DNA of 54,716 bases, taken from IMG/VR virus record IMGVR_UViG_3300032050_000032; one strand, written 5' to 3'. The position numbers were made by a program, and so were the translations under genes. This DNA comes from an uncultured virus (IMG/VR IMGVR_UViG_3300032050_000032). Its lineage: Duplodnaviria > Heunggongvirae > Uroviricota > Caudoviricetes. Numbering within the stretch: position 1 is the first letter of the stretch; each line of letters opens with the position of its first letter. Positions 1 through 54,716 of the stretch are shown here, piece by piece. Under the pieces are notes generated by a model. It searched no databases, had not been told where the DNA came from, and worked only from the letters and a program-made list of their open reading frames with translations.

Positions 1-474
1 GTTATAAACCATCTCAACGATTCTATCCTCAAGAAATTTTTCATAACTTTCTTTTTGAGCCTTCTTTTTATAATCAACCGTTTTTTCAGGATGTTTCTTT
101 TTTGGGTTTTTTCCATAGTCTTTTTTTGTTGTGTCGTCCGAAAATTCTTTCGCCATATCACACCATTTCTTTTTTTCCTTACCTTTAGATTTATTACATT
201 TAGCCCAAAATAATCCTTGTTGTGCTTTGGACTCAAATTTTTCTTCCAATTCAACAGATGCGTTAGGATCTGATTTAGTTACCATATTTTGAACCGCTTC
301 CATATCTTTAGGGTTTTTTAATGGTTGATATACGGTTTTAGTTACCGCCTCTTTAGATTCTTCTTTTTTAAATCTTTCCGCTAAAACTTTAATTTGTTTT
401 TCCGACATATTTGTTAAAGTGGAAAAATGAATTCCATTTTCCAACAATACAGTAATAGGGTTTTTAGTTCTCAT
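1..474 (-). CDS. Hypothetical protein, 3' end runs off the window (MRTKNPITVLLENGIHF...)
   Basis: Translated by hand; ATG at 474 overlaps the stop of the upstream ORF and the frame is open to position 1. Confidence 0.75.
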   Translation of the reverse strand, partial: MRTKNPITVLLENGIHFSTLTNMSEKQIKVLAERFKKEESKEAVTKTVYQPLKNPKDMEAVQNMVTKSDPNASVELEEKFESKAQQGLFWAKCNKSKGKEKKKWCDMAKEFSDDTTKKDYGKNPKKKHPEKTVDYKKKAQKESYEKFLEDRIVEMVYN

Positions 475-871
475 ATACCACTTTTTTTTCAAACTCAAGA
501 ACGATATCTCGTTCATATAATTTATTTTTTACTTCTTCTTCGGTTTGTCCAAATTTGAAGACTAACCTTTTTGTTACTGAGAAATCTAACTCTTCAGTTT
601 CTTTTTCCCAACCTAACGCAATAACATCGTCAGTCGCGTCTATAAGTGAAAAAACATCGGAATCCTGAATTAATTCCAATGTTATTTCTCCGTTCCTTAA
701 TACACCAACTTTTTTAACATACTCAATATCTGGAGGAAGTGGGTAACCATTTGCAGGTTTTGATTCCCAATTTTCACCCCAAACTTCTAAGGTATCTGAA
801 AATATAAATTCATAAATATTATCACCTTTGTAGTTTGGTCCCAAACCATTGATGTATATTAATTTATTCAT
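464..871 (-). CDS. Hypothetical phage protein
   Basis: 135-aa ORF overlapping both neighbours. Confidence 0.8.
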   Translation of the reverse strand: MNKLIYINGLGPNYKGDNIYEFIFSDTLEVWGENWESKPANGYPLPPDIEYVKKVGVLRNGEITLELIQDSDVFSLIDATDDVIALGWEKETEELDFSVTKRLVFKFGQTEEEVKNKLYERDIVLEFEKKVVYEN

Positions 872-2349
872 ATAATCGTTCCGTTTGGTGAAATTCTAAA
901 TTGATTTTCGTTTACTTTGAATATCAAATTTTTCTTATTTGTAATTCCAATTAAACTTGCTTTTTTATTTTCACTCAAAAATTTAACCGCCATTCTTTCT
1001 TGACGAACTGTTTCAGACAATCTTTTAATTTCAGATTTAGTTTCAAGAATATGGTTTCTTAATTCTCTTCTTCTTTTTTCTTCATTTAATTGTTTTTCCT
1101 TATTGTCAATTTCAAAGTATTTTTTAATAATATTATCTACTTTGGATTCTCCAAATGTTCCGTGTGAGAAATGATTTTCATCATCATACATTCTTCTATG
1201 TTTTCTTGCACCTCTCATTGTATAATCATCTTCTTCATCTTCAAAACCCATTTCGTCATCAAATCCAAACTCATCCTCTTCTTCTTCGTCACCGAAATAA
1301 CGACCTCTCATAGTTCCCAACTCTTCATCATCACCATCACCGAACATTTCATCCATACCAGGTAATTTTTTACCTAATGATGACGAATAGGCCCCTTTAA
1401 GTTTATTCATAAACTTATCACCTAAATTTTGCATTTCAGCCATTTCTCCTTCAGCTGGTGGTGGAGGTAATTCTTCACCTTCTTCTCCTTCAGGTGATGG
1501 TTCCATAGGTTCTTCAGTTTCCATACCACCTTCCTCAGGCATTCCTTCTTCATCACCCTCAAAACGAGCAACAATTTCATCAACATCATCTTCATCTAAT
1601 GTTGTTAAGTCTAATGACGACAATATTGAGTTAATAACATATTTAACATCATTCCCATCCATACCTTCTTCATCTTCTTCTCCATTTGATTCAAAGTCAC
1701 GAATTTTTTGTGCTAATTTTCCTGTTAATTTTTGTATTGATTTGAATGTTACTTCTTCTTCATTTTCTTCAGTATCTTCCATGCCCTCATCTTCCATTCC
1801 TTCTTCTGATGGTGGAGGAAGTTCTCCTTCAGGTTCTACAGGAACATCTTCAGGTGCGGGAACAGGTGCCGGAGCGGGTGCTGCAGGTGCCGGAGCGGGT
1901 GCTGCGGGTGCAGGTGCTTGTTCATCAAGTTCATCCATACTGTTTGGATCCATATTTAATTTTTCTGACATATTCTTCTTAAGGTAAAATTTCTTTTCTT
2001 CACCAAATAATGAAACCTCTTCTTTATTTTCGTGAAGAGTATTTAATTCTTTAGCCATTAAATTCAGTCTTTTTAAAGCCTGAGAATAAGATGAATAATA
2101 TTTTCTATTTTTCATAGGTTCAATATAGTCAGAAACACCCTCAGAAATTTGGTGTTTAATAATGTAACCTGATTTTTCTTTAATTATTTCATATCTATTA
2201 CCATCAGCAAGAAAACGAGAATATTCTTTTGATTCGTTTTCATTAACAGGATTTGGCATATGTTCGTTATAACGAGAAATTTCTATAATTCTCTTAATTT
2301 TATCCATTCCTTGTAGTTTTTCACTACCTATCGGTCTTAAACTTCCCAT
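868..2349 (-). CDS. Acidic Pro/Glu-rich protein, possible head core/scaffold-type protein
   Basis: 493 aa with PAPAAPA repeats and long E/D tracts; function is inference only. Confidence 0.55.
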   Translation of the reverse strand: MGSLRPIGSEKLQGMDKIKRIIEISRYNEHMPNPVNENESKEYSRFLADGNRYEIIKEKSGYIIKHQISEGVSDYIEPMKNRKYYSSYSQALKRLNLMAKELNTLHENKEEVSLFGEEKKFYLKKNMSEKLNMDPNSMDELDEQAPAPAAPAPAPAAPAPAPVPAPEDVPVEPEGELPPPSEEGMEDEGMEDTEENEEEVTFKSIQKLTGKLAQKIRDFESNGEEDEEGMDGNDVKYVINSILSSLDLTTLDEDDVDEIVARFEGDEEGMPEEGGMETEEPMEPSPEGEEGEELPPPPAEGEMAEMQNLGDKFMNKLKGAYSSSLGKKLPGMDEMFGDGDDEELGTMRGRYFGDEEEEDEFGFDDEMGFEDEEDDYTMRGARKHRRMYDDENHFSHGTFGESKVDNIIKKYFEIDNKEKQLNEEKRRRELRNHILETKSEIKRLSETVRQERMAVKFLSENKKASLIGITNKKNLIFKVNENQFRISPNGTII

Positions 2350-2436
2350 TTTGTTTTTTTTTATAAAATTATTTTTTTATATAAATATATCATAATCATC
2401 GTTTATTAACATTACGATTAAATATGAGATTTTTTT

Positions 2437-3171
2437 TTAGTTAATAGATAACTTTTTATCTAAAAATTCATTACCAAAGTTATATAACTTTTCAATGTAC
2501 CCATTTCTTCTTAACATCTTAAACACCAAATTCTCGTTTGAGTATTCTCCGTCTTTTTCCAGTCCACAGGTTCTGTATTTTTTTAACTTATCTTTGTATT
2601 TCTTTATTAATTCTTTTGCAGTATCAATATCCTCATCTTTCATATTATTAATAACACCATCAATAATATCCATCCATTGTTTTGCTTTATTTTTAATTTG
2701 TTCTTTATCAATACTAACAGATTCTTTTTTAGGATTATTAGCCCACTCATCAAACAATACTGAATATACTCCACTACTAAAATGAGTTTCTTCTTCGTCC
2801 TGAAGATAAAGTTCTACATCATATCCATATATTGTTATATCGTGATTATCATTGAAAAGAATTTTTTTAAGGTTGAAAAATTCTTTATATAAATCAATTT
2901 GATTGGTTGGGAATTGGTTAAAATTCGCAACAATATGTAAGTCAACATCTGAATATTTTGACCAATTATAATTAGAAAGAGAACCTGTCATTATCACATC
3001 TGTAACAACAATATCAACACCTAAAAAATCAATAAATTCATACGCAATCTCAAGTAACCTTTCTCTAATATCAGGTTTCATTTTAGAGTTACTACCCTTA
3101 CCATCCCAAATTTTAGGGTTTAGTTCTTTTTGAACTTTAAAACTTGAAAGAATATCATCGTGTTTATCCAT
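2437..3171 (-). CDS. Nucleotidyltransferase (Pol-beta superfamily)
   Basis: GS-x(9)-DxD motif (TGSLSNYNWSKYSDVDLH) plus downstream acidic strand DVELY. Confidence 0.75.
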   Translation of the reverse strand: MDKHDDILSSFKVQKELNPKIWDGKGSNSKMKPDIRERLLEIAYEFIDFLGVDIVVTDVIMTGSLSNYNWSKYSDVDLHIVANFNQFPTNQIDLYKEFFNLKKILFNDNHDITIYGYDVELYLQDEEETHFSSGVYSVLFDEWANNPKKESVSIDKEQIKNKAKQWMDIIDGVINNMKDEDIDTAKELIKKYKDKLKKYRTCGLEKDGEYSNENLVFKMLRRNGYIEKLYNFGNEFLDKKLSIN

Positions 3172-3202
3172 CTATAATAAATACAATGATTAATTAATTT
3201 AT

Positions 3203-3445
3203 TTAAACTTTCTTATATTTGAAAGTTTTTGCTATTTTTGAACTAAAGAACTTACCTTGTGATTCTGACATTCTAAATTGAGTATAAGTTTGATGTGGTA
3301 CCTCATCATATTCATATTGTGTTCCATTATTAAACTCCACCATTAATTTTTTAGTGATTGTATCATAAACTGTCTTTTTGATATTACTTGATTGTATTTC
3401 ATTTATGATTGTTGTTCCTGAAATTTCTTCTTTTGTAATTGCCAT
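3203..3445 (-). CDS. KTSC domain protein
   Basis: SSNI..YD....L.VEF.NG..Y.Y..VP......S.GKFF pattern. Confidence 0.85.
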   Translation of the reverse strand: MAITKEEISGTTIINEIQSSNIKKTVYDTITKKLMVEFNNGTQYEYDEVPHQTYTQFRMSESQGKFFSSKIAKTFKYKKV

Positions 3446-3477
3446 AACTTTTTTTATTTAAAAATAAATATGGTAAA

Positions 3478-3506
3478 AAAAAAGTCCACCGAAGTGGACC
3501 TTTTTT
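3478..3506. terminator. Intrinsic terminator after hsp20
   Basis: GTCCAC-CGAA-GTGGAC hairpin flanked by A and T tracts. Confidence 0.7.
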
Positions 3507-3853
3507 TACAACAAACTAATCACTTTATTTTTCTTTTCATCTTTAAACGGGAGAGTTATTGTCAGAATTCCATCTTTTACCTCCGCAGTTACCTTTTCAT
3601 CATCGTACTTATTACCAATGGTATATGTTCTTGAAATTGAGTGGTTTTTTATTGGGGACTTCAAACCGTTAATAATAATTGATCGTTTTCCCTCAATGTG
3701 TAATGTCCCATCTTTTAATTCAACCTTTAAATTGTCTTTATTATACCCTGGTAAATCCATAATACATACAGTGGATTCATCTGTCTGATAAGTTTGTAAT
3801 AAGTTAGTTGGTTTTGTTAATGTGTAAAATTCATCAAAAATTGTGTTAAACAT
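3506..3853 (-). CDS. Small heat-shock protein (Hsp20/alpha-crystallin)
   Basis: DLPG...LKVEL.DG.L.I.G and A..KDGILTITLP motifs. Confidence 0.9.
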   Translation of the reverse strand: MFNTIFDEFYTLTKPTNLLQTYQTDESTVCIMDLPGYNKDNLKVELKDGTLHIEGKRSIIINGLKSPIKNHSISRTYTIGNKYDDEKVTAEVKDGILTITLPFKDEKKNKVISLL

Positions 3854-3919
3854 TTTTTTATTTTTTTTATTGGTTTATTTTTGTCCCTCATTTTACTAAA
3901 TGCGTGCCAAAATCATAAA

Positions 3920-3936
3920 ACTGACAAAATGTCAGT
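3920..3936. promoter_or_regulatory. Palindromic operator candidate between divergent hsp20 and clp
   Basis: ACTGACA-AAA-TGTCAGT perfect inverted repeat, with further TGACA half-sites nearby. Confidence 0.45.
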
Positions 3937-4016
3937 ATATAAAAAAAATGAATGACAGGTTGACAAAATAATATACTTTTTGTTTTTTTTAAATTACATT
4001 TTTAAAAAGTTAAAAA

Positions 4017-6074
4017 ATGATTGAATATATGGATAACGATGACAAAAATAAAAAGCCTTCTGACAAAGGAACTCCTGTGTTGGATAACTTTAGTAAGGAT
4101 TTAAATAAACTCGCAAGTGAAGGTAAATTAGATCCTGTTGTTGGTAGGGAAAAAGAAATTATGCGTATCGCACAAGTCCTTTCAAGGAGAAAGAAAAATA
4201 ATCCAATTATTGTTGGTGAACCAGGTTGTGGTAAAACCGCAATTGTAGAAGGATTGGCAATGAAGATATTTGAGGGAGATTGTCCAAAGAATTTAACAGA
4301 TAAAAGGATTGTATCTTTAGATATGAATTCCATTGTTGCAGGTACCAAATATAGAGGACAATTTGAAGAAAGAATGAAGGTTATTATTGAAGAACTTCAG
4401 AATAACCCCAATATCATTGTTTTCATTGATGAGATTCACACAATAGTTGGTGCTGGTAGTTCTTCAGGTTCATTAGACGCATCAAATATCTTCAAACCCG
4501 CATTGGCAAGAGGAGAAATCCAATGTGTTGGAGCAACAACATTAGATGAGTACCGTAAGAACTTTGAGAAGGATGGTGCATTGGAAAGAAGATTCCAAAA
4601 AATTATTGTTGATCCATCAACCAAAGAAGAAACTTTAATCATCTTAAAAAATAGTAAATCAAAATATGAGGATCACCATAAAGTTTTATATAATGAAGAA
4701 ATATTAGATTTATGTGTTGAGTTGGCGGACAGATATATTACAGATAGAGAGTTTCCTGATAAGGCGTTTGACATCCTTGATGAGGTTGGTGCAAGATCTC
4801 AAGTAGACATTAAATTACCTGAAATAATTGAAAAACTAAAACAACAAGCTTCAGATATAAAAGAAGAAAAACTTCAGGTAATTAAAAGTCAAAAGTTTGA
4901 GATGGCTGCCGAACTTAGAGATAAGGAACGAAAAATTTTAGGTAAGTTAGAAGAAGAGAAGAAAAAGTTTGATGAGGAATTAAAAATCAAGAAGAAAGAG
5001 ATTAATCCTGAATTAGTTTATGAGGTTGTTTCAAATATGACTAAGATTCCTGTTAATAAAATTACAATAGATGAAACAAAATCTTTGGTAGGTTTAGAAC
5101 AAACATTAAATGATTTGGTTATTGGACAATCTGAAGCGGTAGGAAAAATTTCCAAAGCAATCAGAAGAAACCGAGTGGGGATTAAAGATCCAAATAAACC
5201 AATTGGTTCATTCATTTTCTTAGGTTCCACTGGTGTTGGTAAGACATTCTTAGCAAAAAAATTAGCAAAAGAAATTTTTGGTAGTGAAGATAATATGATT
5301 AGAGTTGATATGTCCGAATACCAAGAGAAACACACAATCTCAAGATTGATTGGTTCACCTCCAGGATATGTAGGACATGAAGAAGGTGGACAATTAACAG
5401 AACAAGTTAAAAACAAACCGTATTCTGTAATCTTATTTGATGAGATTGAAAAGGCAAACAAAGACATCTTCTCAACATTACTTCAGATGTTGGATGATGG
5501 TCATATCACAGATAGTTTAGGAAGAAAAATTAACTTCAAAAATTGCTTGATAATTATGACATCAAATATTGGTGTTAAAAAATTACAGGATTTTGGATCA
5601 GGTGTTGGTTTTAAGAAAAGTAATTATGTTGAGGAAGAACAAAAAAGGGATATTTTAAAGAAAGAATTAAGTAAGTTCTTTGCGCCTGAATTCTTAAATA
5701 GAATTGATGATGTAGTTATATTCAATTCATTGAAGGAGAATGATATTGATAAAATTGTTAAATTAGAAATTGATAAATTAATTAAACGATTGGAGTATAT
5801 GAAATATAATGTCTCATATGATGAATCGGTTATTAAATTTATCTCTAAGGTTGGATTTGACGAACATTATGGTGCAAGACCAATTAAAAGAGCAATACAA
5901 GATAAAATTGAAGATTTAATTTCGGAAAAGATTTTACTTGAGGAGGTGTTTGAGAATAAGGAATACACTTTGTTCATTGATGGTGAGGAGGATACCCAAA
6001 CAATCAATATTAAAGAATTGGTTCCAATAGAACCAAAGAAAAGAGGTGGTAGAAAGAAAAAGGAGGTTCAATAA
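4017..6074 (+). CDS. clpC: ClpC/ClpB-family AAA+ ATPase lacking the N-terminal Clp repeat domain
   Basis: Two Walker A motifs (GEPGCGKT, GSTGVGKT), Walker B IDEIH/FDEIEK, UVR-like middle segment (FEMAAELRD), GARP; protein starts directly at NBD1. Confidence 0.9.
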   Translation: MIEYMDNDDKNKKPSDKGTPVLDNFSKDLNKLASEGKLDPVVGREKEIMRIAQVLSRRKKNNPIIVGEPGCGKTAIVEGLAMKIFEGDCPKNLTDKRIVSLDMNSIVAGTKYRGQFEERMKVIIEELQNNPNIIVFIDEIHTIVGAGSSSGSLDASNIFKPALARGEIQCVGATTLDEYRKNFEKDGALERRFQKIIVDPSTKEETLIILKNSKSKYEDHHKVLYNEEILDLCVELADRYITDREFPDKAFDILDEVGARSQVDIKLPEIIEKLKQQASDIKEEKLQVIKSQKFEMAAELRDKERKILGKLEEEKKKFDEELKIKKKEINPELVYEVVSNMTKIPVNKITIDETKSLVGLEQTLNDLVIGQSEAVGKISKAIRRNRVGIKDPNKPIGSFIFLGSTGVGKTFLAKKLAKEIFGSEDNMIRVDMSEYQEKHTISRLIGSPPGYVGHEEGGQLTEQVKNKPYSVILFDEIEKANKDIFSTLLQMLDDGHITDSLGRKINFKNCLIIMTSNIGVKKLQDFGSGVGFKKSNYVEEEQKRDILKKELSKFFAPEFLNRIDDVVIFNSLKENDIDKIVKLEIDKLIKRLEYMKYNVSYDESVIKFISKVGFDEHYGARPIKRAIQDKIEDLISEKILLEEVFENKEYTLFIDGEEDTQTINIKELVPIEPKKRGGRKKKEVQ

Positions 6075-6086
6075 CCTCCTTTTTTT
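6056..6086. terminator. Bidirectional terminator between convergent genes
   Basis: AAAAAGGAGGTT-caat-AACCTCCTTTTT. Confidence 0.75.
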
Positions 6087-6873
6087 ATATATGTTTAGAA
6101 TAACCCAGTTCGTCAATCATTAGTTTACCAACTTTAATACCGTTGTAAACATCATCAACAACAACATATTCATTTGCCGTATGATAACGGTAGTAACCGA
6201 TTGAGATATTAAAACAAGCAATATTATACTTAGTTCTAATAGGGTAGATATCCGTATATGGATGTCTATGGTATTTTGTGTTGGATGGGAAATGTTCCGT
6301 AATTAACTTACCCCCAACCTCAAAGAATTTACTCTCACGATCAAACATATTAACCCCCATCAAAAATTCAGAAATCATATTGTTCTCAGGTGCATCAAAC
6401 TGAATGGCATATCCCGTATTCTCAAAGAACTTTGGATCAGAATTAAACGAACCTTTACAACCAGTTTCCTCAGAAACAAAAAATGCCGCTTTCAGATTAG
6501 GTAATTCTTTCAATAACTCCAAACAAGCATAAACCCCACACTTGTCATCACCACCAATACCCGTTGGATTGCCTTCGTCATTATATGCCTTCAGGGATAA
6601 TTTAACATTACCCTGAGCATCAGGTAACATTTCCTCAACAACATTAATTGTGTCAATGTTATGTACCGTATCCGTATGGGCAACAACACAAGGAAAAAAC
6701 TCAATGTTTTCATCGGTTTGTTTGGTTGCATACACATTGTAAAATTCATCAACATAAAAGGGGATGTTATTTTCATCCAACCAGTCACAGATAAATTGTA
6801 CCATTAAATCTTCTTGATAAGTCTTTGTGGGAACCGACAAAACTTCTTTCAGTAATTCATAATTTCTTTCCAT
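6085..6873 (-). CDS. Zn-dependent peptidase, M20/M28/M42 clan
   Basis: HTDTV, GGDDKCG, SEETG and C-terminal YH motifs. Confidence 0.8.
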   Translation of the reverse strand: MERNYELLKEVLSVPTKTYQEDLMVQFICDWLDENNIPFYVDEFYNVYATKQTDENIEFFPCVVAHTDTVHNIDTINVVEEMLPDAQGNVKLSLKAYNDEGNPTGIGGDDKCGVYACLELLKELPNLKAAFFVSEETGCKGSFNSDPKFFENTGYAIQFDAPENNMISEFLMGVNMFDRESKFFEVGGKLITEHFPSNTKYHRHPYTDIYPIRTKYNIACFNISIGYYRYHTANEYVVVDDVYNGIKVGKLMIDELGYSKHI

Positions 6874-6895
6874 ATAACAAATATATGGAATTAAA

Positions 6896-7969
6896 TCAAA
6901 TTAAAAAAATTTTGTCTCTGATTTTTCGTATTTCATTAAATAATTCGTATTGAGTTTGCATTCTATGTAATTCGTCATAAGTTACAGAACGCTTTTCCTC
7001 ACGATTATCACTTTCATTATTCCTGAAAGATATGATTATTTTATTTGTTGAGGGGTCAACATCATCAACCTTAAAATATAAATTTTCTTTAGTTTTAATC
7101 TTATTCCATTTATCAAAACCAAATTCCTTTTCTACCGCATTTTTTACATCGTAAAATTCCTCAACATCCACAAATTTTTCATCATCTAAAATATGTTCAT
7201 ATATTCTTGTTAAGTTCCAATTTGCTGATCTATTAAATGACTCCATATCAAAATTAGTACAGCTGGTATTCCAATACATTTCATTATAATATGAATTCAC
7301 AGACACTTTGTTAACCTCCAATATTTTTTTGAATAGGTCAAAAATAGTCCCACTTTGTAAACCAAACATATCAAATAATCTTATTAAGGTATTGACGGAA
7401 CATTTGTACTTATACAATGGAACAACTTCTTTAATACCTAAATTATAAAATTTATTACTGAATTCATCAATAACTTCATCTCGTATAATATCCATTCTAC
7501 AATTGTGTTCTATGTCTGACCATTCCCACATTATATTATCTATCTCACCTTCGTACTCCTTATATAACAATTTTGATTTATTTGTAAAATCCATTTTAAC
7601 CGAATCTTTAGAGATAAAATGCGCGATTCTATCAATAAGTTCTTTGTTTTCATCATTTAGATAACTTGCAACATATCCTTGTTCCCATTCTTCTTGTAAT
7701 TGGTACCTATCAAAATCATTTTGGTATTGATTAGATAAAAATAGTTTAAGATAATAGATATCATCCTCATCTAGTAAATCAGAGTATAATTTTAAGTAAT
7801 CGTCATAATCAGAAAATACAATATTTACACTGCTTAGTCCAGGTTTGTTTTCATTAAATCTAATATCATCTAAATTATCATCATCATACCTTGAGTAGTA
7901 TGCCCATCCTGGATCATATCCGTTTTTTACTCTAACCAACAAATCATATAATTCACTATTTTTTGCCAT
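6896..7969 (-). CDS. Hypothetical protein
   Basis: Start moved to MAKNSEL (7969) because the longer call overlaps the tmRNA and its promoter. Confidence 0.75.
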   Translation of the reverse strand: MAKNSELYDLLVRVKNGYDPGWAYYSRYDDDNLDDIRFNENKPGLSSVNIVFSDYDDYLKLYSDLLDEDDIYYLKLFLSNQYQNDFDRYQLQEEWEQGYVASYLNDENKELIDRIAHFISKDSVKMDFTNKSKLLYKEYEGEIDNIMWEWSDIEHNCRMDIIRDEVIDEFSNKFYNLGIKEVVPLYKYKCSVNTLIRLFDMFGLQSGTIFDLFKKILEVNKVSVNSYYNEMYWNTSCTNFDMESFNRSANWNLTRIYEHILDDEKFVDVEEFYDVKNAVEKEFGFDKWNKIKTKENLYFKVDDVDPSTNKIIISFRNNESDNREEKRSVTYDELHRMQTQYELFNEIRKIRDKIFLI

Positions 7970-8013
7970 TACAAATAAATATACTTGAACTTGGATATAT
8001 TTAATATTATACT

Positions 8014-8043
8014 TATATTTGTATACAGAATAAGTTCTTTGAT
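8014..8043 (+). promoter_or_regulatory. Bacteroidota-type -7 box (TATATTTG) plus boxA-like GTTCTTTG upstream of tmRNA
   Basis: TAnnTTTG at 8014-8021, TTG about 20 nt upstream, GTTCTTTGAT at 8034-8043. Confidence 0.6.
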
Positions 8044-8048
8044 AATAT

Positions 8049-8451
8049 GGGGGTGTTTTTGGATTTGACAGGTATTGGCTGAAGAATAAGGGCACGTGGG
8101 GACTGAGTTAATCTCCTTAAAAACTGATTCAGAAAAACAACTGGCAATGTGCTAAACAAAATGGAAGCTATCGGATTAATCCGTACTTCTGAAGTTACTG
8201 TAGCTTAATAAGTTTACGGAAACGGGGGGTCGGTGGACATACAACCTAGCAACAGAAGTCTTTACAAAGGTGTGGTTTCTACCCGAAAAGGAACAAACCC
8301 TAATAATCAGGGGTTAATTTGATTATATCTGTTTTTGGATCGGATTTGAAAAACCAAATATTTTGGAACATTAGAAAATGTTAACCTAAACGTGTAGTCC
8401 TTATCTGACAGGATATTATGGACGAGGGTTCGAGCCCCTCCACCTCCACCA
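8049..8451 (+). ncRNA. ssrA: tmRNA
   Basis: Acceptor GGGGGTG/CACCTCC-ACCA with G3:U70, 5' GGATTTGAC motif, T arm GAGGG-TTCGAGC-CCCTC, tag frame 8143-8208 (GNVLNKMEAIGLIRTSEVTVA**). Confidence 0.95.
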
Positions 8452-8456
8452 ATTAA

Positions 8457-8486
8457 TAAACCTCATCTTACGATGGGGTTTTTTTA
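8457..8486. terminator. Terminator after tmRNA
   Basis: AAACCTCATC-TTAC-GATGGGGTTT followed by T tract. Confidence 0.75.
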
Positions 8487-8487
8487 T

Positions 8488-8757
8488 TTAGTAATTTTTA
8501 AAACGTTTTCTTACATCATGGGAGGAAACAGGTTCTATTTTATTTTTACTCCTGTATTCCATAGCTTTATGAACATCTAATATATTTTTTAAAATCATTA
8601 CAATGTCAGATGGATCAACATCCTCAAAATCCATAAGAACATTATTAATGGAAGAATATAGTTCACCTTTTCTATCGCCAAGTCCTTTGTCTTCTTTGAT
8701 TACACGTCTAACAATTCTTGTTATGTCCATTTCTGATAATTTTATTAATCTTCCCAT
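8488..8757 (-). CDS. Hypothetical protein with LTE-type leader
   Basis: N-terminus MGRLIKLSEMDITRIVRRVIKE. Confidence 0.8.
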   Translation of the reverse strand: MGRLIKLSEMDITRIVRRVIKEDKGLGDRKGELYSSINNVLMDFEDVDPSDIVMILKNILDVHKAMEYRSKNKIEPVSSHDVRKRFKNY

Positions 8758-8862
8758 AATATTATATTCTTTTATTTATAAATATATATAAAACAAAAAA
8801 AGGGATCGATTCACATCGTCCCTATTAATTTTTTTCTTATAAGATTTTAAATCTAAAATAAA

Positions 8863-9705
8863 AACCTGAGATTACAGTTTTTGTTGAGAACCTTTAGAGT
8901 CATTATTGTTTCTACTCTTATCCACTTTCTTTTGAAAAGTATTTCTCAGTGACGGTCTTTTAGGTGTACCACTCCTTGAGGTATTAGTTACTCTCTCATT
9001 ACTCAACTCTCTTCGAGGATGCCTCCCCAACTAGTCCTTGCGGGATTAGAGGTTTTTGGTAAGAATATCGTTAAACTTGCGGTTTAGACGATGCAATGAA
9101 CGGCTCATTACTATGTAGTCACCTTTCACTATTACCTGACGGACACTTTTGCTTTAAGTCTAATTTATGATTTTACTCTTCAATGTAAAAATAAAGTTCT
9201 GTGTCGTGGATTATAGAAGTAGTGGTCCGTCTTTCAGATTCGTCGTCTTTTGAACAACGAAATACCAAACTACTCCTTGAAATGTCCCCATTCCGATATT
9301 TCAAGATTACTTCGAGATTAACCCCTTGGTAGAAGTTTATCAAGGATAATGTCAGCACCACCTGTTTGTTATCATACCTTTCGGTTTTAAGTATCCTATC
9401 ATAATGGAACACGCAATAATATAATTGGATAACCATATTTTTTGCAATATCCCTACGAGTTATTCCTATTGGTGTTCCCACCTCAATCAGACGACCCACA
9501 TCGCCAAATCGTTTAACCACTTTCCCTACAGCGTTGCCCTCGGTACTAAAGGTTATACGGTATCCCGCTTGTGTACTCAAGTTCGGTTACCCAAACCGCA
9601 AACCCAACACACTTAAGGGTTCACTTTATCCTACTTTCGTAGTTTATTTCATGGACTATACACGGCCCAATATCTTTATCAGTTTCATTACTTACTCCTG
9701 AACGG
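8863..9705 (-). ncRNA. Giant structured ncRNA, GOLLD-like
   Basis: About 840 nt, richer in GC than its flanks, many GNRA-capped hairpins (CTAC-GAAA-GTAG, ACC-GAAA-GGT, CC-GCAA-GG), 3' end CTGTAATCTCAGG recalled as resembling GOLLD 3' ends; promoter and boxA upstream, terminator at 8795-8823. Family assignment not checked against Rfam. Confidence 0.65.
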
Positions 9706-9715
9706 ATAATTCAAT

Positions 9716-9785
9716 TTTCAAAGAACGATTTCGGACTTTTCCGAATTTGTTTTACAAAGTTACGACATTTGTTTTGTTTTGTCAA
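9716..9785 (-). promoter_or_regulatory. Promoter (TAACTTTG, TTGAC) + hairpin + boxA-like element driving the giant RNA
   Basis: TAACTTTG 9755-9762, hairpin TTCGGA-AAAG-TCCGAA, GTTCTTTGAAA 9716-9726. Confidence 0.6.
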
Positions 9786-9804
9786 GTACTTTGTGAACTT
9801 TTTT

Positions 9805-9960
9805 TTAATTTTTTTCTTCGTAGACATCATAAGTTCCGAAGTGGTTTGCACGAATGTTAGCGAATTCGAAGTTTGATGTCCAAAACATCTTTCCTTCAGA
9901 ATTTTTGTAACCGTACATTACAACTTCCTTAGATTCTACTGTGTTATTGTCTTCTGACAT
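9805..9960 (-). CDS. Small hypothetical protein (51 aa, MSEDNNTVESKEVV...)
   Basis: Translated by hand; upstream TAGATTTG promoter. Confidence 0.65.
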   Translation of the reverse strand: MSEDNNTVESKEVVMYGYKNSEGKMFWTSNFEFANIRANHFGTYDVYEEKN

Positions 9961-10152
9961 CTCACAACAGTTTAAAGGTTAATAATTAAAGAACTATTTT
10001 ATTCAGATTTAGAAACCTATTTCCGAATTGTTTTACAAATCTAATACTTTTATTTTAATCTGTCAAGTATTTTTTTTGTTTTTTTTTATTGTCTTTCTGT
10101 TTATCAAAACAACAGTACAAACATAGTCATTTGATTTTATTTAGACAATAGG

Positions 10153-10899
10153 TTAACCAATAATTTTTTTGATTCTTTGAATTTCTTCATCCATTTGTTC
10201 AATCTCACTAACTTCAAGGTACTTAACTAATTGTTTGTATTCGTCAGAATTTAAAATATCTTTAAATGATTTATATTTCATTTCTTTTTTCGCAATACTA
10301 CCTATCCATTTTTTTAATGTCTCTTGTGGATTAGTAACGCCTCTAGTTTTTAATTCATCTAAAAGTTTATTAAGATTCTCATCACCCTTTTCACCAAAAC
10401 TATTTGCGTCAAATAAAACTTTATCTGCCTTTTCGGTATCATCCTCAACTTTACTTGATTCCCCAACCTTTTTAACTCCCACATGGATGTGATCGTAGTG
10501 ATTCTTAACCCTCCAACCAAATTGGTATCGGTAACCATCAACTGTCACATTTAACCATTTATTACCGGTATAACTTGAATTACTACCGTTATTAAATTCA
10601 CCCATGATACATTTTAACAGTTCGTCACCTTTTTCTCCTCTTGCGGGTATATCAACCGCATATGCCGATAGATTTCCTTCATAATGATCAGATACATTCC
10701 CTGATGCAGTTTTAACTCTAGATCGTTTTTGTGATGATATTACATTTTTCTTACCCGAACATTTTTTGGCAAAACTAGCAATTTCTAATGCTCGTTCCAT
10801 AGAACCGCCCCAATTGTTATTTTTACCACCAAAAACTACTTTACCCGAATCAACAGATCCTTGCTCAAATCCATAGGTGTTTGTCTCATTAATCTCCAT
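10153..10899 (-). CDS. Putative M15-like (DD-peptidase fold) Zn peptidoglycan peptidase
   Basis: S-D-H...A-V-D and H-x-D-H-I-H motifs. Confidence 0.6.
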   Translation of the reverse strand: MEINETNTYGFEQGSVDSGKVVFGGKNNNWGGSMERALEIASFAKKCSGKKNVISSQKRSRVKTASGNVSDHYEGNLSAYAVDIPARGEKGDELLKCIMGEFNNGSNSSYTGNKWLNVTVDGYRYQFGWRVKNHYDHIHVGVKKVGESSKVEDDTEKADKVLFDANSFGEKGDENLNKLLDELKTRGVTNPQETLKKWIGSIAKKEMKYKSFKDILNSDEYKQLVKYLEVSEIEQMDEEIQRIKKIIG

Positions 10900-10915
10900 A
10901 TAAATAAAATGTTAT

Positions 10916-11395
10916 TTATATAAATACTTCGTTGTTATGAAACCATTCGGGAATGTCTCTATTTTTCCATTTAGCGAAATCTTTTTTTGCGCCAACATAG
11001 TAGTTTCTATATGACTCAATTACATCGTCAACTTTATATTCATCAGGCATTGCTTTTGGGGGTGTGGTAAACCCAATATCTTTAATTATTGGTTTATTTG
11101 ATAAACACCACTCAATTATGTCTTGAGATTTATGTCGTTTACCATATCGGTAAGTGTATTCCTTAGACAACTCTAAACCTAAGTCACATAGGTACAGATA
11201 ATTAGATAATGATTCTCTAACCCATATTGCGCAGGGGTGATTTTTGTGAGATAATTTGTACGGTGCCTCTGATTCGTTAATCCAGTGAACACCACACAAA
11301 AGTTGTGCAGTTTCAAGTATCATTTTTACAACATGCTTATCACAATGATATTCAGCACATTTTTTTGTATCAAAATCTAAAAAGAAAATATTCAT
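10916..11395 (-). CDS. Pyrimidine-dimer DNA glycosylase-like (DenV/Pyr_excise family)
   Basis: MNIF.LD....A.YH.DKHVVKMILE.AQLL and HPC..W motifs. Confidence 0.75.
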   Translation of the reverse strand: MNIFFLDFDTKKCAEYHCDKHVVKMILETAQLLCGVHWINESEAPYKLSHKNHPCAIWVRESLSNYLYLCDLGLELSKEYTYRYGKRHKSQDIIEWCLSNKPIIKDIGFTTPPKAMPDEYKVDDVIESYRNYYVGAKKDFAKWKNRDIPEWFHNNEVFI

Positions 11396-11431
11396 ACCGT
11401 AAAGATATGAACTTTATTTGAAGTTACAAAA

Positions 11432-12040
11432 TTATTGTTGTAGATGTGTCATTAAAACTCCACCTAAAGATGTTGCATGAACCTGTAAATGGTTAATTGA
11501 CTCAATATCAAGTTTTGTTTTTCTTTTGGTGTAATCAATACCTAAAGTTCCAATGAATTTATCGTCAATAGTTTTAATTGCAAACAAATAACCTGATTTA
11601 CACCCTGTATCTTCAGCAATGTATTTTAACCCATAAGTTGATATGGTTTCATCCTTAAAATCGGAGATTTCAATCGTATCGTTATTTAAAAGTTGATTAA
11701 TTGATTTTGAAAAAAGATTAACAGGAATATTATGAAAGTTACTTTGTATGGAACTAATACCAGGATTAACAGTTTCGTACATTACGGAAAACTTCGCCAT
11801 TGACTTACCTGTTGGGTAGAAGTTACCTCCGTTGTGAAACTGTGTAACCCATACTCTGTCCGCATTGAATTCTTCTTTTATGTGATCAATTTTGTTTGTA
11901 ACTAACTCCGCAACTCTAAGGGTTTCCTTAACCATATCCGGTTTCTCCTTCTTTTCCAACTTACTCTTTATAAAAAGAATTAAAATTGGTCCTATCACAC
12001 CTGTAATAAATGCGATTATAATCCCTACATAATTTTCCAT
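11432..12040 (-). CDS. Membrane-anchored GAF-like protein, possibly a T4 T-type holin
   Basis: One N-terminal TM followed by ADRV..QFHNGG...IGTLGIDY GAF-like domain; next to a small holin and a lysozyme-like gene. Confidence 0.45.
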   Translation of the reverse strand: MENYVGIIIAFITGVIGPILILFIKSKLEKKEKPDMVKETLRVAELVTNKIDHIKEEFNADRVWVTQFHNGGNFYPTGKSMAKFSVMYETVNPGISSIQSNFHNIPVNLFSKSINQLLNNDTIEISDFKDETISTYGLKYIAEDTGCKSGYLFAIKTIDDKFIGTLGIDYTKRKTKLDIESINHLQVHATSLGGVLMTHLQQ

Positions 12041-12117
12041 ACTAATTAATAAATATTATATTTTTTAAAAAACCCCACCTTAATAGTGGGGTTCATCAAA
12101 AAAAAATTAAATGAAAA

Positions 12118-12285
12118 TTATTTTTTGTCAATAATAGACCAAACGGCACCTGTTAATGTCATAATTCCACCAATGATTTCAGAAACCATTGTATCATCAA
12201 CGAGTCCTTTCATTACAAGAATACCACCGACGAATGTTAATCCGTGACGAATAATCCCCATAATTTGTTCTTTTGTTAACTTCAT
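12118..12285 (-). CDS. Small two-TM holin-like protein (55 aa)
   Basis: Translated by hand: MKLTKEQIMGIIRHGLTFVGGILVMKG...IIGGIMTLTGAVWSIIDKK. Confidence 0.65.
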   Translation of the reverse strand: MKLTKEQIMGIIRHGLTFVGGILVMKGLVDDTMVSEIIGGIMTLTGAVWSIIDKK

Positions 12286-12325
12286 AAAAATTGTTTTTAT
12301 GGTTTATTTTAACATAGGATATATG

Positions 12326-13030
12326 TTAAACTTTTTTAACCAAACTTCTTGAGATTACAGGAGGATTTAATGTTTTACTGTTTAATACGGTTTTTACTAA
12401 ACCACCAGTTCCCCAAGTTTTTAAGTTTGATAAACATTTGTCAGCAATATTTTTTGCCCCAATATCATTTTTTAATCCGTCTAATATACACGGATAATAT
12501 CCATTTTTAATTGTTGATGCGGTTGCACTTATACCATCTTCCTCAGAATCATAATTTCTAACACCTGAAACACATTTCCCTGATTTCTTCTTTAAACAAT
12601 TCCATAAACTAGATCCCTCTTTTTTATGTGTTGTGTTAAATGGGTTATATGTTGCTTGAGCACCTTCCGCTTGTCTCCATGCATAGAAAAATTTCATGTT
12701 TTCTTTTGTTGGTTCAGCACCAATACGATCCAATACTTCTTTATAAAATTCGTCATCAGTTCTATTCCCACCAACGATTTTAACATTATCTGTGTCAGTA
12801 TCCGTAACAGTTTTTGATAATGACTTAAAGAAAGTTTCCACATTATCTGCAATTGTATCCAAGTCAACATTACCATTTAAAAACTCAACAAAACTTTTAA
12901 AGTTTGGACTTTCAGATGACATATCACTAGTAACAAAATCAGTTAATTTAACAGATTCGTTAATTGATAATTTGTGTTTTTGTAAAATATACTTAATCTC
13001 ACCTTCAGTGATTTTAACTCTCCCTTTCAT
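12326..13030 (-). CDS. Lysozyme-like/glucosaminidase-like protein with ITE leader
   Basis: W.QAEG..YNPFNTT and Y.S.E.G..AT..TI.NG.Y..I segments. Confidence 0.5.
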   Translation of the reverse strand: MKGRVKITEGEIKYILQKHKLSINESVKLTDFVTSDMSSESPNFKSFVEFLNGNVDLDTIADNVETFFKSLSKTVTDTDTDNVKIVGGNRTDDEFYKEVLDRIGAEPTKENMKFFYAWRQAEGAQATYNPFNTTHKKEGSSLWNCLKKKSGKCVSGVRNYDSEEDGISATASTIKNGYYPCILDGLKNDIGAKNIADKCLSNLKTWGTGGLVKTVLNSKTLNPPVISRSLVKKV

Positions 13031-13096
13031 AGAATCTTTATTTTATAAATATCCATTAAATAAAAAAACCACCATAGTTGGTGGTTTAATTATGGT

Positions 13097-13843
13097 TTAA
13101 AACCATTTTTCGGACATATCAAGGATGAATCCTCCTTTTCCATCCCAAAGTTTGATTTGGTTTCTTGGAACCCAAAATTCCATTTCACCAATCTCCTCAA
13201 CTTTTTTCAAGTAGTCCTCACGAAACTTATCCGCTTGAGATTTGTCAGTGATATACTCAACACCCATGTGTTTAGCACAAGTCTTACCCATTTTAGTCAA
13301 CATTGAGAACTCGTCAGTAAGAGTTTTTGCACAACACACACAAACATCACCACGCTTTACAGTCATCTTACCTGAGAATTTAACCGCCTTTGCAGTAACA
13401 CCCATTACTTTAGTGATATCCAAAAGGATTGGGTTGAAGTTCAAGTTATATTTTTCTTTCAATCCTTGTCCGATACCTCTACCAACTTTGATAGTATCAC
13501 CTTCAGCCTTGAAGTTCATTTTACGAACAACAGGTTTGTTATTTTCTTTGTCAATTTGTTTCATTGCAGCAGATACTTGTTTATCAGACAATTTACCGAA
13601 TTGAGCCAATTTAGACTTAATATCGTTAACAAAAGAGTTAGATCCTTGGTAGTCAGAGATTACCTTCAAATCACCTGTTAATTCAACAGATTTGATTTCA
13701 CCGATGTTTGAGAAAATTTTCTCAACCGCCATTTGTTGTTTTACGGTTAATGATCCGTAACGAGAGATTGAGTCTTTCATTTTGATGATGAAAGAGTTAG
13801 TTCCTTGGTAGTTTCTTACTTGTGTTGCGATGTCTGTTGTCAT
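13097..13843 (-). CDS. Hypothetical protein (internal repeat, CxxC)
   Basis: Start moved to MTTDIA (13843), below a TATCTTTG promoter; the longer call overlaps a tRNA. Confidence 0.75.
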   Translation of the reverse strand: MTTDIATQVRNYQGTNSFIIKMKDSISRYGSLTVKQQMAVEKIFSNIGEIKSVELTGDLKVISDYQGSNSFVNDIKSKLAQFGKLSDKQVSAAMKQIDKENNKPVVRKMNFKAEGDTIKVGRGIGQGLKEKYNLNFNPILLDITKVMGVTAKAVKFSGKMTVKRGDVCVCCAKTLTDEFSMLTKMGKTCAKHMGVEYITDKSQADKFREDYLKKVEEIGEMEFWVPRNQIKLWDGKGGFILDMSEKWF

Positions 13844-13914
13844 ATCTTTTCCGTTTTGATTTATACAAAGATATGCTTTAGTTTTGAATTGCCAAAACTT
13901 TTTTAAAAAAAATG

Positions 13915-13988
13915 TGGTCCTTGTTGGGATCGAACCAACCACCTATTGATTATGAGTCAATTGCTCTAACCGAATGAGCTAAAGGACC
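13915..13988 (-). tRNA. tRNA-Ile2(CAT) (lysidine type; Met not excluded)
   Basis: Cloverleaf GGTCCTT/AAGGACC-A, loop CTCATAA, ileX-like body. Confidence 0.85.
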
Positions 13989-13993
13989 TTATG

Positions 13994-14094
13994 TAGTCAG
14001 GACAGGATTTGAACCTGTATGATTTAGTTTCTCTATCTGTAATGCACTTAGAATACACAAAACATCTTAGCGTCTACCATTCCGCCACCTGACT
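13994..14094 (-). ncRNA. Non-canonical tRNA-like RNA A (AGTCAGG/CCTGACT family)
   Basis: Leu-like D arm and canonical T arm, expanded centre. Confidence 0.65.
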
Positions 14095-14284
14095 ATTTTT
14101 TCATTTCTTCTAACATTCTATCTAACTCTTCACCATACTTTTTTGACTTCTCTAATCGTTCTTCAGATTGTTTAATTAACTCATGATAATCAACTGAGGG
14201 TTTTGACTTAAATTGGTTTAATAGTCCCACTAAAACTAAACAACCAAGCAAACATCCAATAATCGAAAATAATATTAATTCCAT
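14093..14284 (-). CDS. Small membrane protein
   Basis: 63 aa, N-terminal TM. Confidence 0.65.
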   Translation of the reverse strand: MELILFSIIGCLLGCLVLVGLLNQFKSKPSVDYHELIKQSEERLEKSKKYGEELDRMLEEMKK

Positions 14285-14302
14285 AATTTTTATTTTTTTT
14301 TG

Positions 14303-14398
14303 TAGTCAGGACAGGAGTCGAACCTGTTGCGATACTCAATCGTTAGGCATCCACCTTGGGGTCTCTTAAGTAGATTGTCCCAATTTCGCCGCCTGACT
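14303..14398 (-). ncRNA. Non-canonical tRNA-like RNA B
   Basis: Same acceptor stem and ACAGG-TTCGACT-CCTGT T arm, unrelated centre. Confidence 0.6.
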
Positions 14399-14403
14399 AT
14401 TTT

Positions 14404-14498
14404 GAGGATGAGAAGTCCTCTGTGTTGTGATTCATGCTAGGTTAAATCCAAATCAAGACAATCTCCCACCGCAATTCCTTTCTCAAGGGAACAACACA
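14404..14498 (-). ncRNA. Small structured RNA with a possible loop-loop pseudoknot
   Basis: TGTGTTGT/ACAACACA closing stem; TGAGAA loop complementary to the TTCTCA loop of the 3' hairpin. Confidence 0.45.
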
Positions 14499-14505
14499 AT
14501 ACATA

Positions 14506-14673
14506 TTATTTCAGTACCATATATTTGACACCATCAACGATCTTGGTAATATACTTACCACTATCACCTGACTTTTTGGTTGCCCGTTTAGTACTTCTAC
14601 TTGTCTTCACATTTTTCTCAGTTTCCCCAAACTTCTGCTCAAGGATAACTCTCATTGAATATCTCTCTTTCAT
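14506..14673 (-). CDS. Small basic hypothetical protein (55 aa)
   Basis: Translated by hand: MKERYSMRVILEQKFG...YMVLK. Confidence 0.6.
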   Translation of the reverse strand: MKERYSMRVILEQKFGETEKNVKTSRSTKRATKKSGDSGKYITKIVDGVKYMVLK

Positions 14674-14682
14674 AAGACAAAT

Positions 14683-14886
14683 TTAATCATTTTTTTCTTT
14701 CTTCCAGTATAATTCGTTAAAAATTTGTTTCCATTTGTTCCAAGCCGGAGATAATACCAAAACAAATCCAATGAATCCAATAAACATTGATGTCAATGTT
14801 ACCTCAGACATTAAATAAAAGGTGAAACAAAACAACCCAAAAAACATAACAACCGCAGTTGACAACATAGTGATAAACTCTCTCAT
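14683..14886 (-). CDS. Small two-TM membrane protein
   Basis: 67-aa hydrophobic ORF. Confidence 0.65.
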   Translation of the reverse strand: MREFITMLSTAVVMFFGLFCFTFYLMSEVTLTSMFIGFIGFVLVLSPAWNKWKQIFNELYWKKEKND

Positions 14887-14907
14887 GATATTAATTTAAA
14901 ATTTTAG

Positions 14908-15000
14908 TAGTCAGGAGAGGAATCGAACCTCTCTACAGGGTGCTACCCGACATCCATATCCTTCCATCGGACTCGAACCGACCTTGTATCCAACCTGACT
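14908..15000 (-). ncRNA. Non-canonical tRNA-like RNA C (two T-loop hairpins)
   Basis: AGTCAGG/CCTGACT stem; GTCGG-TTCGAGT-CCGAT and AGAGG-TTCGATT-CCTCT hairpins. Confidence 0.6.
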
Positions 15001-15074
15001 ATAAAAAAGGTTCTGAATCATCCCTCCACTAATCAAGGAGAACCTTTTAATTTCATAGTATTAGTGTTATAGTA

Positions 15075-15452
15075 TCCCACACCGATACGACTAAGATTCG
15101 TTAGCCCATAGTAACCATCCACGGTGGGTCTCTTGTACTTTGGTCCGTCTGTCATCATACCCATCCACCTCACGGCTTCAACACAGATACTCTTTTCACC
15201 ATTTCCTCAGAACATCTTCCCATACCCCCAAAGTTACATGGTGAGTCTCACTCGGAAGCCAGAGTGTGTATTGTAAGATTGTTCAGTGTTCTCACAACTT
15301 GTGGATTACGACACGACTAATTAAAGCCCCTTACCCTCTAAATCCATAATGAGGAATCCTTACCTAACCTGTGTAGCCTCCCCCATAGCCTTGAAGCCTT
15401 CAAGTCAGGTTCACACACCATAACAGACGGATATTTCTGTTAATCGTGGGGT
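15075..15452 (-). ncRNA. Unassigned ~380-nt structured RNA
   Basis: No credible ORF; nested long-range helices 15420-15431 with 15144-15155 (12 bp), 15391-15398 with 15174-15181 (8 bp), 15443-15450 with 15076-15086. Confidence 0.55.
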
Positions 15453-15458
15453 CTTTTG

Positions 15459-15530
15459 TAGTCCCGCCGGGAGTCGAACCCAGATCTGGAGATTAGAAGT
15501 CACCCGTTCTATCCATTGAACTACGGAACC
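15459..15530 (-). tRNA. tRNA-Arg(TCT)
   Basis: Cloverleaf, loop CTTCTAA. Confidence 0.9.
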
Positions 15531-15544
15531 ATATTTAATTTTAG

Positions 15545-15617
15545 CGGAGATTACGGGAGTCGAACCCGCTCCGAACGCCGTGACAGGGCGACATCTTAAC
15601 CATTTGACCTAATCTCC
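15545..15617 (-). tRNA. tRNA-Asp(GTC)
   Basis: Cloverleaf, loop CTGTCAC. Confidence 0.92.
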
Positions 15618-15676
15618 TTAAACACACTTTAAAACCGTAGAGGTACAACTTGTGTGCTGTGTTGTTCTTTTCATTG

Positions 15677-15748
15677 TCACCCATACGGGATTCGAACCCG
15701 TGACTTCACCGTGAAAGGGTGATGGCTTAACCACTTGCCGAATGGGCG
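15677..15748 (-). tRNA. tRNA-Glu(TTC)
   Basis: Cloverleaf, loop CTTTCAC. Confidence 0.92.
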
Positions 15749-15754
15749 AAATTG

Positions 15755-15824
15755 TGGACACTGTGGGAATCGAACCCAAACGATGTGGTTGCAAACCACT
15801 CGACCTGCCGTCGGCATCAGGCCC
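15755..15824 (-). tRNA. tRNA-Ala(TGC), atypical
   Basis: Loop TTTGCAA, G3:U70, bulged acceptor stem, reduced D arm. Confidence 0.7.
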
Positions 15825-15828
15825 AACT

Positions 15829-15905
15829 TGGAGCGGGTGGTGGGACTCAAACCCACAACCCTCGCCTTGGAAGGGCGATGCTCTAATCAATTGAGCTACA
15901 CCCGC
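15829..15905 (-). tRNA. tRNA-Gly(TCC)
   Basis: Cloverleaf with encoded CCA, loop CTTCCAA. Confidence 0.93.
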
Positions 15906-16121
15906 AGTTGTGATGACCTTTGGGGTTAGTCACCACTTTTACATGAATGAGGGGATCAATCCTACTAACATCATGAGTATAAGTTTATCACATTAAACTA
16001 TTACCATAAAACGCCAGTGTTTTACGCCAAAACTGAAAAAACGACTTGACCCCTTGTAACCCCTCTTTTAAGTGCGTGTTACTATCATTTCTCAAGTTGA
16101 ACTCTACTGTATACACTCCCG

Positions 16122-16195
16122 TACCGAAGAAGGGATTTGAACCCATAACCTTGACGATATAAGCGTCCTGCTCTCACCTGTTGAGCTACCTCGGC
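16122..16195 (-). tRNA. tRNA-Ile(TAT)
   Basis: Cloverleaf, anticodon arm GACG-CTTATAT-CGTC. Confidence 0.85.
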
Positions 16196-16341
16196 ATAAA
16201 TTGTCAGTCTTTCCTGACCGTCACCCCTAACCCACAGGTATTACCCGTATCGTAGTAAAGCTTGGTTTGCTTATAAAGATGAACACGGGCTCAGCGTGCC
16301 GTCTTTCAGGAAGAGCCCTTCCATCTATTCATCCTTATTAG

Positions 16342-16414
16342 TTGCGGGAGCCGGACTCGAACCGACGATCTCAGCTTATGAGACTGAGCGGATAACCATC
16401 TTCCACATCCCACT
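16342..16414 (-). tRNA. tRNA-Met(CAT), initiator-like 1:72 mismatch
   Basis: Loop CTCATAA, A1/A72 mismatch, lacks the three G-C anticodon-stem pairs. Confidence 0.8.
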
Positions 16415-16420
16415 ATGTTG

Positions 16421-16512
16421 TAGATAAGAAAGGATTTGAACCTTTAACGCCGTTTTTAACTCGGCATCTCCCCCAAATTGGGGATAGCGTCTACCTATTC
16501 CGCCACTCACCT
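16421..16512 (-). ncRNA. Non-canonical tRNA-like RNA D (Leu-like body, aberrant anticodon arm)
   Basis: AGGTGAG/CTTATCT acceptor, TGGCGGAATAGGTAGACGC D arm, T arm; anticodon loop lacks U33. Confidence 0.6.
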
Positions 16513-16517
16513 ATTTT

Positions 16518-16750
16518 TGTGATTCATAGTTAACACACACTCTCGTTTCACCATCTTATGTTAACAGGTTAATGCACTTTACGAGTTTCCCGTTTCTTAT
16601 GTCACAATATCGTTGATAGTGTTGGGATACCCATCTCGTCCCAATCTTAACTGCTTAATCGTAGTTTTACGAGGCCTCGGCAGGGGGTGATGAATTCCGA
16701 TTCCACTCTGGATTGTCGACATCCGTTGAGTGGGGAAAACCACTATCAAT
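16518..16750 (-). ncRNA. Two tandem structured RNA elements
   Basis: TTGATAGTG/CACTATCAA closes a multi-hairpin domain; TTGTGA/TCACAA closes a second; directly after a promoter and boxA. Confidence 0.45.
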
Positions 16751-16885
16751 ATTTTTATTTCAAAGAACCTTTTCCTTTTCTCACGGGAGTAGGACACTCA
16801 TCTCTAACTTTCCTACCCCCGTTGTTTGTTCTACAAAGATATGTAATCATTTTTAATCTACCAAATCTTTTTTTTGTTTTTTTTG

Positions 16886-16969
16886 TACTCGGAGCGGGAG
16901 TCGAACCCGCACGGGCAAATGCCCACAGGATTTTAAGTCCGGCGTGTCTACCTGTTCCACCATCCGAGC
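16886..16969 (-). tRNA. tRNA-Leu(TAA)
   Basis: Class II cloverleaf, loop CTTAAAA. Confidence 0.93.
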
Positions 16970-17056
16970 AAAAATTTACCAATATGTCAAAGAACCTCTT
17001 CTTGTTTGTTTTACAAAGATATGTATAATTTTTCACATACACAACACCCTGAAAAC

Positions 17057-17086
17057 AAAAATCCCACCTCTTTTGGAGATGGGATT
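17057..17086 (-). terminator. Attenuator terminator of tRNA array 1
   Basis: AATCCCATCTC-CAAAA-GAGGTGGGATT-TTT; its 5' arm is complementary to the leader sequence TGGAGATGG (17116-17124). Confidence 0.8.
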
Positions 17087-17110
17087 CAAATTTTATTATA
17101 TAATAATTTA

Positions 17111-17185
17111 TCACACCATCTCCATACAGAAAGTATCCTCAGCTATCGCCAATCCTCTTAAAGATATGATATGTAAATTTTTCAT
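17111..17185 (-). CDS. Leader peptide 1 (MKNLHIISLRGLAIAEDTFCMEMV), putative tRNA-sensing attenuator
   Basis: 24-codon ORF translated by hand; codons match array-1 tRNAs; last codons carry the antiterminator strand. Confidence 0.75.
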   Translation of the reverse strand: MKNLHIISLRGLAIAEDTFCMEMV

Positions 17186-17245
17186 TTGCGTTTTTATTTG
17201 TTTTGTTATAAATATATGATACTTTTCAAAAGTGTCAAGTTTTAT

Positions 17246-17566
17246 TTAAAAATCTTCACCTTCATCACCAAGAACCTCATAAAGGTAATCCTCATAATTC
17301 AATGAAATATAGTCTGCTAATACCGTGGACAAGTCATCTTGAAAGTCACCCATAATATCTTTGGCCAAAGTCATAGCCTTTTTTCCCATAGTTGCATCAT
17401 CATAATCACCAAGATCGTAAAGAGATTCCCTAACCTCCTTAAACACATCATCCAATGTAATGGATATTCTCATACCATCCATTTTATCTTCTTCGTTATC
17501 TTCTTTAATAACTCGTCTAACAATCCTTGTTAAATCCCCTTCAGTTAATTTAGTTACTCTTTTCAT
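17246..17566 (-). CDS. LTE-leader family protein
   Basis: MKRVTKLTEGDLTRIVRRVIKE. Confidence 0.85.
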   Translation of the reverse strand: MKRVTKLTEGDLTRIVRRVIKEDNEEDKMDGMRISITLDDVFKEVRESLYDLGDYDDATMGKKAMTLAKDIMGDFQDDLSTVLADYISLNYEDYLYEVLGDEGEDF

Positions 17567-17588
17567 ATTTTTTCTTTTATTTATTTAT

Positions 17589-17939
17589 TTATTTTTCAAT
17601 ATCACCCCAAACCTCATCGTATGTTGGGTTTTTTATGTATTCTTCTTCAGATCCAATACTATACTTCAAATCACTAATATAGTTCTCCAATTCCTCAATC
17701 ACCTGATTAATCCTTTCAATTCTCTGTCTTGGACTAATCTTTTTAGATAATCTATATTCTTGAGATAGATATCCTCTTTCACCTGGTTCACTTGTAATAT
17801 TAGATTCATCATAACCAAAGAAAACATCATCTAACTTTTTTCTAAGTTCCAATTCTCTTTTGTGTTCTCTATTTTCTTTAATTGTTCGTTTTACAATTCT
17901 TTGTAAATCTGATTCTGTTAGTCTAATTATTTTTTTCAT
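17589..17939 (-). CDS. LTE-leader family protein
   Basis: MKKIIRLTESDLQRIVKRTIKE. Confidence 0.85.
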   Translation of the reverse strand: MKKIIRLTESDLQRIVKRTIKENREHKRELELRKKLDDVFFGYDESNITSEPGERGYLSQEYRLSKKISPRQRIERINQVIEELENYISDLKYSIGSEEEYIKNPTYDEVWGDIEK

Positions 17940-17951
17940 AAGTTTTGTTTT

Positions 17952-18476
17952 TTATTTATGTTTGGTTAAAAAATCAAGTAATGATTTCAATCGGTCATCA
18001 GTTAGTACTGCCGTACCCTGTGATCCATTTTTTATCCAAGTTTTAAATTCGTATCTATTCCGTGTTGGGTTAAAGATAAAATTGTATTTGTCGAGTCCCG
18101 TATCCATTAATACGTATTCATTATCACTAACTCTACCTTCCTTTCCAACGGGAGGATCATAATCCTCACCACTTTCTTTACCAACTATTGCGTAGTTAAG
18201 TTCATCAAGAATCGCGTCAACAGGAATTTCCTCACCTTCTTCATTATAAAACATCCCTTCTGTCCCATACTCAGAATAATCAACAAGAGGAGTTCCCTCT
18301 TCAACAAGCCCATTATACATTTCAATAATATCTTCAGGAGATACAGAATTACCAAGTTCCATTCTAACCCCATCATATTTTCTTGGGATACGAATCATGC
18401 TCTCATCATTTTCATTAATCACTCGTCTAACAATCCTTGTTAAGTCTGATTCTGTTAGTCTAATTACTTTTTTCAT
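17952..18476 (-). CDS. LTE-leader family protein
   Basis: MKKVIRLTESDLTRIVRRVINE. Confidence 0.85.
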   Translation of the reverse strand: MKKVIRLTESDLTRIVRRVINENDESMIRIPRKYDGVRMELGNSVSPEDIIEMYNGLVEEGTPLVDYSEYGTEGMFYNEEGEEIPVDAILDELNYAIVGKESGEDYDPPVGKEGRVSDNEYVLMDTGLDKYNFIFNPTRNRYEFKTWIKNGSQGTAVLTDDRLKSLLDFLTKHK

Positions 18477-18492
18477 AGGTTTTGTTTTTTAT

Positions 18493-18792
18493 TTATAATG
18501 ATCCAAGATCATCGAATTTTTTAGCGTTTACATATGCATTATCCGCATATTTCAAAAAGTTATCACCATAGATTTTTGCCAATCTATTCATAATTAACTG
18601 AGGATTTTTTCTCATATATCTTAATATATCATTTGGTATTTGTTCATCATATTTACCAAACATATTTTGTAATTGTCTTTCACGAGGAATTTTATTAACA
18701 TGAGGTTCAATTGAGAACTCGTCTTCTTCTTCCTTAATGATTCTTTCAATCATATTTATTAATTCTTTCTCAGATAGTTTTATATTTTTCAT
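18493..18792 (-). CDS. LTE-leader family protein
   Basis: MKNIKLSEKELINMIERIIKE. Confidence 0.85.
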   Translation of the reverse strand: MKNIKLSEKELINMIERIIKEEEDEFSIEPHVNKIPRERQLQNMFGKYDEQIPNDILRYMRKNPQLIMNRLAKIYGDNFLKYADNAYVNAKKFDDLGSL

Positions 18793-18802
18793 ATTTTTTT
18801 AT

Positions 18803-19177
18803 TTAAAATAAAGATTCATCTGATATGTACGAATCATTTGATCCATATTCCTCATCCCATTGATTTAACAATTTTTTTGCCATTCTTCTAACCATTCTTT
18901 CATCCATATTTGATGTGATTGATGGACCATATCCATAAATTTCTGGATTACCGTTATTATCAAGAAGATAAACAACAATTACATCTTTTTCATTTTCTTC
19001 ATCAGGAAACATTGTTGCAACACCTGCCTTTAATCCCGATTCCGATTCAATCCCTTCAATGTCCTTAATCTCACCAAAATCACTAATTGTACCCAATTCG
19101 GCAATTTCACCTTCGGTGATTATGTTTCTAATCAAGTTAACTAATTCTGATTCGGTTAGTCTTATTACTTTTTTCAT
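18803..19177 (-). CDS. LTE-leader family protein
   Basis: MKKVIRLTESELVNLIRNIITE. Confidence 0.85.
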   Translation of the reverse strand: MKKVIRLTESELVNLIRNIITEGEIAELGTISDFGEIKDIEGIESESGLKAGVATMFPDEENEKDVIVVYLLDNNGNPEIYGYGPSITSNMDERMVRRMAKKLLNQWDEEYGSNDSYISDESLF

Positions 19178-19188
19178 ATTAATAAATA

Positions 19189-21021
19189 TTACGCTAATTT
19201 AGTTCCTGCAATACCTTTAAACGGCCAATCAGGAGTAGTTTCTAATTTTGTATATAATTTACCCCAATTTGTTTTCAAATTATCAATTGATCCTTCAGGA
19301 GAATATTGTTTAGATGTTCTATTGAGGTAAACTTTATCAAACATTCTATAAAATTTATTTAGGTAATCTCTTACATCACCATATAAATCATCTTTGTTTA
19401 TTGTTTTATTTTCATATTCACCATCTTCATTTCTTCTTAAACTTAATACAGGTTCTTCAGTAGTTCCTTGATTGTTAATTTCGTTAACAATCTTAGGGTA
19501 ATCCGTCTGTAATCTTGTTAATATATTTTGATATACATCATCAGGAAGTGGTGATTGTAATTTTTTAGAGGCTTCTGCCCTTGGGTTAAATAATGGTGTC
19601 AATTGAGTTCCTAAATATAATATCAAGTTAAACATATCTTGATTTAGAATATCTAACCTATCTAACAATACGGCTTTTTGATCCAATTTTAATTTTTTTC
19701 TTTTCCCTGTATTTGGATCAATTTCTTCTTCAGGTTTTTCACCAGCCGATCTCATTGTTGATATTTTTTCTTGTTTTAATACCCCAACATAACTCATGGC
19801 ATTAGGAACTGTTGAGTCGGTACCCAACTCTAACTTAGTGTCCCCACAAGCGTCTAATCTTAACAGTTTACCTTGAATAATATTTGGTTTACCGTCAAAT
19901 ATAGGTTCGTTAACACCTGGTTTAGTAATTGTGACATTTGGGATGTCTTTATGTGCCGCAGTTGTACTCGCAATCATCCATATATCAATATAACCGTTTC
20001 CATTAGCAACAATACTTGCCGATTGTTCTGAAGTTATTTCAAATGAATCAGAACGACTACCACCAACATCACCTGCAGGTTTTAATTTACCATAACCGTA
20101 AGAATAAGTTCCATCACCATTTTTTAAATAACCATATCCAGGATTTAACCATTTTGGTCCAAATATTGGTGAAGAATCTGCTTTTGGGATACCTCTACTT
20201 GAATTTGAGTTATTTAAATTAGCCGTCATCCCACCAACACTATTATATAATAATGTGCTGTTGGCAAACATAAAGAATTCCGCATTTTGACAATTATGTG
20301 ACTCAACCCAAACTCTAATTTTTAATCCTGTTGCACATTTAGAATCAACAGTTTTTTTGACTGTACTTTTATTTACCTCAATTACAACCCTAAAGTATTG
20401 TTCACTATTATACTTTTTCTTTAATTCGTTAACTTGAGAATGTAAAGGATCTTTTGTATCACCAAGTATTTTCATATAGTTAGTTGTACAAACTGACCTT
20501 GATTGTTCTTTAGTTGAATTTGCGGGACAAAATACACTACCAATCCAAGGAGTCGTTCCAATTTTTTTATCTTCAGTTATCGTAAAATTTGTGTTAATCC
20601 CTTCAGATTTCCAAGAATCAAAAATTGGGGTTATGTATTTTTTTAGTGTATTTAATCTTGCATCATTTAAATAATTTGGATCAACTCTTTTTCCACCTTC
20701 TTGATTATCCGTGTTTGGTATTTGAGATTCACCACTTTCTAATTTAACACTAACAACATAACCCGTAGGATTTTTTTTCAAAAATTCCTTAATATTATTT
20801 AAACCATCTTTTAAAGTTGTGTCAACATCCCAATTATATGTTGTTCCATTTGGTGATGTATATGAGAATTTTGGATTATAATATCCTGGAGCAAAATTAA
20901 TAGTTTTATCTAATTTAAGTGTTTCTGTTGATTTTGCAGGTACCGGATTAGCCTCCTTAAGTATTCCATAAAGATTTAGGATGCGTTTTTTTTCATCTTC
21001 CGTAATTAAAATTTTACCCAT
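19189..21021 (-). CDS. Large hypothetical protein with ITE leader
   Basis: MGKILITEDEKKRILNLYGILKE, 610 aa. Confidence 0.8.
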   Translation of the reverse strand: MGKILITEDEKKRILNLYGILKEANPVPAKSTETLKLDKTINFAPGYYNPKFSYTSPNGTTYNWDVDTTLKDGLNNIKEFLKKNPTGYVVSVKLESGESQIPNTDNQEGGKRVDPNYLNDARLNTLKKYITPIFDSWKSEGINTNFTITEDKKIGTTPWIGSVFCPANSTKEQSRSVCTTNYMKILGDTKDPLHSQVNELKKKYNSEQYFRVVIEVNKSTVKKTVDSKCATGLKIRVWVESHNCQNAEFFMFANSTLLYNSVGGMTANLNNSNSSRGIPKADSSPIFGPKWLNPGYGYLKNGDGTYSYGYGKLKPAGDVGGSRSDSFEITSEQSASIVANGNGYIDIWMIASTTAAHKDIPNVTITKPGVNEPIFDGKPNIIQGKLLRLDACGDTKLELGTDSTVPNAMSYVGVLKQEKISTMRSAGEKPEEEIDPNTGKRKKLKLDQKAVLLDRLDILNQDMFNLILYLGTQLTPLFNPRAEASKKLQSPLPDDVYQNILTRLQTDYPKIVNEINNQGTTEEPVLSLRRNEDGEYENKTINKDDLYGDVRDYLNKFYRMFDKVYLNRTSKQYSPEGSIDNLKTNWGKLYTKLETTPDWPFKGIAGTKLA

Positions 21022-21084
21022 AAATATAAATATAAATATGTATGAAACAAAAAAAACACCCGTTAGGGTGCTTTTTAAAATAGA

Positions 21085-21149
21085 TTAGTACAAGGACTCG
21101 AACCTGTTATTCTCCCATTGAGTGGGTGCGTTCTCCTACACGCTCACTA
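21085..21149 (-). pseudogene. Degenerate tRNA-like remnant
   Basis: CAGG-TTCGAGT-CCT T arm retained; acceptor stem poorly paired. Confidence 0.35.
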
Positions 21150-21155
21150 TATCCA

Positions 21156-21425
21156 TTATTTTACCTCAATAATTGTGTAGGTACCTTCCATTACACCCCA
21201 AGAAGATGATTCGTGGAATGTATACACCTGACAAGAATCTTGTGGTGTCATCGGACGAGTCAAATACCAAATCTGACTTTCCTTCCAAGTTACATTTATC
21301 AACTTTTGTCCCCTTGGTAATGTGAGAGTTCCATCCCCACCCCAATTCTTTACTCGGTTATTTTCAGTACAAGAAGACACTCCAAATAGGGATACTAATC
21401 CCAAAATAAACAACACTTTTTTCAT
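21156..21425 (-). CDS. Small lipoprotein
   Basis: Signal peptide ending in lipobox VSSC. Confidence 0.75.
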   Translation of the reverse strand: MKKVLFILGLVSLFGVSSCTENNRVKNWGGDGTLTLPRGQKLINVTWKESQIWYLTRPMTPQDSCQVYTFHESSSWGVMEGTYTIIEVK

Positions 21426-21443
21426 ATAATTTAATTAATTTTT

Positions 21444-21728
21444 TTACAATTCCTGAACTTGTTTCATAATATTAGTTACTTCTCCAGAAGAAAGATATCC
21501 CATAACATCATTTGTAATTGGTGTATTATAAGTCAAGTCCCACTCATTTTCATCACCAAAGATAACCGCAAGTTCCCATTGGTTATTATTGTTTGTATAT
21601 GATCCGTATCGTCCATTGATTTTAAACCTAACAACAGATACTCCATATCCATTAGGGAAAAATATCAACCCGTGAAGTCCATCACCAACTGGATGAGATT
21701 TAAAATCTATATCATTAAATGTTTTCAT
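21444..21728 (-). CDS. Hypothetical phage protein
   Basis: F.NGYGVSV ... V.GYL pattern common in phage ORFs. Confidence 0.75.
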   Translation of the reverse strand: MKTFNDIDFKSHPVGDGLHGLIFFPNGYGVSVVRFKINGRYGSYTNNNNQWELAVIFGDENEWDLTYNTPITNDVMGYLSSGEVTNIMKQVQEL

Positions 21729-21920
21729 AATCAATTAAATAAAAGTTTTTTGTGTTTTGTTTTTCTAGTATAAAGATTCTTAGGTGTTTCAACTCTTGAT
21801 ACAAATCTCCCATCAAAGAAACCTGCCTCAATCTGATCCTTTCTTACCTGTGTTCTTTTTGTCTTATGTTGATCATATGCTTTCATCTCATTTGTTTTTT
21901 ACAAAGATATAAAAATTTAT

Positions 21921-22163
21921 TTACCACTTTCTTTTTTTATCAAGTTTTTTTGATTTTTGTTCTTCCATCATATTGGCATACTCTATTTTGGTGAGTCGTT
22001 TAAATGAATCATCATCAACACCCCCGAATCTTTTTTTCGCGCTTGATTTTGCTTGGATGAGGTTTTTACCCCATACAATGTTCGATCCCACCACTTCATT
22101 GTTTTTAACCATATTAAAAACATATAAGAACTCCCCTTCTTTGTTCGTCATCAACTTTTCCAT
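21921..22163 (-). CDS. Hypothetical protein
   Basis: Start moved to MEKLMT; the longer call overlaps tRNA-Leu. Confidence 0.6.
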   Translation of the reverse strand: MEKLMTNKEGEFLYVFNMVKNNEVVGSNIVWGKNLIQAKSSAKKRFGGVDDDSFKRLTKIEYANMMEEQKSKKLDKKRKW

Positions 22164-22181
22164 TTTTTTATTTTTTGTTTG

Positions 22182-22262
22182 TACCCCCGGAGAGACTCGA
22201 ACTCTCACACCACTTGGCATCAGATCCTAAATCTGACGTGTCTACCATTCCACCACGGAGGC
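22182..22262 (-). tRNA. tRNA-Leu(TAG)
   Basis: Class II cloverleaf, loop TTTAGGA. Confidence 0.93.
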
Positions 22263-22270
22263 ATTTATTG

Positions 22271-22343
22271 AGCTCAGGGAGGGATTCGAACCCCCGTACC
22301 AAGGTTTTGCAGACCTGGGCCTAAACCACTCGACCACCTGAGC
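22271..22343 (-). tRNA. tRNA-Cys(GCA)
   Basis: Loop CTGCAAA, U73. Confidence 0.92.
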
Positions 22344-22345
22344 AA

Positions 22346-22801
22346 TTAACGACAGTGGTGATCTGCCGCTCTTGTTGCAATTTGATTATCGGGTTTAATA
22401 TTTGATTTATACCCTAATGATGTTGCCCACCCAACAACTGGTTGAACCAATTTTGAACTAAAGTATTTTTCTTCACTATTGTAGTCCAAATCAATTTCAA
22501 CTTGTACCTTCACCTTTTGAGTTAACCATTCAGCAACTTCAATTGAATAATCGGCTTCATTCCATAACCTTGTCCATTTGTCTTTAATCTTTTTTACCTT
22601 TTGTTTATGTAGGATATAGTGGACACCTCTATTTCCGTATCTGTACGCAATTACAGTAACATAAACGGTACTTCTTCTGTGATTCTGAGAGTCAGTTCCT
22701 ATGTGTATCTCAACCCAAGGACATTCTTTTAAAATGTTTAAGGTGTGGTTTACCACATCAGGAATCGCCTCACCATTAACTGTTCTAAATACTCTATTCA
22801 T
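22346..22801 (-). CDS. RNase H-like YkuK/DUF458 family protein
   Basis: IGTDSQ, RL.NEA..S, E.D.D.N, A..AAD motifs. Confidence 0.8.
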   Translation of the reverse strand: MNRVFRTVNGEAIPDVVNHTLNILKECPWVEIHIGTDSQNHRRSTVYVTVIAYRYGNRGVHYILHKQKVKKIKDKWTRLWNEADYSIEVAEWLTQKVKVQVEIDLDYNSEEKYFSSKLVQPVVGWATSLGYKSNIKPDNQIATRAADHHCR

Positions 22802-22817
22802 TATTTCTATTTATTTG

Positions 22818-22890
22818 TGGACAGAGAGGGTTTCGAACCCCCGACGCTCGGCTCTTCAGGCCGACGCTCTACCAACTGAGCTACCTGTCC
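22818..22890 (-). tRNA. tRNA-Phe(GAA)
   Basis: Loop CTGAAGA. Confidence 0.93.
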
Positions 22891-23324
22891 TCATTAATAT
22901 TTTTTAATTTACAACCTTCAAAATAATGTAGTTCCCTATGACAATTAGAACATAATGGTATACATTTTCTGATTTCTTCTTTTATTTTAGTTAATGAAAA
23001 CCCTGATTTTATCATTTTTGAAATTTCATATTGTTTATCTTTTGTGTGATGAAAATCAATGACATACCATCTATTGTCTCCACAATTCAAACACTTTAAA
23101 AATTTTTTATATTTTTTAATAAATTCTTTATTAAATTTAATCTGTTCATTTGACCTAGTTCTAATTTTTTTTTGCCTATCGGGGTTAGTTTTATAATTTT
23201 CCTTATCTATTTCTGAAATACAAACTTTACACTTACTCCTCTTTTTATTTAGTTTTTTATTTTTCCAACTAAACTCCTCAATATTTTTAATTAAACCACA
23301 TCCTGTACATTTTCTATTTTCCAT
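22881..23324 (-). CDS. HNH endonuclease with N-terminal Zn finger, inside the tRNA array
   Basis: CxxC...CxxC, CxxC..DFHH...LCSNCHRELH; stop codon lies inside tRNA-Phe. Confidence 0.8.
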   Translation of the reverse strand: MENRKCTGCGLIKNIEEFSWKNKKLNKKRSKCKVCISEIDKENYKTNPDRQKKIRTRSNEQIKFNKEFIKKYKKFLKCLNCGDNRWYVIDFHHTKDKQYEISKMIKSGFSLTKIKEEIRKCIPLCSNCHRELHYFEGCKLKNINEDR

Positions 23325-23393
23325 AATAATTCTTTTTATATAAATATCATTAAAAATAAAAAAGGACTGAAAGTACCAAAAATTTTTCGGTTC

Positions 23394-23894
23394 TTATTTA
23401 ATTTCAAACGCCGCCCTCATAGGTCGTTTGATTTTTACCGCATCTTCATAGTTACCAATCACAACACCATCTTTAATTGTAAATGCGTGTCCTTTAACTA
23501 ATACGAAGAATGTACCTTTAGGGTTTTTCTTTACAAATGTACCAACAGTCATTTGTCTTTTAACTTGTTCACCTTTCACTTTTACATCATATGAAAGTGA
23601 ATATGGATAAGCAAAACTACTACACTTTGTCCCAATAGGTGTAATCTTCTTACTGTTAACTTTAATTAAACTCTCAGATAGTTTAACCATTTTAGATGCA
23701 GTAAAATATGTACCCTTTCTTGGTTTTCTTTTAAACTCTTCCGCAACATACTTATGGGCATAATCATAAGAAACATCAAATGCCGAAGCAAACGCCCTAA
23801 CAACACAATCGTTTGTTTCGGTTCTTGCAGTTGCAGAATCAGTATAACCTTTAATCGCTTTTCCTGTAGATTCGTATGGTAATTTGTTTTTCAT
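23394..23894 (-). CDS. Hypothetical phage protein (NDCVVRA...H motif)
   Basis: Conserved-looking Cys/His pair; own TATCTTTA promoter-like site. Confidence 0.7.
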   Translation of the reverse strand: MKNKLPYESTGKAIKGYTDSATARTETNDCVVRAFASAFDVSYDYAHKYVAEEFKRKPRKGTYFTASKMVKLSESLIKVNSKKITPIGTKCSSFAYPYSLSYDVKVKGEQVKRQMTVGTFVKKNPKGTFFVLVKGHAFTIKDGVVIGNYEDAVKIKRPMRAAFEIK

Positions 23895-23938
23895 ACTGTA
23901 AAGATACAAAAAGTTTTTTAATTGGCAAAATTAAAAAT

Positions 23939-24012
23939 TGGCACACAGTGTAGGGATCGAACCTACCCGGCGAGGTTTTGGAGACCTGCCCGACACCCTG
24001 TCTGTACTGTGT
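23939..24012 (-). tRNA. tRNA-Trp(CCA), short D arm
   Basis: Loop CTCCAAA, G73 and encoded CCA. Confidence 0.85.
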
Positions 24013-24018
24013 ATGTTG

Positions 24019-24091
24019 TACCCTCGGAGAGATTCAAACTCCCATCTCACGATCCGTAGTCGTGTGTTCTGTTCGATTGAACTACAAAGGC
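24019..24091 (-). tRNA. tRNA-Arg(ACG)
   Basis: Loop CTACGGA. Confidence 0.9.
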
Positions 24092-24225
24092 ATAATAGTT
24101 TTGGTCAACCACTCGCATCCCACCGATTTCTTGAATCAAACTTTTTGTAGTCCAAACGATTATTAATCTCCTACGACTCATTCTCAACTCACTCGCCTAA
24201 GCCTTGTCCGTTGTAAACTATTTTG

Positions 24226-24299
24226 TGTGTATGATGGGTTACGATCCCATTACCTTCGGTTCCACAAACCGACGCTCTCCCGATTGAGCTACATACACC
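24226..24299 (-). tRNA. tRNA-His(GTG)
   Basis: Loop TTGTGGA, G-1 present, A rather than C at position 73. Confidence 0.88.
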
Positions 24300-24306
24300 A
24301 TATAAG

Positions 24307-24374
24307 TCCCGTATGTTGGACTTGAACCAACCTAAAGTCGGATATGAGCCAACTTTGATCCCTGATCATACGGG
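24307..24374 (-). tRNA. tRNA-Met(CAT), truncated D arm
   Basis: CCCGTAT/ATACGGG acceptor, GTTGG-CTCATAT-CCGAC, 68 nt. Confidence 0.7.
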
Positions 24375-24380
24375 TTGTTG

Positions 24381-24464
24381 CGGAAGACATTGGAATCGAA
24401 CCAAATACCCGAAGGTACATCTCGCTTAGCAGGCGGACCCTATCGCCATCAAGGTTTATCTTCC
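24381..24464 (-). tRNA. tRNA-Ser(GCT)
   Basis: Class II, loop CTGCTAA. Confidence 0.88.
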
Positions 24465-24468
24465 GTAG

Positions 24469-24541
24469 TGCTCATCACCGGTTACGATCCGATTCTCTCC
24501 ACGATATCAGCGTGGTGCTTTCCCAATTAAGCTAGATGAGC
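24469..24541 (-). tRNA. tRNA-Ile(GAT)
   Basis: Loop CTGATAT. Confidence 0.9.
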
Positions 24542-24706
24542 TGGTGCGTATTTAGGGGTATTTATTAACCACCCCCTCAGCTCGCCAGCATCTCGGTGGT
24601 TGATACTTTAGTCGTGGGGAACCCACCTTCCACTTCTTACTAGATTCTTGTGGTCTACTTACTATAGTTCATACCGTTACCACTGGGGAACCCAACATTG
24701 TATCTT

Positions 24707-24782
24707 TGGCGGACAAGGTAGGGTACGATCCTACAACCTATCGGTTAACAGCCGATTGCTCTACCAATTGAGCTACTTGTCC
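24707..24782 (-). tRNA. tRNA-Asn(GTT)
   Basis: Loop CTGTTAA, encoded CCA. Confidence 0.93.
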
Positions 24783-24790
24783 ATTTGTTG

Positions 24791-24873
24791 TGGGAGAGGA
24801 GGGACTCGAACCCCCAAGGTCTTACGACGACAGATTTACAGTCTGCTGAGCCAACCAATTGCTCAACTCTCCC
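24791..24873 (-). tRNA. tRNA-Tyr(GTA)
   Basis: Class II, loop CTGTAAA. Confidence 0.93.
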
Positions 24874-24878
24874 TTTTG

Positions 24879-24952
24879 TACACCCTACAGGGATCGAACC
24901 TGTGACCTGTTGTATGTAAAACAACCGCTACTACCATCTGAGCTAAAGGTGT
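24879..24952 (-). tRNA. tRNA-Val(TAC)
   Basis: Loop TTTACAT. Confidence 0.9.
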
Positions 24953-25028
24953 GTGTTTAGAGAATTTTAATCTTTATATCATTGGCGTATGCACCATCGC
25001 CCTATTTGATTATTATTCTCTAAATCTG

Positions 25029-25103
25029 TGATCCCGGTGAGGCTCGAACTCACGACCCCTCCATTAAAAGTGGAGTGCTCTAAACCAACTGAGCTACGAG
25101 ATC
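25029..25103 (-). tRNA. tRNA-Lys(TTT)
   Basis: Loop CTTTTAA. Confidence 0.93.
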
Positions 25104-25121
25104 TTCTGTTTGTCGTACTTG

Positions 25122-25310
25122 TCACTTTCCATAGGACATTAATTTTTGATTGTTTAGGTTTATTTCTGTTTCTACTCTTTTTAGTTCTTCACTTAAATCC
25201 CCACGGTAGGATGGATCTTTACTAATCTTAACAAGACTAAGATAATAATGGTTTAAACCACTCAACTTACCTTTAATTGCAATTATTTCACATTCTTCGT
25301 TTGTTACCAT
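25122..25310 (-). CDS. Small hypothetical protein inside the tRNA array
   Basis: 62-aa ORF filling the gap between tRNA-Pro and tRNA-Lys. Confidence 0.6.
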   Translation of the reverse strand: MVTNEECEIIAIKGKLSGLNHYYLSLVKISKDPSYRGDLSEELKRVETEINLNNQKLMSYGK

Positions 25311-25325
25311 TTTTTAAAGTTTTAG

Positions 25326-25398
25326 TAGGGTAGACCGGACTCGAACCGACATCGTCCACATCCCAAATGTGGTGACTTACCAATTAGTCAACTACCCT
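25326..25398 (-). tRNA. tRNA-Pro(TGG)
   Basis: Loop TTTGGGA. Confidence 0.9.
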
Positions 25399-25404
25399 AT
25401 ATTG

Positions 25405-25488
25405 AGGAAGAGTGAGGTGTCGATCCCCATACCTTTCGGTACCTGCCGTTTTCAAGACGGAGTCACAAGCCGTTGTGATTACCCTTCC
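25405..25488 (-). tRNA. tRNA-Ser(TGA)
   Basis: Class II, loop CTTGAAA. Confidence 0.88.
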
Positions 25489-25492
25489 ATTG

Positions 25493-25564
25493 TTGTTCCC
25501 CAAGGGTTCGAACCTCGATTCCATGGACCAAAACCATGTGTCCTGCCGATTAGACGAGGGAACA
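25493..25564 (-). tRNA. tRNA-Gln(TTG)
   Basis: Loop TTTTGGT, U1-A72. Confidence 0.92.
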
Positions 25565-25606
25565 TTAATGAAGCCAATATGTCAAAGAACTCTTTCTTTT
25601 TGTTTG

Positions 25607-25678
25607 AGGTTTCTATCAGGTTCGAACTGATGACTCTGGGTTACAAATCCAGGGTATTACCAACTATACTAAGAAACC
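25607..25678 (-). tRNA. tRNA-Thr(TGT)
   Basis: Loop TTTGTAA. Confidence 0.88.
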
Positions 25679-25692
25679 AAATTTTTGGATAT

Positions 25693-25722
25693 AAAAAAAC
25701 CCTAACTGTTTTGAGTTAGGGT
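25693..25722 (-). terminator. Attenuator terminator of tRNA array 2
   Basis: ACCCTAACT-CAAAAC-AGTTAGGGT-TTTTTT, about 15 nt before tRNA-Thr. Confidence 0.85.
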
Positions 25723-25757
25723 CTTATATTCCTTTTTATGTTTTATGTTAATATCTA

Positions 25758-25865
25758 TCAACTCATAAACGAAAATGCCCTAATATCCGACTTCAGCGTA
25801 CGATACACGAACGACCACTGATTGCTCGGGATACAAATGTTCATATGTTTATTAGTTGTTTTCAT
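25758..25865 (-). CDS. Leader peptide 2 (MKTTNKHMNICIPSNQWSFVYRTLKSDIRAFSFMS), putative tRNA-sensing attenuator
   Basis: 35-codon ORF translated by hand; contains a codon for each of the 17 downstream tRNAs; its 3' end pairs with the terminator 5' arm. Confidence 0.8.
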   Translation of the reverse strand: MKTTNKHMNICIPSNQWSFVYRTLKSDIRAFSFMS

Positions 25866-25870
25866 TTTGT

Positions 25871-25945
25871 TATAAATATAGTGTTTTTACTAAAAGTTCA
25901 AATTTCTTGTACAAAGATAGGTACTTTTTTTAATTTGACAAGTGT
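25871..25945 (-). promoter_or_regulatory. Promoter region of array 2 (TATTTATA motif and TATCTTTG)
   Basis: Minus-strand TATTTATA at 25871-25878; TATCTTTG at about 25912-25919. Confidence 0.55.
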
Positions 25946-26033
25946 TTCATTGTTTTTTTATATATGAAAATATTTATTATAGTATATAATTTAAGATGAT
26001 GGTTATATAATTGTAAAAATTAAAAAAATTTAG

Positions 26034-26987
26034 ATGAGTAAAAAATTCATAATAACGGAAAACGAAAAAAACCACATAAAAAAATTATATGGTATTATAA
26101 CTGAACAGACTAATCAATTCTGTACTAAATTTAATGAATCAACAAAAACTAATGTTGTAGATTATGACGAGATTATATCATCATATAAAACAAAATTAAA
26201 AACGGAAAATTTGAATGTTGTTTTTTCAGGTATAAACAATGACATTCAGTCCTTTGCCTCAAACCTAATTTCAAAGGGAATTGCAGAACGACCTTCTTGT
26301 CAAATGGGACTTATAAATATAAGACCAGGATTTAAAGATAAAAATATAATAATTGTGGATTCAAGACAACATACAATTTATTTATTTGATAAAACATTAA
26401 ACGATGTAACACCTTACCAAAATCCTGAGAAAAAATCCCCAATACCAATAATAACAGGTAGAGAAAAACAATCAACTGAAGAAAATTGGAAGGAATTTAA
26501 TCTTTTAAATTTTGAGGAACGAAGATCTTATATTGCAAAAACAAAAAATAAAAATATTAGCGATGTTTCAGATAATGAAGTTTTTGAATTTAGTGGTGGC
26601 GCGTCTTTAAACCCTGGTATTTACACAACCAATAAATTAAACGACATAACCACATATTTAAAAACTTTGGATGGTAAAAGGTTATCTCAAGCAATTCACA
26701 AGGTATTGGATGTTGCCGAAAGAAAAAACGCATTGATTAAATCCTCAGATAGAACAATTTCTGATTTGGACGATGAAACTAAAAATAAAGAACTAATGAT
26801 GTCATCAGGATGTATAAACATACCTGAATGGTTAACAAATAATTCAAAATATCAAGAGATTGCCAATGATGCCTATGTCTTTAATATTTCAGATGAGACT
26901 GAAAATTATTATGTCAAGGTTGAAAATATCCCATTAGACGATAAATGTTATTCACCAAAATCTGTTGGTGCTGAGTCAATTGCTTGA
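26034..26987 (+). CDS. ITE-leader protein with L,D-transpeptidase (YkuD)-like domain
   Basis: IIVD...IYLF strand, AIH and S.GCIN catalytic-type motif. Confidence 0.55.
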   Translation: MSKKFIITENEKNHIKKLYGIITEQTNQFCTKFNESTKTNVVDYDEIISSYKTKLKTENLNVVFSGINNDIQSFASNLISKGIAERPSCQMGLINIRPGFKDKNIIIVDSRQHTIYLFDKTLNDVTPYQNPEKKSPIPIITGREKQSTEENWKEFNLLNFEERRSYIAKTKNKNISDVSDNEVFEFSGGASLNPGIYTTNKLNDITTYLKTLDGKRLSQAIHKVLDVAERKNALIKSSDRTISDLDDETKNKELMMSSGCINIPEWLTNNSKYQEIANDAYVFNISDETENYYVKVENIPLDDKCYSPKSVGAESIA

Positions 26988-27027
26988 TTTTTTTGTATGT
27001 GGGGATATTTATTATTAAACTCAAATT

Positions 27028-27807
27028 ATGAACAAAAGAATTTTAATTTCTGAAGAAGAAAAACAAAGAATATTGGGTATGCACAAAGCATTATCTTTAA
27101 AACCAATTCTTGAACAATATAGTAAAGATAAAGATGTATTAAATTCTAAAGGTCAATACATTACGCAAGGTGAAGTTACTTTTAGAGGACAACAAATTGG
27201 ACAAGAAGGTGGTAAAGGAGTATCTGAAACAATAAAATCAGGAACATTAGTTTGGGGTGACGAAAGGTTTAATGGAATTGTATTTTGGCTTGAAAAACCA
27301 TCAAGTACAAAATATTACAAACTATTAACCATAAATTGTAACTCCAATAAAGTGATTGGTAAGTTTAAAGCGGATGATGGTAGTTGGATTGATGAAGACG
27401 AATTTTCATACTCTGATCCAGTTGATTTTATACCAAAAATGAAATCAATGTTTTGTTGTGGAACAAAATTAAAACCTGATACTAAAAGACCCGGAAGTGT
27501 CGCTTGGGCTAAACCTGGTGAAGATGGTTATAAGTGTGAAGGTACACAAGTAAAAAAATGTCCAAGTGGGATTGAGGCTTGTAGTGGATATAAAGATTGT
27601 ACCCGATCAACACATTATCATAAGTGTGATAAATGTGAAAAAATAAAAGAATTACAAAGATGTCTTGCTAAAAAATTCCCAAATGCGGGTATTAAAGATG
27701 ACGGATATTGGGGTTGTAAAACACAAGACGCACTTAATAAATTAAATATGGGTAAGACTGTAACACCTGAACAGATCGAAATGTTGTGTACTACAACACT
27801 CGGATAA
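27028..27807 (+). CDS. ISE-leader protein with C-terminal peptidoglycan-binding domain
   Basis: IKELQ.CL...DGYWG..T..AL. Confidence 0.6.
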   Translation: MNKRILISEEEKQRILGMHKALSLKPILEQYSKDKDVLNSKGQYITQGEVTFRGQQIGQEGGKGVSETIKSGTLVWGDERFNGIVFWLEKPSSTKYYKLLTINCNSNKVIGKFKADDGSWIDEDEFSYSDPVDFIPKMKSMFCCGTKLKPDTKRPGSVAWAKPGEDGYKCEGTQVKKCPSGIEACSGYKDCTRSTHYHKCDKCEKIKELQRCLAKKFPNAGIKDDGYWGCKTQDALNKLNMGKTVTPEQIEMLCTTTLG

Positions 27808-27964
27808 TATTAATTTATTTTAGATATAACTTAAAAATACACCAATTAGTTGGTGTATTTTTTTTTATATAATTCTTCTTCTTCCTCTAATCTTTGTAGA
27901 AACACATAATATTCCTCAGAGTTAACAAATTCATTATGAATTAGTTCTAAAATATCTTCCATAA

Positions 27965-28669
27965 TTAGTTATACAACATTTTAATTACCTCTTTATCCAA
28001 TTCAGTATATTTTGTGGTTTCTGTCCATTCACCGTAAAATATACTTTCAGGGTATTTGTATGAATCATTTGTTAATCCAAGTGATTGGGTTAATTCTTCT
28101 CGTAATAAGTGTTTCTCTCCATTAGATCTTGAGGTTCTATCAATATCCACATACATAGATCCGTCAGTAATTTCTCCACCACTACTATTAATCACAAACA
28201 AACCGTAGTTATGTTCTGTATATCCAATTGATGTAGGACAAATTTGATTATACCCTTTTTGCCCACCAAAATAAACAATAAAATTACTTTCAGATTCTGA
28301 ATCAACAATCTCAATATTAATACCTGAAATCAAACCATTAAGTTCGGATACTACTTTATTAAGTTCATTCATTAAATAACCAACCTTGTTACCCTTAACA
28401 AAAATCTTCATATCCTTATACCATTTTTTGGGGGTATAATTTTTGTTATATTCGTTTTTGGTTACAATTTCAGAATAATAACTTTTAGACTCTTCAGAAT
28501 GTTCATCCTCAATGGATTCAACATTTGAAATGTCTCTCTTCGGTAATTCGGTGTTTTGAGTTTCGGATTTGTTTTCTGAATATTTTGTTTTTTCTTGTGA
28601 AGAACCTTCACAAACATAGAAAACAAAAAGAAGTGAGATAATTAAAAGTAGGAATTTAAAATTTTTCAT
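27965..28669 (-). CDS. Secreted DUF2927-like zincin-fold protein
   Basis: Signal peptide; LREELTQSLGL.ND motif. Confidence 0.65.
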   Translation of the reverse strand: MKNFKFLLLIISLLFVFYVCEGSSQEKTKYSENKSETQNTELPKRDISNVESIEDEHSEESKSYYSEIVTKNEYNKNYTPKKWYKDMKIFVKGNKVGYLMNELNKVVSELNGLISGINIEIVDSESESNFIVYFGGQKGYNQICPTSIGYTEHNYGLFVINSSGGEITDGSMYVDIDRTSRSNGEKHLLREELTQSLGLTNDSYKYPESIFYGEWTETTKYTELDKEVIKMLYN

Positions 28670-28719
28670 ATGTCTTATTTTTAACAAAGATAATGAAATA
28701 TTTTATCCCACAAAATAAA

Positions 28720-28908
28720 TTAGATTTTTTTCACTTCATATAGGTGTCCTGAATCTGAATTGGTTTGGAATATGTCTTTCATTTCCTCAGCTTTATCCCT
28801 TGATTCAAATTCCCAAACTTCAGTATCACTATTTAATAATATAACAGGTAAATACTGTGTTGGTGTTGTGTTTGGTCTCTTAACTTTTTTAATTATTACA
28901 TAACTCAT
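28720..28908 (-). CDS. Small hypothetical protein
   Basis: ORF starting MSYVIIKK. Confidence 0.65.
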   Translation of the reverse strand: MSYVIIKKVKRPNTTPTQYLPVILLNSDTEVWEFESRDKAEEMKDIFQTNSDSGHLYEVKKI

Positions 28909-29056
28909 AAAACAATTATAATTAAGATACATTAAAGTGTCAATAGGGTATAAAACAAAATGGGAACAAAGTCCCCATTTTGCTAGATAATGAACATCCC
29001 CCTTCCTTTAGATGGTTTATCCTTATCCGGCAACTACGCCAGATAAGTTCCCTTGG

Positions 29057-31162
29057 TTATTTCCTCAATCTCTTGATTTCTCTCAAAATTGATTCAACCT
29101 TAACTTCATTCTTGAGTACTTTATTCTTTGTTTTTATCGCCTCAAAAATATGTTTCTTAACGACAGACTCCATTTGCATTGTTGGATTGTCTTGTTTCAA
29201 TGTTTTATAATCAGTCAAACAATATCTATCAACACCGTAGTATGATCTACCTTTCTTGTTTGAACGACATCTGTATAATGCACTTAGTTCGTCTCCTTTT
29301 CCACCTTTTCCTACTGAGAAGTTTTTTTCCTCATCACATTTGATGATTGCACTCTTTAATTGATTTAACATTTCATCATCCTCAATAACTGAACGGTTCT
29401 TTGTTTGAACAACTCTTGTTGATGGGAATGCCGATTGATATAATCTATCAATTGCGGATTTACAATATTCTCTTTTTACCTCATTTGGTATATTAGATTC
29501 TATGTTTTGAATTGTGTATTTTAAATCACCAAATGACTCAGTTGCCGATTTCCAAATTGGAGTTGAGTCAGTATAATACTCTTCATATATACCGTCAGCA
29601 TCCAAATTTCTTAATTGTTGTCCAACTGTAGTTTGAGATGAAAGTCTTTCCTTCTCAACCAAACTTGGTTTACTAAAGGTATAACCATTATCCTCCAAGA
29701 ATGATTTAACTTCAGGATTAACTCCTGTTGCGGTTTCTTCATCTTTTGTTGTTACAACTTCTTTTGTCTTAACTGTTGATGTTTCCACCCCTTTTGTTGG
29801 TGTTGATGTGGTTGTAGTTACTGATGCAGTTGCAAATGATTTATTAATTTTATCACATTCTCCAGGAATTGTTAATAAAATTGTTTTAATTTTATTTAAA
29901 TATGATTCTTCAGTTTCATCTAATTGACTATCATAATCAACCATTGCATTATCAAGTTCTTTAACCGCATTTTTAAGTTCAGCCTGATTACTTTCAGAAC
30001 AAACGTCCGCCATATTCATATTACCAATCAATTCTCTACTTTCATTGAACTTTTTAACTTTCATTCCTTTGAATGTTTTTCCGTATTTTCCTGTATAAAG
30101 AATTAACTCATCCATAATGGTTAATACCTCAACTTGTTTTGGTTCCATCACAGTTTTAACTTCTTTTTTCTTATCTTCCTCTGTCTTTACCGAAGTTTGT
30201 GTTGTAGATGTTGATGTAGATACTGAAGTACTTGATGATGTCGGTGTTCCTCCACCTACTGTGTATAATTTGTTTGGATCTGAAGATGAACCAATTGTTC
30301 TCTTAACATTTTGTTCAAATAGACGAAGTTTTAATATCGTTTTAATTGTATGCTCCACCATAGGTTCGTCACCTGACAATTCAAAAGATTCATCAGGTTC
30401 TGTTGGTTTCCAATTTCCTTGATTATCTTTAATAATTCTAACATAAACTTCATCATCTTGTGTTAAACCTGCGGTTAATACACCAACTTCACCTGCGGTT
30501 GCTTTAGCCGCTGGATTTATTGGGTATAGGATTTCGTAGTCAAATTCATCAAAACTTTGGATAAGTTTTGTTTTACCCTCTAAAGTTTTTACATTTAATT
30601 CCGCCTCAGATACAATTGGAACCTTAGTTCCGTCTTTCTTTCTTTTAATGATATAAACATATGTTACACCATTCTTAAGAAGATAAGTAATACCTTTTGT
30701 GTATATCTGTCCTTTATCTTTTAAATCTTGCCAATACTTCTTTTGCTCTTCTTTACCAAACGCCGCAGATATTGATTCATCTGTTTTCATTTCTTGACAC
30801 AAAGTAGTTACTTCATCTTTTGTAAATTCTTTCTTACCTGTGGCACTAAATAAAGCTTCCTCAGTGTATTTACCAAATTTACCATCGGCACCGTACTTAA
30901 GAGTATAACCTTTACTAATTAAACATTCTTGGATTGTAGAAATTGGGGTTCCTTTACAACCTTTTTTGTAAGGTCCATTACCACAATCTTTATATGTTGT
31001 TGATGGTGATGGGGGAGGAGTAACGGTAGTATCCTCAGTATCTTCTGTTGGTTTTTTTCTAATTTTTTGCCCTTTTCTTTTTCTGGCCGCGGCTTGAGTT
31101 TTGGTACAATCAACCCAATTCCCATTACTATCTTTATATTGCCAATCCTTAACTTCACTCAC
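29057..31162 (-). CDS. Large hypothetical protein with PG-binding domain and S/T-rich linkers
   Basis: IQECL...DGKFG..TE.AL; N-terminal module duplicated from the end of 34227-36491. Confidence 0.7.
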   Translation of the reverse strand: MSEVKDWQYKDSNGNWVDCTKTQAAARKRKGQKIRKKPTEDTEDTTVTPPPSPSTTYKDCGNGPYKKGCKGTPISTIQECLISKGYTLKYGADGKFGKYTEEALFSATGKKEFTKDEVTTLCQEMKTDESISAAFGKEEQKKYWQDLKDKGQIYTKGITYLLKNGVTYVYIIKRKKDGTKVPIVSEAELNVKTLEGKTKLIQSFDEFDYEILYPINPAAKATAGEVGVLTAGLTQDDEVYVRIIKDNQGNWKPTEPDESFELSGDEPMVEHTIKTILKLRLFEQNVKRTIGSSSDPNKLYTVGGGTPTSSSTSVSTSTSTTQTSVKTEEDKKKEVKTVMEPKQVEVLTIMDELILYTGKYGKTFKGMKVKKFNESRELIGNMNMADVCSESNQAELKNAVKELDNAMVDYDSQLDETEESYLNKIKTILLTIPGECDKINKSFATASVTTTTSTPTKGVETSTVKTKEVVTTKDEETATGVNPEVKSFLEDNGYTFSKPSLVEKERLSSQTTVGQQLRNLDADGIYEEYYTDSTPIWKSATESFGDLKYTIQNIESNIPNEVKREYCKSAIDRLYQSAFPSTRVVQTKNRSVIEDDEMLNQLKSAIIKCDEEKNFSVGKGGKGDELSALYRCRSNKKGRSYYGVDRYCLTDYKTLKQDNPTMQMESVVKKHIFEAIKTKNKVLKNEVKVESILREIKRLRK
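31048..31160. repeat. ~110-bp direct repeat, copy 1 (copy 2 at about 34238-34349)
   Basis: Both copies encode WQYKDS.GNWVDCTKTQA.ARK.KGQ.IR.KP. Confidence 0.9.
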
Positions 31163-31182
31163 TTTTGATACATTTTTTTAGT

Positions 31183-32679
31183 TTAGATTAAAACCCATTC
31201 ACCATTTTTAAATTCATAAAGTTGTGGTTCACCACTATTGTCAGTTACTTCTGGTAGTGATGAATCCCAAATTCCTGACCATCCTTTAATTCCTAACCAT
31301 CTATTGAAGTCTGTCTCATTATTTTCATATGATCCGGTTGATTCCTCACTATTCTCCTCGTCTCCACCACCCATATTCGATTCTTCACAAGTAGAACTTT
31401 CTTTTTTACCAGTACCTCCACCGGAATCAACAGAATATTTTTCCTGACAGTTAGGATATACAACAACCATTAAATTATTTTCATCAATCGCAAATCCACT
31501 TATTTTATCGTTCCCTGTAGCATCTTTAGTTTTAGCACAACCAAAATTTATTGCCGCATAGTTTAACATATCTTTATTTAGGTTTTCACTACCCTGAACC
31601 CGTTGAATACAATTTAATTCCTCGCTATCAAATAATTTAATATTGGATGTGTCAATTTTTATTGGTGGTTCACCTCCCAAAAACCACCAATCAATTAATT
31701 GCCATCCAACAATACCAACAAATATAGTCATTGTAATATACAAATAAACCTTAGGTCCAACAACCCCTTTAGGTATGACTCTAAACGCCTCTAATAATTT
31801 AAATACACCCTCAATAGGTAAACTCAATATCTCAAATACGGCTTTAGTTGCCTTTTTAATTGCCTCTAAATCAAAACCTGCTTTAACCATTTTTTGAGGT
31901 TCAAATGAACCTTTACCATTTTTAATGTCATCTAATACTTTTTGAGCCTCATCGTCACTCATTTTATTTACACCATCCAATATTGATTGTTGTTGTGATG
32001 CGGTAATTTTTTTAGAAGCTTCCTCAGCAATTTCATCGGCTGCGGTTTTAGTTGTTTTAGTACCAGCAGATTCAATATTTACATCCACATTTTTTGCTTT
32101 TATAACACCATCAACTTGTTCTGAAACATCATCAAGGTATGTCGTCATTCTAAGATTACCTGCAAATGTAGTTTTTGCGTCTGTTAATGTTTTTTTAAGT
32201 GCCGCCAATTGTAAAGTATCTAAATTTTCAGTACCTTCTTTTTCTATTTTTTGTATTAAATCAAGGGCGGTATTTGGACCTGCCTTTAATTTAGATAATT
32301 CAGTTTCTAAATCAGGTATTGATTTTAGATTGGAATTAATCATTGTCATGCTAGTTTTTGCATAATCTGACACAATTTTATTAAAGGTACTTTTAACCGC
32401 AACACTATTTTCTCTAATGGTTTTTAATAATAATTGTTTTCCAGCATCTGACATAACATCATCAATACTTCTTATACCGGCTCTTTGTATTTCGGCAGAA
32501 TCTTTAATGAGTTTTCTAAGAGTATCCGCTTCTTCATCACTTAATTCTGAAACGGCTTTTTTACCTAAACGAGTGAAAAAATCCGCAATATCACCAATAC
32601 CCTCAACAATTAAGGATACCCCTATCATTTCTCTAATTCTGTTTATTTCAAGTAAAAGATTATTTTTTTTTGTGTTCAT
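31183..32679 (-). CDS. Paralog A: shared N-terminal ~190 aa, TM-containing C-terminus
   Basis: EINRIREMIGVSLIVEGIGD...; TM YLYITMTIFVGIVGW. Confidence 0.8.
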   Translation of the reverse strand: MNTKKNNLLLEINRIREMIGVSLIVEGIGDIADFFTRLGKKAVSELSDEEADTLRKLIKDSAEIQRAGIRSIDDVMSDAGKQLLLKTIRENSVAVKSTFNKIVSDYAKTSMTMINSNLKSIPDLETELSKLKAGPNTALDLIQKIEKEGTENLDTLQLAALKKTLTDAKTTFAGNLRMTTYLDDVSEQVDGVIKAKNVDVNIESAGTKTTKTAADEIAEEASKKITASQQQSILDGVNKMSDDEAQKVLDDIKNGKGSFEPQKMVKAGFDLEAIKKATKAVFEILSLPIEGVFKLLEAFRVIPKGVVGPKVYLYITMTIFVGIVGWQLIDWWFLGGEPPIKIDTSNIKLFDSEELNCIQRVQGSENLNKDMLNYAAINFGCAKTKDATGNDKISGFAIDENNLMVVVYPNCQEKYSVDSGGGTGKKESSTCEESNMGGGDEENSEESTGSYENNETDFNRWLGIKGWSGIWDSSLPEVTDNSGEPQLYEFKNGEWVLI

Positions 32680-32728
32680 AATTATGATTTTTTATATAAA
32701 TATAACCAAAGAGTAAAAATTGAATATA

Positions 32729-34210
32729 TTAGTTTGATCCAGCACCATATTTTTCATACGGACTTCTTGAAAACCCTGGTTGTTGGTAATCATACCAATT
32801 TGATGGACTTTCATTTTGTTTTAAATTTATTGGGGTACCATAATCTGGGTTGACATTTTTATAATACATATCCATTAAGTATTCCCTAAAATTAGGTATA
32901 TCATAATTTTCAAATCCTGATCTTGATATTTTACTAAAATCACCTGTTGTAAACGCATCATTTATTAATTTGTCATAGTCAACAATATTTTTTGCATTTG
33001 TAATAACCGACCAATTTATTTCTGAAGTATCTCCAAATTTATTTGATAAAAAATTTAATTCTGTTTTTGGTTTTATATTACTAAACACGCTTTTATTACC
33101 TAAAAGAGTTATTGGATTGTCTCCATTTTGTTTTAAATAATCAGATAAATCTGTAAAGTATCTACTTTCTCCTTTAGTATATTGTGTTGAGTTCACATCT
33201 TTTGCTACCCAAAAGAAATTATTATCATTAGGATGTGATGTAAAACCATTAACTATTTGCCAATCACCCTTTTGTTTTAATTCAGGTGATCCAGTTCCTG
33301 ATGATTTATATAAAATTACTTTATCGTTTGTTGGTAATAATAGTTCATAATATTCTCTACCTCCTGAGTCGGTAGTAAAGTTTAAAACTTTAATGTCATT
33401 AGGATTAAAAGTTTTATTATCAATTCTACTAACTTTATTCTTTAGTTCCAATATAATATTACCACCACGAATATCTCCATCTTTCCACCAATTATCCCAA
33501 ACCCAAGAAGGCATTTCAATTTCACCAACCGATCCGTCAGGTTTTTGTTCATAAATAGTTCTTTGGGGATTTTTAATTTTACCTCCACCCATTTGTGGAG
33601 TATCTTGTGTTATTATGTCGTCAATTTTAATTGAATTAGATTTAATGTACCCATCAACTTGTTCGGTAACATCATCAAGATAGGTTATCATTTTAGAATT
33701 ACCAACAAAGGTGGTTTTTGCGTCTGTTAATGTTTTTTTAAGTGCTGCTAATTGTAATGTATCTATATTTTGAATTCCGTTACTTTCTATTTTTCGTATT
33801 ATATCAAGAGCGGTATTTGGTCCTGCCTTTAATTTAGATAATTCAGTTTTTAAATCAGGAATTAATTCTAAATTTTTATTAATTATTACCATTGAGTTGT
33901 TAGCGTATTTTGTAATAATATCCGAAAAAACATTTTTAACCGCAACACTATTTTCTCTAATGGTTTTTAATAATAATTGTTTTCCAGCATCTGACATAAC
34001 ATCATCAATACTTCTTATACCGGCTCTTTGTATTTCGGCAGAATCTTTAATGAGTTTACTTATAATTTCTTGTTCCTCATTACTTAATTCTTTAATACTT
34101 TTTTTACCTAAATTAGTAAATATGTTTAAAACATCACCAATACCCTCAACAATTAAGGATACTCCTATCATTTCTCTAATTCTGTTTATTTCGGTAATTA
34201 TTTTTCGCAT
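32729..34210 (-). CDS. Paralog B: shared N-terminal ~190 aa, unrelated C-terminus
   Basis: Blocks of near-identical DNA to 32100-32650. Confidence 0.8.
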   Translation of the reverse strand: MRKIITEINRIREMIGVSLIVEGIGDVLNIFTNLGKKSIKELSNEEQEIISKLIKDSAEIQRAGIRSIDDVMSDAGKQLLLKTIRENSVAVKNVFSDIITKYANNSMVIINKNLELIPDLKTELSKLKAGPNTALDIIRKIESNGIQNIDTLQLAALKKTLTDAKTTFVGNSKMITYLDDVTEQVDGYIKSNSIKIDDIITQDTPQMGGGKIKNPQRTIYEQKPDGSVGEIEMPSWVWDNWWKDGDIRGGNIILELKNKVSRIDNKTFNPNDIKVLNFTTDSGGREYYELLLPTNDKVILYKSSGTGSPELKQKGDWQIVNGFTSHPNDNNFFWVAKDVNSTQYTKGESRYFTDLSDYLKQNGDNPITLLGNKSVFSNIKPKTELNFLSNKFGDTSEINWSVITNAKNIVDYDKLINDAFTTGDFSKISRSGFENYDIPNFREYLMDMYYKNVNPDYGTPINLKQNESPSNWYDYQQPGFSRSPYEKYGAGSN

Positions 34211-34226
34211 TATAGTATAGATTATT

Positions 34227-36491
34227 TTAATTCATTTTTGGTTTTTCTCTAATTTCTTGACCTTTCTTTTTTCTAGCATCGGCTTGAGTTTTGGTACAAT
34301 CAACCCAATTCCCATCACTATCTTTATATTGCCAATTTTTAGTTTCACTTACTTGTGATGATGTAATAGTAGTCGGAACTATTTTTGAGTACTCCGTACC
34401 ATATTGACTATATGCATTTCTAATTTCACATTCATTCATAATGAATGAGTCAGAATAACCCAATTCATTTTTCTTAAAATCACAAGATTTAACTCCTATA
34501 ACCGTCATTTCAGTTCCATCCTCAAAAGAAATTGTGAAATAAAAATTCTTTTTATTTGTACTAACCCAAGTTAAAAACTCACAAGCCTCTTGATAATTTT
34601 GAAATGGTGTCATTGGTAAATCAGAACAAAAACTTAATAGGGATTGCTCAAATTTTTCAGTAGTGTTAACTAATTGATTATATTTATTCTTACTTTCTAA
34701 AATTTCTTTAGTTTGATTATTCGCATAAGCAACATAATATTCCTTCTTAATATCATATAAAACCATTTGTAACAAAACTTTATATGCTTCAGTACTCATT
34801 TCTTCATAATCTATTTTGCCGGTATTCCCAATATCCCTTAAAAAATTAAGATATAATTTACCTTTTTCTAATTGTTCATCTGTTGTTGTTGCATTAATAA
34901 AATCTGATTGTAATTTTTTACATTCCTCTTCGGCTTTTTTCCTAATCTTTTCGTCAGCATTTCCAAAAACCAATTCAATGTTCTTCTTAACATTTTCTAA
35001 AAAACCTTGAGGGTCTTTCATTATTTCTTCATCGTCTTTAACTAATGTTTTAATTATTGGCATAGACGAAAAAACCGCCACCAAATCAAGTCCTATTAAT
35101 TTAAATGTGCTTGCATAACTTTTAGCGTAATCAGCAAATAATTTGTCAACACTTTCGGCAATTTCTTTAGTAACCACTTTATTTGTTCTAACTTCATTAA
35201 GTATTTTTTTTAAACCATCATTAATATCTTTAACTAATACTTCTTTATTAACCTGTTTTAATGCGTCCGAACCATTTTGTAATGTTTCCTCAACAAATTT
35301 TCTTGTTTTATCATCTAAACCTTTAATCCATGCTTTAACATCTCCAGGTGTTTTAAACGCACCTTGTTCTGCATCTTGTGATATCTTTTTAATTAAATTC
35401 GATATTTCTTTATCTGTTAATGTTCCTGTTATTTTTTTTGCAAAACCACTAGCATTTAATACGGGTATCAATGAAAATAATAATACCATTGCGGCACCGC
35501 TATTTAAACCTCTACCTTTTAGATATATTGCTTCAGGTATCGCAATTAATAATTCACCCGCCAATTCGGCACCTAAAATTGCGAATCTACTTGTTAGCCC
35601 AACACCTGCCGCAATACCACCAGTAACGATAGACGCTAAAATTGCAACACCAATACTCACAGCAGTTCCCCAACCAGAATCATACCATATATCAAAATCT
35701 GATCTACCATATTCTTCACCGTAATTATCTAATGAAAATTCAGAAAAATCTTGAGGTAATAAAGATCCCTTTAAACTTGGATCACCACCAATTACATCAT
35801 CATATTCTTCAGATTTACTTCTAAAATACCCAGACTGGTTACCACCAAATTGACTTATTGTCCACCCTCTTGAAACTTCACCGTCAATGATTTGAAACCC
35901 ATTACCGTCAATAATTTGATTTATAACCGCTTTTGATGGATCTGTTAATTGATACACTAAATTATATTTTCTACCTCCTTGTTTTCTTTTTTGATCATTA
36001 CAAGTTTGGTAAGCAATAAATGATTTAACAACACCATTTAAATTTCTAAAAAAATCATCTTTTGGTAAATAAATTCTAATGTCTCTTGAATCTCCGTATG
36101 CATTGGTTTTACCTTTAATATAATACCCGATTTCGTCTTTAAACATTTTATCTTTAGGAATATTCATTGAAGTTAGTGCATTATCATTTGTTGTGAAATT
36201 GATTATGTCAAAACATTCTCCTAACATCATATTATTATCAAAGTATCCTTTATGTTCATTAAAACTTTGTCTATAAAAATATCCATCAGTTGATTTTACA
36301 CCTTTTCTTGTTAATTCTTTTTGTTGTCTATCAAATGTACCTCCTTTACCCAAACGATCAGATTTTTGAGAACCTAATCTTGGGTCAATGTCAAAATCTG
36401 GATCTTGTTCGTTAATTATTTTACCTATGGATGGGTTATATTCCATAAGTTTTTTCATTTCCGATAATATTTGTTTTAAATTCTTTTCCAT
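34227..36491 (-). CDS. Large protein with hydrophobic Gly/Ala-rich helices (possible membrane-inserting virion protein)
   Basis: 754 aa; WGTAVSIGVAILASIVTGGIAAGVG hydrophobic region. Confidence 0.65.
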   Translation of the reverse strand: MEKNLKQILSEMKKLMEYNPSIGKIINEQDPDFDIDPRLGSQKSDRLGKGGTFDRQQKELTRKGVKSTDGYFYRQSFNEHKGYFDNNMMLGECFDIINFTTNDNALTSMNIPKDKMFKDEIGYYIKGKTNAYGDSRDIRIYLPKDDFFRNLNGVVKSFIAYQTCNDQKRKQGGRKYNLVYQLTDPSKAVINQIIDGNGFQIIDGEVSRGWTISQFGGNQSGYFRSKSEEYDDVIGGDPSLKGSLLPQDFSEFSLDNYGEEYGRSDFDIWYDSGWGTAVSIGVAILASIVTGGIAAGVGLTSRFAILGAELAGELLIAIPEAIYLKGRGLNSGAAMVLLFSLIPVLNASGFAKKITGTLTDKEISNLIKKISQDAEQGAFKTPGDVKAWIKGLDDKTRKFVEETLQNGSDALKQVNKEVLVKDINDGLKKILNEVRTNKVVTKEIAESVDKLFADYAKSYASTFKLIGLDLVAVFSSMPIIKTLVKDDEEIMKDPQGFLENVKKNIELVFGNADEKIRKKAEEECKKLQSDFINATTTDEQLEKGKLYLNFLRDIGNTGKIDYEEMSTEAYKVLLQMVLYDIKKEYYVAYANNQTKEILESKNKYNQLVNTTEKFEQSLLSFCSDLPMTPFQNYQEACEFLTWVSTNKKNFYFTISFEDGTEMTVIGVKSCDFKKNELGYSDSFIMNECEIRNAYSQYGTEYSKIVPTTITSSQVSETKNWQYKDSDGNWVDCTKTQADARKKKGQEIREKPKMN

Positions 36492-36492
36492 A

Positions 36493-37770
36493 TTATTTTC
36501 CTACAATTCTTAAACCACCCGATACTACTGAAGACATTGCATCAATTTCTAATTGTGTTCTTTCACCTACTCTATTGTATGCGGATTTTTCTTTATAGTA
36601 AGATTCCGCTTCTGCGGAATATTTACGAGCCAATTCATCTTTTTTCTCTAAATCAGAAACTGATTGATTATTTTCACTACCGTAATAAACACTTGGTGTT
36701 GATGGTAATGACGTTATCGCACCTTTAGGACAAGTCATCCCAATTTTAACCCCTAAAGATTCGTTATAACTACCTTCCGATATTTTTGATGTATCATAAT
36801 AACCAGCATATTCAGATAACCAAGGTGTGTAAAAGTCATCAACCCTAATACACGCTTTATAAGTTATTTTTGTTGAGTCTTTGTTCTCAAAATATTCAAA
36901 TGAATCAAGTCCTCCATCAACACCTCCATATTCATAAAGTGATCTCCACGACCATCTTAAACAAGTATCAAATGGTAAAGGTTTGCATCCTGCTGGGTAT
37001 TCATATTTAGTTCTTTGTTTTATCCCTTGGATGTTTATTCCTCCTGAATCAAATGTAACTCCACTCATTATAGATTCTTTCATCTTATAATTCGGTGTTT
37101 TCCATTCTGTAGTATTTTTTTGTCGGTAAAAGTATTCCTTATTTCTATTATCCATGTCGGATATTCTTTGGTAATCGTACTTTTTATCTCTACCAGTATT
37201 TGTTATCTCAATGTATGATTTTGTTGGTTGACATCTATTACCATTATCATCCATATAATAATCTGTCATATTATCATACCCAACTTTATATTTATCATTT
37301 GTCCCTGAAAGTACTTGACAAGCCAACCCAAACATTCTTTTTGCACCTTCTTCGTAGTAAGGTTGATTTTTACTATGGTAAGATAATGGTTTTACACTAG
37401 GTGTCCCAAGTAAAGGTGCGGTTAAAAATTTGCCAGGTATTACAGATTTATAAGTTACTATAGTTGATTTGTCATAAACATTATATACCGAATTTTTGGG
37501 TTGATCATTCCATTCCTCGTTACCTTGAAATTCTTTTTGTTTCATACCTTTAGTAAAAGATTTAGTTAATTCTAAACCCTCAATCCTTTCAATATGATAA
37601 TCATACATATCTTTACTTACTTTACCTTTTTTGTAAAGATTGTCCCAATATTCTTTAGTATCCCTTTTATCATTTTCGGATAATAGACTACTATTTTCAC
37701 TCAAAGTTTTTCTTGAATCGTACTTCATATTAAGAAGTATTCTCTTCAATATTTCATCAGTATTATTCAT
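36493..37770 (-). CDS. Hypothetical protein
   Basis: 425 aa; leader ILKRILLNMKYDSRKTLSE. Confidence 0.8.
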   Translation of the reverse strand: MNNTDEILKRILLNMKYDSRKTLSENSSLLSENDKRDTKEYWDNLYKKGKVSKDMYDYHIERIEGLELTKSFTKGMKQKEFQGNEEWNDQPKNSVYNVYDKSTIVTYKSVIPGKFLTAPLLGTPSVKPLSYHSKNQPYYEEGAKRMFGLACQVLSGTNDKYKVGYDNMTDYYMDDNGNRCQPTKSYIEITNTGRDKKYDYQRISDMDNRNKEYFYRQKNTTEWKTPNYKMKESIMSGVTFDSGGINIQGIKQRTKYEYPAGCKPLPFDTCLRWSWRSLYEYGGVDGGLDSFEYFENKDSTKITYKACIRVDDFYTPWLSEYAGYYDTSKISEGSYNESLGVKIGMTCPKGAITSLPSTPSVYYGSENNQSVSDLEKKDELARKYSAEAESYYKEKSAYNRVGERTQLEIDAMSSVVSGGLRIVGK

Positions 37771-38018
37771 AATAATGTGTTTGCCTTACCCCTTACAAGT
37801 TTATTCAAGGACTTCCAAGTCACTTTATCGTCTATGGTATTTGCAACACTTCTAGTGAGTCCTGTTTCCCACTTTGTAACGGTAGGATATCCTTCACCAC
37901 CACCTCCTGTTGCAGCCGCTCCCCCACCTTCGTCTTGTTCACCTATTTCACCGTTATTATCATCGGTATAGGTATATTTTTTCATCAAGTAAATTAACTC
38001 GTCTAAATTTGTTTCCAT
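37767..38018 (-). CDS. Hypothetical protein
   Basis: 83-aa ORF with ATAA-type overlap to the next gene. Confidence 0.75.
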   Translation of the reverse strand: METNLDELIYLMKKYTYTDDNNGEIGEQDEGGGAAATGGGGEGYPTVTKWETGLTRSVANTIDDKVTWKSLNKLVRGKANTLL

Positions 38019-38093
38019 ATTATTTATATAAATACTTGTAGATTAAATAAATTTCCATATCTTTGTATTCATAAAATAATAAACAAATAAACT

Positions 38094-38600
38094 ATGAAAA
38101 GAATTCTTTATTTCCTCGTGTCAATTTTTCTTTTAACTTCTTGTGTTAAATACGAACAATCAACTCTTGTTAGTTTGAGTGGTGAGTATCGTATTGATAA
38201 GGTAACATACGAAGAAGTTGATAATACTTCATCAAGTAATAATATGGTTTATTACCCTGGTGATTTGTATGTAAACCCAAGTGAGAAATTTCCAATGGAT
38301 TCAATTGAAGTTGGTTTTACTCGAATTCATATGGATTATTCCATGATGAGGTTCAAACCAATTGATAATCCTGATGGTTCGGTTAATTGGACTAAAGAAT
38401 ATTATTACTATGTTCACGGACAAACCACTCAGTTTGATTTGGGGTATATCCAAGTTGACATTGATGGATCAACGAGAACATTTAAGATTGTTGATGATGG
38501 TAATGAAACATTGGTTCTTCGTACCACAGGAACTTGGGCTAACGGAAGTGCTGGTTCTAATGTATCGGTAACTTTAATTCTAACAAGAGTTGGTCCTTAA
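38094..38600 (+). CDS. Bacteroidota-type lipoprotein (lipocalin-like)
   Basis: Lipobox LLTSC, LSGEY.I segment; TATCTTTG promoter at about 38058-38065. Confidence 0.7.
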   Translation: MKRILYFLVSIFLLTSCVKYEQSTLVSLSGEYRIDKVTYEEVDNTSSSNNMVYYPGDLYVNPSEKFPMDSIEVGFTRIHMDYSMMRFKPIDNPDGSVNWTKEYYYYVHGQTTQFDLGYIQVDIDGSTRTFKIVDDGNETLVLRTTGTWANGSAGSNVSVTLILTRVGP

Positions 38601-38611
38601 TGGATCAACTC

Positions 38612-38917
38612 TTAAAATAATTCAGGTTTTGGTAATTTTGTTGGGTTAACGATATAATATTCGTTAAGGTAGGTAATTAGAGTTTCTTCATCAATTGAGT
38701 CAAAGTCATCAAAATCGTCAAAGTCATCTTCATTATCTTCATCATCAAATAAATCAAATCCTTCCTGGATTAAATTATAACCGAAATCCTCGGCTTCATC
38801 TATATTAATGATATCGTTTCTAACCTCGTCGTCGTTGTCGTTCATCAATCTGAAGGAAACCTCTAATCTCCTTGATCCCTCGTGTATGTAGTATGATACT
38901 ATTTCGTTAATTTCCAT
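38612..38917 (-). CDS. Acidic hypothetical protein
   Basis: 101-aa ORF. Confidence 0.75.
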   Translation of the reverse strand: MEINEIVSYYIHEGSRRLEVSFRLMNDNDDEVRNDIINIDEAEDFGYNLIQEGFDLFDDEDNEDDFDDFDDFDSIDEETLITYLNEYYIVNPTKLPKPELF

Positions 38918-38956
38918 TTGAGTAAAGATTAACTAATTAATGTTTAAAAGAAATAA

Positions 38957-39655
38957 TTAATTATATTTTTTAAATCTTCTAAACATATCCAATGATTCAT
39001 TCAACTTTTCTGTAAACTCAGGTAGGATTTCATCATCCACCTCATCAGAGAAATTATCTTCAAATATTGGTTCAAAATCATCATCATCCTCAAAGTCCTC
39101 ACCGTAATTAAAATCATCGTTATAATTATCGTTAAATTCCTCAAAATCGTCATCTTCCATTTCAGGATCAATTAATCTTGTTCCTTCATAATCAGACATT
39201 CCGTGTCCAAATACTTTTGGTAAATCTCTATAATCTTTAGATGAATAATCATCATAACGGTTTTTCATTTCCGGACTATCCCAACCTTCTTCCATTTCAC
39301 CACCACATTCGTGACAGTCATCATCACTCAATCCTAATGAAATGAATTCAATACCTTCATCTTCCCAGTTTGACTCATCATCAATATCAACGGTTCCATT
39401 AATTAAATCATCATCACCGTCACCAATCATGTCCAAACCTGAGTGAGACTCGTTGATGTTCATATTTGTATAGGTTTTAACCTCACCTTTATTAGATACG
39501 GTAATTCCGTTCTTATCGTTAGCAAAATCTTGAACATATAAAGGTTGTTCATTACTTTGTCCATATTGGGTAACATATCCGTCATAAACGGTTTTATGTT
39601 GGTTAAGAATATTTTCTTTCTCCTCTTTTGTTATTCCGAAAAAATATTGTGCCAT
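38957..39655 (-). CDS. Acidic hypothetical protein with ITKEEK leader
   Basis: 232 aa, D/E-rich. Confidence 0.75.
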   Translation of the reverse strand: MAQYFFGITKEEKENILNQHKTVYDGYVTQYGQSNEQPLYVQDFANDKNGITVSNKGEVKTYTNMNINESHSGLDMIGDGDDDLINGTVDIDDESNWEDEGIEFISLGLSDDDCHECGGEMEEGWDSPEMKNRYDDYSSKDYRDLPKVFGHGMSDYEGTRLIDPEMEDDDFEEFNDNYNDDFNYGEDFEDDDDFEPIFEDNFSDEVDDEILPEFTEKLNESLDMFRRFKKYN

Positions 39656-39680
39656 AATTTTAGTTTTTATATAAATATCA

Positions 39681-40340
39681 TTAATGATTTAAATGCCCTC
39701 CAGCCATTTTTGTATATGCCATTAACATTTTTCTTGCATATTCCTCAATTTGTCTTGATGCCCTTCTTGGGGTTACCTCCTGATTAGTTTTTTCAAGAAT
39801 TTTAATTGCCCCTTGAATCATCTCATCTTTTATCTCATCTGCCATATCAAGAACCCTCTCAAACGCCTCCTCTCTTTCTCCATCAAAATCTTCATAATGA
39901 TGTTGATGTGCAATTCGTTCTCTACCCATATAAAGATATGGTGCCGCACCTAACATATTTGTAACACCAGACTCTCTTAAAGCTTTTAAGTATTGATGTA
40001 ATAATCTAACATTAAAATTTCTAAATAAGTCTAAGTTTTGTTGAAAGAAGTTTTCTTTTAAAAAATTCTTTTTTGTGGTTACAAAAACAGATTCATCGGT
40101 TTTTTTCCTTCTTCTATTTAACATATCCTCTTCCTTCATCCATTTATCCGCACCATCAATAAGTGCCAGTTTGGATCCGTTATCCCAACTAACATTATAT
40201 TGTTTTTCACCAAAAACAACACTAACATGGGTTACTGTTCCCGGTATTCCTGTTGGGACTGCAGCGTATTCATCATCCATTGAGATACATATAACTCTAT
40301 CTCCTTTTGATAATTCAGGGTTTAAATTTAATCTTGCCAT
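39681..40340 (-). CDS. DUF4314-like + DUF5049-like fusion protein
   Basis: GDRV...M.D...P.G..GTV..V....V.WDNGS.L.L and LRESGVTNM motifs. Confidence 0.6.
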   Translation of the reverse strand: MARLNLNPELSKGDRVICISMDDEYAAVPTGIPGTVTHVSVVFGEKQYNVSWDNGSKLALIDGADKWMKEEDMLNRRRKKTDESVFVTTKKNFLKENFFQQNLDLFRNFNVRLLHQYLKALRESGVTNMLGAAPYLYMGRERIAHQHHYEDFDGEREEAFERVLDMADEIKDEMIQGAIKILEKTNQEVTPRRASRQIEEYARKMLMAYTKMAGGHLNH

Positions 40341-40377
40341 ACACAAATAAATATACGATATATTTATTATTGTAATT

Positions 40378-40998
40378 ATGAAAGTAGTAATATCAGAAAA
40401 TCAGAATAAATTATTGTTAACCGAAGGTTTATCTGAGAAGATTTTGAAGAGTTATAAGTCAATGGGTGAGTTTACTGAAAAGGTTTTAAAGGAAGCTAAA
40501 ACGGTAACAGGACTTGATTTTGGATTCTTATTAAGTTGGGGATCAACCCTTGGCGGTTTAATGATGCCAGTAACAAAATTTATTGAGGGTGAACATCCTG
40601 AATTAACAAGTCTTGATTTATCTTTACTTGTTACGGGAGTTATGGTTACTTATTACACCTCAAACAAAAAGGCTTTGGTAAAAATACTTTCTGAGATTAA
40701 AGAAAGGGGATTAGTTGAGGTATTTGATAAGATGTTATCTGCGGCAAATAATCTTAAAGATACTTTTTTATCCTTTGTAGAAAGTTTGAATATAACGATG
40801 TTCAAAGTATCTAATATGTTGGCATATACATTTTTAATTCCGATATTACCTCAATTGTATGAAATGGCTCAAATGGGATTCGATCAAACAACTATTAATC
40901 AAATTATAAAAAGACTATTAAGTTATGGTGTGATTATCGGATCAAGTATTATTGTTAGAGAGGTAATCAGAAAAATTATTAATAGATTCAGAAATTAA
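40378..40998 (+). CDS. Membrane protein with ISE leader
   Basis: Several hydrophobic segments. Confidence 0.7.
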   Translation: MKVVISENQNKLLLTEGLSEKILKSYKSMGEFTEKVLKEAKTVTGLDFGFLLSWGSTLGGLMMPVTKFIEGEHPELTSLDLSLLVTGVMVTYYTSNKKALVKILSEIKERGLVEVFDKMLSAANNLKDTFLSFVESLNITMFKVSNMLAYTFLIPILPQLYEMAQMGFDQTTINQIIKRLLSYGVIIGSSIIVREVIRKIINRFRN

Positions 40999-41378
40999 AT
41001 ATGTAATAGGAAATGAATAGTGTAATTTAAAGTTCCGTACCTATTCTCAAAATTTAGATATTCAACCATACCCCCATTATAATCATTTTGATAAGAACGA
41101 TTCAAGTTTAAATGTTCATCTAATTTAATTTTTTTAAATATATTACGCATTTTAGTATCTAAATCATTAAAGATTTCAATAAACTCTTCTAACAAACCAT
41201 CAACCTCAAAATCATTACTAATATAAATTGATAATGAGTATATCTCTCCATTAATTGAATTCATGTCCACCTCAAAATCAATTCTATCTTCAATACCACC
41301 AATTGAAAGTATCAAGTATTTAATTTTGTCAAGTTTTTTTATTAGTTCGGGATTATATGTTTCCGTATAGTGCGCCAT
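40995..41378 (-). CDS. Hypothetical protein
   Basis: 127-aa ORF. Confidence 0.7.
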   Translation of the reverse strand: MAHYTETYNPELIKKLDKIKYLILSIGGIEDRIDFEVDMNSINGEIYSLSIYISNDFEVDGLLEEFIEIFNDLDTKMRNIFKKIKLDEHLNLNRSYQNDYNGGMVEYLNFENRYGTLNYTIHFLLHI

Positions 41379-41977
41379 TATTTTCTATAATTTAAAATTT
41401 TATCCACAACAATCTCAACTTCATTATTATTTAATTGATGTAGTTCTTTGTGGGTATCAAACCAATTTTTAACCACTTTATTAAATGGTTTTTTTGTTAA
41501 CCTGGACAACCTCTTAAATCCAAAGTATTGGGAGTCTATTTCATGAGGTTGAGTATAGTACTCCAAAGGAGATTCGGGTTCCTCAACATCTAAATCAAAT
41601 AAACCTAATTTGTGTTGTTTTAGATGTCTTAATTCGTGAGCAATTAATTCGTTAAGTTCACCAATTAATTTATATAAAATATTATTTTTATCGTTTTTAC
41701 CATATTGGATTTTAACCATTATGGTTTCATCATCTCTCACATAAGACGCATTTACACCATATTTACCATATTCAATAATTACATCAACAGAGAACGGATT
41801 TAACTTATTGAACTCGTAAACCATGGAATCATCATCTTCAAAGTATTCAGGCAAATAAAATTCTCCTTCATCTTCATTTTTAACCACAGATATTATATCT
41901 CTAACTATTTTACGAATTGGTTCTCTCATCCTATTGTCTTCATTGATTATTTTTCGTATTGTTTCCTTGATATTCAT
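41378..41977 (-). CDS. HExxH Zn-metalloprotease-like protein
   Basis: AHELRH...YY..P.EIDS. Confidence 0.65.
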   Translation of the reverse strand: MNIKETIRKIINEDNRMREPIRKIVRDIISVVKNEDEGEFYLPEYFEDDDSMVYEFNKLNPFSVDVIIEYGKYGVNASYVRDDETIMVKIQYGKNDKNNILYKLIGELNELIAHELRHLKQHKLGLFDLDVEEPESPLEYYTQPHEIDSQYFGFKRLSRLTKKPFNKVVKNWFDTHKELHQLNNNEVEIVVDKILNYRK

Positions 41978-42046
41978 ACTAATAAATATAACGTTTATTT
42001 TTCTTATAAATTTGAATTGTTAACTTTTAATTATTATACTTAATCA

Positions 42047-42463
42047 ATGGAATTATTAAACACTCACCCAATTAAAAAATCAGACTTAGGATTTCACGGA
42101 AATTTATTCGGTGGAAAACTTTTGGCTTGGATTGATGCTGCAGCGGCTGGATACTCAATGCAATTATGTGATTCGCCAAGAATGGTTACAGTATCTATTG
42201 ATAAATGTAATTTTGAAAAACCGGCGAAAGAAGGACAACTATTAAAAATATATGGTTATCCATCTAAAATAGGTACAACATCAATTACACTTTATATGGA
42301 GGCGAGAGCTCACGATGTTTACACGGGAAATCAAGTTATCGTATTAAAAACAAATATCAGATTTGTTCAAATAAGTGAATATGGAAACCCAATTCCGATT
42401 GGTGAAAAAGGAAAAAACAGAATAAATAAACTAATAGAAGGTAAGTATGAGCAAGAAGTTTGA
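42047..42463 (+). CDS. Acyl-CoA thioesterase (hotdog fold, YciA-like)
   Basis: D...HGNLFGG.LL.WID.AA, VTVS.D...F.KP. Confidence 0.9.
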   Translation: MELLNTHPIKKSDLGFHGNLFGGKLLAWIDAAAAGYSMQLCDSPRMVTVSIDKCNFEKPAKEGQLLKIYGYPSKIGTTSITLYMEARAHDVYTGNQVIVLKTNIRFVQISEYGNPIPIGEKGKNRINKLIEGKYEQEV

Positions 42464-43406
42464 TTTTGATAAAATAACATTAATCCCACAGTACAGTTAT
42501 GTATACACAAGATCAGATTGTGATACATCTGTAAAATTTGGTGGTTACAAATTTAAACTTCCTGTGATTCCCGCAAACATGGAAAGTATCATTGATGAAA
42601 AATTGGCAATTGAGTTAGCAAGGAATGGATATTTTTACATCTTACACAGATTTGAGATTGATGAAGTTTCATTTATTAGAAATATGAAACAACAAAACTT
42701 ACTTTCATCAATATCTATTGGTGTTAATGATGATTCGTACTCATTAGTTGAGGAACTGATTGATGAAGATTTAATACCTGAGTTTGTTACCGTCGATATT
42801 GCTCACGGACATTGTATTAAGATGAAGAGAATGATTGAGTTTCTTCGTAAGAAATTACCTCATACATTTATTATTGGTGGTAATGTTTGCACACCTGAAG
42901 CGGTTAAAGATTTAGAAGAATGGGGATGTGACTCAGTTAAAGTAGGTATAGGTGGTGGATCCGCTTGTACGACATATCACTCAACAGGTTTCGGTAATCG
43001 TGGTTGGCAAGCAAGTATGATACGAGATTGTGCCAGAATTGCGAAAAAACAAATTATTGCAGATGGATCAATTAAAGAACATTCTGACATTGTTAAAAGT
43101 CTTGTTTTAGGAGGTTCAATGGTTATGGTTGGTGGAATGCTTGCGGGGTATAAAGAATCACCAGGTAAATTAATCCAAATCAATGATAAATGGCATAAAA
43201 CTTTTTGGGGTTCGGCATCTTCAGAACAATCAGGAAAAGAAAATAGAATTGAGGGAATTAAAAAATATATTCCTTATAAAGAAGAATCTATTTTTATCAA
43301 ATTAAAACAAATTGAGGAATCTTTACAAAGTGCGATATCATATGCTGGCGGAAACCCCTCAAATTTAAGTTCCCTTATGTTCGTTGATTATGTGGTGGTT
43401 GAATAA
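42447..43406 (+). CDS. guaC: GMP reductase
   Basis: DIAHGH, GNV.T, KVGIGGGSAC.T, IIADG, FWGSAS, LQSAISYAG. Confidence 0.88.
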   Translation: MSKKFDFDKITLIPQYSYVYTRSDCDTSVKFGGYKFKLPVIPANMESIIDEKLAIELARNGYFYILHRFEIDEVSFIRNMKQQNLLSSISIGVNDDSYSLVEELIDEDLIPEFVTVDIAHGHCIKMKRMIEFLRKKLPHTFIIGGNVCTPEAVKDLEEWGCDSVKVGIGGGSACTTYHSTGFGNRGWQASMIRDCARIAKKQIIADGSIKEHSDIVKSLVLGGSMVMVGGMLAGYKESPGKLIQINDKWHKTFWGSASSEQSGKENRIEGIKKYIPYKEESIFIKLKQIEESLQSAISYAGGNPSNLSSLMFVDYVVVE

Positions 43407-44411
43407 TCAAAGTTCTTTGATTTTAATAACTAAATCACCACTACCTCTAATCACTCTATGATAGATCTCGGAGGGGATGGTAAATCTGTCCCCTTCTTTT
43501 AATGTTCTCGGTAATTCATTGTCCGTTTGGAATTTCCATCCACTACCTTTTACGACTTCAACAATTCTGTCTCTTTCATCACGATGCCATTTTAATTCGT
43601 GGTTATCAATATTCTTATCAAAAACTCTGGTTTTTATCCCATCCTTAGTTGTTTGTTTAAATGGTAATGTTGATTCATCAAGTTTTCTACCCAACCATTT
43701 TAATTCCCAACCTAAATTTTGTTTATGACTTTCAATTGTTGAACTACTACCCCCTTTTATTTCTGCATTACCTAATTGAGGAATTCCGTCTTTTAACATA
43801 GGTATCATTTTTTTAATTTGGGTATTAGATATATCCGAATCATTTTGAGTAAATGGTTTTTTGAATAAGGCAATTATCCTAACACTTAATCCGTCGTGAT
43901 GTTTTTCTTTACCTACAATAGCGGTATACCCAACAAAATTTTCACTTTTTAATGGTTTAAATTTTGATAAGAATTTATTGATTCTATTTTCCATCTTTTG
44001 GAAATACTCTTCGGTATATTTTTCTTCTTTAATTATCATCTTTTGCTCAGGTAGAAATTTTCTTACTTGGGGTATTAATTCGTCCTCATATCTCTTATAT
44101 TCTTCCTTTGTTTTAACGTGAACATCTCCAATGGCATCTGAAAGAACTGGAAGTATCATTTTTATTCTTTGGATTAATTCATACCCATGTTTTATCGCCG
44201 ATTTCTTACCTTCATAAGTTATGTATTTATTAAAATTATAAAACAGATTTATGGTGTAATTTTTCACAAATCTATTCCATAAAATATATGGTTCTATTTT
44301 AATAAATTTTAAATCATCATCATCTATTATATACTCAAATGGTTCATAACCATCAATAATTTTTTTTATTGATGATTCTAACCTATCAATCATTTTTTTA
44401 GTTAATTTCAT
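43407..44411 (-). CDS. Multi-module protein with C-terminal cupin domain
   Basis: WHRD...W..Q.D..LP...IP...YHRVI. Confidence 0.65.
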   Translation of the reverse strand: MKLTKKMIDRLESSIKKIIDGYEPFEYIIDDDDLKFIKIEPYILWNRFVKNYTINLFYNFNKYITYEGKKSAIKHGYELIQRIKMILPVLSDAIGDVHVKTKEEYKRYEDELIPQVRKFLPEQKMIIKEEKYTEEYFQKMENRINKFLSKFKPLKSENFVGYTAIVGKEKHHDGLSVRIIALFKKPFTQNDSDISNTQIKKMIPMLKDGIPQLGNAEIKGGSSSTIESHKQNLGWELKWLGRKLDESTLPFKQTTKDGIKTRVFDKNIDNHELKWHRDERDRIVEVVKGSGWKFQTDNELPRTLKEGDRFTIPSEIYHRVIRGSGDLVIKIKEL

Positions 44412-44414
44412 AAA

Positions 44415-45047
44415 TCACCAATAACCTCCATATGTTTTACCACCCCACAGGTGTCCATAACGATTAATTCTACAAGCCCAATAACCAGCTTTCATTCTAT
44501 CTTTCTTATCTTTACATTTGTGTCTTGCCGCAAAACTTCTTCTCGCTTCAGGGTTAGACACCTTAGCGGTTAATCCTCCATGTACATCACCAAATGTGAT
44601 TTTTTTGATTTTACCTGTCGATGGGTTCTTAACATATACTTTATACTTTTTACCACCACCAGAGTTTCTCATTGGGTAACCAACTTTAACTTTTTTACCT
44701 TGATATTCAGCTTCAGATAATAGTTCTTCCTCAGTCATTAAATAAGGACAATCCAATGAAACATATTCACCTGAAGATAGTTTAACCATCTTACCTAAAT
44801 CAGTTTCAATTAACCATTTGTCTGATCTATTTAATTGAATTGATCCGTTATTATATAAATCTCTAACTTCACAAACCAAATTAAAATAGCTATCCGAATA
44901 TGGTCTAAAAACACTTTCAGATAAAGTAATTTTATTATTAATATGGTAATCCAAATTCTTAGATATTTTAACATTTTCAGTTAAAACCATATTAGGTATA
45001 AAAGTTTCAGAAATAACTCTTCTAACAATCTGTTTAATATTATTCAT
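44415..45047 (-). CDS. Conserved hypothetical phage protein
   Basis: Basic C-terminal domain FGD...ARH.C....GYWAC; leader IVRRVISE. Confidence 0.7.
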   Translation of the reverse strand: MNNIKQIVRRVISETFIPNMVLTENVKISKNLDYHINNKITLSESVFRPYSDSYFNLVCEVRDLYNNGSIQLNRSDKWLIETDLGKMVKLSSGEYVSLDCPYLMTEEELLSEAEYQGKKVKVGYPMRNSGGGKKYKVYVKNPSTGKIKKITFGDVHGGLTAKVSNPEARRSFAARHKCKDKKDRMKAGYWACRINRYGHLWGGKTYGGYW

Positions 45048-45111
45048 TTTTCAGGTATATTTATATTTATAAATACAATAATGTTTGATATTTATATTAA
45101 AAAGTTACACT

Positions 45112-45639
45112 ATGAGAAGATTAGTTAAAGAAAGTGATATTAGAAAAGCACTATATAAAATCATCAAAGAAGATGATAGCATGAGTTCCGCAGAAAAGAA
45201 AAAAGTTAAACCAAGATGTATTCCTGAGAATATAATTCAGTTGGATGAAATCGTTGGGGATTCTGAGGAATTTGCAAAATACTCACCAGGAGTTACAAAA
45301 AGAAATAGAGGTGTTAATGGATTTGTTGATACATTGGGTATATTAAACAATATTAGATTGTTTAAGGACATTAAAGATGGTGGAGAACACTTGGCTTACG
45401 AAATGATGAATAATCTCAACAGATTCAGAAATAAGAACTATTATGATGAAACTAGTGGGGATTGTCATAAAGCAATGGATAAAGTCATTGAATTATATAA
45501 AGAAAACGAGCACGGTACTGAATTAGTTAAAGATATTGAAAAGATATTGAATCTACAGGTTAAAGAGGACGAGTATACTCCATCCCCAAGAACTAAAGAG
45601 TACTTAAAACAATGTGTTAATTTAGTTAAAGGACAATAA
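45112..45639 (+). CDS. Hypothetical protein with VKE leader
   Basis: Start at MRRLVKESDIRKALYKIIKE. Confidence 0.75.
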   Translation: MRRLVKESDIRKALYKIIKEDDSMSSAEKKKVKPRCIPENIIQLDEIVGDSEEFAKYSPGVTKRNRGVNGFVDTLGILNNIRLFKDIKDGGEHLAYEMMNNLNRFRNKNYYDETSGDCHKAMDKVIELYKENEHGTELVKDIEKILNLQVKEDEYTPSPRTKEYLKQCVNLVKGQ

Positions 45640-45800
45640 GAATTTAATTAGGACCGTTGTCGTTAAGGCAACACCAAAAAGGGACAATTCGCTACTGTCC
45701 CTTTTTTTATTGGTTAAAAATTCGTTTAGTATATTATATCAAATATTAAAGTAAATAGTTTTTGGTATTTTTTTTAATATTTATATATAAAACAAGTATT

Positions 45801-46064
45801 ATGAAAAAATTTTTTAATCAGTTGTTTTGTGACAACAATTCTATTAACGAAAAATCTGTAGTAGGGTTTATCGCATTTTTAATGATGTGTTTATTTGCTG
45901 GTGCAGATATTATCACAGGTTTTATGGGAGCACCATTGGTGGTTAATGAATTTATCTTTAATTCATTCTTAATTTTAGTATTAGGTTCATTTGCTATTGG
46001 TTCTGTTGATAAATTTATCAATAAGAAACACGGATCAGAGGACGAAGAGACACCTGAAGGATAA
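45801..46064 (+). CDS. Two-TM membrane protein
   Basis: Start MKKFFNQ; two hydrophobic helices; terminator at about 46086-46111. Confidence 0.7.
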   Translation: MKKFFNQLFCDNNSINEKSVVGFIAFLMMCLFAGADIITGFMGAPLVVNEFIFNSFLILVLGSFAIGSVDKFINKKHGSEDEETPEG

Positions 46065-46349
46065 ATTATTAGTTTTTTATGTAATCCCCACTCAAAAGGT
46101 GGGGTTTTTTATAACCTAAACTTAATGTTATCGTAACACACTTTATAAGTTTTTTTACTATATATTGTTGATATGATAGGATTTATAATATTTTTTGGTT
46201 TTACGGTTACATTGTTTTGTAAAACAGTTATTAACGACAGGAGAGAATACCTTGAATGGTATAGAAAATGTGATCACACCTTAAAGAGGTAATTTGGTTT
46301 TTATTGATATTTTTACTATATTTGTGAACCAAACACAAAATAATAAGAT

Positions 46350-46505
46350 ATGAGTTCAAAAAACACCAAGAAATTACCAGAACAAGTTAAATTTGAGAGA
46401 GTTTTCACTTATGACGACTGTACTGTTATATGGAAATATGACAATTTAAAGACAAATACTGGACCATATGAGGTAGAGGTTAAATACCTGAAGAAAAAGC
46501 CTTAA
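46350..46505 (+). CDS. Small hypothetical protein (51 aa)
   Basis: Translated by hand: MSSKNTKKLPEQVKFERVF...; TATATTTG promoter upstream. Confidence 0.6.
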   Translation: MSSKNTKKLPEQVKFERVFTYDDCTVIWKYDNLKTNTGPYEVEVKYLKKKP

Positions 46506-46721
46506 ATAAGGTATTCTTTTATACGGTAGTTTTACCTATAAAATCAATGATTTTTGATGAAAAATAGGGTAAAATACCATTTAAATAGGGTTAAAAACCG
46601 ACAAAAAATCACCATAATATGTCAAATTTTGACTATAAATGATAAAAAAAACATCAATTTTGACAAAAAAACGGGTTTTTTTAGTAAAAATAGGTTAAAT
46701 TAACACTAAAAATGGGGTTTT

Positions 46722-46973
46722 TTAGTGTTTTTTATGTGATTTTCCTAATAAATCTTGTAAATTTTTTAAATTTTCACTAAAATCTTTAGGAAAATTAAGA
46801 TTTTGTCTTAAAATATCACTATCAAAGGGAAAATTTTGATTTTTTGTGTAATTATTCATTTTTTTTACCATAGAAAACAGTTCTCTACCGTATTTTCTCC
46901 ACCAAATGAACAAACCTATTGAAAATACACTTAAAACAAGTGTAAAAACGATTAAAACCACTATTAATACCAT
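46722..46973 (-). CDS. Small single-TM protein
   Basis: 83 aa, N-terminal TM. Confidence 0.5.
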   Translation of the reverse strand: MVLIVVLIVFTLVLSVFSIGLFIWWRKYGRELFSMVKKMNNYTKNQNFPFDSDILRQNLNFPKDFSENLKNLQDLLGKSHKKH

Positions 46974-47023
46974 ATTTTTTAAATTTATAGGGTAATTATA
47001 GTGGTTTTAACCTAAATTGTCAA

Positions 47024-47851
47024 TTATTTTAATAAACTATAGTACTTTTTGAACTTTGTGAGTCTATCCTCAAGTCCATGAGTTCCTCCATTCACCCTTT
47101 TTGTTACTTTTGTTACAACATCGTCTGATGATCCTAAATCACAGATACTCCACAACTTATTTGAATCGAAAAAGAACGCTGCAGACGCCAATGGGTACTT
47201 ATTTGCCACTAAATCAGGGGTTGTAACACAATCTTCACCAATAAACTTAGTAAAACTTACATAATTTGCCTTTCCAGTTAATTGAATGTATCCTCTTCCT
47301 CTAAATTTATACCCTTCTTTGGTTGTTTCGTCACCATTTCCCATTCTTCCACCATAAACACGGGACGCAATCTTTTCAGGTTGTTTTGCATATGACTCAG
47401 CAAGGGTTCCAGGGAAGTATTTCCCAAATGTTTTTTTTAATCCGTCAGCAGAGTAGTTTAAATTCTCCGAAACTGCCTTAAAATTACCTGATTCATGAGC
47501 ACATTGTGCTAAAAAGTGAGCCAACCTCAAATTGTTTGTGATATTAAACTTCTTTGCGGTTTCTGCAATCTGTGCAATTACCGTATCAGGAATAGTTCCT
47601 TTAAGTTTCTCAATGTTTAATCCCTCTACGGGTGTAATAACTACATTTTCTTTAACTACCTGTGGTGATTCACCAAATAATTTAGACCAAGTTGCATCGC
47701 CAACAATACCATCGTCTTTTAATCCATTTGCTTTTTGCCAAGCTTTAACTGCTGCTTCAGTTTTAGGTCCAAATTTACCTATAGTTTCTACACCTAATTT
47801 TTCTTGGAGTTTTTTTACATCGTCCCCTTCCGATCCCACTTTTAATAACAT
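47024..47851 (-). CDS. Endolysin: PG-binding domain + GH19 (chitinase-like) muramidase
   Basis: LK.GS.G.DV..LQ..L PGBD; HFLAQ..HES, FRGRG.IQLTG..NY, T..VNGG..G..DR. Confidence 0.92.
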   Translation of the reverse strand: MLLKVGSEGDDVKKLQEKLGVETIGKFGPKTEAAVKAWQKANGLKDDGIVGDATWSKLFGESPQVVKENVVITPVEGLNIEKLKGTIPDTVIAQIAETAKKFNITNNLRLAHFLAQCAHESGNFKAVSENLNYSADGLKKTFGKYFPGTLAESYAKQPEKIASRVYGGRMGNGDETTKEGYKFRGRGYIQLTGKANYVSFTKFIGEDCVTTPDLVANKYPLASAAFFFDSNKLWSICDLGSSDDVVTKVTKRVNGGTHGLEDRLTKFKKYYSLLK

Positions 47852-47861
47852 AATTTTTGTT

Positions 47862-48539
47862 TTATTGTTTATTTTCTGTTGCGTATTTAATACCCATAAT
47901 GGTTCCTACGATTGAAAAAGCGTTTGTTAAAAGAATACCAAATATATTTGACCAAGCGGCACTAATAACTTGAGTGTCTTTACCCATTACAAGTGTAAAA
48001 ACATAAACTCCAGTTGTAACAACCCCAACACCCATAATAATCCAAAGAGCAACCCTAACAATTGTTGATATTAACTCAGTTTGATTTCTTTTTTGTAATA
48101 TATCCAAGTCATTTAGGGCATTTGTTTTCGCTTCTTCAGCCTGTATTCTTGCTTTTTCAGAATTAATCATTTCTCTTTGTAGATCTTGTTGTATTTTTTC
48201 GTTTTCTTCTCTCCAATCAATTAACTCCTCATTTTGTGCTTCAATTTTTACCCTTTGTTCTTCAGTTTCTTTTAAAGTTGACTGAAGATCTTCCATCATT
48301 TTTTCGTTTTTTTCATTTAAAATTACAAGTTCCTCATTTTGTTTTTGTATTTTTTTTGTCATCTCAAGACGTTTTCTTCTTTTGTCTCCGTCTTTTGTTT
48401 CACAATCCTTTAAATACTTTTTAAAGTCCTCATCATCTTCAGTATTGATAAGTTTAGTAATATTACCTTCAAGACCTATACCTTTTTTAAGGTATAAGTC
48501 CATCAAAAGTTTTTTAGTATTACTATCTATTTTTATCAT
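47862..48539 (-). CDS. Coiled-coil protein with two C-terminal TM helices
   Basis: Long heptad region then two TMs; start overlaps the receiver stop codon. Confidence 0.75.
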   Translation of the reverse strand: MIKIDSNTKKLLMDLYLKKGIGLEGNITKLINTEDDEDFKKYLKDCETKDGDKRRKRLEMTKKIQKQNEELVILNEKNEKMMEDLQSTLKETEEQRVKIEAQNEELIDWREENEKIQQDLQREMINSEKARIQAEEAKTNALNDLDILQKRNQTELISTIVRVALWIIMGVGVVTTGVYVFTLVMGKDTQVISAAWSNIFGILLTNAFSIVGTIMGIKYATENKQ

Positions 48540-48973
48540 TTGTAAACTTTAAATGGTAAAGTTCTATTTTTATACCCATCATAGTCTTTTCTGAACTCTT
48601 CTAAACGAGGTTCAATGTCGTCAGATTTAATAATCCAAAACTGAGCACCTGCCTGAATCGCCTTTGCTTGTTCTTCAGGTTCATTACTTGATGATATTAT
48701 TCCAATAACCACATGATTACCATACTCAAAATTAATTTTTCTAATTAATTCTATACCATCAAAAGAACTACCTATAATATTTAAATCAACAAACACACAT
48801 TCAGGTTTATCATTATCGTCTCCACTTTGGAACCATTTTTGGAATAGTTTTGCAGCTTCGTCAGAACTATTTAATGCGTTTAAAGACAAACTTATGTCAA
48901 GTAATGAACAAGCGTCTTCAAATACTAAATGGAATAAATCTTCATCATCCACCAATAAAATTGAATCAATCAT
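48536..48973 (-). CDS. Stand-alone response-regulator receiver (CheY-like)
   Basis: LLVDD, FVDLN (phospho-Asp), ISSS, AGA..WI.K. Confidence 0.9.
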   Translation of the reverse strand: MIDSILLVDDEDLFHLVFEDACSLLDISLSLNALNSSDEAAKLFQKWFQSGDDNDKPECVFVDLNIIGSSFDGIELIRKINFEYGNHVVIGIISSSNEPEEQAKAIQAGAQFWIIKSDDIEPRLEEFRKDYDGYKNRTLPFKVYK

Positions 48974-48990
48974 TTTTTCTTTTTTGTTTT

Positions 48991-51114
48991 TTATTTTATT
49001 TTTATTTTCATTTTTGTTCCTATTTCATTTTTCTCACAAGTGATATTAAACCCGTGTTCCTCTAAAATTGCAACACAAATATTTAACCCCAAACCTGTAC
49101 CTGACTCTGTTTGTCCTTCCTTTCTTGTATATGGTTCACGTAGGTGATTAAAATCTTCTTGTGTAATTCCTCTACCGTTGTCTTGGATATAGATATTATT
49201 TTTATCTGAATAAATTTTAACAAACTTAGTATCTGAATCATTATACTTTAAACCATTTCTAATTAGGTTATCTACTGCAGTACAAAATAACGCCTCGTTT
49301 ACTTCTATTGTTGGTAAGTCCTCAATAATAACTTGACTACTGTATGCCGTTGATGACAAATAATCATTTAGAATGGTTTTTAAATTACATTCTGATTTAT
49401 TTAAAACAACGTCTTTTTTAACTAAATTAGTAAATTCATAAACACCTTTATATACTTTTTGAGAATGTTTTAACCCTTCTTTAATCATTCTAATAGGTGC
49501 CTCAATTTTTAATGATGTAATGTCTTCAGAACTTAATCTTCTTTCTAACGAACTCAATCCTCTTGGCATATATGTATTTATACCTGAATGCATATCGTGT
49601 CTTAATATCTTTGCTGCGTGTTCTAAATAAGTATTTTTCTTTTCAATCTCTTTCTTTTGTTCATGAGAATTAGTGATATCAGTGGCGATTTTCATAATAC
49701 GATAAATTTTACCGTCTAAACCAAGAATAGGGTTATAAGTGGCTTGTAGATACACTAAAGATCCATCTTTTTTAACTCTAGTAATTTCACCAGTAAATAA
49801 TATACCATCATTTAATTTTTTCCAAAAAAGATAATATTCCTCACTTTTTGAATGTTCCTCATCTATAAATATTCTATGGTGTTTTCCGACTATTTCATCA
49901 ATTGATGAATATCCCATAGTATTTAAAAACAAGTCGTTAGCAAAAATAATATTCCCTTCTAAATCAAACTCAATAACTGCGTTAGATTTATTTATTGCGT
50001 TCATTCTATTACGAATTTCAACTTCTTTTTTCTTAAGATCTGTAACATCTTGTCTGATTGATGAAAACCCTTCTAATTTACCATCTTTATCAAATCTTGC
50101 CCTAATATATGTATCAACATAATATAGTTCTCCTGACTTTCCTTTATTGGTAACAACATCATTCCATATTTCACCTTTCATTACTTTTTCATACATCTTA
50201 CCCCAATATCCTTCAGGTTGTAAATCAGAATTAACAATACTATGATCTTTACCTTTAACTTCATCTAACAACCAACCTGAAACTTCCTCAAATTTTTTAT
50301 TAACATATGTGATTTTACCGTATTTATCGGCAACTGAAATAATTGACGATTCGTTTAAAAAGTTTTCAGTTTCCTTATTTCTTCTTAATAAATCGTTTCC
50401 TTCTTTAACTGAATAAGCAAAAGTATAAAGGGATGATAATAATTGGGCGAAATTAACTTCAGCATTATCCCAATCTCTAAGGGTTAATGACTCAATACAA
50501 ATAACACCTATCGTTTCTCCACGGTAAACAATAGGGACATCTAACATAGATTTTACACCAAGTGGTTTTAAATATGTCTCAGTAAAACAAGAAGTTGCGG
50601 TATGTGACTCAGCATCATTTGCAATAATGATTGGGTTAATTAATAACGCCAAAAAGTACGGTTGGAAATCTTTTTTGCGTAGTGTTATATTTTGATACCA
50701 ATTATCTTCAGATTTGATATATAATTGTTCACATATTATTGCCGTTTTATCTTCATTGTATAACCATATTGAACATCTATCAGCACTTATTGATTCTGTA
50801 ACTTCTTTAGTTAGTACTTTCGCACCTTCGGTTGTATTACCCTCATAAAATAAAGGATTGTGTGACTGTGATATAAGTGTTTTATTTAATTCTTTAATAT
50901 ACTTATTATGGTTTTTACCGATTCTATTTCTTTTTACATATTCTAAAACAACAACCGCGAAAAATGGTAAAAATGCTAAAAAACAAGCGTAACCAAAATA
51001 ACCAACCTCATCAATATATTTTATAAAATTAAAAACAACTAATGATTGTGTTGTAAAAAAAGCAATCATAATGATTACCGAAATAAATAAAGATATTTTT
51101 GAAAGTTTTGTCAT
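48991..51114 (-). CDS. Sensor histidine kinase (2TM-GAF-PAS-PAS-HisKA-HATPase)
   Basis: GAF (LDVPI...GVICIE), two PAS/PAC domains, H-box RHDM, N-box NLIRNGLKY, DNGRGI, GTGLGL. Confidence 0.92.
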   Translation of the reverse strand: MTKLSKISLFISVIIMIAFFTTQSLVVFNFIKYIDEVGYFGYACFLAFLPFFAVVVLEYVKRNRIGKNHNKYIKELNKTLISQSHNPLFYEGNTTEGAKVLTKEVTESISADRCSIWLYNEDKTAIICEQLYIKSEDNWYQNITLRKKDFQPYFLALLINPIIIANDAESHTATSCFTETYLKPLGVKSMLDVPIVYRGETIGVICIESLTLRDWDNAEVNFAQLLSSLYTFAYSVKEGNDLLRRNKETENFLNESSIISVADKYGKITYVNKKFEEVSGWLLDEVKGKDHSIVNSDLQPEGYWGKMYEKVMKGEIWNDVVTNKGKSGELYYVDTYIRARFDKDGKLEGFSSIRQDVTDLKKKEVEIRNRMNAINKSNAVIEFDLEGNIIFANDLFLNTMGYSSIDEIVGKHHRIFIDEEHSKSEEYYLFWKKLNDGILFTGEITRVKKDGSLVYLQATYNPILGLDGKIYRIMKIATDITNSHEQKKEIEKKNTYLEHAAKILRHDMHSGINTYMPRGLSSLERRLSSEDITSLKIEAPIRMIKEGLKHSQKVYKGVYEFTNLVKKDVVLNKSECNLKTILNDYLSSTAYSSQVIIEDLPTIEVNEALFCTAVDNLIRNGLKYNDSDTKFVKIYSDKNNIYIQDNGRGITQEDFNHLREPYTRKEGQTESGTGLGLNICVAILEEHGFNITCEKNEIGTKMKIKIK

Positions 51115-51235
51115 ATTAATAAATATCACAATCCAACATAAATAACTATTTACTTTTCTTTCCGATATAAAATTAAGAAAACAAATACACCCACTATTAC
51201 AATAGGTGTATATATTGCGGTATAAATTTCTAAAC

Positions 51236-53485
51236 TCATCTGATTACATTTACAAAACCGTTAATACTTCTTCTTTCATCAGTGTTTACCACACCAAAGT
51301 CCGCTTTCCAAGCATACATACCTTGTTGTACAGGGAAACCATTGTATGTCCCATCCCAAGTCTCATTAGGATTGTGACACTCCCATATCATTTCTCCCCA
51401 TCTATTAAAGATGTATAAATTAAATCGGTATTCATCAATACCCGCAAAATTAAACCCCCAACCTTGATTGTATTCATTTCCATCGGGTGTAAATGTATTT
51501 GGAATAAATGATAATACATCACTCTCTACGGTTAAAATTCTTGATGTGGTATCTGAACATCCAAGATTATCAATAACCGTTAAATAAACAGGGTATTGTC
51601 CTGTAACTCCTTCAGGGAATGTAATTGTTGGACTATCATAAGTACTTACCATTGGTGATCCATTTGGTGAGTACCAATACCAATCAACAATATTAGAGTA
51701 GGATTGATCCCGCATTAACACAGTTGTTTCAAAGAAGGTAGTTGGATTTGGTGAGATGTTAAATTGTGCGGTTGGTAATGGACGAGTTTCAACAATGTCA
51801 TCAAATGTTTGAGTATAAACACACCCATAATCAGAAGTAACCGACATTGTGATATCCCAAACACCAACTGAATCATATGTGTGAGTGATATTATCCGTTA
51901 ATAATGTTGTTGTGTCAGTATTATCATCAAACATAACAAAAGTACTAACCATATTAATAGATGGTGATGAGGTATTTACAAATGTAAAGTTACCAGGAAT
52001 ACATTGTACCGTATCAATAGGTGATATGGATGGTGTAATTGGTGTTGGGTATGTTAGATAAACATTAGAGTCTATTTGACAACCGTTAACATCCTGAATT
52101 GAGATTAAATAATTACCCCCCGATAAACCATTAATTGTGTCGTTAGACGATACATTATCAATAAAATAATTATATGGTTGAGTTCCCCCATTACCAACCA
52201 TAATTATTGATCCGTCATTTTCATCACAAGTAACATTAGACTCAATGATGTTATTAAAAATTACTTGTGTTGGTTGATTTATTGTAATGGAAGAATTACC
52301 TGTACATCCATTATCATCTGTAACTAAAACATCATACACTCCTACACATAAATTTATTGCGGTTTGTGTTGTTTGTCCATTAGACCATAAATAGGTAAAA
52401 TTTGGTGTACCATTTATTGGGGTTACAGTTGCGGTTCCATCACATCCTAAATAACATAATGGTTCGGTAAATGATGTTATGGATGTTTGTATATTTGGTG
52501 GTCCAGGTAAAACAAATACAGTATCAGGTCCAAAACCACCAACAACTGAATTACAAATGTTCCAACCTGCATTACAAATGGGATAAACAAAACGACAAGT
52601 GTAGTTTGCACCTTGTGGGGGTGGTGTTACATTAATCGTTGGACCTGTACCTATTGGATTTGGGTTACCAACTTGGTACCAAGTAAGTACAGGATTAACT
52701 ACAGGTCCTGATGGTGTAAATCTAACTCCCTCATTTTGTGTTGACCATTGGTTATTATTTCTAATTGATGTTGAAACGGGTGGTTGTACTAAAACAGATT
52801 GTGTTCCATTCGCATTATGTAATCCGTGAACCGCATTACCTGAGTTCCAAGACGCACAAATTGGTTTATTTAAAATATGAGTTTCAATTATATTTGTTGT
52901 TTCATAAATTTTAATTTGACTACTATATAATTGGCTTGTACACGAAAACATAGGTACTTGATAATACGATATAACAAGTCGTCTACACGGAGCCGTCCCG
53001 TATACCGCATATTTTATAGTACCACCAATTCCAGGATTAATGTCTTGCCAAGGACCCATTATACAATTCATAGGTGCCGATCCTGAACCATTAGGGATAG
53101 GAGTTGTTATCCAAGTGGAGTTTTGTCCCGCAGAAAATCCAACCCAATTGTTTGAACCAATGTAAAAGTTGGTATATGTTTGCCCAAAATAACAAAAGTT
53201 AAATCCTATCGGAATTGAGTTAGATATTGCATCATCACCTAAAAAAACTGAGTTACCATTGGTGTATGAGTCAGGAGAGTAAGCAATGTTACTAACACCA
53301 TAATTAGTTGTTTGATTTGGGTTGATTCCACCAACACCACATTGACTTAAATCAGCAGTTAATGTTGTTGAATTGATTCCGCAAGATAATAATTGATCAT
53401 TTCCGAGATACGGACAAAATTGTGTGAAAGATAATGATGTTGTTAACACCATTAATAAAGTTAAGATTAAATTTTTCATATTCAT
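51236..53485 (-). CDS. Secreted SprB-repeat/PKD protein with gliding-motility (CHU_C, T9SS type B) C-terminal domain
   Basis: Signal peptide; C.G.CDG...GT..Y.WS.G...L..G.Y.V.VTD.NGC repeats; IPN.FTPDG..N...IFNRWG...WDG. Confidence 0.88.
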   Translation of the reverse strand: MNMKNLILTLLMVLTTSLSFTQFCPYLGNDQLLSCGINSTTLTADLSQCGVGGINPNQTTNYGVSNIAYSPDSYTNGNSVFLGDDAISNSIPIGFNFCYFGQTYTNFYIGSNNWVGFSAGQNSTWITTPIPNGSGSAPMNCIMGPWQDINPGIGGTIKYAVYGTAPCRRLVISYYQVPMFSCTSQLYSSQIKIYETTNIIETHILNKPICASWNSGNAVHGLHNANGTQSVLVQPPVSTSIRNNNQWSTQNEGVRFTPSGPVVNPVLTWYQVGNPNPIGTGPTINVTPPPQGANYTCRFVYPICNAGWNICNSVVGGFGPDTVFVLPGPPNIQTSITSFTEPLCYLGCDGTATVTPINGTPNFTYLWSNGQTTQTAINLCVGVYDVLVTDDNGCTGNSSITINQPTQVIFNNIIESNVTCDENDGSIIMVGNGGTQPYNYFIDNVSSNDTINGLSGGNYLISIQDVNGCQIDSNVYLTYPTPITPSISPIDTVQCIPGNFTFVNTSSPSINMVSTFVMFDDNTDTTTLLTDNITHTYDSVGVWDITMSVTSDYGCVYTQTFDDIVETRPLPTAQFNISPNPTTFFETTVLMRDQSYSNIVDWYWYSPNGSPMVSTYDSPTITFPEGVTGQYPVYLTVIDNLGCSDTTSRILTVESDVLSFIPNTFTPDGNEYNQGWGFNFAGIDEYRFNLYIFNRWGEMIWECHNPNETWDGTYNGFPVQQGMYAWKADFGVVNTDERRSINGFVNVIR

Positions 53486-53587
53486 GTGATAAATATTATT
53501 AAGTTTTGTTTGTTTTCTTATCTGACGAACGCCTTTTAGCAAAAGAAGCCATTGTCTTATCATTTATGGTTATTATATTTTCAATAT

Positions 53588-53860
53588 ATGAAACACCGTC
53601 TTGAAATAATACTAAATAAAGTTTTAAAAACTCATAAAGATCTTTTATATGGTATTAATAGTGAGGTAGTTGTTAATGATATTAATTGGGTTAGAAGTAA
53701 ACAATGTCATATGATTACTATCACAATTTACACTGACAATATTGAGGAATCAGTGGAATCTCACCCCGATGGTATTAACTTTATGATGGATAATGGTTGG
53801 CCAATTTTAGGTATTAAATCAAAACCAATTGTTATGTCATCACTTGATGTTAAACTTTAA
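53588..53860 (+). CDS. Hypothetical protein
   Basis: Start MKHRLE. Confidence 0.65.
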   Translation: MKHRLEIILNKVLKTHKDLLYGINSEVVVNDINWVRSKQCHMITITIYTDNIEESVESHPDGINFMMDNGWPILGIKSKPIVMSSLDVKL

Positions 53861-54441
53861 TCCCACCACCATCTCATCCTTTCTTTTAAAATTTTAAATA
53901 ATAGATTATGTGCCTTTTCTTGATTGTATTGTGCAACCCAAAAACAAAGGTCTGATTTGTTAAGTCCTGGTTTATCTTTAATTACTTTACGAATTGTGGA
54001 AGGGTACTTATATAAGAATGTGTCATCATCTTCCCATACAACATCTAACTCTAAAGATTTATATTGGGGTCTACCCTCAATATCCTCAAATCGGAATTTA
54101 GTTTCACGATAATCCAAATATTCGGTAGCATAATACTCGTTTCTAACTTTCTCAATTAAATTAAGAACTATTGTCATATCACGATTATCAATATTAATTC
54201 TGGTATGTCTATTTGATAATACAAGTTCCTTTCTTTGGAATTCAATTTTCTTTTGTAAAATATCAAAGATGAATGAGTCGTCCCAATCCCTTTGTTTCCA
54301 AATTGTTGGTGTCCATTTAATTAGATTATTACAACCTGTTAAAAATGTTTTTAACCAAAGAGGTAATTTTCTCCATATTGATTTTCTTTCCCAAGCAGAA
54401 TCTTTAGGTATTGTTAGTTTTTTGTAATTTTTCATTTTCAT
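53857..54441 (-). CDS. Conserved hypothetical phage protein (W.DRDWD ... WWD)
   Basis: Motifs typical of a widespread phage family. Confidence 0.75.
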   Translation of the reverse strand: MKMKNYKKLTIPKDSAWERKSIWRKLPLWLKTFLTGCNNLIKWTPTIWKQRDWDDSFIFDILQKKIEFQRKELVLSNRHTRINIDNRDMTIVLNLIEKVRNEYYATEYLDYRETKFRFEDIEGRPQYKSLELDVVWEDDDTFLYKYPSTIRKVIKDKPGLNKSDLCFWVAQYNQEKAHNLLFKILKERMRWWWD

Positions 54442-54619
54442 TATCTTTCCACTCTAAGTATAACGAAAATATAATTAAAAAGTTTATAAATACAGATAAA
54501 AAAATTTCAAGTAACCAATGCCAATCTGTTTGCGTTAAACTAATGTGGGTACCAAACCATACAAAAGAACCGTATCGTTGTCCAAAAACTACTATTAAAT
54601 GTTTAATAAATGAAATCAT
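54404..54619 (-). CDS. Small membrane protein
   Basis: 71-aa hydrophobic ORF in the operon direction. Confidence 0.55.
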   Translation of the reverse strand: MISFIKHLIVVFGQRYGSFVWFGTHISLTQTDWHWLLEIFLSVFINFLIIFSLYLEWKDNENEKLQKTNNT

Positions 54620-54716
54620 ATTTTTGGTGGTAGTGGTGGATCCAAAAGAAATTTATCATTAACCCACCTTCTTAATTCGTTTTCAACAAAGTATTCAGGA
54701 ACCACCTCATCGTCAG

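Follow-up and report, generated by a model that had tools for sequence, protein, structure and literature searches.

The element described here heads tRNA array 1 on the minus strand of a 54,716-nt stretch of DNA (the window) from an uncultured virus, IMG/VR record IMGVR_UViG_3300032050_000032. It consists of a promoter-like sequence, an A-rich untranslated stretch, a short leader ORF (leader 1) and an intrinsic terminator, and is followed by a promoter box of a second type, a boxA-like sequence and the first tRNA gene (Table 1). The phage genome that holds the window is 304,365 bp long, with ~31% G+C, 24 tRNA genes, one bS21 gene and a gene for a sigma-70 family protein, and the public DNA runs containing the stretch are labelled lake or freshwater, some fungus metagenome. 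Judged from its sequence, with promoters of Bacteroidota type and an encoded bS21, the source virus is a freshwater jumbo phage infecting Bacteroidota. Its genome size, G+C content, tRNA number, bS21 gene, Bacteroidota signals and lake or freshwater source are all shared with the freshwater jumbo phages of Bacteroidetes that carry a bS21 gene (Chen et al. 2022, PMC9723584, from the part of the paper available); the tRNA leaders are a feature seen here that this part leaves undescribed, and the words "terminator" and "promoter" have 0 occurrences in its text. Megablast of positions 16000-18500 against the GenBank phage collection returned a single 50-nt match, to a megaphage record, and nothing syntenic, while PHROGs gave 0 families for the neighbouring 106-aa protein.

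Table 1. Features of the leader 1 element and of the start of tRNA array 1 (window coordinates, in order of transcription).
Feature	Position	Strand	Details
Phage promoter-like element	17202..17238	-	TTGACA 17238-17233, then ACTTTT-N11-TATATTTATAACAAA 17233-17202
-10-like TATATT	17216-17211	-	inside the promoter-like element
A-rich 5' untranslated stretch	17186..17201	-	AACAAATAAAAACGCAA; no Shine-Dalgarno
Leader ORF	17111..17185	-	24 codons + TGA, MKNLHIISLRGLAIAEDTFCMEMV; ATG 17185-17183, TGA 17113-17111
Region 1, candidate anti-antiterminator strand	17162..17179	-	codons 3-8; paired with 17123-17105 in the MFE fold
Region 2, TGGAGATGG	17116..17124	-	last four ORF codons; 5' strand of the putative antiterminator
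AT-rich spacer	17088..17110	-	small inverted repeat AAATT..AATTT, brings regions 2 and 3 together
Region 3, CCATCTCCA	17082-17074	-	terminator 5' arm and first loop bases
Intrinsic terminator	17049..17087	-	stem-loop 17087-17059 and T-tract 17058-17049
Internal Bacteroidota-type -7 promoter box	17014..17021	-	TATCTTTG (TAnnTTTG); below the terminator
boxA-like element	16979..16995	-	GTTCTTTGACATATTGG; copies the antitermination box in the spacer of host rRNA operons
tRNA-Leu(TAA), first gene of array 1	16885..16969	-	ARAGORN, Rfam
Array 1	from tRNA-Leu(TAA) 16885..16969 on to tRNA-Met at 13914	-	

The promoter-like element is the best sigma-70-like match (11/12) within 13.5-26.5 kb; the scan for the sigma-70 consensus displayed no general enrichment (51 sites against 48.9 expected). 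The 16-mer core of its ACTTTT-N11-TATATTTATAACAAA motif occurs at only two sites in the phage genome with at most one mismatch, before leader 1 and before leader 2, the corresponding leader of array 2. On viral contigs the motif heads 45 loci, comprising 22 copies of leader 1, 13 of leader 2 and 10 ordinary protein genes, and PHROGs gave 0 families for the protein gene found behind it in smaller phages. The element is nearly invariant among leader 1 homologs and probably functions as a promoter. The A-rich stretch that follows, AACAAATAAAAACGCAA, is kept in 17/17 homologs of a smaller alignment (A3); an A-rich leader of this kind without a Shine-Dalgarno sequence is consistent with Bacteroidota. 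Members of the Bacteroidetes usually lack the Shine-Dalgarno sequence, according to the available part of PMC9723584.

The 24-codon frame reported in the initial annotation, MKNLHIISLRGLAIAEDTFCMEMV, is present on the minus strand as described. To follow its conservation, a pattern search was used that gave 120 matches, from which a filter dropped 40; 35 of these were unrelated chance matches and five were class-A copies (L203, L246, L267, L272, L277) that are cut by a contig end or lack the 3' arm. The resulting homolog set comprises 53 distinct module versions (alignment A4), A3 being an alignment of 17 sequences. The ORF is open in 53/53 of the distinct homologs, at 22-25 codons and with its stop in a single alignment column, and has acquired only three indels (-3, -3 and +3), whereas the adjoining spacer has indels of 1-4 nt, not confined to multiples of three, and is variable in 18/24 columns. 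Conservation of the frame is not accompanied by the signature of a conserved protein: the leader ORF has a pN/pS of 0.59 and the two shifted frames have 0.81 and 0.46, variable columns are spread 11/15/15 over the three codon positions with no excess at the third, and pN/pS reaches 1.09 in the last seven codons. By these measures the leader frame is conserved without selection at the amino-acid level. A functional micropeptide was rejected as the main reading because the pN/pS of the leader frame does not fall below that of the shifted frames. The ORF is probably translated.

One segment departs from this pattern. MKNLHI and the codons that specify it are invariant in 53/53 homologs, synonymous sites included (pS 0.046 over codons 1-7), which points to some further constraint. 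This would be expected if the N-terminus were a nascent-peptide (arrest-peptide) sensor, whose trigger for stalling ribosomes would be a small molecule or a factor from phage or host, not tRNA supply, and which would operate the same terminator/antiterminator switch. The segment has no evident known arrest motif, its invariance may equally reflect a translation-initiation region or RNA region 1, and such a sensor would leave the array-specific codon sets and the tracking of AGA codons described below unexplained; we consider it very improbable.

Downstream of the ORF, the terminator noted in the initial annotation proved to be a strong intrinsic one, with a stem-loop of 12 pairs (5 of them G-C), a loop of 5 and then TTGTTTTCAG, at -17.1 kcal/mol. 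It is 97.8% paired in the 53 homologs, where 3 pairs with 12 cells have changed on both sides, a cell count reached by 0/500 shuffles. The perfect 9-nt complement attributed to the final codons of the ORF is likewise real: TGGAGATGG (region 2) and CCATCTCCA (region 3) are reverse complements without a mismatch. A complement of at least 9 nt linking the upstream 122 nt to the terminator arm and loop arose in 30/5000 dinucleotide-preserving shuffles (P = 0.006). The hairpin of regions 2 and 3 is calculated at -16.0 kcal/mol with the inner stem contributed by the spacer and at -12.3 kcal/mol for the 9 bp alone, and a hairpin within the ORF, between regions 1 and 2, at -17.3 kcal/mol, such that the three structures are balanced in energy.

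The pairing of regions 2 and 3 is retained in the homologs. On A4, 89.9% of its cells are paired, compared with 39-58% in slid controls, and RNAalifold, given the 17-sequence alignment minus the 3' arm, returns exactly this helix. Covariation, whose absence from homologs the initial annotation had named as the result that would speak against its reading, was found: 3 pairs have changed on both sides, matched by 2/500 shuffles on A3 and by 0/500 on A4, each change occurring in one sequence only and among related sequences. In L011 the leader change GAG->AAG is accompanied by C->T in the arm and by G->A in the 3' arm, L022 combines leader ATG->AGG with A->C in the arm, and L053 has an A-U where the others have a G-C. 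About 10/53 homologs carry an uncompensated mismatch inside the helix; the mismatches fall at A4 columns 68/115 in five sequences (four KVMV sequences and L226), at columns 71/112 in another five (L049, L053, L182, L271, L021), and as single cases in L192 and L236. The helix of regions 1 and 2 is 87% paired in the 17 homologs with covariation no better than in shuffles, and a role for region 1 as an anti-antiterminator strand is weakly supported.

These structures could also be accounted for by a constitutive leaky terminator or insulator, which would stop polymerases arriving from array 2 and from genes further upstream and set a fixed read-through ratio, with the ORF unsensed and the competing helix tuning efficiency or answering a signal other than the ribosome. 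The covariation of the terminator is the strongest signal in the element, the helix of regions 1 and 2 is without support, and in L025 and L039 array 2 ends with tRNA-Leu(TAG) and the module begins 21 nt beyond that gene, thus separating the arrays. A terminator of this kind would not, however, need the ORF to have stayed in frame through three indels of 3n length across 53 variants while the spacer did not; nor would it require region 2 to lie in every case within the final codons and 2 nt short of the stop, where a terminating ribosome would cover it. Since the codon correspondence considered below also holds, we judge an insulator of this type quite unlikely.

The sequence between the terminator and the first tRNA gene contains a conserved TAnnTTTG, which we take to be the Bacteroidota-type -7 promoter consensus, and a boxA. 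The caution in the initial annotation about promoter-like sites below the terminator was correct. TATCTTTG is found at 17021-17014 and 16841-16834 and occurs 12 times in the window against 4.2 +/- 2.2 expected, a number reached in 0/100 shuffles. Diverged homologs retain a box of this class, TACATTTG in L005/L008, and the motif lies between terminator and boxA in 20/61 distinct contexts, and 35-60 nt after the boxA in many others. With such a promoter below the terminator, in the window as in those 20 contexts, array 1 can be made without the switch; the host-type promoter at 17021-17014 would thus partly bypass the terminator in the window phage as a second, attenuator-independent entry. The boxA-like 17-mer, GTTCTTTGACATATTGG, has at least 122 exact matches in bacterial genomes, nearly all Bacteroidota, and lay between the spacer tRNAs and the 23S rRNA gene in 12/12 loci checked. 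It is found downstream of the leader 1 terminator in 60/61 contexts and probably functions in the phage tRNA arrays as well. Its presence there suggests that phages of Bacteroidota make use of host rRNA antitermination when transcribing their tRNA arrays.

The internal promoter speaks for an alternative arrangement, in which promoter, 24-codon micro-ORF (or short stable RNA) and terminator form a self-contained small transcription unit between the arrays, array 1 is made from the TAnnTTTG promoter with its boxA, and the complementarity merely shapes the 3' structure of the small mRNA. Small ORFs are often found in phage tRNA regions, and half of the peptide positions (MKNLHI, G11, A15, E16, V24) show hardly any variation among 21 distinct peptides. 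However, in 40/61 distinct contexts the boxA stands 0-8 nt after the T-tract with no promoter between, a placement that would be pointless if transcripts stopped there, and in 4 of those 40 (L051, L205, L244, L253) tRNA-Leu(TAA) follows the boxA directly, so that read-through is needed in those relatives. The pN/pS values cited above, the covariation between leader and terminator arm, and the codon/tRNA correspondence with its AGA tracking, which this arrangement leaves unexplained, also argue against it. A small independent unit is therefore unlikely.

Transcripts from the region were sought in RNA libraries. Six libraries contained 7-10% of the words of the stretch. In the four that were mapped, through assembled contigs only and with DNA carry-over possible, tRNA-Leu and 16651-16770 were covered, and the leader had a depth of 0-19 in a single run and of 0 in the other three. 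A 151-nt contig of depth 3, for which DNA carry-over is likewise possible, spans 17094-16978, across the terminator and T-tract.

The initial annotation had also claimed that the codons of leader 1 match the tRNAs of array 1. This stands in part. Leaving out tRNAs called by ARAGORN with introns or odd anticodon loops, the leader covers 8/8 clean array 1 tRNA genes, that is 7/7 species (empirical P = 0.035). Array 1 codons make up 13/24 of its codons, leaving 11/24 outside the set, against a frequency of 0.299 genome-wide (binomial P 0.011) and with P 0.040 when windows of 24 codons are drawn at random from the ORFs of the phage itself, an enrichment that taken alone is modest and was noticed post hoc. 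The contrast in codon content between leaders 1 and 2 has an empirical P of 0.003. Among 13 related genomes, 74/83 clean array 1 tRNA genes are matched by a cognate codon in leader 1 of the same genome. The claimed Ala-TGC partner is absent: no tRNA-Ala(TGC) was found in array 1 by ARAGORN with or without introns, by Rfam at E <= 0.1 or by BLAST searches using tRNA-Ala genes from three relatives, so the two leader Ala codons have no partner in the array.

Further evidence comes from a tRNA gene that differs in location between genomes. The AGA codon of leader 1 tracks the location of tRNA-Arg(UCU) in 16/17 genomes, an association confounded by shared ancestry that perhaps reflects 3 independent events. 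Where leader 1 has AGA at codon 10, tRNA-Arg(UCU) is in array 1 (5/5 genomes), and it is absent from that array in 11/12 genomes without this codon. Correspondingly, 5/6 genomes with AGA in leader 2 have the gene in array 2, from which it is absent in 7/8 without; the exceptions are G010, G006 and G001.

Leader 2 covers 15/15 array 2 species, which was achieved by 0/20000 random windows. Leader 1 had been said to repeat the architecture of leader 2 with an unrelated sequence. The two do share the order of promoter, ORF and terminator, but not, so far, the switch: consensus folding of leader 2 without the 3' arm gives no antiterminator comparable to that of leader 1, though its terminator stems covary. 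ORF and terminator are indeed unrelated in sequence, whereas the promoter-like ACTTTT-N11-TATATTTATAACAAA is common to both.

With modest confidence, we conclude that the element is a ribosome-dependent (leader-peptide) transcription attenuator heading tRNA array 1, and the reading of the initial annotation is, overall, partly supported. The ORF, the terminator, the complementarity, their conservation, the identity of the boxA and the codon/tRNA correspondence are established by sequence and comparison; regulation by the element, and with it promoter use, translation, stalling, the coupling of transcription to translation in Bacteroidota and the function of the boxA, is presumed from them. In the model we propose, transcripts begin at the phage-type promoter at 17238-17202, probably read by host core RNA polymerase with the phage's own sigma factor, and a ribosome translates the 24-codon leader. 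A ribosome that runs smoothly to the stop codon would cover region 2, allowing the terminator to fold and end the transcript. Slow decoding of a codon that belongs to one of the array's tRNAs (TTA/TTG, ATA, AGA, GGA, GAG, GAT and ATG, all within codons 1-17) would stall the ribosome early and leave region 2 free to pair with the terminator 5' arm, such that no terminator forms and the polymerase continues. The boxA in the read-through RNA should then recruit NusB/S10, so that the polymerase traverses the tRNA array processively although it is structured and untranslated. The net outcome would be synthesis of phage tRNAs driven by demand, slow reading of those codons yielding more tRNA.

The ilv and thr leaders sense several amino acids at once, as the phage leader would. 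The attenuators of enterobacterial amino-acid operons (trpL, hisL, leuL, thrL and the multivalent ilv) resemble it in having a short ORF just before an intrinsic terminator, a 3' segment of that ORF able to pair with the terminator 5' arm, helices of comparable energy, and enrichment in codons tied to the product of the downstream genes. They control biosynthetic enzymes, whereas the phage element would control tRNAs, the sensed quantity being the regulated product itself. The phage leader also has no runs of a single codon, with one to three codons per tRNA, and the element differs in being found in a phage, in Bacteroidota, with a phage-type promoter, an adjacent boxA and a helix of regions 1 and 2 without covariation. 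T-box riboswitches, which precede aminoacyl-tRNA synthetase and amino-acid genes in Firmicutes, are also terminator/antiterminator leaders that report tRNA status, but they bind uncharged tRNA directly without translation, have lengths of ~200 nt or more and contain a conserved T-box, where the phage element has a conserved ORF. A T-box was rejected, with no Rfam match in 17040-17245 at E <= 0.1; the same search over 13000-26500 returned tRNAs only and no leader, T-box or riboswitch family. The 17-mer is identical to the boxA region of the 16S-23S spacer of many Bacteroidota, the NusB/NusE site of rRNA operons, and phage use of the host Nus machinery is known from the nut sites of lambda, as described in parts of PMC2800207 and PMC3177189. 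Unlike those sites, the phage element has no boxB or N-like partner that we could see, and its putative boxA serves tRNA arrays from a position downstream of the attenuator.

More generally, and tentatively, we propose that phage tRNA arrays may be autoregulated by multivalent, codon-matched leader-peptide attenuators; the mini-ORF of each array would sample the codons of its own tRNAs, a shortage of any one, which could be caused by the codon demand of an AT-rich phage or by host anticodon nucleases, would open the gate, and a hijacked host rRNA boxA would carry the polymerase through the array. A tRNA gene that switches arrays would bring its codon to the matching leader, as with AGA and tRNA-Arg(UCU). 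tRNA genes are usually regarded as controlled by their promoters only, and no published account of such a leader attenuator, or of a tRNA-reading feedback switch for any tRNA gene, was found in the literature. Whether phage tRNAs serve to compensate for codon usage or to replace tRNAs that host defences destroy is currently debated (PMC10264068, PMC11555353, in the parts available). If the model holds, a cis-acting switch reads the decoding speed for exactly the tRNAs under its control, forming a feedback loop by which these phages would meter tRNA supply to demand, and read-through of the 190-nt element could report which tRNAs become limiting during infection.

Array 1, the tRNA cluster that opens with tRNA-Leu(TAA), is preceded by an ordered module (table) built around leader 1, a 24-codon ORF whose coordinates and sequence, as given in the initial annotation, proved correct when the minus strand was re-read. 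A nonamer in its last codons (region 2) exactly matches the complement of the terminator 5' arm (region 3). Complements of at least 9 nt arose in only 30 of 5000 dinucleotide-preserving shuffles, and the 206-nt region as a whole has a more stable fold than 199 of 200 shuffles do (z = −2.99).

Elements of the leader-1 module, in order of transcription
Feature	Position	Strand	Basis or remark
Gene upstream of promoter-like element	ends 17246	-	sequence
Promoter-like element TTGACA-N16-TATATT within CTTGACACTTTTGAAAAGTATCATATATTTATAACAAAA	17238-17201	-	best sigma-70-like match in 13.5-26.5 kb, 11/12
A-rich untranslated stretch	between promoter-like element and leader-1 ORF	-	sequence
Leader-1 ORF encoding MKNLHIISLRGLAIAEDTFCMEMV	ATG 17185 to TGA 17111	-	sequence
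Region 2, TGGAGATGG, last four codons	17124-17116	-	exact complement of CCATCTCCA (region 3, 17082-17074)
AT-rich spacer, 23 nt	between leader-1 ORF and terminator	-	sequence
Intrinsic terminator	stem-loop 17087-17059, 12 pairs; T-tract to 17049	-	sequence
Promoter box TATCTTTG (TAnnTTTG)	17021-17014	-	below terminator
boxA copy GTTCTTTGACATATTGG	16995-16979	-	below terminator
tRNA-Leu(TAA), first gene of array 1	16969-16885	-	tRNA search

Homologs of the module were used to examine the switch. The set was enlarged by scanning metagenomes with the ORF start as anchor; 80 copies then passed the filter, and 40 of 120 pattern matches were discarded (35 unrelated sequences and five class-A copies either cut by a contig end or lacking a 3' arm). 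The larger of two alignments, A4, holds 53 distinct sequences, including three from the deletion clade. Pairing over these reaches 97.8% in the terminator, where 12 cells are compensatory (0 of 500 shuffles), and 89.9% in the helix between regions 2 and 3, the candidate antiterminator, for which sliding the partner by one to three columns gives 39–58%. The initial annotation had proposed a search among relatives for compensatory changes between leader and terminator arm; such changes were indeed found, with three pairs of the 2:3 helix altered on both sides, a result reached by 0 of 500 shuffles in A4 and 2 of 500 in the 17-sequence alignment A3. In locus L011, leader GAG to AAG is accompanied by C to T in the 5' arm and G to A in the 3' arm; in L022, leader ATG to AGG occurs with A to C in the arm, its sister L021 having the leader change alone; and L053 has A-U in place of the G-C of other sequences. 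Another three changes are wobble-compatible. Some homologs are uncompensated: five sequences at A4 columns 68/115 (the four KVMV sequences and L226), five at columns 71/112 (L049, L053, L182, L271 and L021), and L192 and L236 with one change each; after any such change, 5+2 or 2+5 base pairs remain.

In the window, the terminator (−17.1 kcal/mol) and the 2:3 hairpin (−16.0 kcal/mol) have similar predicted energies, the latter aided by a small spacer stem (the 9 bp alone give −12.3 kcal/mol). A hairpin internal to the ORF, joining codons 3–8 (region 1) to the last codons, reaches −17.3 kcal/mol and is a candidate anti-antiterminator; covariation sought for this 1:2 helix among the homologs gave it no support. 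With the 3' arm removed, RNAalifold returns exactly the 2:3 helix from A3; from A4 it prefers the ORF-internal helix.

The leader-1 ORF is open in 53 of 53 sequences (22–25 codons), and its stop codon occupies one shared alignment column. Its three indel events are −3, −3 and +3 nt; the adjoining 24-nt spacer has indels of 1–4 nt. Variable columns number 11/15/15 by codon position, and pN/pS is 0.59, versus 0.81 and 0.46 in the shifted frames, rising to 1.09 in the last seven codons. Apart from MKNLHI, the peptide is not visibly under selection in these alignments. MKNLHI is the exception, invariant also at synonymous sites, perhaps through its overlap with the initiation region and region 1. 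Retention of the frame but not of the amino acids is what a regulatory leader, and not a working micropeptide, would be expected to show.

Codon content was compared, under strict wobble rules, with the phage's own long ORFs (217 ORFs, 78,152 codons); these tests are post hoc because the pattern had been noticed beforehand. Codons of the array-1 set make up 13 of 24 in leader 1, versus 0.299 genome-wide (binomial 0.011; 0.040 against random 24-codon windows). The initial annotation had matched leader-1 codons to the array-1 tRNAs, and this stands for all eight clean genes (7/7 species, P = 0.035), the codons concerned all lying in codons 1–17, upstream of region 2; it fails for Ala-TGC, as ARAGORN, Rfam and BLAST searches, the last with the relatives' tRNA-Ala, detected no such gene in array 1. 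Leader 2 (25758-25897, minus strand, 35 codons), which precedes array 2, has 25 of 35 codons in the array-2 set (0.482 expected; empirical 0.008) and covers 15 of 15 array-2 species (0 of 20,000 random windows). A contrast in odds ratio as strong as that between the two leaders is reached by 0.3% of random pairs. Flanking DNA was sufficient in 13 genomes, and there a cognate codon is present in the leader 1 of the same genome for 74 of 83 clean array-1 tRNA genes.

Lineages differ in whether array 1 or array 2 contains the gene for tRNA-Arg(UCU). Leader-1 codon 10 is AGA in G000 (the phage carrying the window), G003, G007, G016 and G019, and array 1 contains this tRNA in 5/5, that of G007 being an intron-type call only; where leader 1 lacks AGA, array 1 lacks the tRNA in 11/12 genomes (exception G010). 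For leader 2, the tRNA is in array 2 in 5/6 genomes with AGA (exception G001) and missing from it in 7/8 without (exception G006). Uncorrected Fisher tests give about 0.001 and 0.016, and the association is suggestive, because shared ancestry leaves perhaps three independent events, with three exceptions. Three odd tRNA-like genes lie at 16421-16512, 14907-15000 and 13994-14094 (minus strand): one has a long variable arm and an anticodon loop of 6 nt, and the other two can be called only if an 11-nt or 25-nt insertion in the anticodon loop is allowed (Ser-GGA or Pro-TGG; Leu-TAG). Similar "intron" calls recur in relatives.

The 16-mer TATATTTATAACAAAA has just two sites in the 304-kb genome (at most one mismatch), upstream of leader 1 and of leader 2 (25880). 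Scanning viral contigs for ACTTTT-N11-TATATTTATAACAAA gave 45 loci, comprising 22 leader-1 modules, 13 leader-2 modules and 10 ordinary protein genes, and when up to two mismatches are allowed it is found ahead of protein genes in relatives as well. The motif is a reused, real signal, probably a phage promoter, whose likely reader would be a phage sigma factor on host core polymerase. All copies at leader 2 have a TAnnTTTG box 22 nt upstream of the motif. In nine viral contigs (L015, L026, L037, L042, L044, L045, L048, L050, L054) the motif precedes a conserved 217–230-aa protein, MGYLDN(S/T)SITVDAILTKRGRELL..., with no PHROG match and no nearby tRNAs.

Exactly the 17-mer found below the terminator recurs in the 16S-23S spacer of many Bacteroidota (at least 122 matches). 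In 12 of 12 loci checked it lies between the spacer tRNAs and 23S rRNA, which is where rRNA operons have their spacer boxA. Among 61 distinct contexts downstream of the leader-1 terminator, boxA follows the T-tract by 0–8 nt, in a promoter-free gap, in 40, four of which (L051, L205, L244, L253) have tRNA-Leu(TAA) at +26 to +28 after boxA; 20, the window included, have a TAnnTTTG box between terminator and boxA, and one lacks boxA. A boxA directly after a terminator is sensible only if transcripts cross it. The earlier caution about internal promoters holds, as the TAnnTTTG box of the window would be a second entry to array 1. Array 2 also has an exact boxA copy (25574-25590, minus strand), placed past tRNA-Thr; that of array 1 is past the leader-1 terminator and promoter. 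tRNA-Thr itself begins 10–20 nt past the leader-2 T-tract in all genomes examined (about 18 nt in the window), and an antiterminator looked for in leader 2 was not found. Judging by these copies, the phage seems to have borrowed the host rRNA antitermination system for its tRNA arrays. Inside array 1, 16530-16841 (minus strand) has a further TATCTTTG box (16841-16834) and a boxA-like GGTTCTTTGAAATA (~16770); the next 240 nt or so lack a long ORF and match no Rfam family. RNA-library contigs span 16685-16757 without a difference, and the segment may encode an unnamed stable RNA.

The phage genome has 304,365 bp (~31% G+C), the window being the reverse strand of the virus record, and its 24 tRNA genes and tmRNA all lie within the window (tmRNA 8049-8451, plus strand, tag peptide EKEQTLIIRG). 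Outside the window it encodes ribosomal protein bS21 (G000:C1:135021-135179) and a sigma-70 family protein (G000:C1:280726-280932); a search of the genome gave no match to RNA polymerase beta-prime. TAnnTTTG boxes are enriched, and public runs with a lake or freshwater label contain DNA of the window. Chen et al. 2022 (PMC9723584) describe freshwater bS21 jumbo phages of Bacteroidetes; bS21, the Bacteroidota-type signals and the lake or freshwater runs therefore group this phage with them. A word search of the text of that paper returned neither "terminator" nor "promoter". Small paralogous proteins with the N-terminus MKK(V/I)IRLTESDLxRIVxRVI form a run at 17246-19177 (minus strand); the one tested had no PHROG match, and in relatives the promoter motif of the leaders also precedes some of the copies.

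These data have led us to propose a model in which the module would be transcribed from its promoter-like element and translated. A ribosome reaching the stop codon would mask region 2, the terminator would form and the transcript would end. A ribosome stalled or delayed in codons 1 to ~16 would leave region 2 free to pair with the terminator 5' arm before the 3' arm is synthesized, a kinetic coupling that would let the polymerase continue, transcribe boxA and enter the tRNA array in a termination-resistant state. Shortage of any single array-1 tRNA would open the gate, because the leader has one to three codons per array tRNA. The sequence comparisons show the parts, their conservation and the correspondences; use of the promoter, translation and stalling, the kinetic coupling and the role of boxA are inferred. 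The rivals considered were a constitutive leaky terminator or insulator, a stand-alone micro-ORF transcription unit and an arrest-peptide sensor. The element, which has no Rfam match and is not a T-box, shares four of six defining features of leader-peptide attenuators, and its logic and anatomy resemble those of the multivalent leader-peptide attenuators that control amino-acid operons. Literature searches, covering titles and abstracts plus passages of PMC9723584, turned up no account of such control of tRNA genes. New, by comparison with the amino-acid-operon attenuators, would be that it acts in a Bacteroidota phage, is coupled to a boxA borrowed from rRNA operons and controls tRNA genes, so that the molecule sensed would be the regulated product.

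What the first reader, a model, noticed from the sequence alone, without database searches (positions are those of the whole stretch)
25693..25880. Codon-checklist attenuator: a 35-aa leader contains a codon for every tRNA in the downstream 17-tRNA array
Seen: a minus-strand ORF at 25865-25758, too short for the ORF track. Its core reads CAT ATG AAC ATT TGT ATC CCG AGC AAT CAG TGG TCG TTC GTG TAT CGT ACG CTG AAG TCG. These 20 codons cover all 17 tRNAs of the array below: His-GTG, Met-CAT, Asn-GTT, Ile-GAT, Cys-GCA, Pro-TGG, Ser-GCT, Gln-TTG, Trp-CCA, Ser-TGA, Phe-GAA, Val-TAC, Tyr-GTA, Arg-ACG, Thr-TGT, Leu-TAG, Lys-TTT. The match extends to the split-box isoacceptors (AGC and TCG Ser, CGT Arg, CTG Leu), and the first 26 codons contain none from the other array's specific set (Gly, Ala, Glu, Asp, TTA, AGA, ATA). 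Many codons end in G/C, which is unusual for this AT-rich genome. The last codons (GTTT-A-TGAGTTG) can form 11 bp with TAACTCAAAAC of the intrinsic terminator lying about 15 nt before tRNA-Thr. Established: this is the geometry of trp/his-type ribosome attenuators, and host anticodon nucleases (PrrC, PARIS AriB, retron PtuAB) deplete tRNAs during infection. Inference: a ribosome reaching the stop masks the antiterminator and transcription terminates, while stalling at any checklist codon allows read-through. The leader would then be a multi-input OR gate that turns on replacement tRNAs. I am not aware of this having been described for phage tRNA arrays.
Basis: partly seen in the sequence, partly recalled or inferred. 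Interest (0 to 1): 0.96.

Follow-up and report, generated by a model that had tools for sequence, protein, structure and literature searches.

The report
Codon-matched leader attenuators before phage tRNA arrays
In this large phage each of two blocks of tRNA genes sits behind a promoter, a tiny gene spelled in the codons those tRNAs read, and a switchable transcription stop, so the phage probably makes a tRNA block when ribosomes read its codons slowly.

Summary
The 35-codon ORF at 25865-25758 (-) carries a cognate codon for all 17 tRNA species of the array that starts 17 nt after its terminator. Sixteen are tool-called; the 17th, a CAT-anticodon tRNA, is atypical.

One such ORF somewhere in the genome is near chance expectation. 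Its position and three further results are not:
- In 42 related viral loci the promoter-ORF-terminator unit is kept. The ORF stays open with 3-nt indels. The amino-acid sequence drifts, yet 25 of 26 distinct peptides keep all 16 array amino acids.
- A second leader (17185-17111) heads the other array and holds TTA, ATA, AGA, GGA, GCN, GAG, GAT and ATG, covering its 8 core tRNAs.
- A third leader in distant relatives covers 8 of 8 tRNAs of a differently composed array.

In all three types the 3' part of the ORF pairs with the terminator's 5' arm, and the pairing covaries.

Best reading: ribosome-dependent transcription attenuators that sense tRNA supply. This is inferred; no usable expression data exist. 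Five literature searches found no published account. Earlier AI notes of this scan report the same idea on at least 8 other genomes. The link to anticodon nucleases is untested.

The parts
25912..25941 (-). Promoter of leader 1: TTG, 19-nt spacer, TATCTTTG. This matches the Bacteroidota -33/-7 type; that consensus is recalled, not from a call.
   Evidence: It is the only full TTG-N17-21-TAnnTTTG match on this strand inside or before array 1. The TAnnTTTG box and upstream TTG are kept in the aligned relatives.
25865..25880 (-). A 16-mer shared by both leaders, ending at the A of the start codon.
   Evidence: With at most 1 mismatch it occurs only twice in the 304-kb genome, immediately before the two leader ORFs.
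25758..25865 (-). Leader ORF 1: 35 codons plus TGA.
   Evidence: An ORF of 34-37 codons is kept in 30 of 33 unique homologous stretches. Two exceptions are cut by contig ends, and one (L056) lost the first ATG. Indels inside the ORF are 3 nt long.
25788..25847 (-). Codons 7-26, the 'checklist' core.
   Evidence: With the rest of the ORF it covers 17 of 17 array anticodons. 12 of 18 codons are G/C-ending against a genome GC3 of 0.18. It uses the phage's rare synonymous codons: CCG 7%, AGC 1%, TCG 6%, ACG 6%, CTG 1% of their families. CCG is kept in 24 of 25 and ACG in 25 of 25 distinct homologues.
25765..25783 (-). Antiterminator 5' strand (TTAGGG plus the T-rich run), inside codons 28-33.
   Evidence: When the RNA is folded without the terminator 3' arm, this segment pairs with the spacer and the terminator 5' arm (CCCTAA) in the window and in three other clades. 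The homologous pairing covaries: 67.2% of cells paired against 59.9% shuffled, covariation score 0.226 against 0.128, and 0 of 500 shuffles reach it.
25759..25770 (-).
   Evidence: It pairs with TAACTCAAAAC in the window (-8.5 kcal/mol). In close relatives the shorter ATGAGTTG/GAACTCAA pairing remains (-6.6). It is not the best pairing in the other clades.
25747..25762 (-). Small hairpin over the stop codon (6-bp stem, 4-nt loop).
   Evidence: Predicted in the folds of four clades. By eye in the alignment, stem changes are compensated between clades (TTAAT/ATTAA against TTAAA/TTTAA). Its role is unknown.
25696..25725 (-). Intrinsic terminator: 11-12-bp stem, 6-nt loop, T-run. It ends about 17 nt before tRNA-Thr.
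   Evidence: It is the only consensus structure RNAalifold finds in 25 relatives: 11 pairs, 3 of them with compensatory changes.
22181..25678 (-). tRNA array 1: Thr-tgt, Gln-ttg, Ser-tga, Pro-tgg, Lys-ttt, Val-tac, Tyr-gta, Asn-gtt, Ile-gat, Ser-gct, (CAT), His-gtg, Arg-acg, Trp-cca, Phe-gaa, Cys-gca, Leu-tag. Small ORFs are interspersed.
   Evidence: The same gene order occurs in most of the 66 related loci.
17209..17238 (-). Promoter of leader 2: TTG, 19-nt spacer, TATATTTA.
   Evidence: Read. It is conserved in the alignment, and its -7 box is the shared 16-mer.
17111..17185 (-). Leader ORF 2: 24 codons, MKNLHIISLRGLAIAEDTFCMEMV.
   Evidence: It holds TTA x2, TTG, ATA x2, AGA, GGA, GCG, GCT, GAG x2, GAT and ATG, which is 8 of 8 core tRNAs of array 2. 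An intact ORF of 22 or 24 codons is present in 27 of 27 unique relatives.
17116..17123 (-). Antiterminator 5' strand of leader 2 (GGAGATGG), in the last four codons.
   Evidence: It is the exact complement of the terminator 5' arm CCATCTCC. Own-pair duplexes are -9.2 to -12.1 kcal/mol in 27 of 27 unique sequences. Permuting arms among the 16 haplotypes gives p 1e-4. The fold without the 3' arm forms this helix.
17059..17087 (-). Intrinsic terminator of leader 2.
17014..17044 (-). Additional promoter-like site between terminator 2 and tRNA-Leu-taa. It could bypass the attenuator.
   Evidence: It is present in some relatives. In others the tRNA follows the terminator directly.
13914..16969 (-). 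tRNA array 2: Leu-taa, an odd tRNA, Met-cat, Ile-tat, Gly-tcc, Ala-tgc, Glu-ttc, Asp-gtc, Arg-tct, further weak calls, Met-cat.

Best explanation
These are ribosome-dependent transcription attenuators placed in front of phage tRNA arrays.

**Proposed mechanism.**
1. Each unit is a promoter, a 22-37-codon leader ORF, a short spacer and an intrinsic terminator, followed within about 17-120 nt by the first tRNA.
2. The 3' part of the ORF is complementary to the terminator's 5' arm. It is transcribed first, so on naked or stalled-ribosome RNA it pairs with that arm (antiterminator), and RNA polymerase reads on into the tRNA genes.
3. A ribosome that translates the leader without delay runs through and over this segment while the terminator is being made. 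The terminator hairpin then forms and transcription stops.
4. The leader is written in codons read by the tRNAs of its own array, often the phage's rarest synonymous codons. Slow decoding of any of them, meaning a shortage of that charged tRNA, would turn the array on, and ample supply would turn it off. That is an OR-type feedback on tRNA supply.

**Shown here:**
- the parts and their conservation;
- the codon match in three leader/array pairs;
- maintenance of the codon set;
- the pairing potential and its covariation.

**Inferred:**
- that the ORFs are translated;
- that ribosome position decides the fold;
- that read-through responds to tRNA levels;
- the physiological purpose.
For: 1. **Position.** The leader's promoter is the only full promoter motif before or inside array 1. 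The terminator ends about 17 nt before tRNA-Thr.
2. **Codon cover of the own array.**
   - Leader 1 covers 17 of 17. The null is 0 of 75,843 windows in long ORFs. In six frames it is 12 of 132,694, and 8 of those are the leader itself.
   - Leader 2 covers 8 of 8 (null 0.013 and 0.007).
   - The L057-59 leader covers 8 of 8 of a differently composed array, Thr/Gly/Ser/Leu-tag/Leu-taa/Arg-tct/Met/Ile-tat (null 0.004).
   - The last two were found after the hypothesis was stated.
   - Cross-pairings score lower: leader 1 on array 2 gives 5 of 8, and leader 2 on array 1 gives 8 of 17.
3. **Opposite codon classes.** Array-2-class codons make up 3 of 32 non-ATG codons in leader 1 and 12 of 21 in leader 2, against a genome share of 0.35 (Fisher p 3e-4).
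4. **Conservation.**
   - 42 of 66 related loci hold a leader-1 homologue.
   - The ORF is kept in 30 of 33 unique stretches, with 3-nt indels.
   - Variable sites by codon position are 25/26/26 of 40. This is not the pattern of a protein under purifying selection.
   - All 25 distinct peptides tested keep all 16 array amino acids. Column shuffles lose 0.66 on average, and 0 of 5000 reach the observed value.
   - Cys, Val, Arg and Gln sit at different positions in different clades.
5. **Rare codons kept at the third position.** CCG is kept in 24 of 25, ACG in 25 of 25 and CAG in 19 of 25. RNAalifold finds no conserved structure in the ORF body.
6. **Antiterminator.**. Leader C's ORF end GGATCCAG pairs with the 5' arm CTGGATCC (-14.8 kcal/mol).
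7. **Over all loci.** Leaders cover 553 of 595 (strict) or 581 of 595 (family-box wobble) anticodon species of their own arrays for type 1, and 259 of 292 for type 2.
8. **Arg isoacceptor.** With Arg-tct in array 1, the leader core has an AGR codon in 14 of 15 distinct types. Without it, 2 of 12 do (Fisher p 8e-5).
Against: - There is no expression, ribosome or 3'-end data. The runs found hold only contigs with small shares.
- Each tRNA is represented by one or two codons, not by the tandem runs of classical attenuators, so sensitivity may be low.
- Relatives whose arrays have lost many tRNAs keep almost the same leader (L003/L004 and L015/L017).
- The Arg-tct/AGR association rests on few independent events: 2-3 pairs go the same way, 0 the opposite way and 2-3 show no difference (sign test p 0.25).
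- Leader 2 also holds 9 codons of array-1 type.
- In the window, array 2 has further promoter-like sites downstream of the attenuator, at 17044, 16864 and 13895. The attenuator can therefore gate at most part of its expression.
- The leader-1 antiterminator is imperfect: 67% of cells are paired, with a usual internal mismatch. Its G-C core lies 18-20 nt before the ORF end, so a ribosome parked on the stop codon would mask it only partly.
- L055 pairs a leader-2 ORF of one type with a terminator of the other type, giving one mismatch.
- Some arrays in related phages have a promoter and a structured RNA but no leader ORF.
- tRNA calls at -ps90 include weak ones.
Confidence: 0.72

Rival explanations
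1. A translation-coupled attenuator that senses general translation capacity (any ribosome slowdown, or uncoupling of ribosome and polymerase) and not the supply of particular tRNAs. On this view the codon match is a by-product.
For: - The architecture and the antiterminator covariation fit this reading equally well.
- Single codons per tRNA are weak specific sensors.
- Leader 2 holds 9 codons of the other array's type.
- Leaders stay unchanged where arrays lost tRNAs.
Against: - Three leader types each cover all tRNAs of their own, differently composed array.
- Leader 1 avoids and leader 2 favours array-2 codons.
- The full 16-amino-acid set is maintained by relocation of residues.
- Rare codons are kept at third positions.
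Confidence: 0.13
2. An independent small gene (a micro-protein or a small RNA) with its own promoter and terminator that happens to lie before the arrays. The tRNAs would be made by leaky read-through or from unrecognised promoters.
For: - The unit has a complete promoter and a strong terminator.
- The N-terminal MKT..H and C-terminal AFSFMS stretches are fairly conserved.
- RNA-library contigs of relatives touch the leader, though this is uninformative.
Against: - There is no third-position excess of variation, and most residues are free to change.
- No Pfam or PHROG family matches at E up to 1.
- The ORF's 3' end covaries with the terminator arm.
- Three unrelated peptide sequences stand in the same position with array-matched codons.
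- No other full promoter motif is found for array 1.
Confidence: 0.1
3. A chance ORF in an AT-rich spacer. The codon 'checklist' would be a post-hoc pattern.
For: - About one 20-codon window with this exact amino-acid set is expected per genome.
- One unrelated place in the genome also reaches 17 of 17.
Against: - The ORF is conserved across clades with in-frame indels.
- The codon set is maintained.
- Two further leaders fitted the prediction.
Confidence: 0.03

Closest known systems
Multivalent leader-peptide transcription attenuators of enterobacterial amino-acid operons (thr leader with Thr+Ile codons, ilvGMEDA leader with Ile/Leu/Val codons; also trpL, hisL, leuL, pheL). Recalled textbook knowledge; I saw pheL only as a search listing, PMC3082878.
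   Same: - A promoter-proximal short ORF comes first.
- Its regulatory codons match the controlled pathway.
- An intrinsic terminator stands before the controlled genes.
- An antiterminator competes for the terminator's 5' arm and overlaps the ORF.
- Rare codons may serve as sensitive sensors. This is recalled for the CUA codons of the leu leader.
   Different: - The controlled genes are tRNA genes, not biosynthetic enzymes.
- There are 8-17 inputs with one or two codons each instead of tandem runs of one to three amino acids.
- No conserved region-1 anti-antiterminator was found. The 1:2 pairing in the window did not, by eye, appear conserved in the L053 clade. Untranslated RNA would therefore read through.
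- The elements are phage-borne, and the promoters look Bacteroidota-type.
Antibiotic-responsive leader-ORF attenuators (mef/mel, vmlR and erm-type leaders). Search listings only: PMC4335068, PMC9226507, PMC6851288.
   Same: A ribosome stalled on a short upstream ORF prevents formation of a terminator or sequestering hairpin and switches on downstream genes. A two-state design without region 1 is common among them.
   Different: In those systems the stall is caused by a drug and a specific nascent peptide. Here no conserved arrest peptide is evident, and codon content rather than peptide sequence is what is maintained.
T-box riboswitches
   Same: They sense the charging state of a tRNA and control a terminator/antiterminator choice.
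   Different: A T-box binds uncharged tRNA directly through a specifier codon and the T-box sequence, and needs no translation. No T-box or other leader family of Rfam matches here at E up to 1. T-boxes control synthetase and amino-acid genes, one tRNA each.
Phage tRNA genes as counter-defence against tRNA-cleaving host systems (PMC10264068 and PMC11555353, term searches of the main text; PMC11464382, search listing)
   Same: They offer a rationale for a phage to make replacement tRNAs when host tRNAs are lost.
   Different: The main texts of PMC10264068 and PMC11555353 hold neither 'attenuat' nor 'leader'. They describe the tRNAs, not a control element. No nuclease link was tested here.

Membership tests
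Ribosome-dependent leader-peptide transcription attenuator | A short ORF lies directly downstream of a promoter and upstream of the regulated genes. | tested here: met
   The arrangement is conserved in relatives.
Ribosome-dependent leader-peptide transcription attenuator | An intrinsic terminator lies between the leader ORF and the regulated genes. | tested here: met
Ribosome-dependent leader-peptide transcription attenuator | An alternative antiterminator helix uses the terminator 5' arm and a segment within reach of the translating ribosome. | tested here: met
   Support is strong for leader 2 and for the L057 leader. It is moderate, with covariation, for leader 1.
Ribosome-dependent leader-peptide transcription attenuator | The leader is enriched in codons that report on the regulated product. 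| tested here: met
   The codons occur as single or double codons per tRNA, not as tandem runs.
Ribosome-dependent leader-peptide transcription attenuator | An upstream region 1 forms an anti-antiterminator or pause hairpin (trp-type four-region design). | tested here: inconclusive
   A 1:2 pairing appears in the window's minimum-energy fold. RNAalifold finds no conserved helix in the ORF body. By eye the pairing is lost in the L053 clade.
Ribosome-dependent leader-peptide transcription attenuator | The leader is translated, and read-through responds to the supply of charged tRNA. | not testable with these tools
   Only contigs of public runs were available.
T-box riboswitch | A match to the T-box covariance model (specifier loop and T-box motif). 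| tested here: not met
   The Rfam scan of 12000-28000 at E up to 1 gives no T-box hit.
Known Rfam amino-acid leader families (His, Leu, Thr, Trp, Phe leaders) | A match to the family model at the leader loci. | tested here: not met
   The only hit is a Phe_leader match at 13059-13121, away from both leaders. It scores 27.2 bits against a gathering score of 55 (E 0.62).

The most novel reading that the evidence does not exclude
Phage tRNA arrays are run by a multi-input sensor. Each array's leader ORF is a codon-by-codon test of the tRNAs the array encodes. The phage therefore restocks exactly the tRNA set that is running short, whether from its own codon demand, from host tRNA decay, or from attack by host anticodon nucleases. 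This control may also be widespread among unrelated large phages, as unchecked earlier notes of this scan on at least 8 other genomes suggest.
Probability: 0.35. Interest if true: 0.95.

Novelty: new variant of a known kind. Interest (0 to 1): 0.86.

Why it matters
- **tRNA gene control.** tRNA genes are usually thought to be controlled by promoter strength and growth-rate signals. A leader-peptide attenuator in front of them would close a direct feedback loop from decoding speed to tRNA synthesis.
- **Attenuation logic.** It would extend a classical bacterial control logic to a new target and to 8-17 inputs at once.
- **Phage tRNA gene order.** It would explain why phage tRNA genes are sorted into blocks.
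- **A testable question.** It would give a handle on the old question of what phage tRNAs are for: the condition that opens the attenuator is the condition the tRNAs answer. Candidates include amino-acid starvation, host tRNA loss and anticodon nucleases.
- **A possible tool.** The elements are small and modular, so they could serve as in-cell reporters of the availability of single tRNAs.

Tried and rejected
- **GenBank phage collection.** blastn of the leader region found only tRNA-level matches: 8 records, none covering the leader.
- **Neighbouring 317-aa protein in viral contigs.** The search for related loci found no relative. The RNaseH-like ORF inside the array then gave 66 loci.
- **Public RNA runs.**
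  - Fifteen runs hold part of the stretch and all are kept as contigs.
  - I laid four. Short contigs of relatives touch the leader in two RNA libraries, X8 at 25734-25808 and X10 at 25810-25898.
  - Contigs show no ends, strand or level, and DNA carry-over cannot be excluded. This is no evidence either way.
Rejected as the family-wide element.
- **The 1:2 pairing from the minimum-energy fold.** The pairing is codons 3-6 with the ORF end. RNAalifold does not recover it.
- **Phylogenetically independent contrasts for Arg-tct against AGR codons.** Underpowered.
- **Other candidate leader.** An ORF before tRNA-Lys-ctt in L057-59 and L063 looks like the end of a longer coding region followed by that gene's terminator. 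I did not count it as a leader.
- **Peptide families.** Pfam and PHROGs give nothing for the three peptides.
- **Failed scripts.** One search stopped on an imperfect terminator stem and was redone.
Full report
**What is there.**
- The window is part of a 304-kb, 31% G+C single-contig virus genome.
- On the minus strand, 25941-25912 is a promoter-like site: TTG, a 19-nt spacer, then TATCTTTG. The Bacteroidota -33/-7 consensus I compare it with is recalled, not from a call.
- It is followed by the ORF 25865-25758, which reads MKTTNKHMNICIPSNQWSFVYRTLKSDIRAFSFMS.
- A 33-nt spacer and a strong intrinsic terminator at 25725-25696 come next. About 17 nt later tRNA-Thr begins at 25678.
- The array that follows runs to 22181. 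It holds 14 tRNAs by ARAGORN default, and two Ser tRNAs at a laxer threshold.
- It also holds an atypical CAT-anticodon tRNA. No tool calls it in the window, but it is almost identical to one that ARAGORN calls Met-cat in relative L005.
- By strict wobble rules the ORF holds a cognate codon for all 17.

**Is it more than chance?**
- Taken alone, hardly. A 20-codon window with exactly this 16-amino-acid set has a probability of about 5e-6 under the genome's six-frame composition. Against 208,679 open windows, about one is expected per genome.
- At codon level, 12 of 132,694 open 35-codon windows reach 17/17. Eight are the leader itself and four are one unrelated place near 54474-54590 (+).
- In long ORFs, 0 of 75,843 windows reach it.
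- The chance that the particular ORF wedged between the array's only recognisable promoter and its first tRNA shows the pattern is therefore about 1e-4 or less. That figure is post hoc. The case rests on what follows.

**Relatives.**
- The RNaseH-like ORF inside the array (PF04308) retrieved 66 viral loci at 70-99% protein identity.
- Forty-two of them hold a homologue of the leader region at 70-90% DNA identity.
- The TTG and TAnnTTTG boxes, the ORF, the terminator and the abutting tRNA-Thr are all kept.
- An ORF of 34-37 codons is present in 30 of 33 unique stretches. Two exceptions are cut by contig ends. In the third, L056, the first ATG is lost and a 28-codon ORF remains.
- Length differences inside the ORF are 3-nt indels.
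- The peptide does not evolve like a protein. Variable sites fall 25/26/26 on codon positions 1/2/3, and most residues change between clades.

**What is kept is the set of amino acids.**
- All 25 distinct peptides examined hold all 16 amino acids of the array.
- Shuffling residues within alignment columns loses 0.66 amino acids per peptide on average. None of 5000 shuffles reaches zero.
- Cys, Val, Arg and Gln sit at different positions in different clades.
- Rows left out of that count:
  - L004, which is cut.
  - L056 and L057, which head other array types.
  - L035/L036, which my terminator finder missed.
- The L036 peptide lacks Arg, and the arrays of L035/L036 show no Arg tRNA. Overall, 25 of 26 distinct peptides keep the full set.

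**Two predictions that came true.**
- If the idea is right, the window's other array should have its own leader with the complementary codons. It does.
  - At 17185-17111 (-), behind a promoter whose -7 box is the same 16-mer that precedes leader 1, lies MKNLHIISLRGLAIAEDTFCMEMV. That 16-mer occurs only at these two places in the genome.
  - Its codons include TTA, TTG, ATA, AGA, GGA, GCG, GCT, GAG, GAT and ATG. They cover 8 of 8 core tRNAs of array 2: Leu-taa, Met, Ile-tat, Gly, Ala, Glu, Asp and Arg-tct. The null is 0.013 in long ORFs and 0.007 in six frames.
  - Array-2-class codons are 3 of 32 in leader 1 and 12 of 21 in leader 2, against a genome share of 0.35 (Fisher p 3e-4).
  - It is conserved as a 22- or 24-codon ORF in 27 of 27 unique relatives.
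- The most distant loci (L057-59) carry a differently composed array: Thr-tgt, Gly-tcc, (Ser-tga), Leu-tag, Leu-taa, Arg-tct, Met and Ile-tat. Rfam confirms it.
  - That array is headed by an unrelated 28-codon ORF whose codons include ACA, TCA, AGG, TTA, GGT, ATA, AGA, CTA and GGA. It covers 8 of 8 (null 0.004).
- In L056, a degenerate leader-1 relative heads an array that holds Glu-ttc and Gln-ctg. It has gained GAG and keeps CAG, while Trp, His, Pro, Lys and Val are gone. Its cover is 4 of 5.

**The switch.**
- In leader 2 the last codons (GGAGATGG, 17123-17116) are the exact complement of the terminator's 5' arm.
  - Across 27 unique sequences the own-pair duplex is -9.2 to -12.1 kcal/mol.
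  - The two sides change together: ATGG/CCAT, AGGG/CCCT and GAAG/CTTC.
  - Permuting arms among 16 haplotypes gives p 1e-4.
  - L055 is an exception, with one mismatch.
- The L057 leader ends in GGATCCAG against the arm CTGGATCC (-14.8 kcal/mol).
- In leader 1 the pairing shared by the clades uses the segment around codons 28-31 (TTAGGG in the window) and the terminator's 5' arm plus part of its loop.
  - Counted on 25 sequences, 67.2% of cells are paired against 59.9% in shuffles.
  - The covariation score is 0.226 against 0.128, and 0 of 500 shuffles reach it.
  - All slid registers score lower.
- Folding each RNA up to, but not including, the terminator's 3' arm gives this antiterminator as the minimum-energy structure in all six cases tried.
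It is not the best pairing elsewhere.

**Codon choice.**
- In the core of leader 1, 12 of 18 codons end in G or C, against a genome GC3 of 0.18 (p 8e-6).
- The leader uses the phage's rarest synonymous codons: CCG 7%, AGC 1%, TCG 6%, ACG 6% and CTG 1% of their families.
- These are kept at the third position in relatives (CCG 24 of 25, ACG 25 of 25), although RNAalifold sees no conserved structure in the ORF body.
- Slowly decoded codons would make sensitive sensors. This is an inference, by analogy with the rare Leu codons of the leu leader, which I recall rather than cite.

**Does the leader track the array within the family?** Partly.
- Over all loci the leaders cover 553 of 595 (strict) or 581 of 595 (family-box wobble) anticodon species of their own arrays for type 1, and 259 of 292 for type 2.
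- Arrays that contain Arg-tct have an AGR codon in the leader core in 14 of 15 distinct types. Arrays without it have one in 2 of 12 (Fisher p 8e-5).
- On a tree, however, only 5 independent contrasts exist: 2-3 go the same way, 0 the opposite way and 2-3 show no difference (p 0.25).
- Relatives that lost many tRNAs (L003/L004, L015/L017) keep nearly the same leader.

**Limits.**
- Nothing shows translation or regulated read-through. The public runs that hold related sequence are contigs and say nothing about ends or levels.
- One or two codons per tRNA is a weak sensor by classical standards.
- Leader 2 also holds 9 codons of the other class.
- In the window, array 2 has further promoter-like sites downstream of its attenuator.
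- The G-C core of the leader-1 antiterminator lies 18-20 nt before the ORF end, so a terminating ribosome would mask it only partly.
- Some related arrays are headed by a promoter and a structured RNA without any leader ORF.
- The host is unknown.

**Comparison and novelty.**
- The logic is that of leader-peptide attenuators, closest to the multivalent thr and ilvGMEDA leaders. In its two-state form it also resembles the drug-responsive leader-ORF attenuators.
- It differs in three ways:
  - its target is tRNA genes;
  - it has 8-17 inputs;
  - what is conserved is codon content rather than peptide sequence.
- It is not a T-box and matches no Rfam leader family.
- Five full-text searches gave no account of leader-peptide attenuation of tRNA genes in phages or bacteria.
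- Two recent papers on phage tRNAs hold neither 'attenuat' nor 'leader' in their main text.
- Subscription-only literature was not searchable.
- Earlier AI notes of this scan report the same idea on at least 8 other genomes. They are unchecked by me and are not independent evidence.

**Verdict.**
- The element is best described as a new variant of ribosome-dependent transcription attenuation that gates phage tRNA arrays.

Noticed in passing
window 17111-17185 (-), with terminator 17059-17087: A second codon-matched leader ORF heads array 2. It is not part of the finding as given, but it is the strongest single support for it.
   Followed up: yes
L057:6146-6282 (also L058, L059): A third, unrelated leader ORF plus terminator stands before a differently composed tRNA array and covers 8 of 8 of its tRNAs.
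   Followed up: yes
window 16520-16840 (-); also L030, L041, L042, L044, L052, L064 just upstream of tRNA-Phe: A conserved promoter is followed by a G-rich hairpin and a conserved, apparently structured stretch of about 100 nt containing GGGAAACTCGTAAAGTGCATTAACCTGTT. In several relatives this heads tRNA arrays in place of a leader ORF. No Rfam family matched it in the window scan.
   Followed up: no
window about 25575-25591, 16995-17011 and 16765-16773 (-), and many loci: The motif GTTCTTTGACATATTGG recurs just before tRNA genes and directly after the leader terminators. It may be a processing signal or part of an internal promoter.
   Followed up: no
window 13994-14094 (-): A tRNA-like gene has a CTA anticodon, so it may be an amber suppressor (Rfam tRNA 38.9 bits; ARAGORN -ps90 calls it 'Pyl cta'). 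A second weak call lies elsewhere in the genome. Long ORFs in the window read normally under table 11.
   Followed up: no
window 8049-8451 (+): A phage-borne tmRNA gene with tag peptide EKEQTLIIRG (ARAGORN).
   Followed up: no
window 24541-24707 (-): A G+C-rich spacer of 166 nt lies between tRNA-Asn and tRNA-Ile. It looks structured, and neither ARAGORN nor Rfam calls it a tRNA.
   Followed up: no
L056:1536-1940 (+): A GOLLD RNA (Rfam RF02032, 311.6 bits) lies in a related phage contig a few kb from its tRNA arrays.
   Followed up: no
window 54474-54590 (+): This is the only other place in the genome where a 35-codon open window covers all 17 anticodons. It is antisense to a 71-aa ORF and has no tRNAs nearby, so I took it as the chance instance.
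   Followed up: partly
window 16420-16512 and 14907-15000 (-): Two over-long tRNA-like genes (93-94 nt). One has an unreadable anticodon loop and the other is called Pro-tgg. They may carry introns or be degenerate.
   Followed up: no
window 22346-22801, 22881-23324, 23394-23909, 25122-25310 (-): Protein ORFs are interspersed in array 1. One is RNaseH-like (PF04308) and the other three, of 147, 171 and 62 aa, have no Pfam match. They would be co-transcribed with the tRNAs if the leader's promoter is the only one.
   Followed up: partly

Follow-up and report, generated by a model that had tools for sequence, protein, structure and literature searches.

A phage-encoded phosphorelay that may act on a membrane hairpin next to the endolysin gene

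In the genome of an uncultured tailed phage (Caudoviricetes; IMG/VR record IMGVR_UViG_3300032050_000032), the genes of a sensor kinase, a receiver, a coiled-coil membrane protein and an endolysin stand in one tight block. We propose that the phage owns a phosphorelay, sensing from the cytoplasm, which sets a two-TM membrane hairpin, and that this hairpin either controls the lysis hole or makes it itself; we put the probability of this reading at roughly 0.58. The novelty lies in the effector hairpin and the receiver-binding module, neither of which belongs to a family described so far; the kinase, the receiver and the PAS domains are of ordinary kinds. If the proposal is true, this would be the first phosphorelay- or flavin-gated lysis switch, by which a virus measures host physiology and picks its burst time along a route distinct from the superinfection response of T4 and ICP1. 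The family of hairpin proteins is large (6,035 clusters), and the switch could influence how many bacteria die in lakes and estuaries. A description of the system was not found in the literature searched, with most subscription journals outside the search.

How might such a relay work? The membrane-anchored kinase, by the domains seen in it, would read cues through its GAF and two flavin-type PAS domains and autophosphorylate His506. It would then phosphorylate Asp63 of the receiver, as the intact motifs and the fixed gene order suggest. The receiver is predicted, by three independent lines, to dock on a dimer of the third protein, at its N-terminal module, putatively in a phosphorylation-dependent way. 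The coiled coil would relay the change to the hairpin, as it may do from PAS or GAF in one-component fusions, and the hairpin, judging from its gene context, may restrain or free hole formation and so time the release of endolysin. A wider proposal has about even odds in our judgement: that a widespread group of aquatic phages owns a signal-transduction control of lysis with the hairpin as its effector, the large ones using phosphorelay and module and the smaller ones a direct PAS/GAF fusion, so that lysis time would follow redox or energy state.

The four-gene block and its phosphorelay

The window, i.e. the whole stretch of 54,716 nucleotides that was analysed, is from a source phage record of 304 kb with 31% GC. 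As listed in Table 1, the block lies on the minus strand, and its four ORFs run from kinase through receiver and coiled-coil/two-TM protein (the third protein) to GH19 endolysin. The earlier note had described these genes as co-directional and tightly packed, which is confirmed by a gap of 17 bp between kinase and receiver, a 4-bp ATGA overlap between receiver and third protein, and a gap of 10 bp between third protein and endolysin. The block looks like one operon. Terminator-like hairpins are about as frequent in the region as in shuffles (4 vs 3.5), so only the position of the listed one is informative. The promoter consensus after the lysin stop, the sole 12/12 sigma-70-type site among 59 listed, delimits the four genes at their 3' end. 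At the 5' edge, the motif ATATTTAT is direction-biased, since an ORF start follows 76 of its 131 copies vs 13 of 131 for the reverse complement. It stands before 20 of the 25 first kinases and 5 of the 22 lysins, and before none of the 20 receivers and 42 hairpin genes; that this candidate promoter element is a late one is what we infer. Among RNA runs the best one shared 5% of words with the sequence, and four runs gave mostly short pieces from relatives less than 90% alike, in which neither transcription nor a single transcript was evident.

Table 1. Features of the block and its surroundings (positions in the window)
Feature	Position	Strand	Remarks
Candidate holin of the phage, 87-aa two-TM protein	45801..46064	+	about 1 kb from lysin, opposite strand
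Sigma-70-type promoter consensus	46995..47023	-	12/12 matches; opens next gene after lysin stop
Endolysin, PG_binding_1 + Glyco_hydro_19	47024..47851	-	PHROG 181 endolysin, E 2.7e-66
Third protein, 225 aa	47862..48539	-	N-terminal module, long coiled coil, C-terminal two-TM hairpin
Two-TM hairpin of third protein, residues 141-225	47862-48119	-	TM 156-174, 199-217
N-terminal module of third protein, residues ~1-75	48315..48539	-	predicted receiver-binding input; no histidine
Single-domain receiver, 145 aa	48536..48973	-	Response_reg PF00072 as sole domain
Sensor histidine kinase, 707 aa	48991..51114	-	TM-TM-GAF-PAS(Aer/MmoS-like)-PAS(His+Trp, putative flavin type)-H-box His506-HATPase_c
ATATTTAT motif, candidate phage (late) promoter element	51119..51126	-	12 nt 5' of kinase ATG
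Terminator-like hairpin	51185..51211	-	12 pairs + T tail; closes upstream PKD/SprB/T9SS-tail gene, so bounding the block

The kinase starts with ATG, and an alternative GTG at 51129 would extend it to 712 aa. Its N-terminus carries two TM segments (9-27 and 39-57) with a loop of 11 residues between them, and because this loop is short, the GAF and both PAS domains are cytoplasmic. Thus the GAF-PAS-PAS arrangement read earlier stands, with two TMs before it instead of one; the accompanying idea of an environment-sensed system has to be narrowed, as the kinase lacks a sensor in the periplasm and would take its input from the cytoplasmic GAF and apparently flavin-type PAS domains. Pfam HisKA gave no match on the kinase. 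The phospho-accepting His and intact ATP-binding boxes of a two-component kinase are present, the H-box (His506 in RHDMHSG) and the N, G1 and G2 boxes being found in 37 of 37 representatives; RHDMHSG is kept in 114 of 128 sequences, and the other 14 are 13 fragments and one RHDLHSG. The closest PDB structures to PAS1 are MmoS, Aer and NifL, with the best alignment to MmoS 3EWK (E 8.8e-21) and another to Aer 8DIK. PAS1 retains the equivalents of Aer G28, H53, M69, N85 and R115, and Tyr replaces Aer W70 in 44 of 45 matches. According to the available text of PMC10468136, FAD-PAS domains have at least two of the flavin-contact residues Trp, His and Asn, with Trp as the main FAD determinant. PAS1 has His and Asn (Tyr for Trp), PAS2 keeps His and Trp (Asn absent), and His and Trp are also kept by all 72 PAS domains from 60 distinct PAS-hairpin fusions. 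Judged from these residues, the kinase PAS domains are probably of the flavin-binding type, and what they read is most likely the infected cell's redox or energy state; the phosphorelay would sense from the cytoplasm, probably with a redox input.

In the receiver, a domain search finds only PF00072, which bears out the earlier reading that a DNA-binding domain is absent. Its acidic pocket, phospho-Asp, Ser/Thr and Lys are all in place, D9, D10, D63, S94 and K116 being invariant in 20 of 20 rows and in 8 of 8 more distant ones. Helix alpha1 is nearly invariant, and the nearest solved receiver is remote (3ILH, E 3.7e-6). The dN/dS is 0.05 for the receiver and 0.08 for the kinase (vs L006), within an overall range of 0.05-0.09, and the phosphorelay residues are all intact.

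The membrane hairpin and the lysis genes

Then is the hairpin a lysis protein? One indication comes from smaller phages, in which it is joined directly to a PAS domain (80 loci); GAF-hairpin proteins also exist and occur in records without a receiver. At 78 of the 80 PAS-hairpin loci a same-strand endolysin lies within 800 bp, and the two misses stop at a contig edge. This supports, for the membrane part, the tie between membrane protein and lysis genes drawn in the earlier note. The lysins belong to M15 (42), GH19 (29), GH24 (5) and PHROG-33083-like (2) families, and along the tree, where all fusion hairpins are one branch, the neighbouring lysin family switches at least 9 times. Module, receiver and kinase are absent from all 80 loci, and a receiver search in 16 whole PAS-hairpin records found none (control 5 of 5 detected). 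The putative sensor inputs to the hairpin vary: one or two kinases, PAS, GAF or large N-terminal domains. Together, the 250-aa PAS-hairpin protein, its small neighbours and the lysin make up a compact cassette.

Within the third protein, conservation peaks in TM2 (0.93 by column over 196-220), one face of which is polar/small and conserved, and the dN/dS of the hairpin is 0.03. Hydropathy and the model place the soluble part at the N-terminal, cytoplasmic side, with a short loop between the TMs. A single long helix makes up most of the fold model (pTM 0.33), so the fold searches are weak tests; they gave no PDB match at E 0.001, and in the viral model library the lone match was an uncharacterised relative. 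An extended-form search with the hairpin alignment yielded a lone protein, discarded because it resembles an assembly chimera.

The endolysin has no hydrophobic N-terminal segment and therefore needs a holin. At 74 of the 80 fusion loci a further small membrane gene or Pfam holin gene lies within 2 kb. If the hairpin acts in lysis, this favours a regulator of a separate small holin as the somewhat likelier option, with a gated holin as a serious alternative. The hairpin matches no holin or antiholin family in Pfam, NCBIfam or the holin PHROGs. A class II holin is a small two-TM protein encoded beside an endolysin that lacks a signal sequence. The third protein has two TMs and lies beside an endolysin, as the hairpin does in 78 of 80 fusions, but its length is 225 aa, much of it in a long cytoplasmic part, and 27 of 130 trio clusters are unlinked to a lysin. 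It has no periplasmic or signal-anchored holin-binding domain of the T4/ICP1 antiholin type. In the present phage, the candidate holin is the 87-aa two-TM protein, whose family matches 31 of the 80 PAS-hairpin loci. It has no holin family match in Pfam, PHROG or NCBIfam, an Atlas lead of DUF2644 on 38% of one cluster, and no homology to the hairpin (hhalign probability 7%). A gene with a TM and a soluble domain at 11432-12040 was rejected as a T4-T-like holin, with no Pfam/PDB match and a single-sequence model of pLDDT 43.

The trio of kinase, receiver and third protein is less tightly tied to lysis than the hairpin fusions. A lysin of one of six families lies within 2 kb of 64 of 130 trio clusters, vs 5-13% by chance arithmetic, while neither flank of 27 others has a lysin within 2 kb, and in a further 27 the single long flank has none; as related phages share gene order, these clusters are not independent events. 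In the synteny survey proposed earlier, the exact GH19 operon proves lineage-specific, GH19 being the next gene after the trio in 16 of 42 close clusters. Might the relay end at the hairpin, but the hairpin have another envelope job, with the nearness of lysins coming from late envelope genes that have promoters in common and move as a group? Such a job could be superinfection exclusion, control of membrane potential or respiration, or a guard against premature collapse. This would suit the 27 of 91 fully informative clusters unlinked to a lysin within 2 kb, the high-GC clusters (GC >=45%), only 1 of 11 of which is lysin-linked, and the hairpin's lack of holin homology; a shorter form of ATATTTAT also stands 5' of 84 of 308 ORFs, many of them non-lysis genes. 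In the distant set, 13 trios are linked and 13 unlinked. However, the explanation has difficulty with fusion hairpins that stay within 800 bp of a lysin through all the switches of lysin family. It also has difficulty with the coding-strand neighbours of the close set, where GH19 (26 of 42) and PHROG-33083-like (13 of 42) stand out over every other family (at most 8 of 42); the loci themselves had supplied the lysin profiles, and the labels PHROG-33083-like and SLT are weak. We regard another envelope job as unlikely, with a real share of probability left to it.

The receiver-binding module

The earlier note had placed the output of the receiver in a protein-protein contact with the coiled-coil membrane protein, and gene order, domain swapping and a predicted complex all support it. 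Of 322 loci whose upstream DNA is long enough, 320 have the receiver gene directly 5' of the module-hairpin gene; two related loci (L398 and L403) have a module-hairpin gene but no receiver in records 14% and 74% complete. The module also stands at the head of HisKA kinases in six other proteins. The one with known gene context is in a bacterial-looking locus, L199, where the module-headed kinase is the third gene after the same kinase-receiver pair. Three proteins in which the module is joined to a piece of FecCD, of an RNA polymerase or of a glycosyltransferase (P0199, P0134, P0168) were set aside as likely chimeras. No match came from a metagenome scan with the module-kinase P0259 or a viral scan with the L198 receiver, and the third protein has no Pfam or NCBIfam match.

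For the module part, the structure prediction of the complex that had been suggested gave a predicted binding score of 0.80 in 3 of 3 runs (best of 3 controls 0.16), with contact agreement of at least 93% and partner pLDDT of at least 88. Of 157 solved complexes 116 attain the mark that this score passes, and of 215 mismatched pairs 2 do; the counts hold only roughly for this job, with its 2:2 stoichiometry and custom alignments, and similarity to DHp-receiver complexes of solved structure may account for the pass. On the receiver, helix alpha1 and residues 118-121 form the predicted interface, and Asp63 is absent from its confident residues. The conserved phospho-His of HPt or DHp domains is lacking, as the third protein has no histidine and none is among the invariant columns. 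Even if the hairpin turns out to do something else, the module predicted to bind the receiver would count as a new signalling domain.

Could the module-hairpin protein instead be a membrane-tethered receiver sink or phosphatase, the true output being a host signalling protein? Its invariant Gln65, we presume, recalls the Gln-type phosphatases, and the predicted interface lies on the alpha1 face that contacts kinase DHp domains (PMC9981736, in its available text). However, Asp63 is outside the confident interface, the module serves in L199 as the input of a kinase, and a mere anchor explains neither the PAS- and GAF-hairpin proteins in receiver-less records nor the conservation of TM2, so that we consider a sink or phosphatase improbable. 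A host-derived two-component pair acquired by chance beside the lysin and functionally unlinked to it, which the lineage-specific GH19 order and the bacterial-looking L199 would fit, is already disfavoured by conservation and distribution and has very little chance of being right, given a dN/dS of 0.05-0.08, the size of the hairpin family, and at least 585 receiver matches in viral contigs vs 5 loci in 185,579 prokaryote genomes (exact patterns; 1 of 401 genomes of the L199 order). In an annotated phage collection, neither the receiver nor the hairpin protein was matched.

Comparison with known systems

Single-domain receivers are known from CheY/Rcp1-type families. The phage system resembles them in its H/N/G1/G2 kinase, its full acidic pocket with Ser and Lys, and its protein-protein output without an output domain. 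It differs in being phage-encoded, in the divergent H-box that Pfam HisKA misses, and in a target that is a helical module, without described family, on a membrane hairpin. The T4 and ICP1 lysis proteins have no sequence match to it in Pfam, PHROGs and PDB searches. In T4, lysis inhibition is by holin T and antiholin RI (PMC11413866), and in ICP1 by TeaA/ArrA (PMC7182436); in the available text of both sources, superinfection is the signal, to which a periplasmic antiholin responds by direct contact with the holin. In the present system, too, a lytic phage would delay lysis on a signal via a membrane-associated holin regulator, but the input would be cytoplasmic, from GAF/PAS domains via His-Asp phosphotransfer or direct PAS fusion.

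With the FAD-PAS sensors MmoS, Aer, NifL and AerC, as the available texts describe them (PMC10468136, PMC9668731), PAS1 shares its alignment and flavin-contact residues; the Tyr of PAS1 and the missing Asn of PAS2 set the kinase apart, flavin binding being judged here from sequence. A histidine kinase within a phage genome has a precedent in phiCDHM1, whose agr locus is a quorum-sensing cassette of AgrD, AgrB and AgrC, proposed to be host-derived, with the AgrC kinase phage-encoded (PMC3901668, abstract). That abstract names neither a phage receiver nor a lysis link, whereas kinase, receiver and effector are all phage-encoded here. In size, GC and gene content the phage is like the bS21-encoding huge phages of Bacteroidetes (PMC9723584, as far as available) and may be one of their clade: the record has a reverse-strand bS21 gene, whose neighbours look on inspection like portal, protease and capsid genes, and the window also holds a T9SS-tail gene. 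The main text of that source, in the part available, has no 'kinase' or 'two-component'; its gene table carries, without comment, two annotations of this sort, a PAS chemotaxis-like one and a GAF kinase-like one.

The four-gene block and its surroundings

The sensor kinase, the stand-alone receiver, the 225-aa third protein and the GH19 endolysin stand as closely spaced as the earlier note described (see the table). Are they transcribed together? The block is preceded by a terminator-like hairpin and followed immediately by a perfect sigma-70 consensus. The motif ATATTTAT is direction-biased across the genome: an ORF start follows 76 of its 131 copies, compared with 13 of 131 for the reverse complement. 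Within the block it stands ahead of the kinase only; among relatives, it precedes 20/25 first kinases, 0/20 receivers, 0/42 third genes and 5/22 lysins. From such signals, the block is likely a single transcript. The 83-aa gene behind the sigma-70 consensus has an N-terminal TM segment and matched no family. On the other side, the PKD/SprB-repeat protein would employ the host's secretion system via its tail.

Genes of the block and nearby or related features in the window
Feature	Position	Strand	Remark
Sensor kinase	48991-51114	-	first gene of block; 17-bp gap to receiver
Receiver	48536-48973	-	ATGA overlap with third gene
Third protein, 225 aa	47862-48539	-	10-bp gap to endolysin
Endolysin, PG-binding + GH19	47024-47851	-	last gene of block
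PKD/SprB-repeat protein with T9SS type B sorting tail	51236-53563	-	adjoins block
87-aa two-TM gene, candidate holin	45801-46064	+	small two-TM neighbour of lysin
83-aa gene	46722-46973	-	
202-aa protein	11432-12040	-	

Linkage of the trio and the hairpin to lysins

Is the trio of kinase, receiver and third gene linked to lysins in general? In the close set of 42 clusters, a lysin lies within 2.1 kb in 30 and at 4.3 kb in one, while 7 have none (both flanks 2 kb) and 4 are too short. Of the 53 clusters in the distant set, for which 261 neighbour representatives were scanned against Pfam, 13 are linked and 13 unlinked; 17 more show no lysin on their single long flank, and 10 are short. The earlier note had tied the trio to the endolysin as one operon. 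With all loci clustered at 90% identity, the trio proved not to be usually unlinked (of 130 clusters 64 linked, 27 unlinked, 27 without a lysin on their single long flank, 12 short; chance would link 5-13%, by arithmetic taking 2-5 lysin genes per 304 kb), while the exact GH19 operon is a lineage trait, GH19 being the next gene in 16/42 close clusters; in all these counts the clusters share ancestry, the lysin profiles were built from the same loci for six lysin families only, and the PHROG-33083-like and SLT labels are weak. At 60% identity (35 clusters) the numbers are 16, 12, 6 and 1, with 8 clusters mixed, and among clusters with GC of at least 45% only 1/11 is linked. The link between trio and lysis genes is real, yet looser than that of the fusions, in which a sensor domain is joined directly to the C-terminal two-TM hairpin (residues 141-225) in smaller phages.

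Scanning with a one-PAS fusion gave 80 loci; its 79 full matches together with L065, where PAS-PAS is joined to the hairpin ahead of a lysin-like gene, make up the 80 loci (60 distinct proteins) counted below. A same-strand endolysin lies within 800 bp of the PAS-hairpin gene in 78/80 loci (M15 in 42, GH19 in 29, GH24 in 5, PHROG-33083-like in 2), both misses stopping at a contig edge; in 74/80, a small two-TM gene or a Pfam Phage_holin_4_1 match also occurs at most 2 kb away. Module, receiver and kinase were found in none of the 80 loci, and a receiver in 0/16 whole records of fusion phages (completeness 90% or more in 7), the control search finding it in 5/5. GH19 stands beside two of three GAF-hairpin loci, in whose records no receiver was found. 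A short hairpin tree of 85 columns, rooted at its midpoint and with many open forks, places the 18 fusion rows on a single starred branch amid trio hairpins, so the fusion may have a single origin. The neighbouring lysin family switches at least nine times within this branch; thus the fusion stayed next to the lysin even as one lysin family gave way to another. By gene context the hairpin belongs to lysis cassettes, from which we infer any role in lysis.

Several other genes occur near the trio. A second lysin-like gene, of the PHROG-33083 C-terminal type, lies outside the window in the full 304-kb record (G000:C1:38991-39557 (+)), and a relative of it is within 2.1 kb of the trio in 13/42 close loci, often divergent just before the kinase. 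In 7/42 close loci, a relative of the 202-aa protein (N-terminal TM, soluble domain; no family or fold matched) lies downstream of the trio-lysin block, at most 2.1 kb away; the protein is possibly a further lysis component. A second two-TM protein follows the hairpin gene immediately in 5/42 (L139:1292-1816 and relatives). A complete flagellin gene lies just downstream of the trio at L304:5432-6265 (+) and in L341. The same trio occurs at 60-66% GC in L289, L344, L345 and L198, a type IB topoisomerase adjoining in three; no lysin was found in their available flanking DNA.

A proposed relay from kinase to hairpin

The two TM segments of the kinase are joined by an 11-residue loop, which places GAF and PAS-PAS in the cytoplasm. 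Each of the 37 kinase representatives has the H-box together with the N, G1 and G2 boxes, and receiver residues D9, D10, D63, S94 and K116 are invariant. By its residues the trio belongs to the two-component class, and the relay reads as intact and phage-borne; phosphotransfer we infer. Against the relative L006, in one pair only, dN/dS is 0.08 for the kinase, 0.05 for the receiver, 0.08 for the third gene and 0.09 for the lysin; the upstream gene has 0.20. The receiver has at least 585 matches in viral contigs and at least 472 in metagenomes, 80 being retained in each case; an exact-pattern search of 185,579 prokaryote genomes gave five loci, with neighbours viral-looking in three, bacterial-looking in one (L199) and too short to judge in one. 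The sensor parts are highly variable (417-728 aa among the 37 representatives), the core constant. Two kinases per locus are frequent, and in many such loci a ~200-aa gene with a hydrophobic N-terminus, matching no family, lies between them (L035:2492-3124 and relatives; 8/42 close loci).

What does the kinase sense? The nearest PDB matches of PAS1 are MmoS, Aer and NifL, and it retains equivalents of Aer H53, M69, N85 and R115 (residues from an excerpt of PMC9668731), with Tyr replacing Aer W70 in 44/45 matches. His and Trp are conserved in PAS2 and in 72/72 PAS domains of the fusions; an excerpt of PMC10468136 gives this pair for one FAD cluster of PAS domains. Flavin redox is the likeliest input, the ligand being suggested by these residues. 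In L325, a bacteriorhodopsin-like gene (1722-2510 (+), Pfam E 7.6e-18) lies directly upstream of the kinase and is a possible light input.

The AlphaFold model of the third protein (pLDDT 85, pTM 0.33) has two short helices, a long helix running into TM1 and a TM2 helix returning. The hairpin is its best-conserved part, and one face of TM2 is lined by Asn, Thr, Ser and Gly; the coiled coil varies in length. In six HisKA kinases, out of the 150 profile-search matches listed, the N-terminal module (residues 1-75) makes up the entire input, and in L199, the one of the six viewed in genomic context, this kinase is third gene of the same trio. A receiver is directly upstream of the module-hairpin gene in 320/322 loci with enough DNA, out of all 324 with the full gene, some contigs being counted more than once; it was not found in the incomplete records of the exceptions, L398 and L403. 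L293 has a receiver without a module gene after it.

The earlier note had supposed that the receiver acts on the membrane protein, and structure prediction agrees for residues 1-110: two receivers with two copies scored 0.80 in 3/3 runs versus 0.16 for the best of three controls, against a mark passed by 116/157 solved complexes and 2/215 mismatched pairs, counts only roughly valid for this job. At least 93% of contacts are common to the runs, with a partner pLDDT of 88 or above. The predicted interface comprises G25, N26, R54, K56, R57, L58, T61 and Q65 of the module, all invariant or nearly so, and helix alpha1 with 118-121 of the receiver. Note that alpha1, usually a variable face, is where kinase DHp domains bind, according to an excerpt of PMC9981736; hence resemblance to solved DHp-receiver complexes may have contributed to the score. 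In the trio family alpha1 is nearly invariant. The receiver is thus predicted to contact the module, which has no histidine and is therefore ruled out as a phosphotransfer protein.

We put at about 0.58 the reading that a signal would pass from kinase through receiver, module and coiled coil to the hairpin, which would restrain or license hole formation; sequence, conservation, gene order and domain swaps are observed directly, and the receiver-module contact is modelled. Another holin candidate usually occurs as well, which favours control of a separate small holin by the hairpin over the hairpin being itself a gated holin; in this window that candidate is the 87-aa two-TM gene. That the hairpin is instead an envelope effector outside lysis, travelling with late genes, seems unlikely. 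A tethered sink or phosphatase is improbable. Chance cargo is hardly credible.

The proposed relay would act like T4/ICP1 lysis inhibition by analogy, but it is no member of that class as excerpts of PMC11413866 and PMC7182436 describe it, having no homology, a cytoplasmic input and another signal. A literature search turned up no description of either PAS-hairpin lysis genes or a trio of kinase, receiver and effector in a phage. There is precedent for a phage-encoded kinase (PMC3901668, in excerpt); the word kinase is absent from the main texts of PMC9723584, PMC7162821 and PMC10914622, and PMC13524828, in excerpt, speaks of kinases for giant viruses only.

The virus record and its probable host

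The record around the window has 304,365 bases at 31% GC and a completeness rating of 100%. It carries a bS21 gene on the reverse strand, whose neighbours we take, by eye, to be terminase, portal, protease and capsid. This layout is that of Bacteroidetes-infecting huge phages in an excerpt of PMC9723584, and with the T9SS-tail gene beside the block it makes the host probably a member of Bacteroidota. The record ends (G000:C1:1-3269 and the last 3267 bases) share 80.5% identity, reflecting either a duplication or ends put together from two related strains. A tmRNA and 24 tRNA genes lie in the window at 8049-8451 and 13914-25678.
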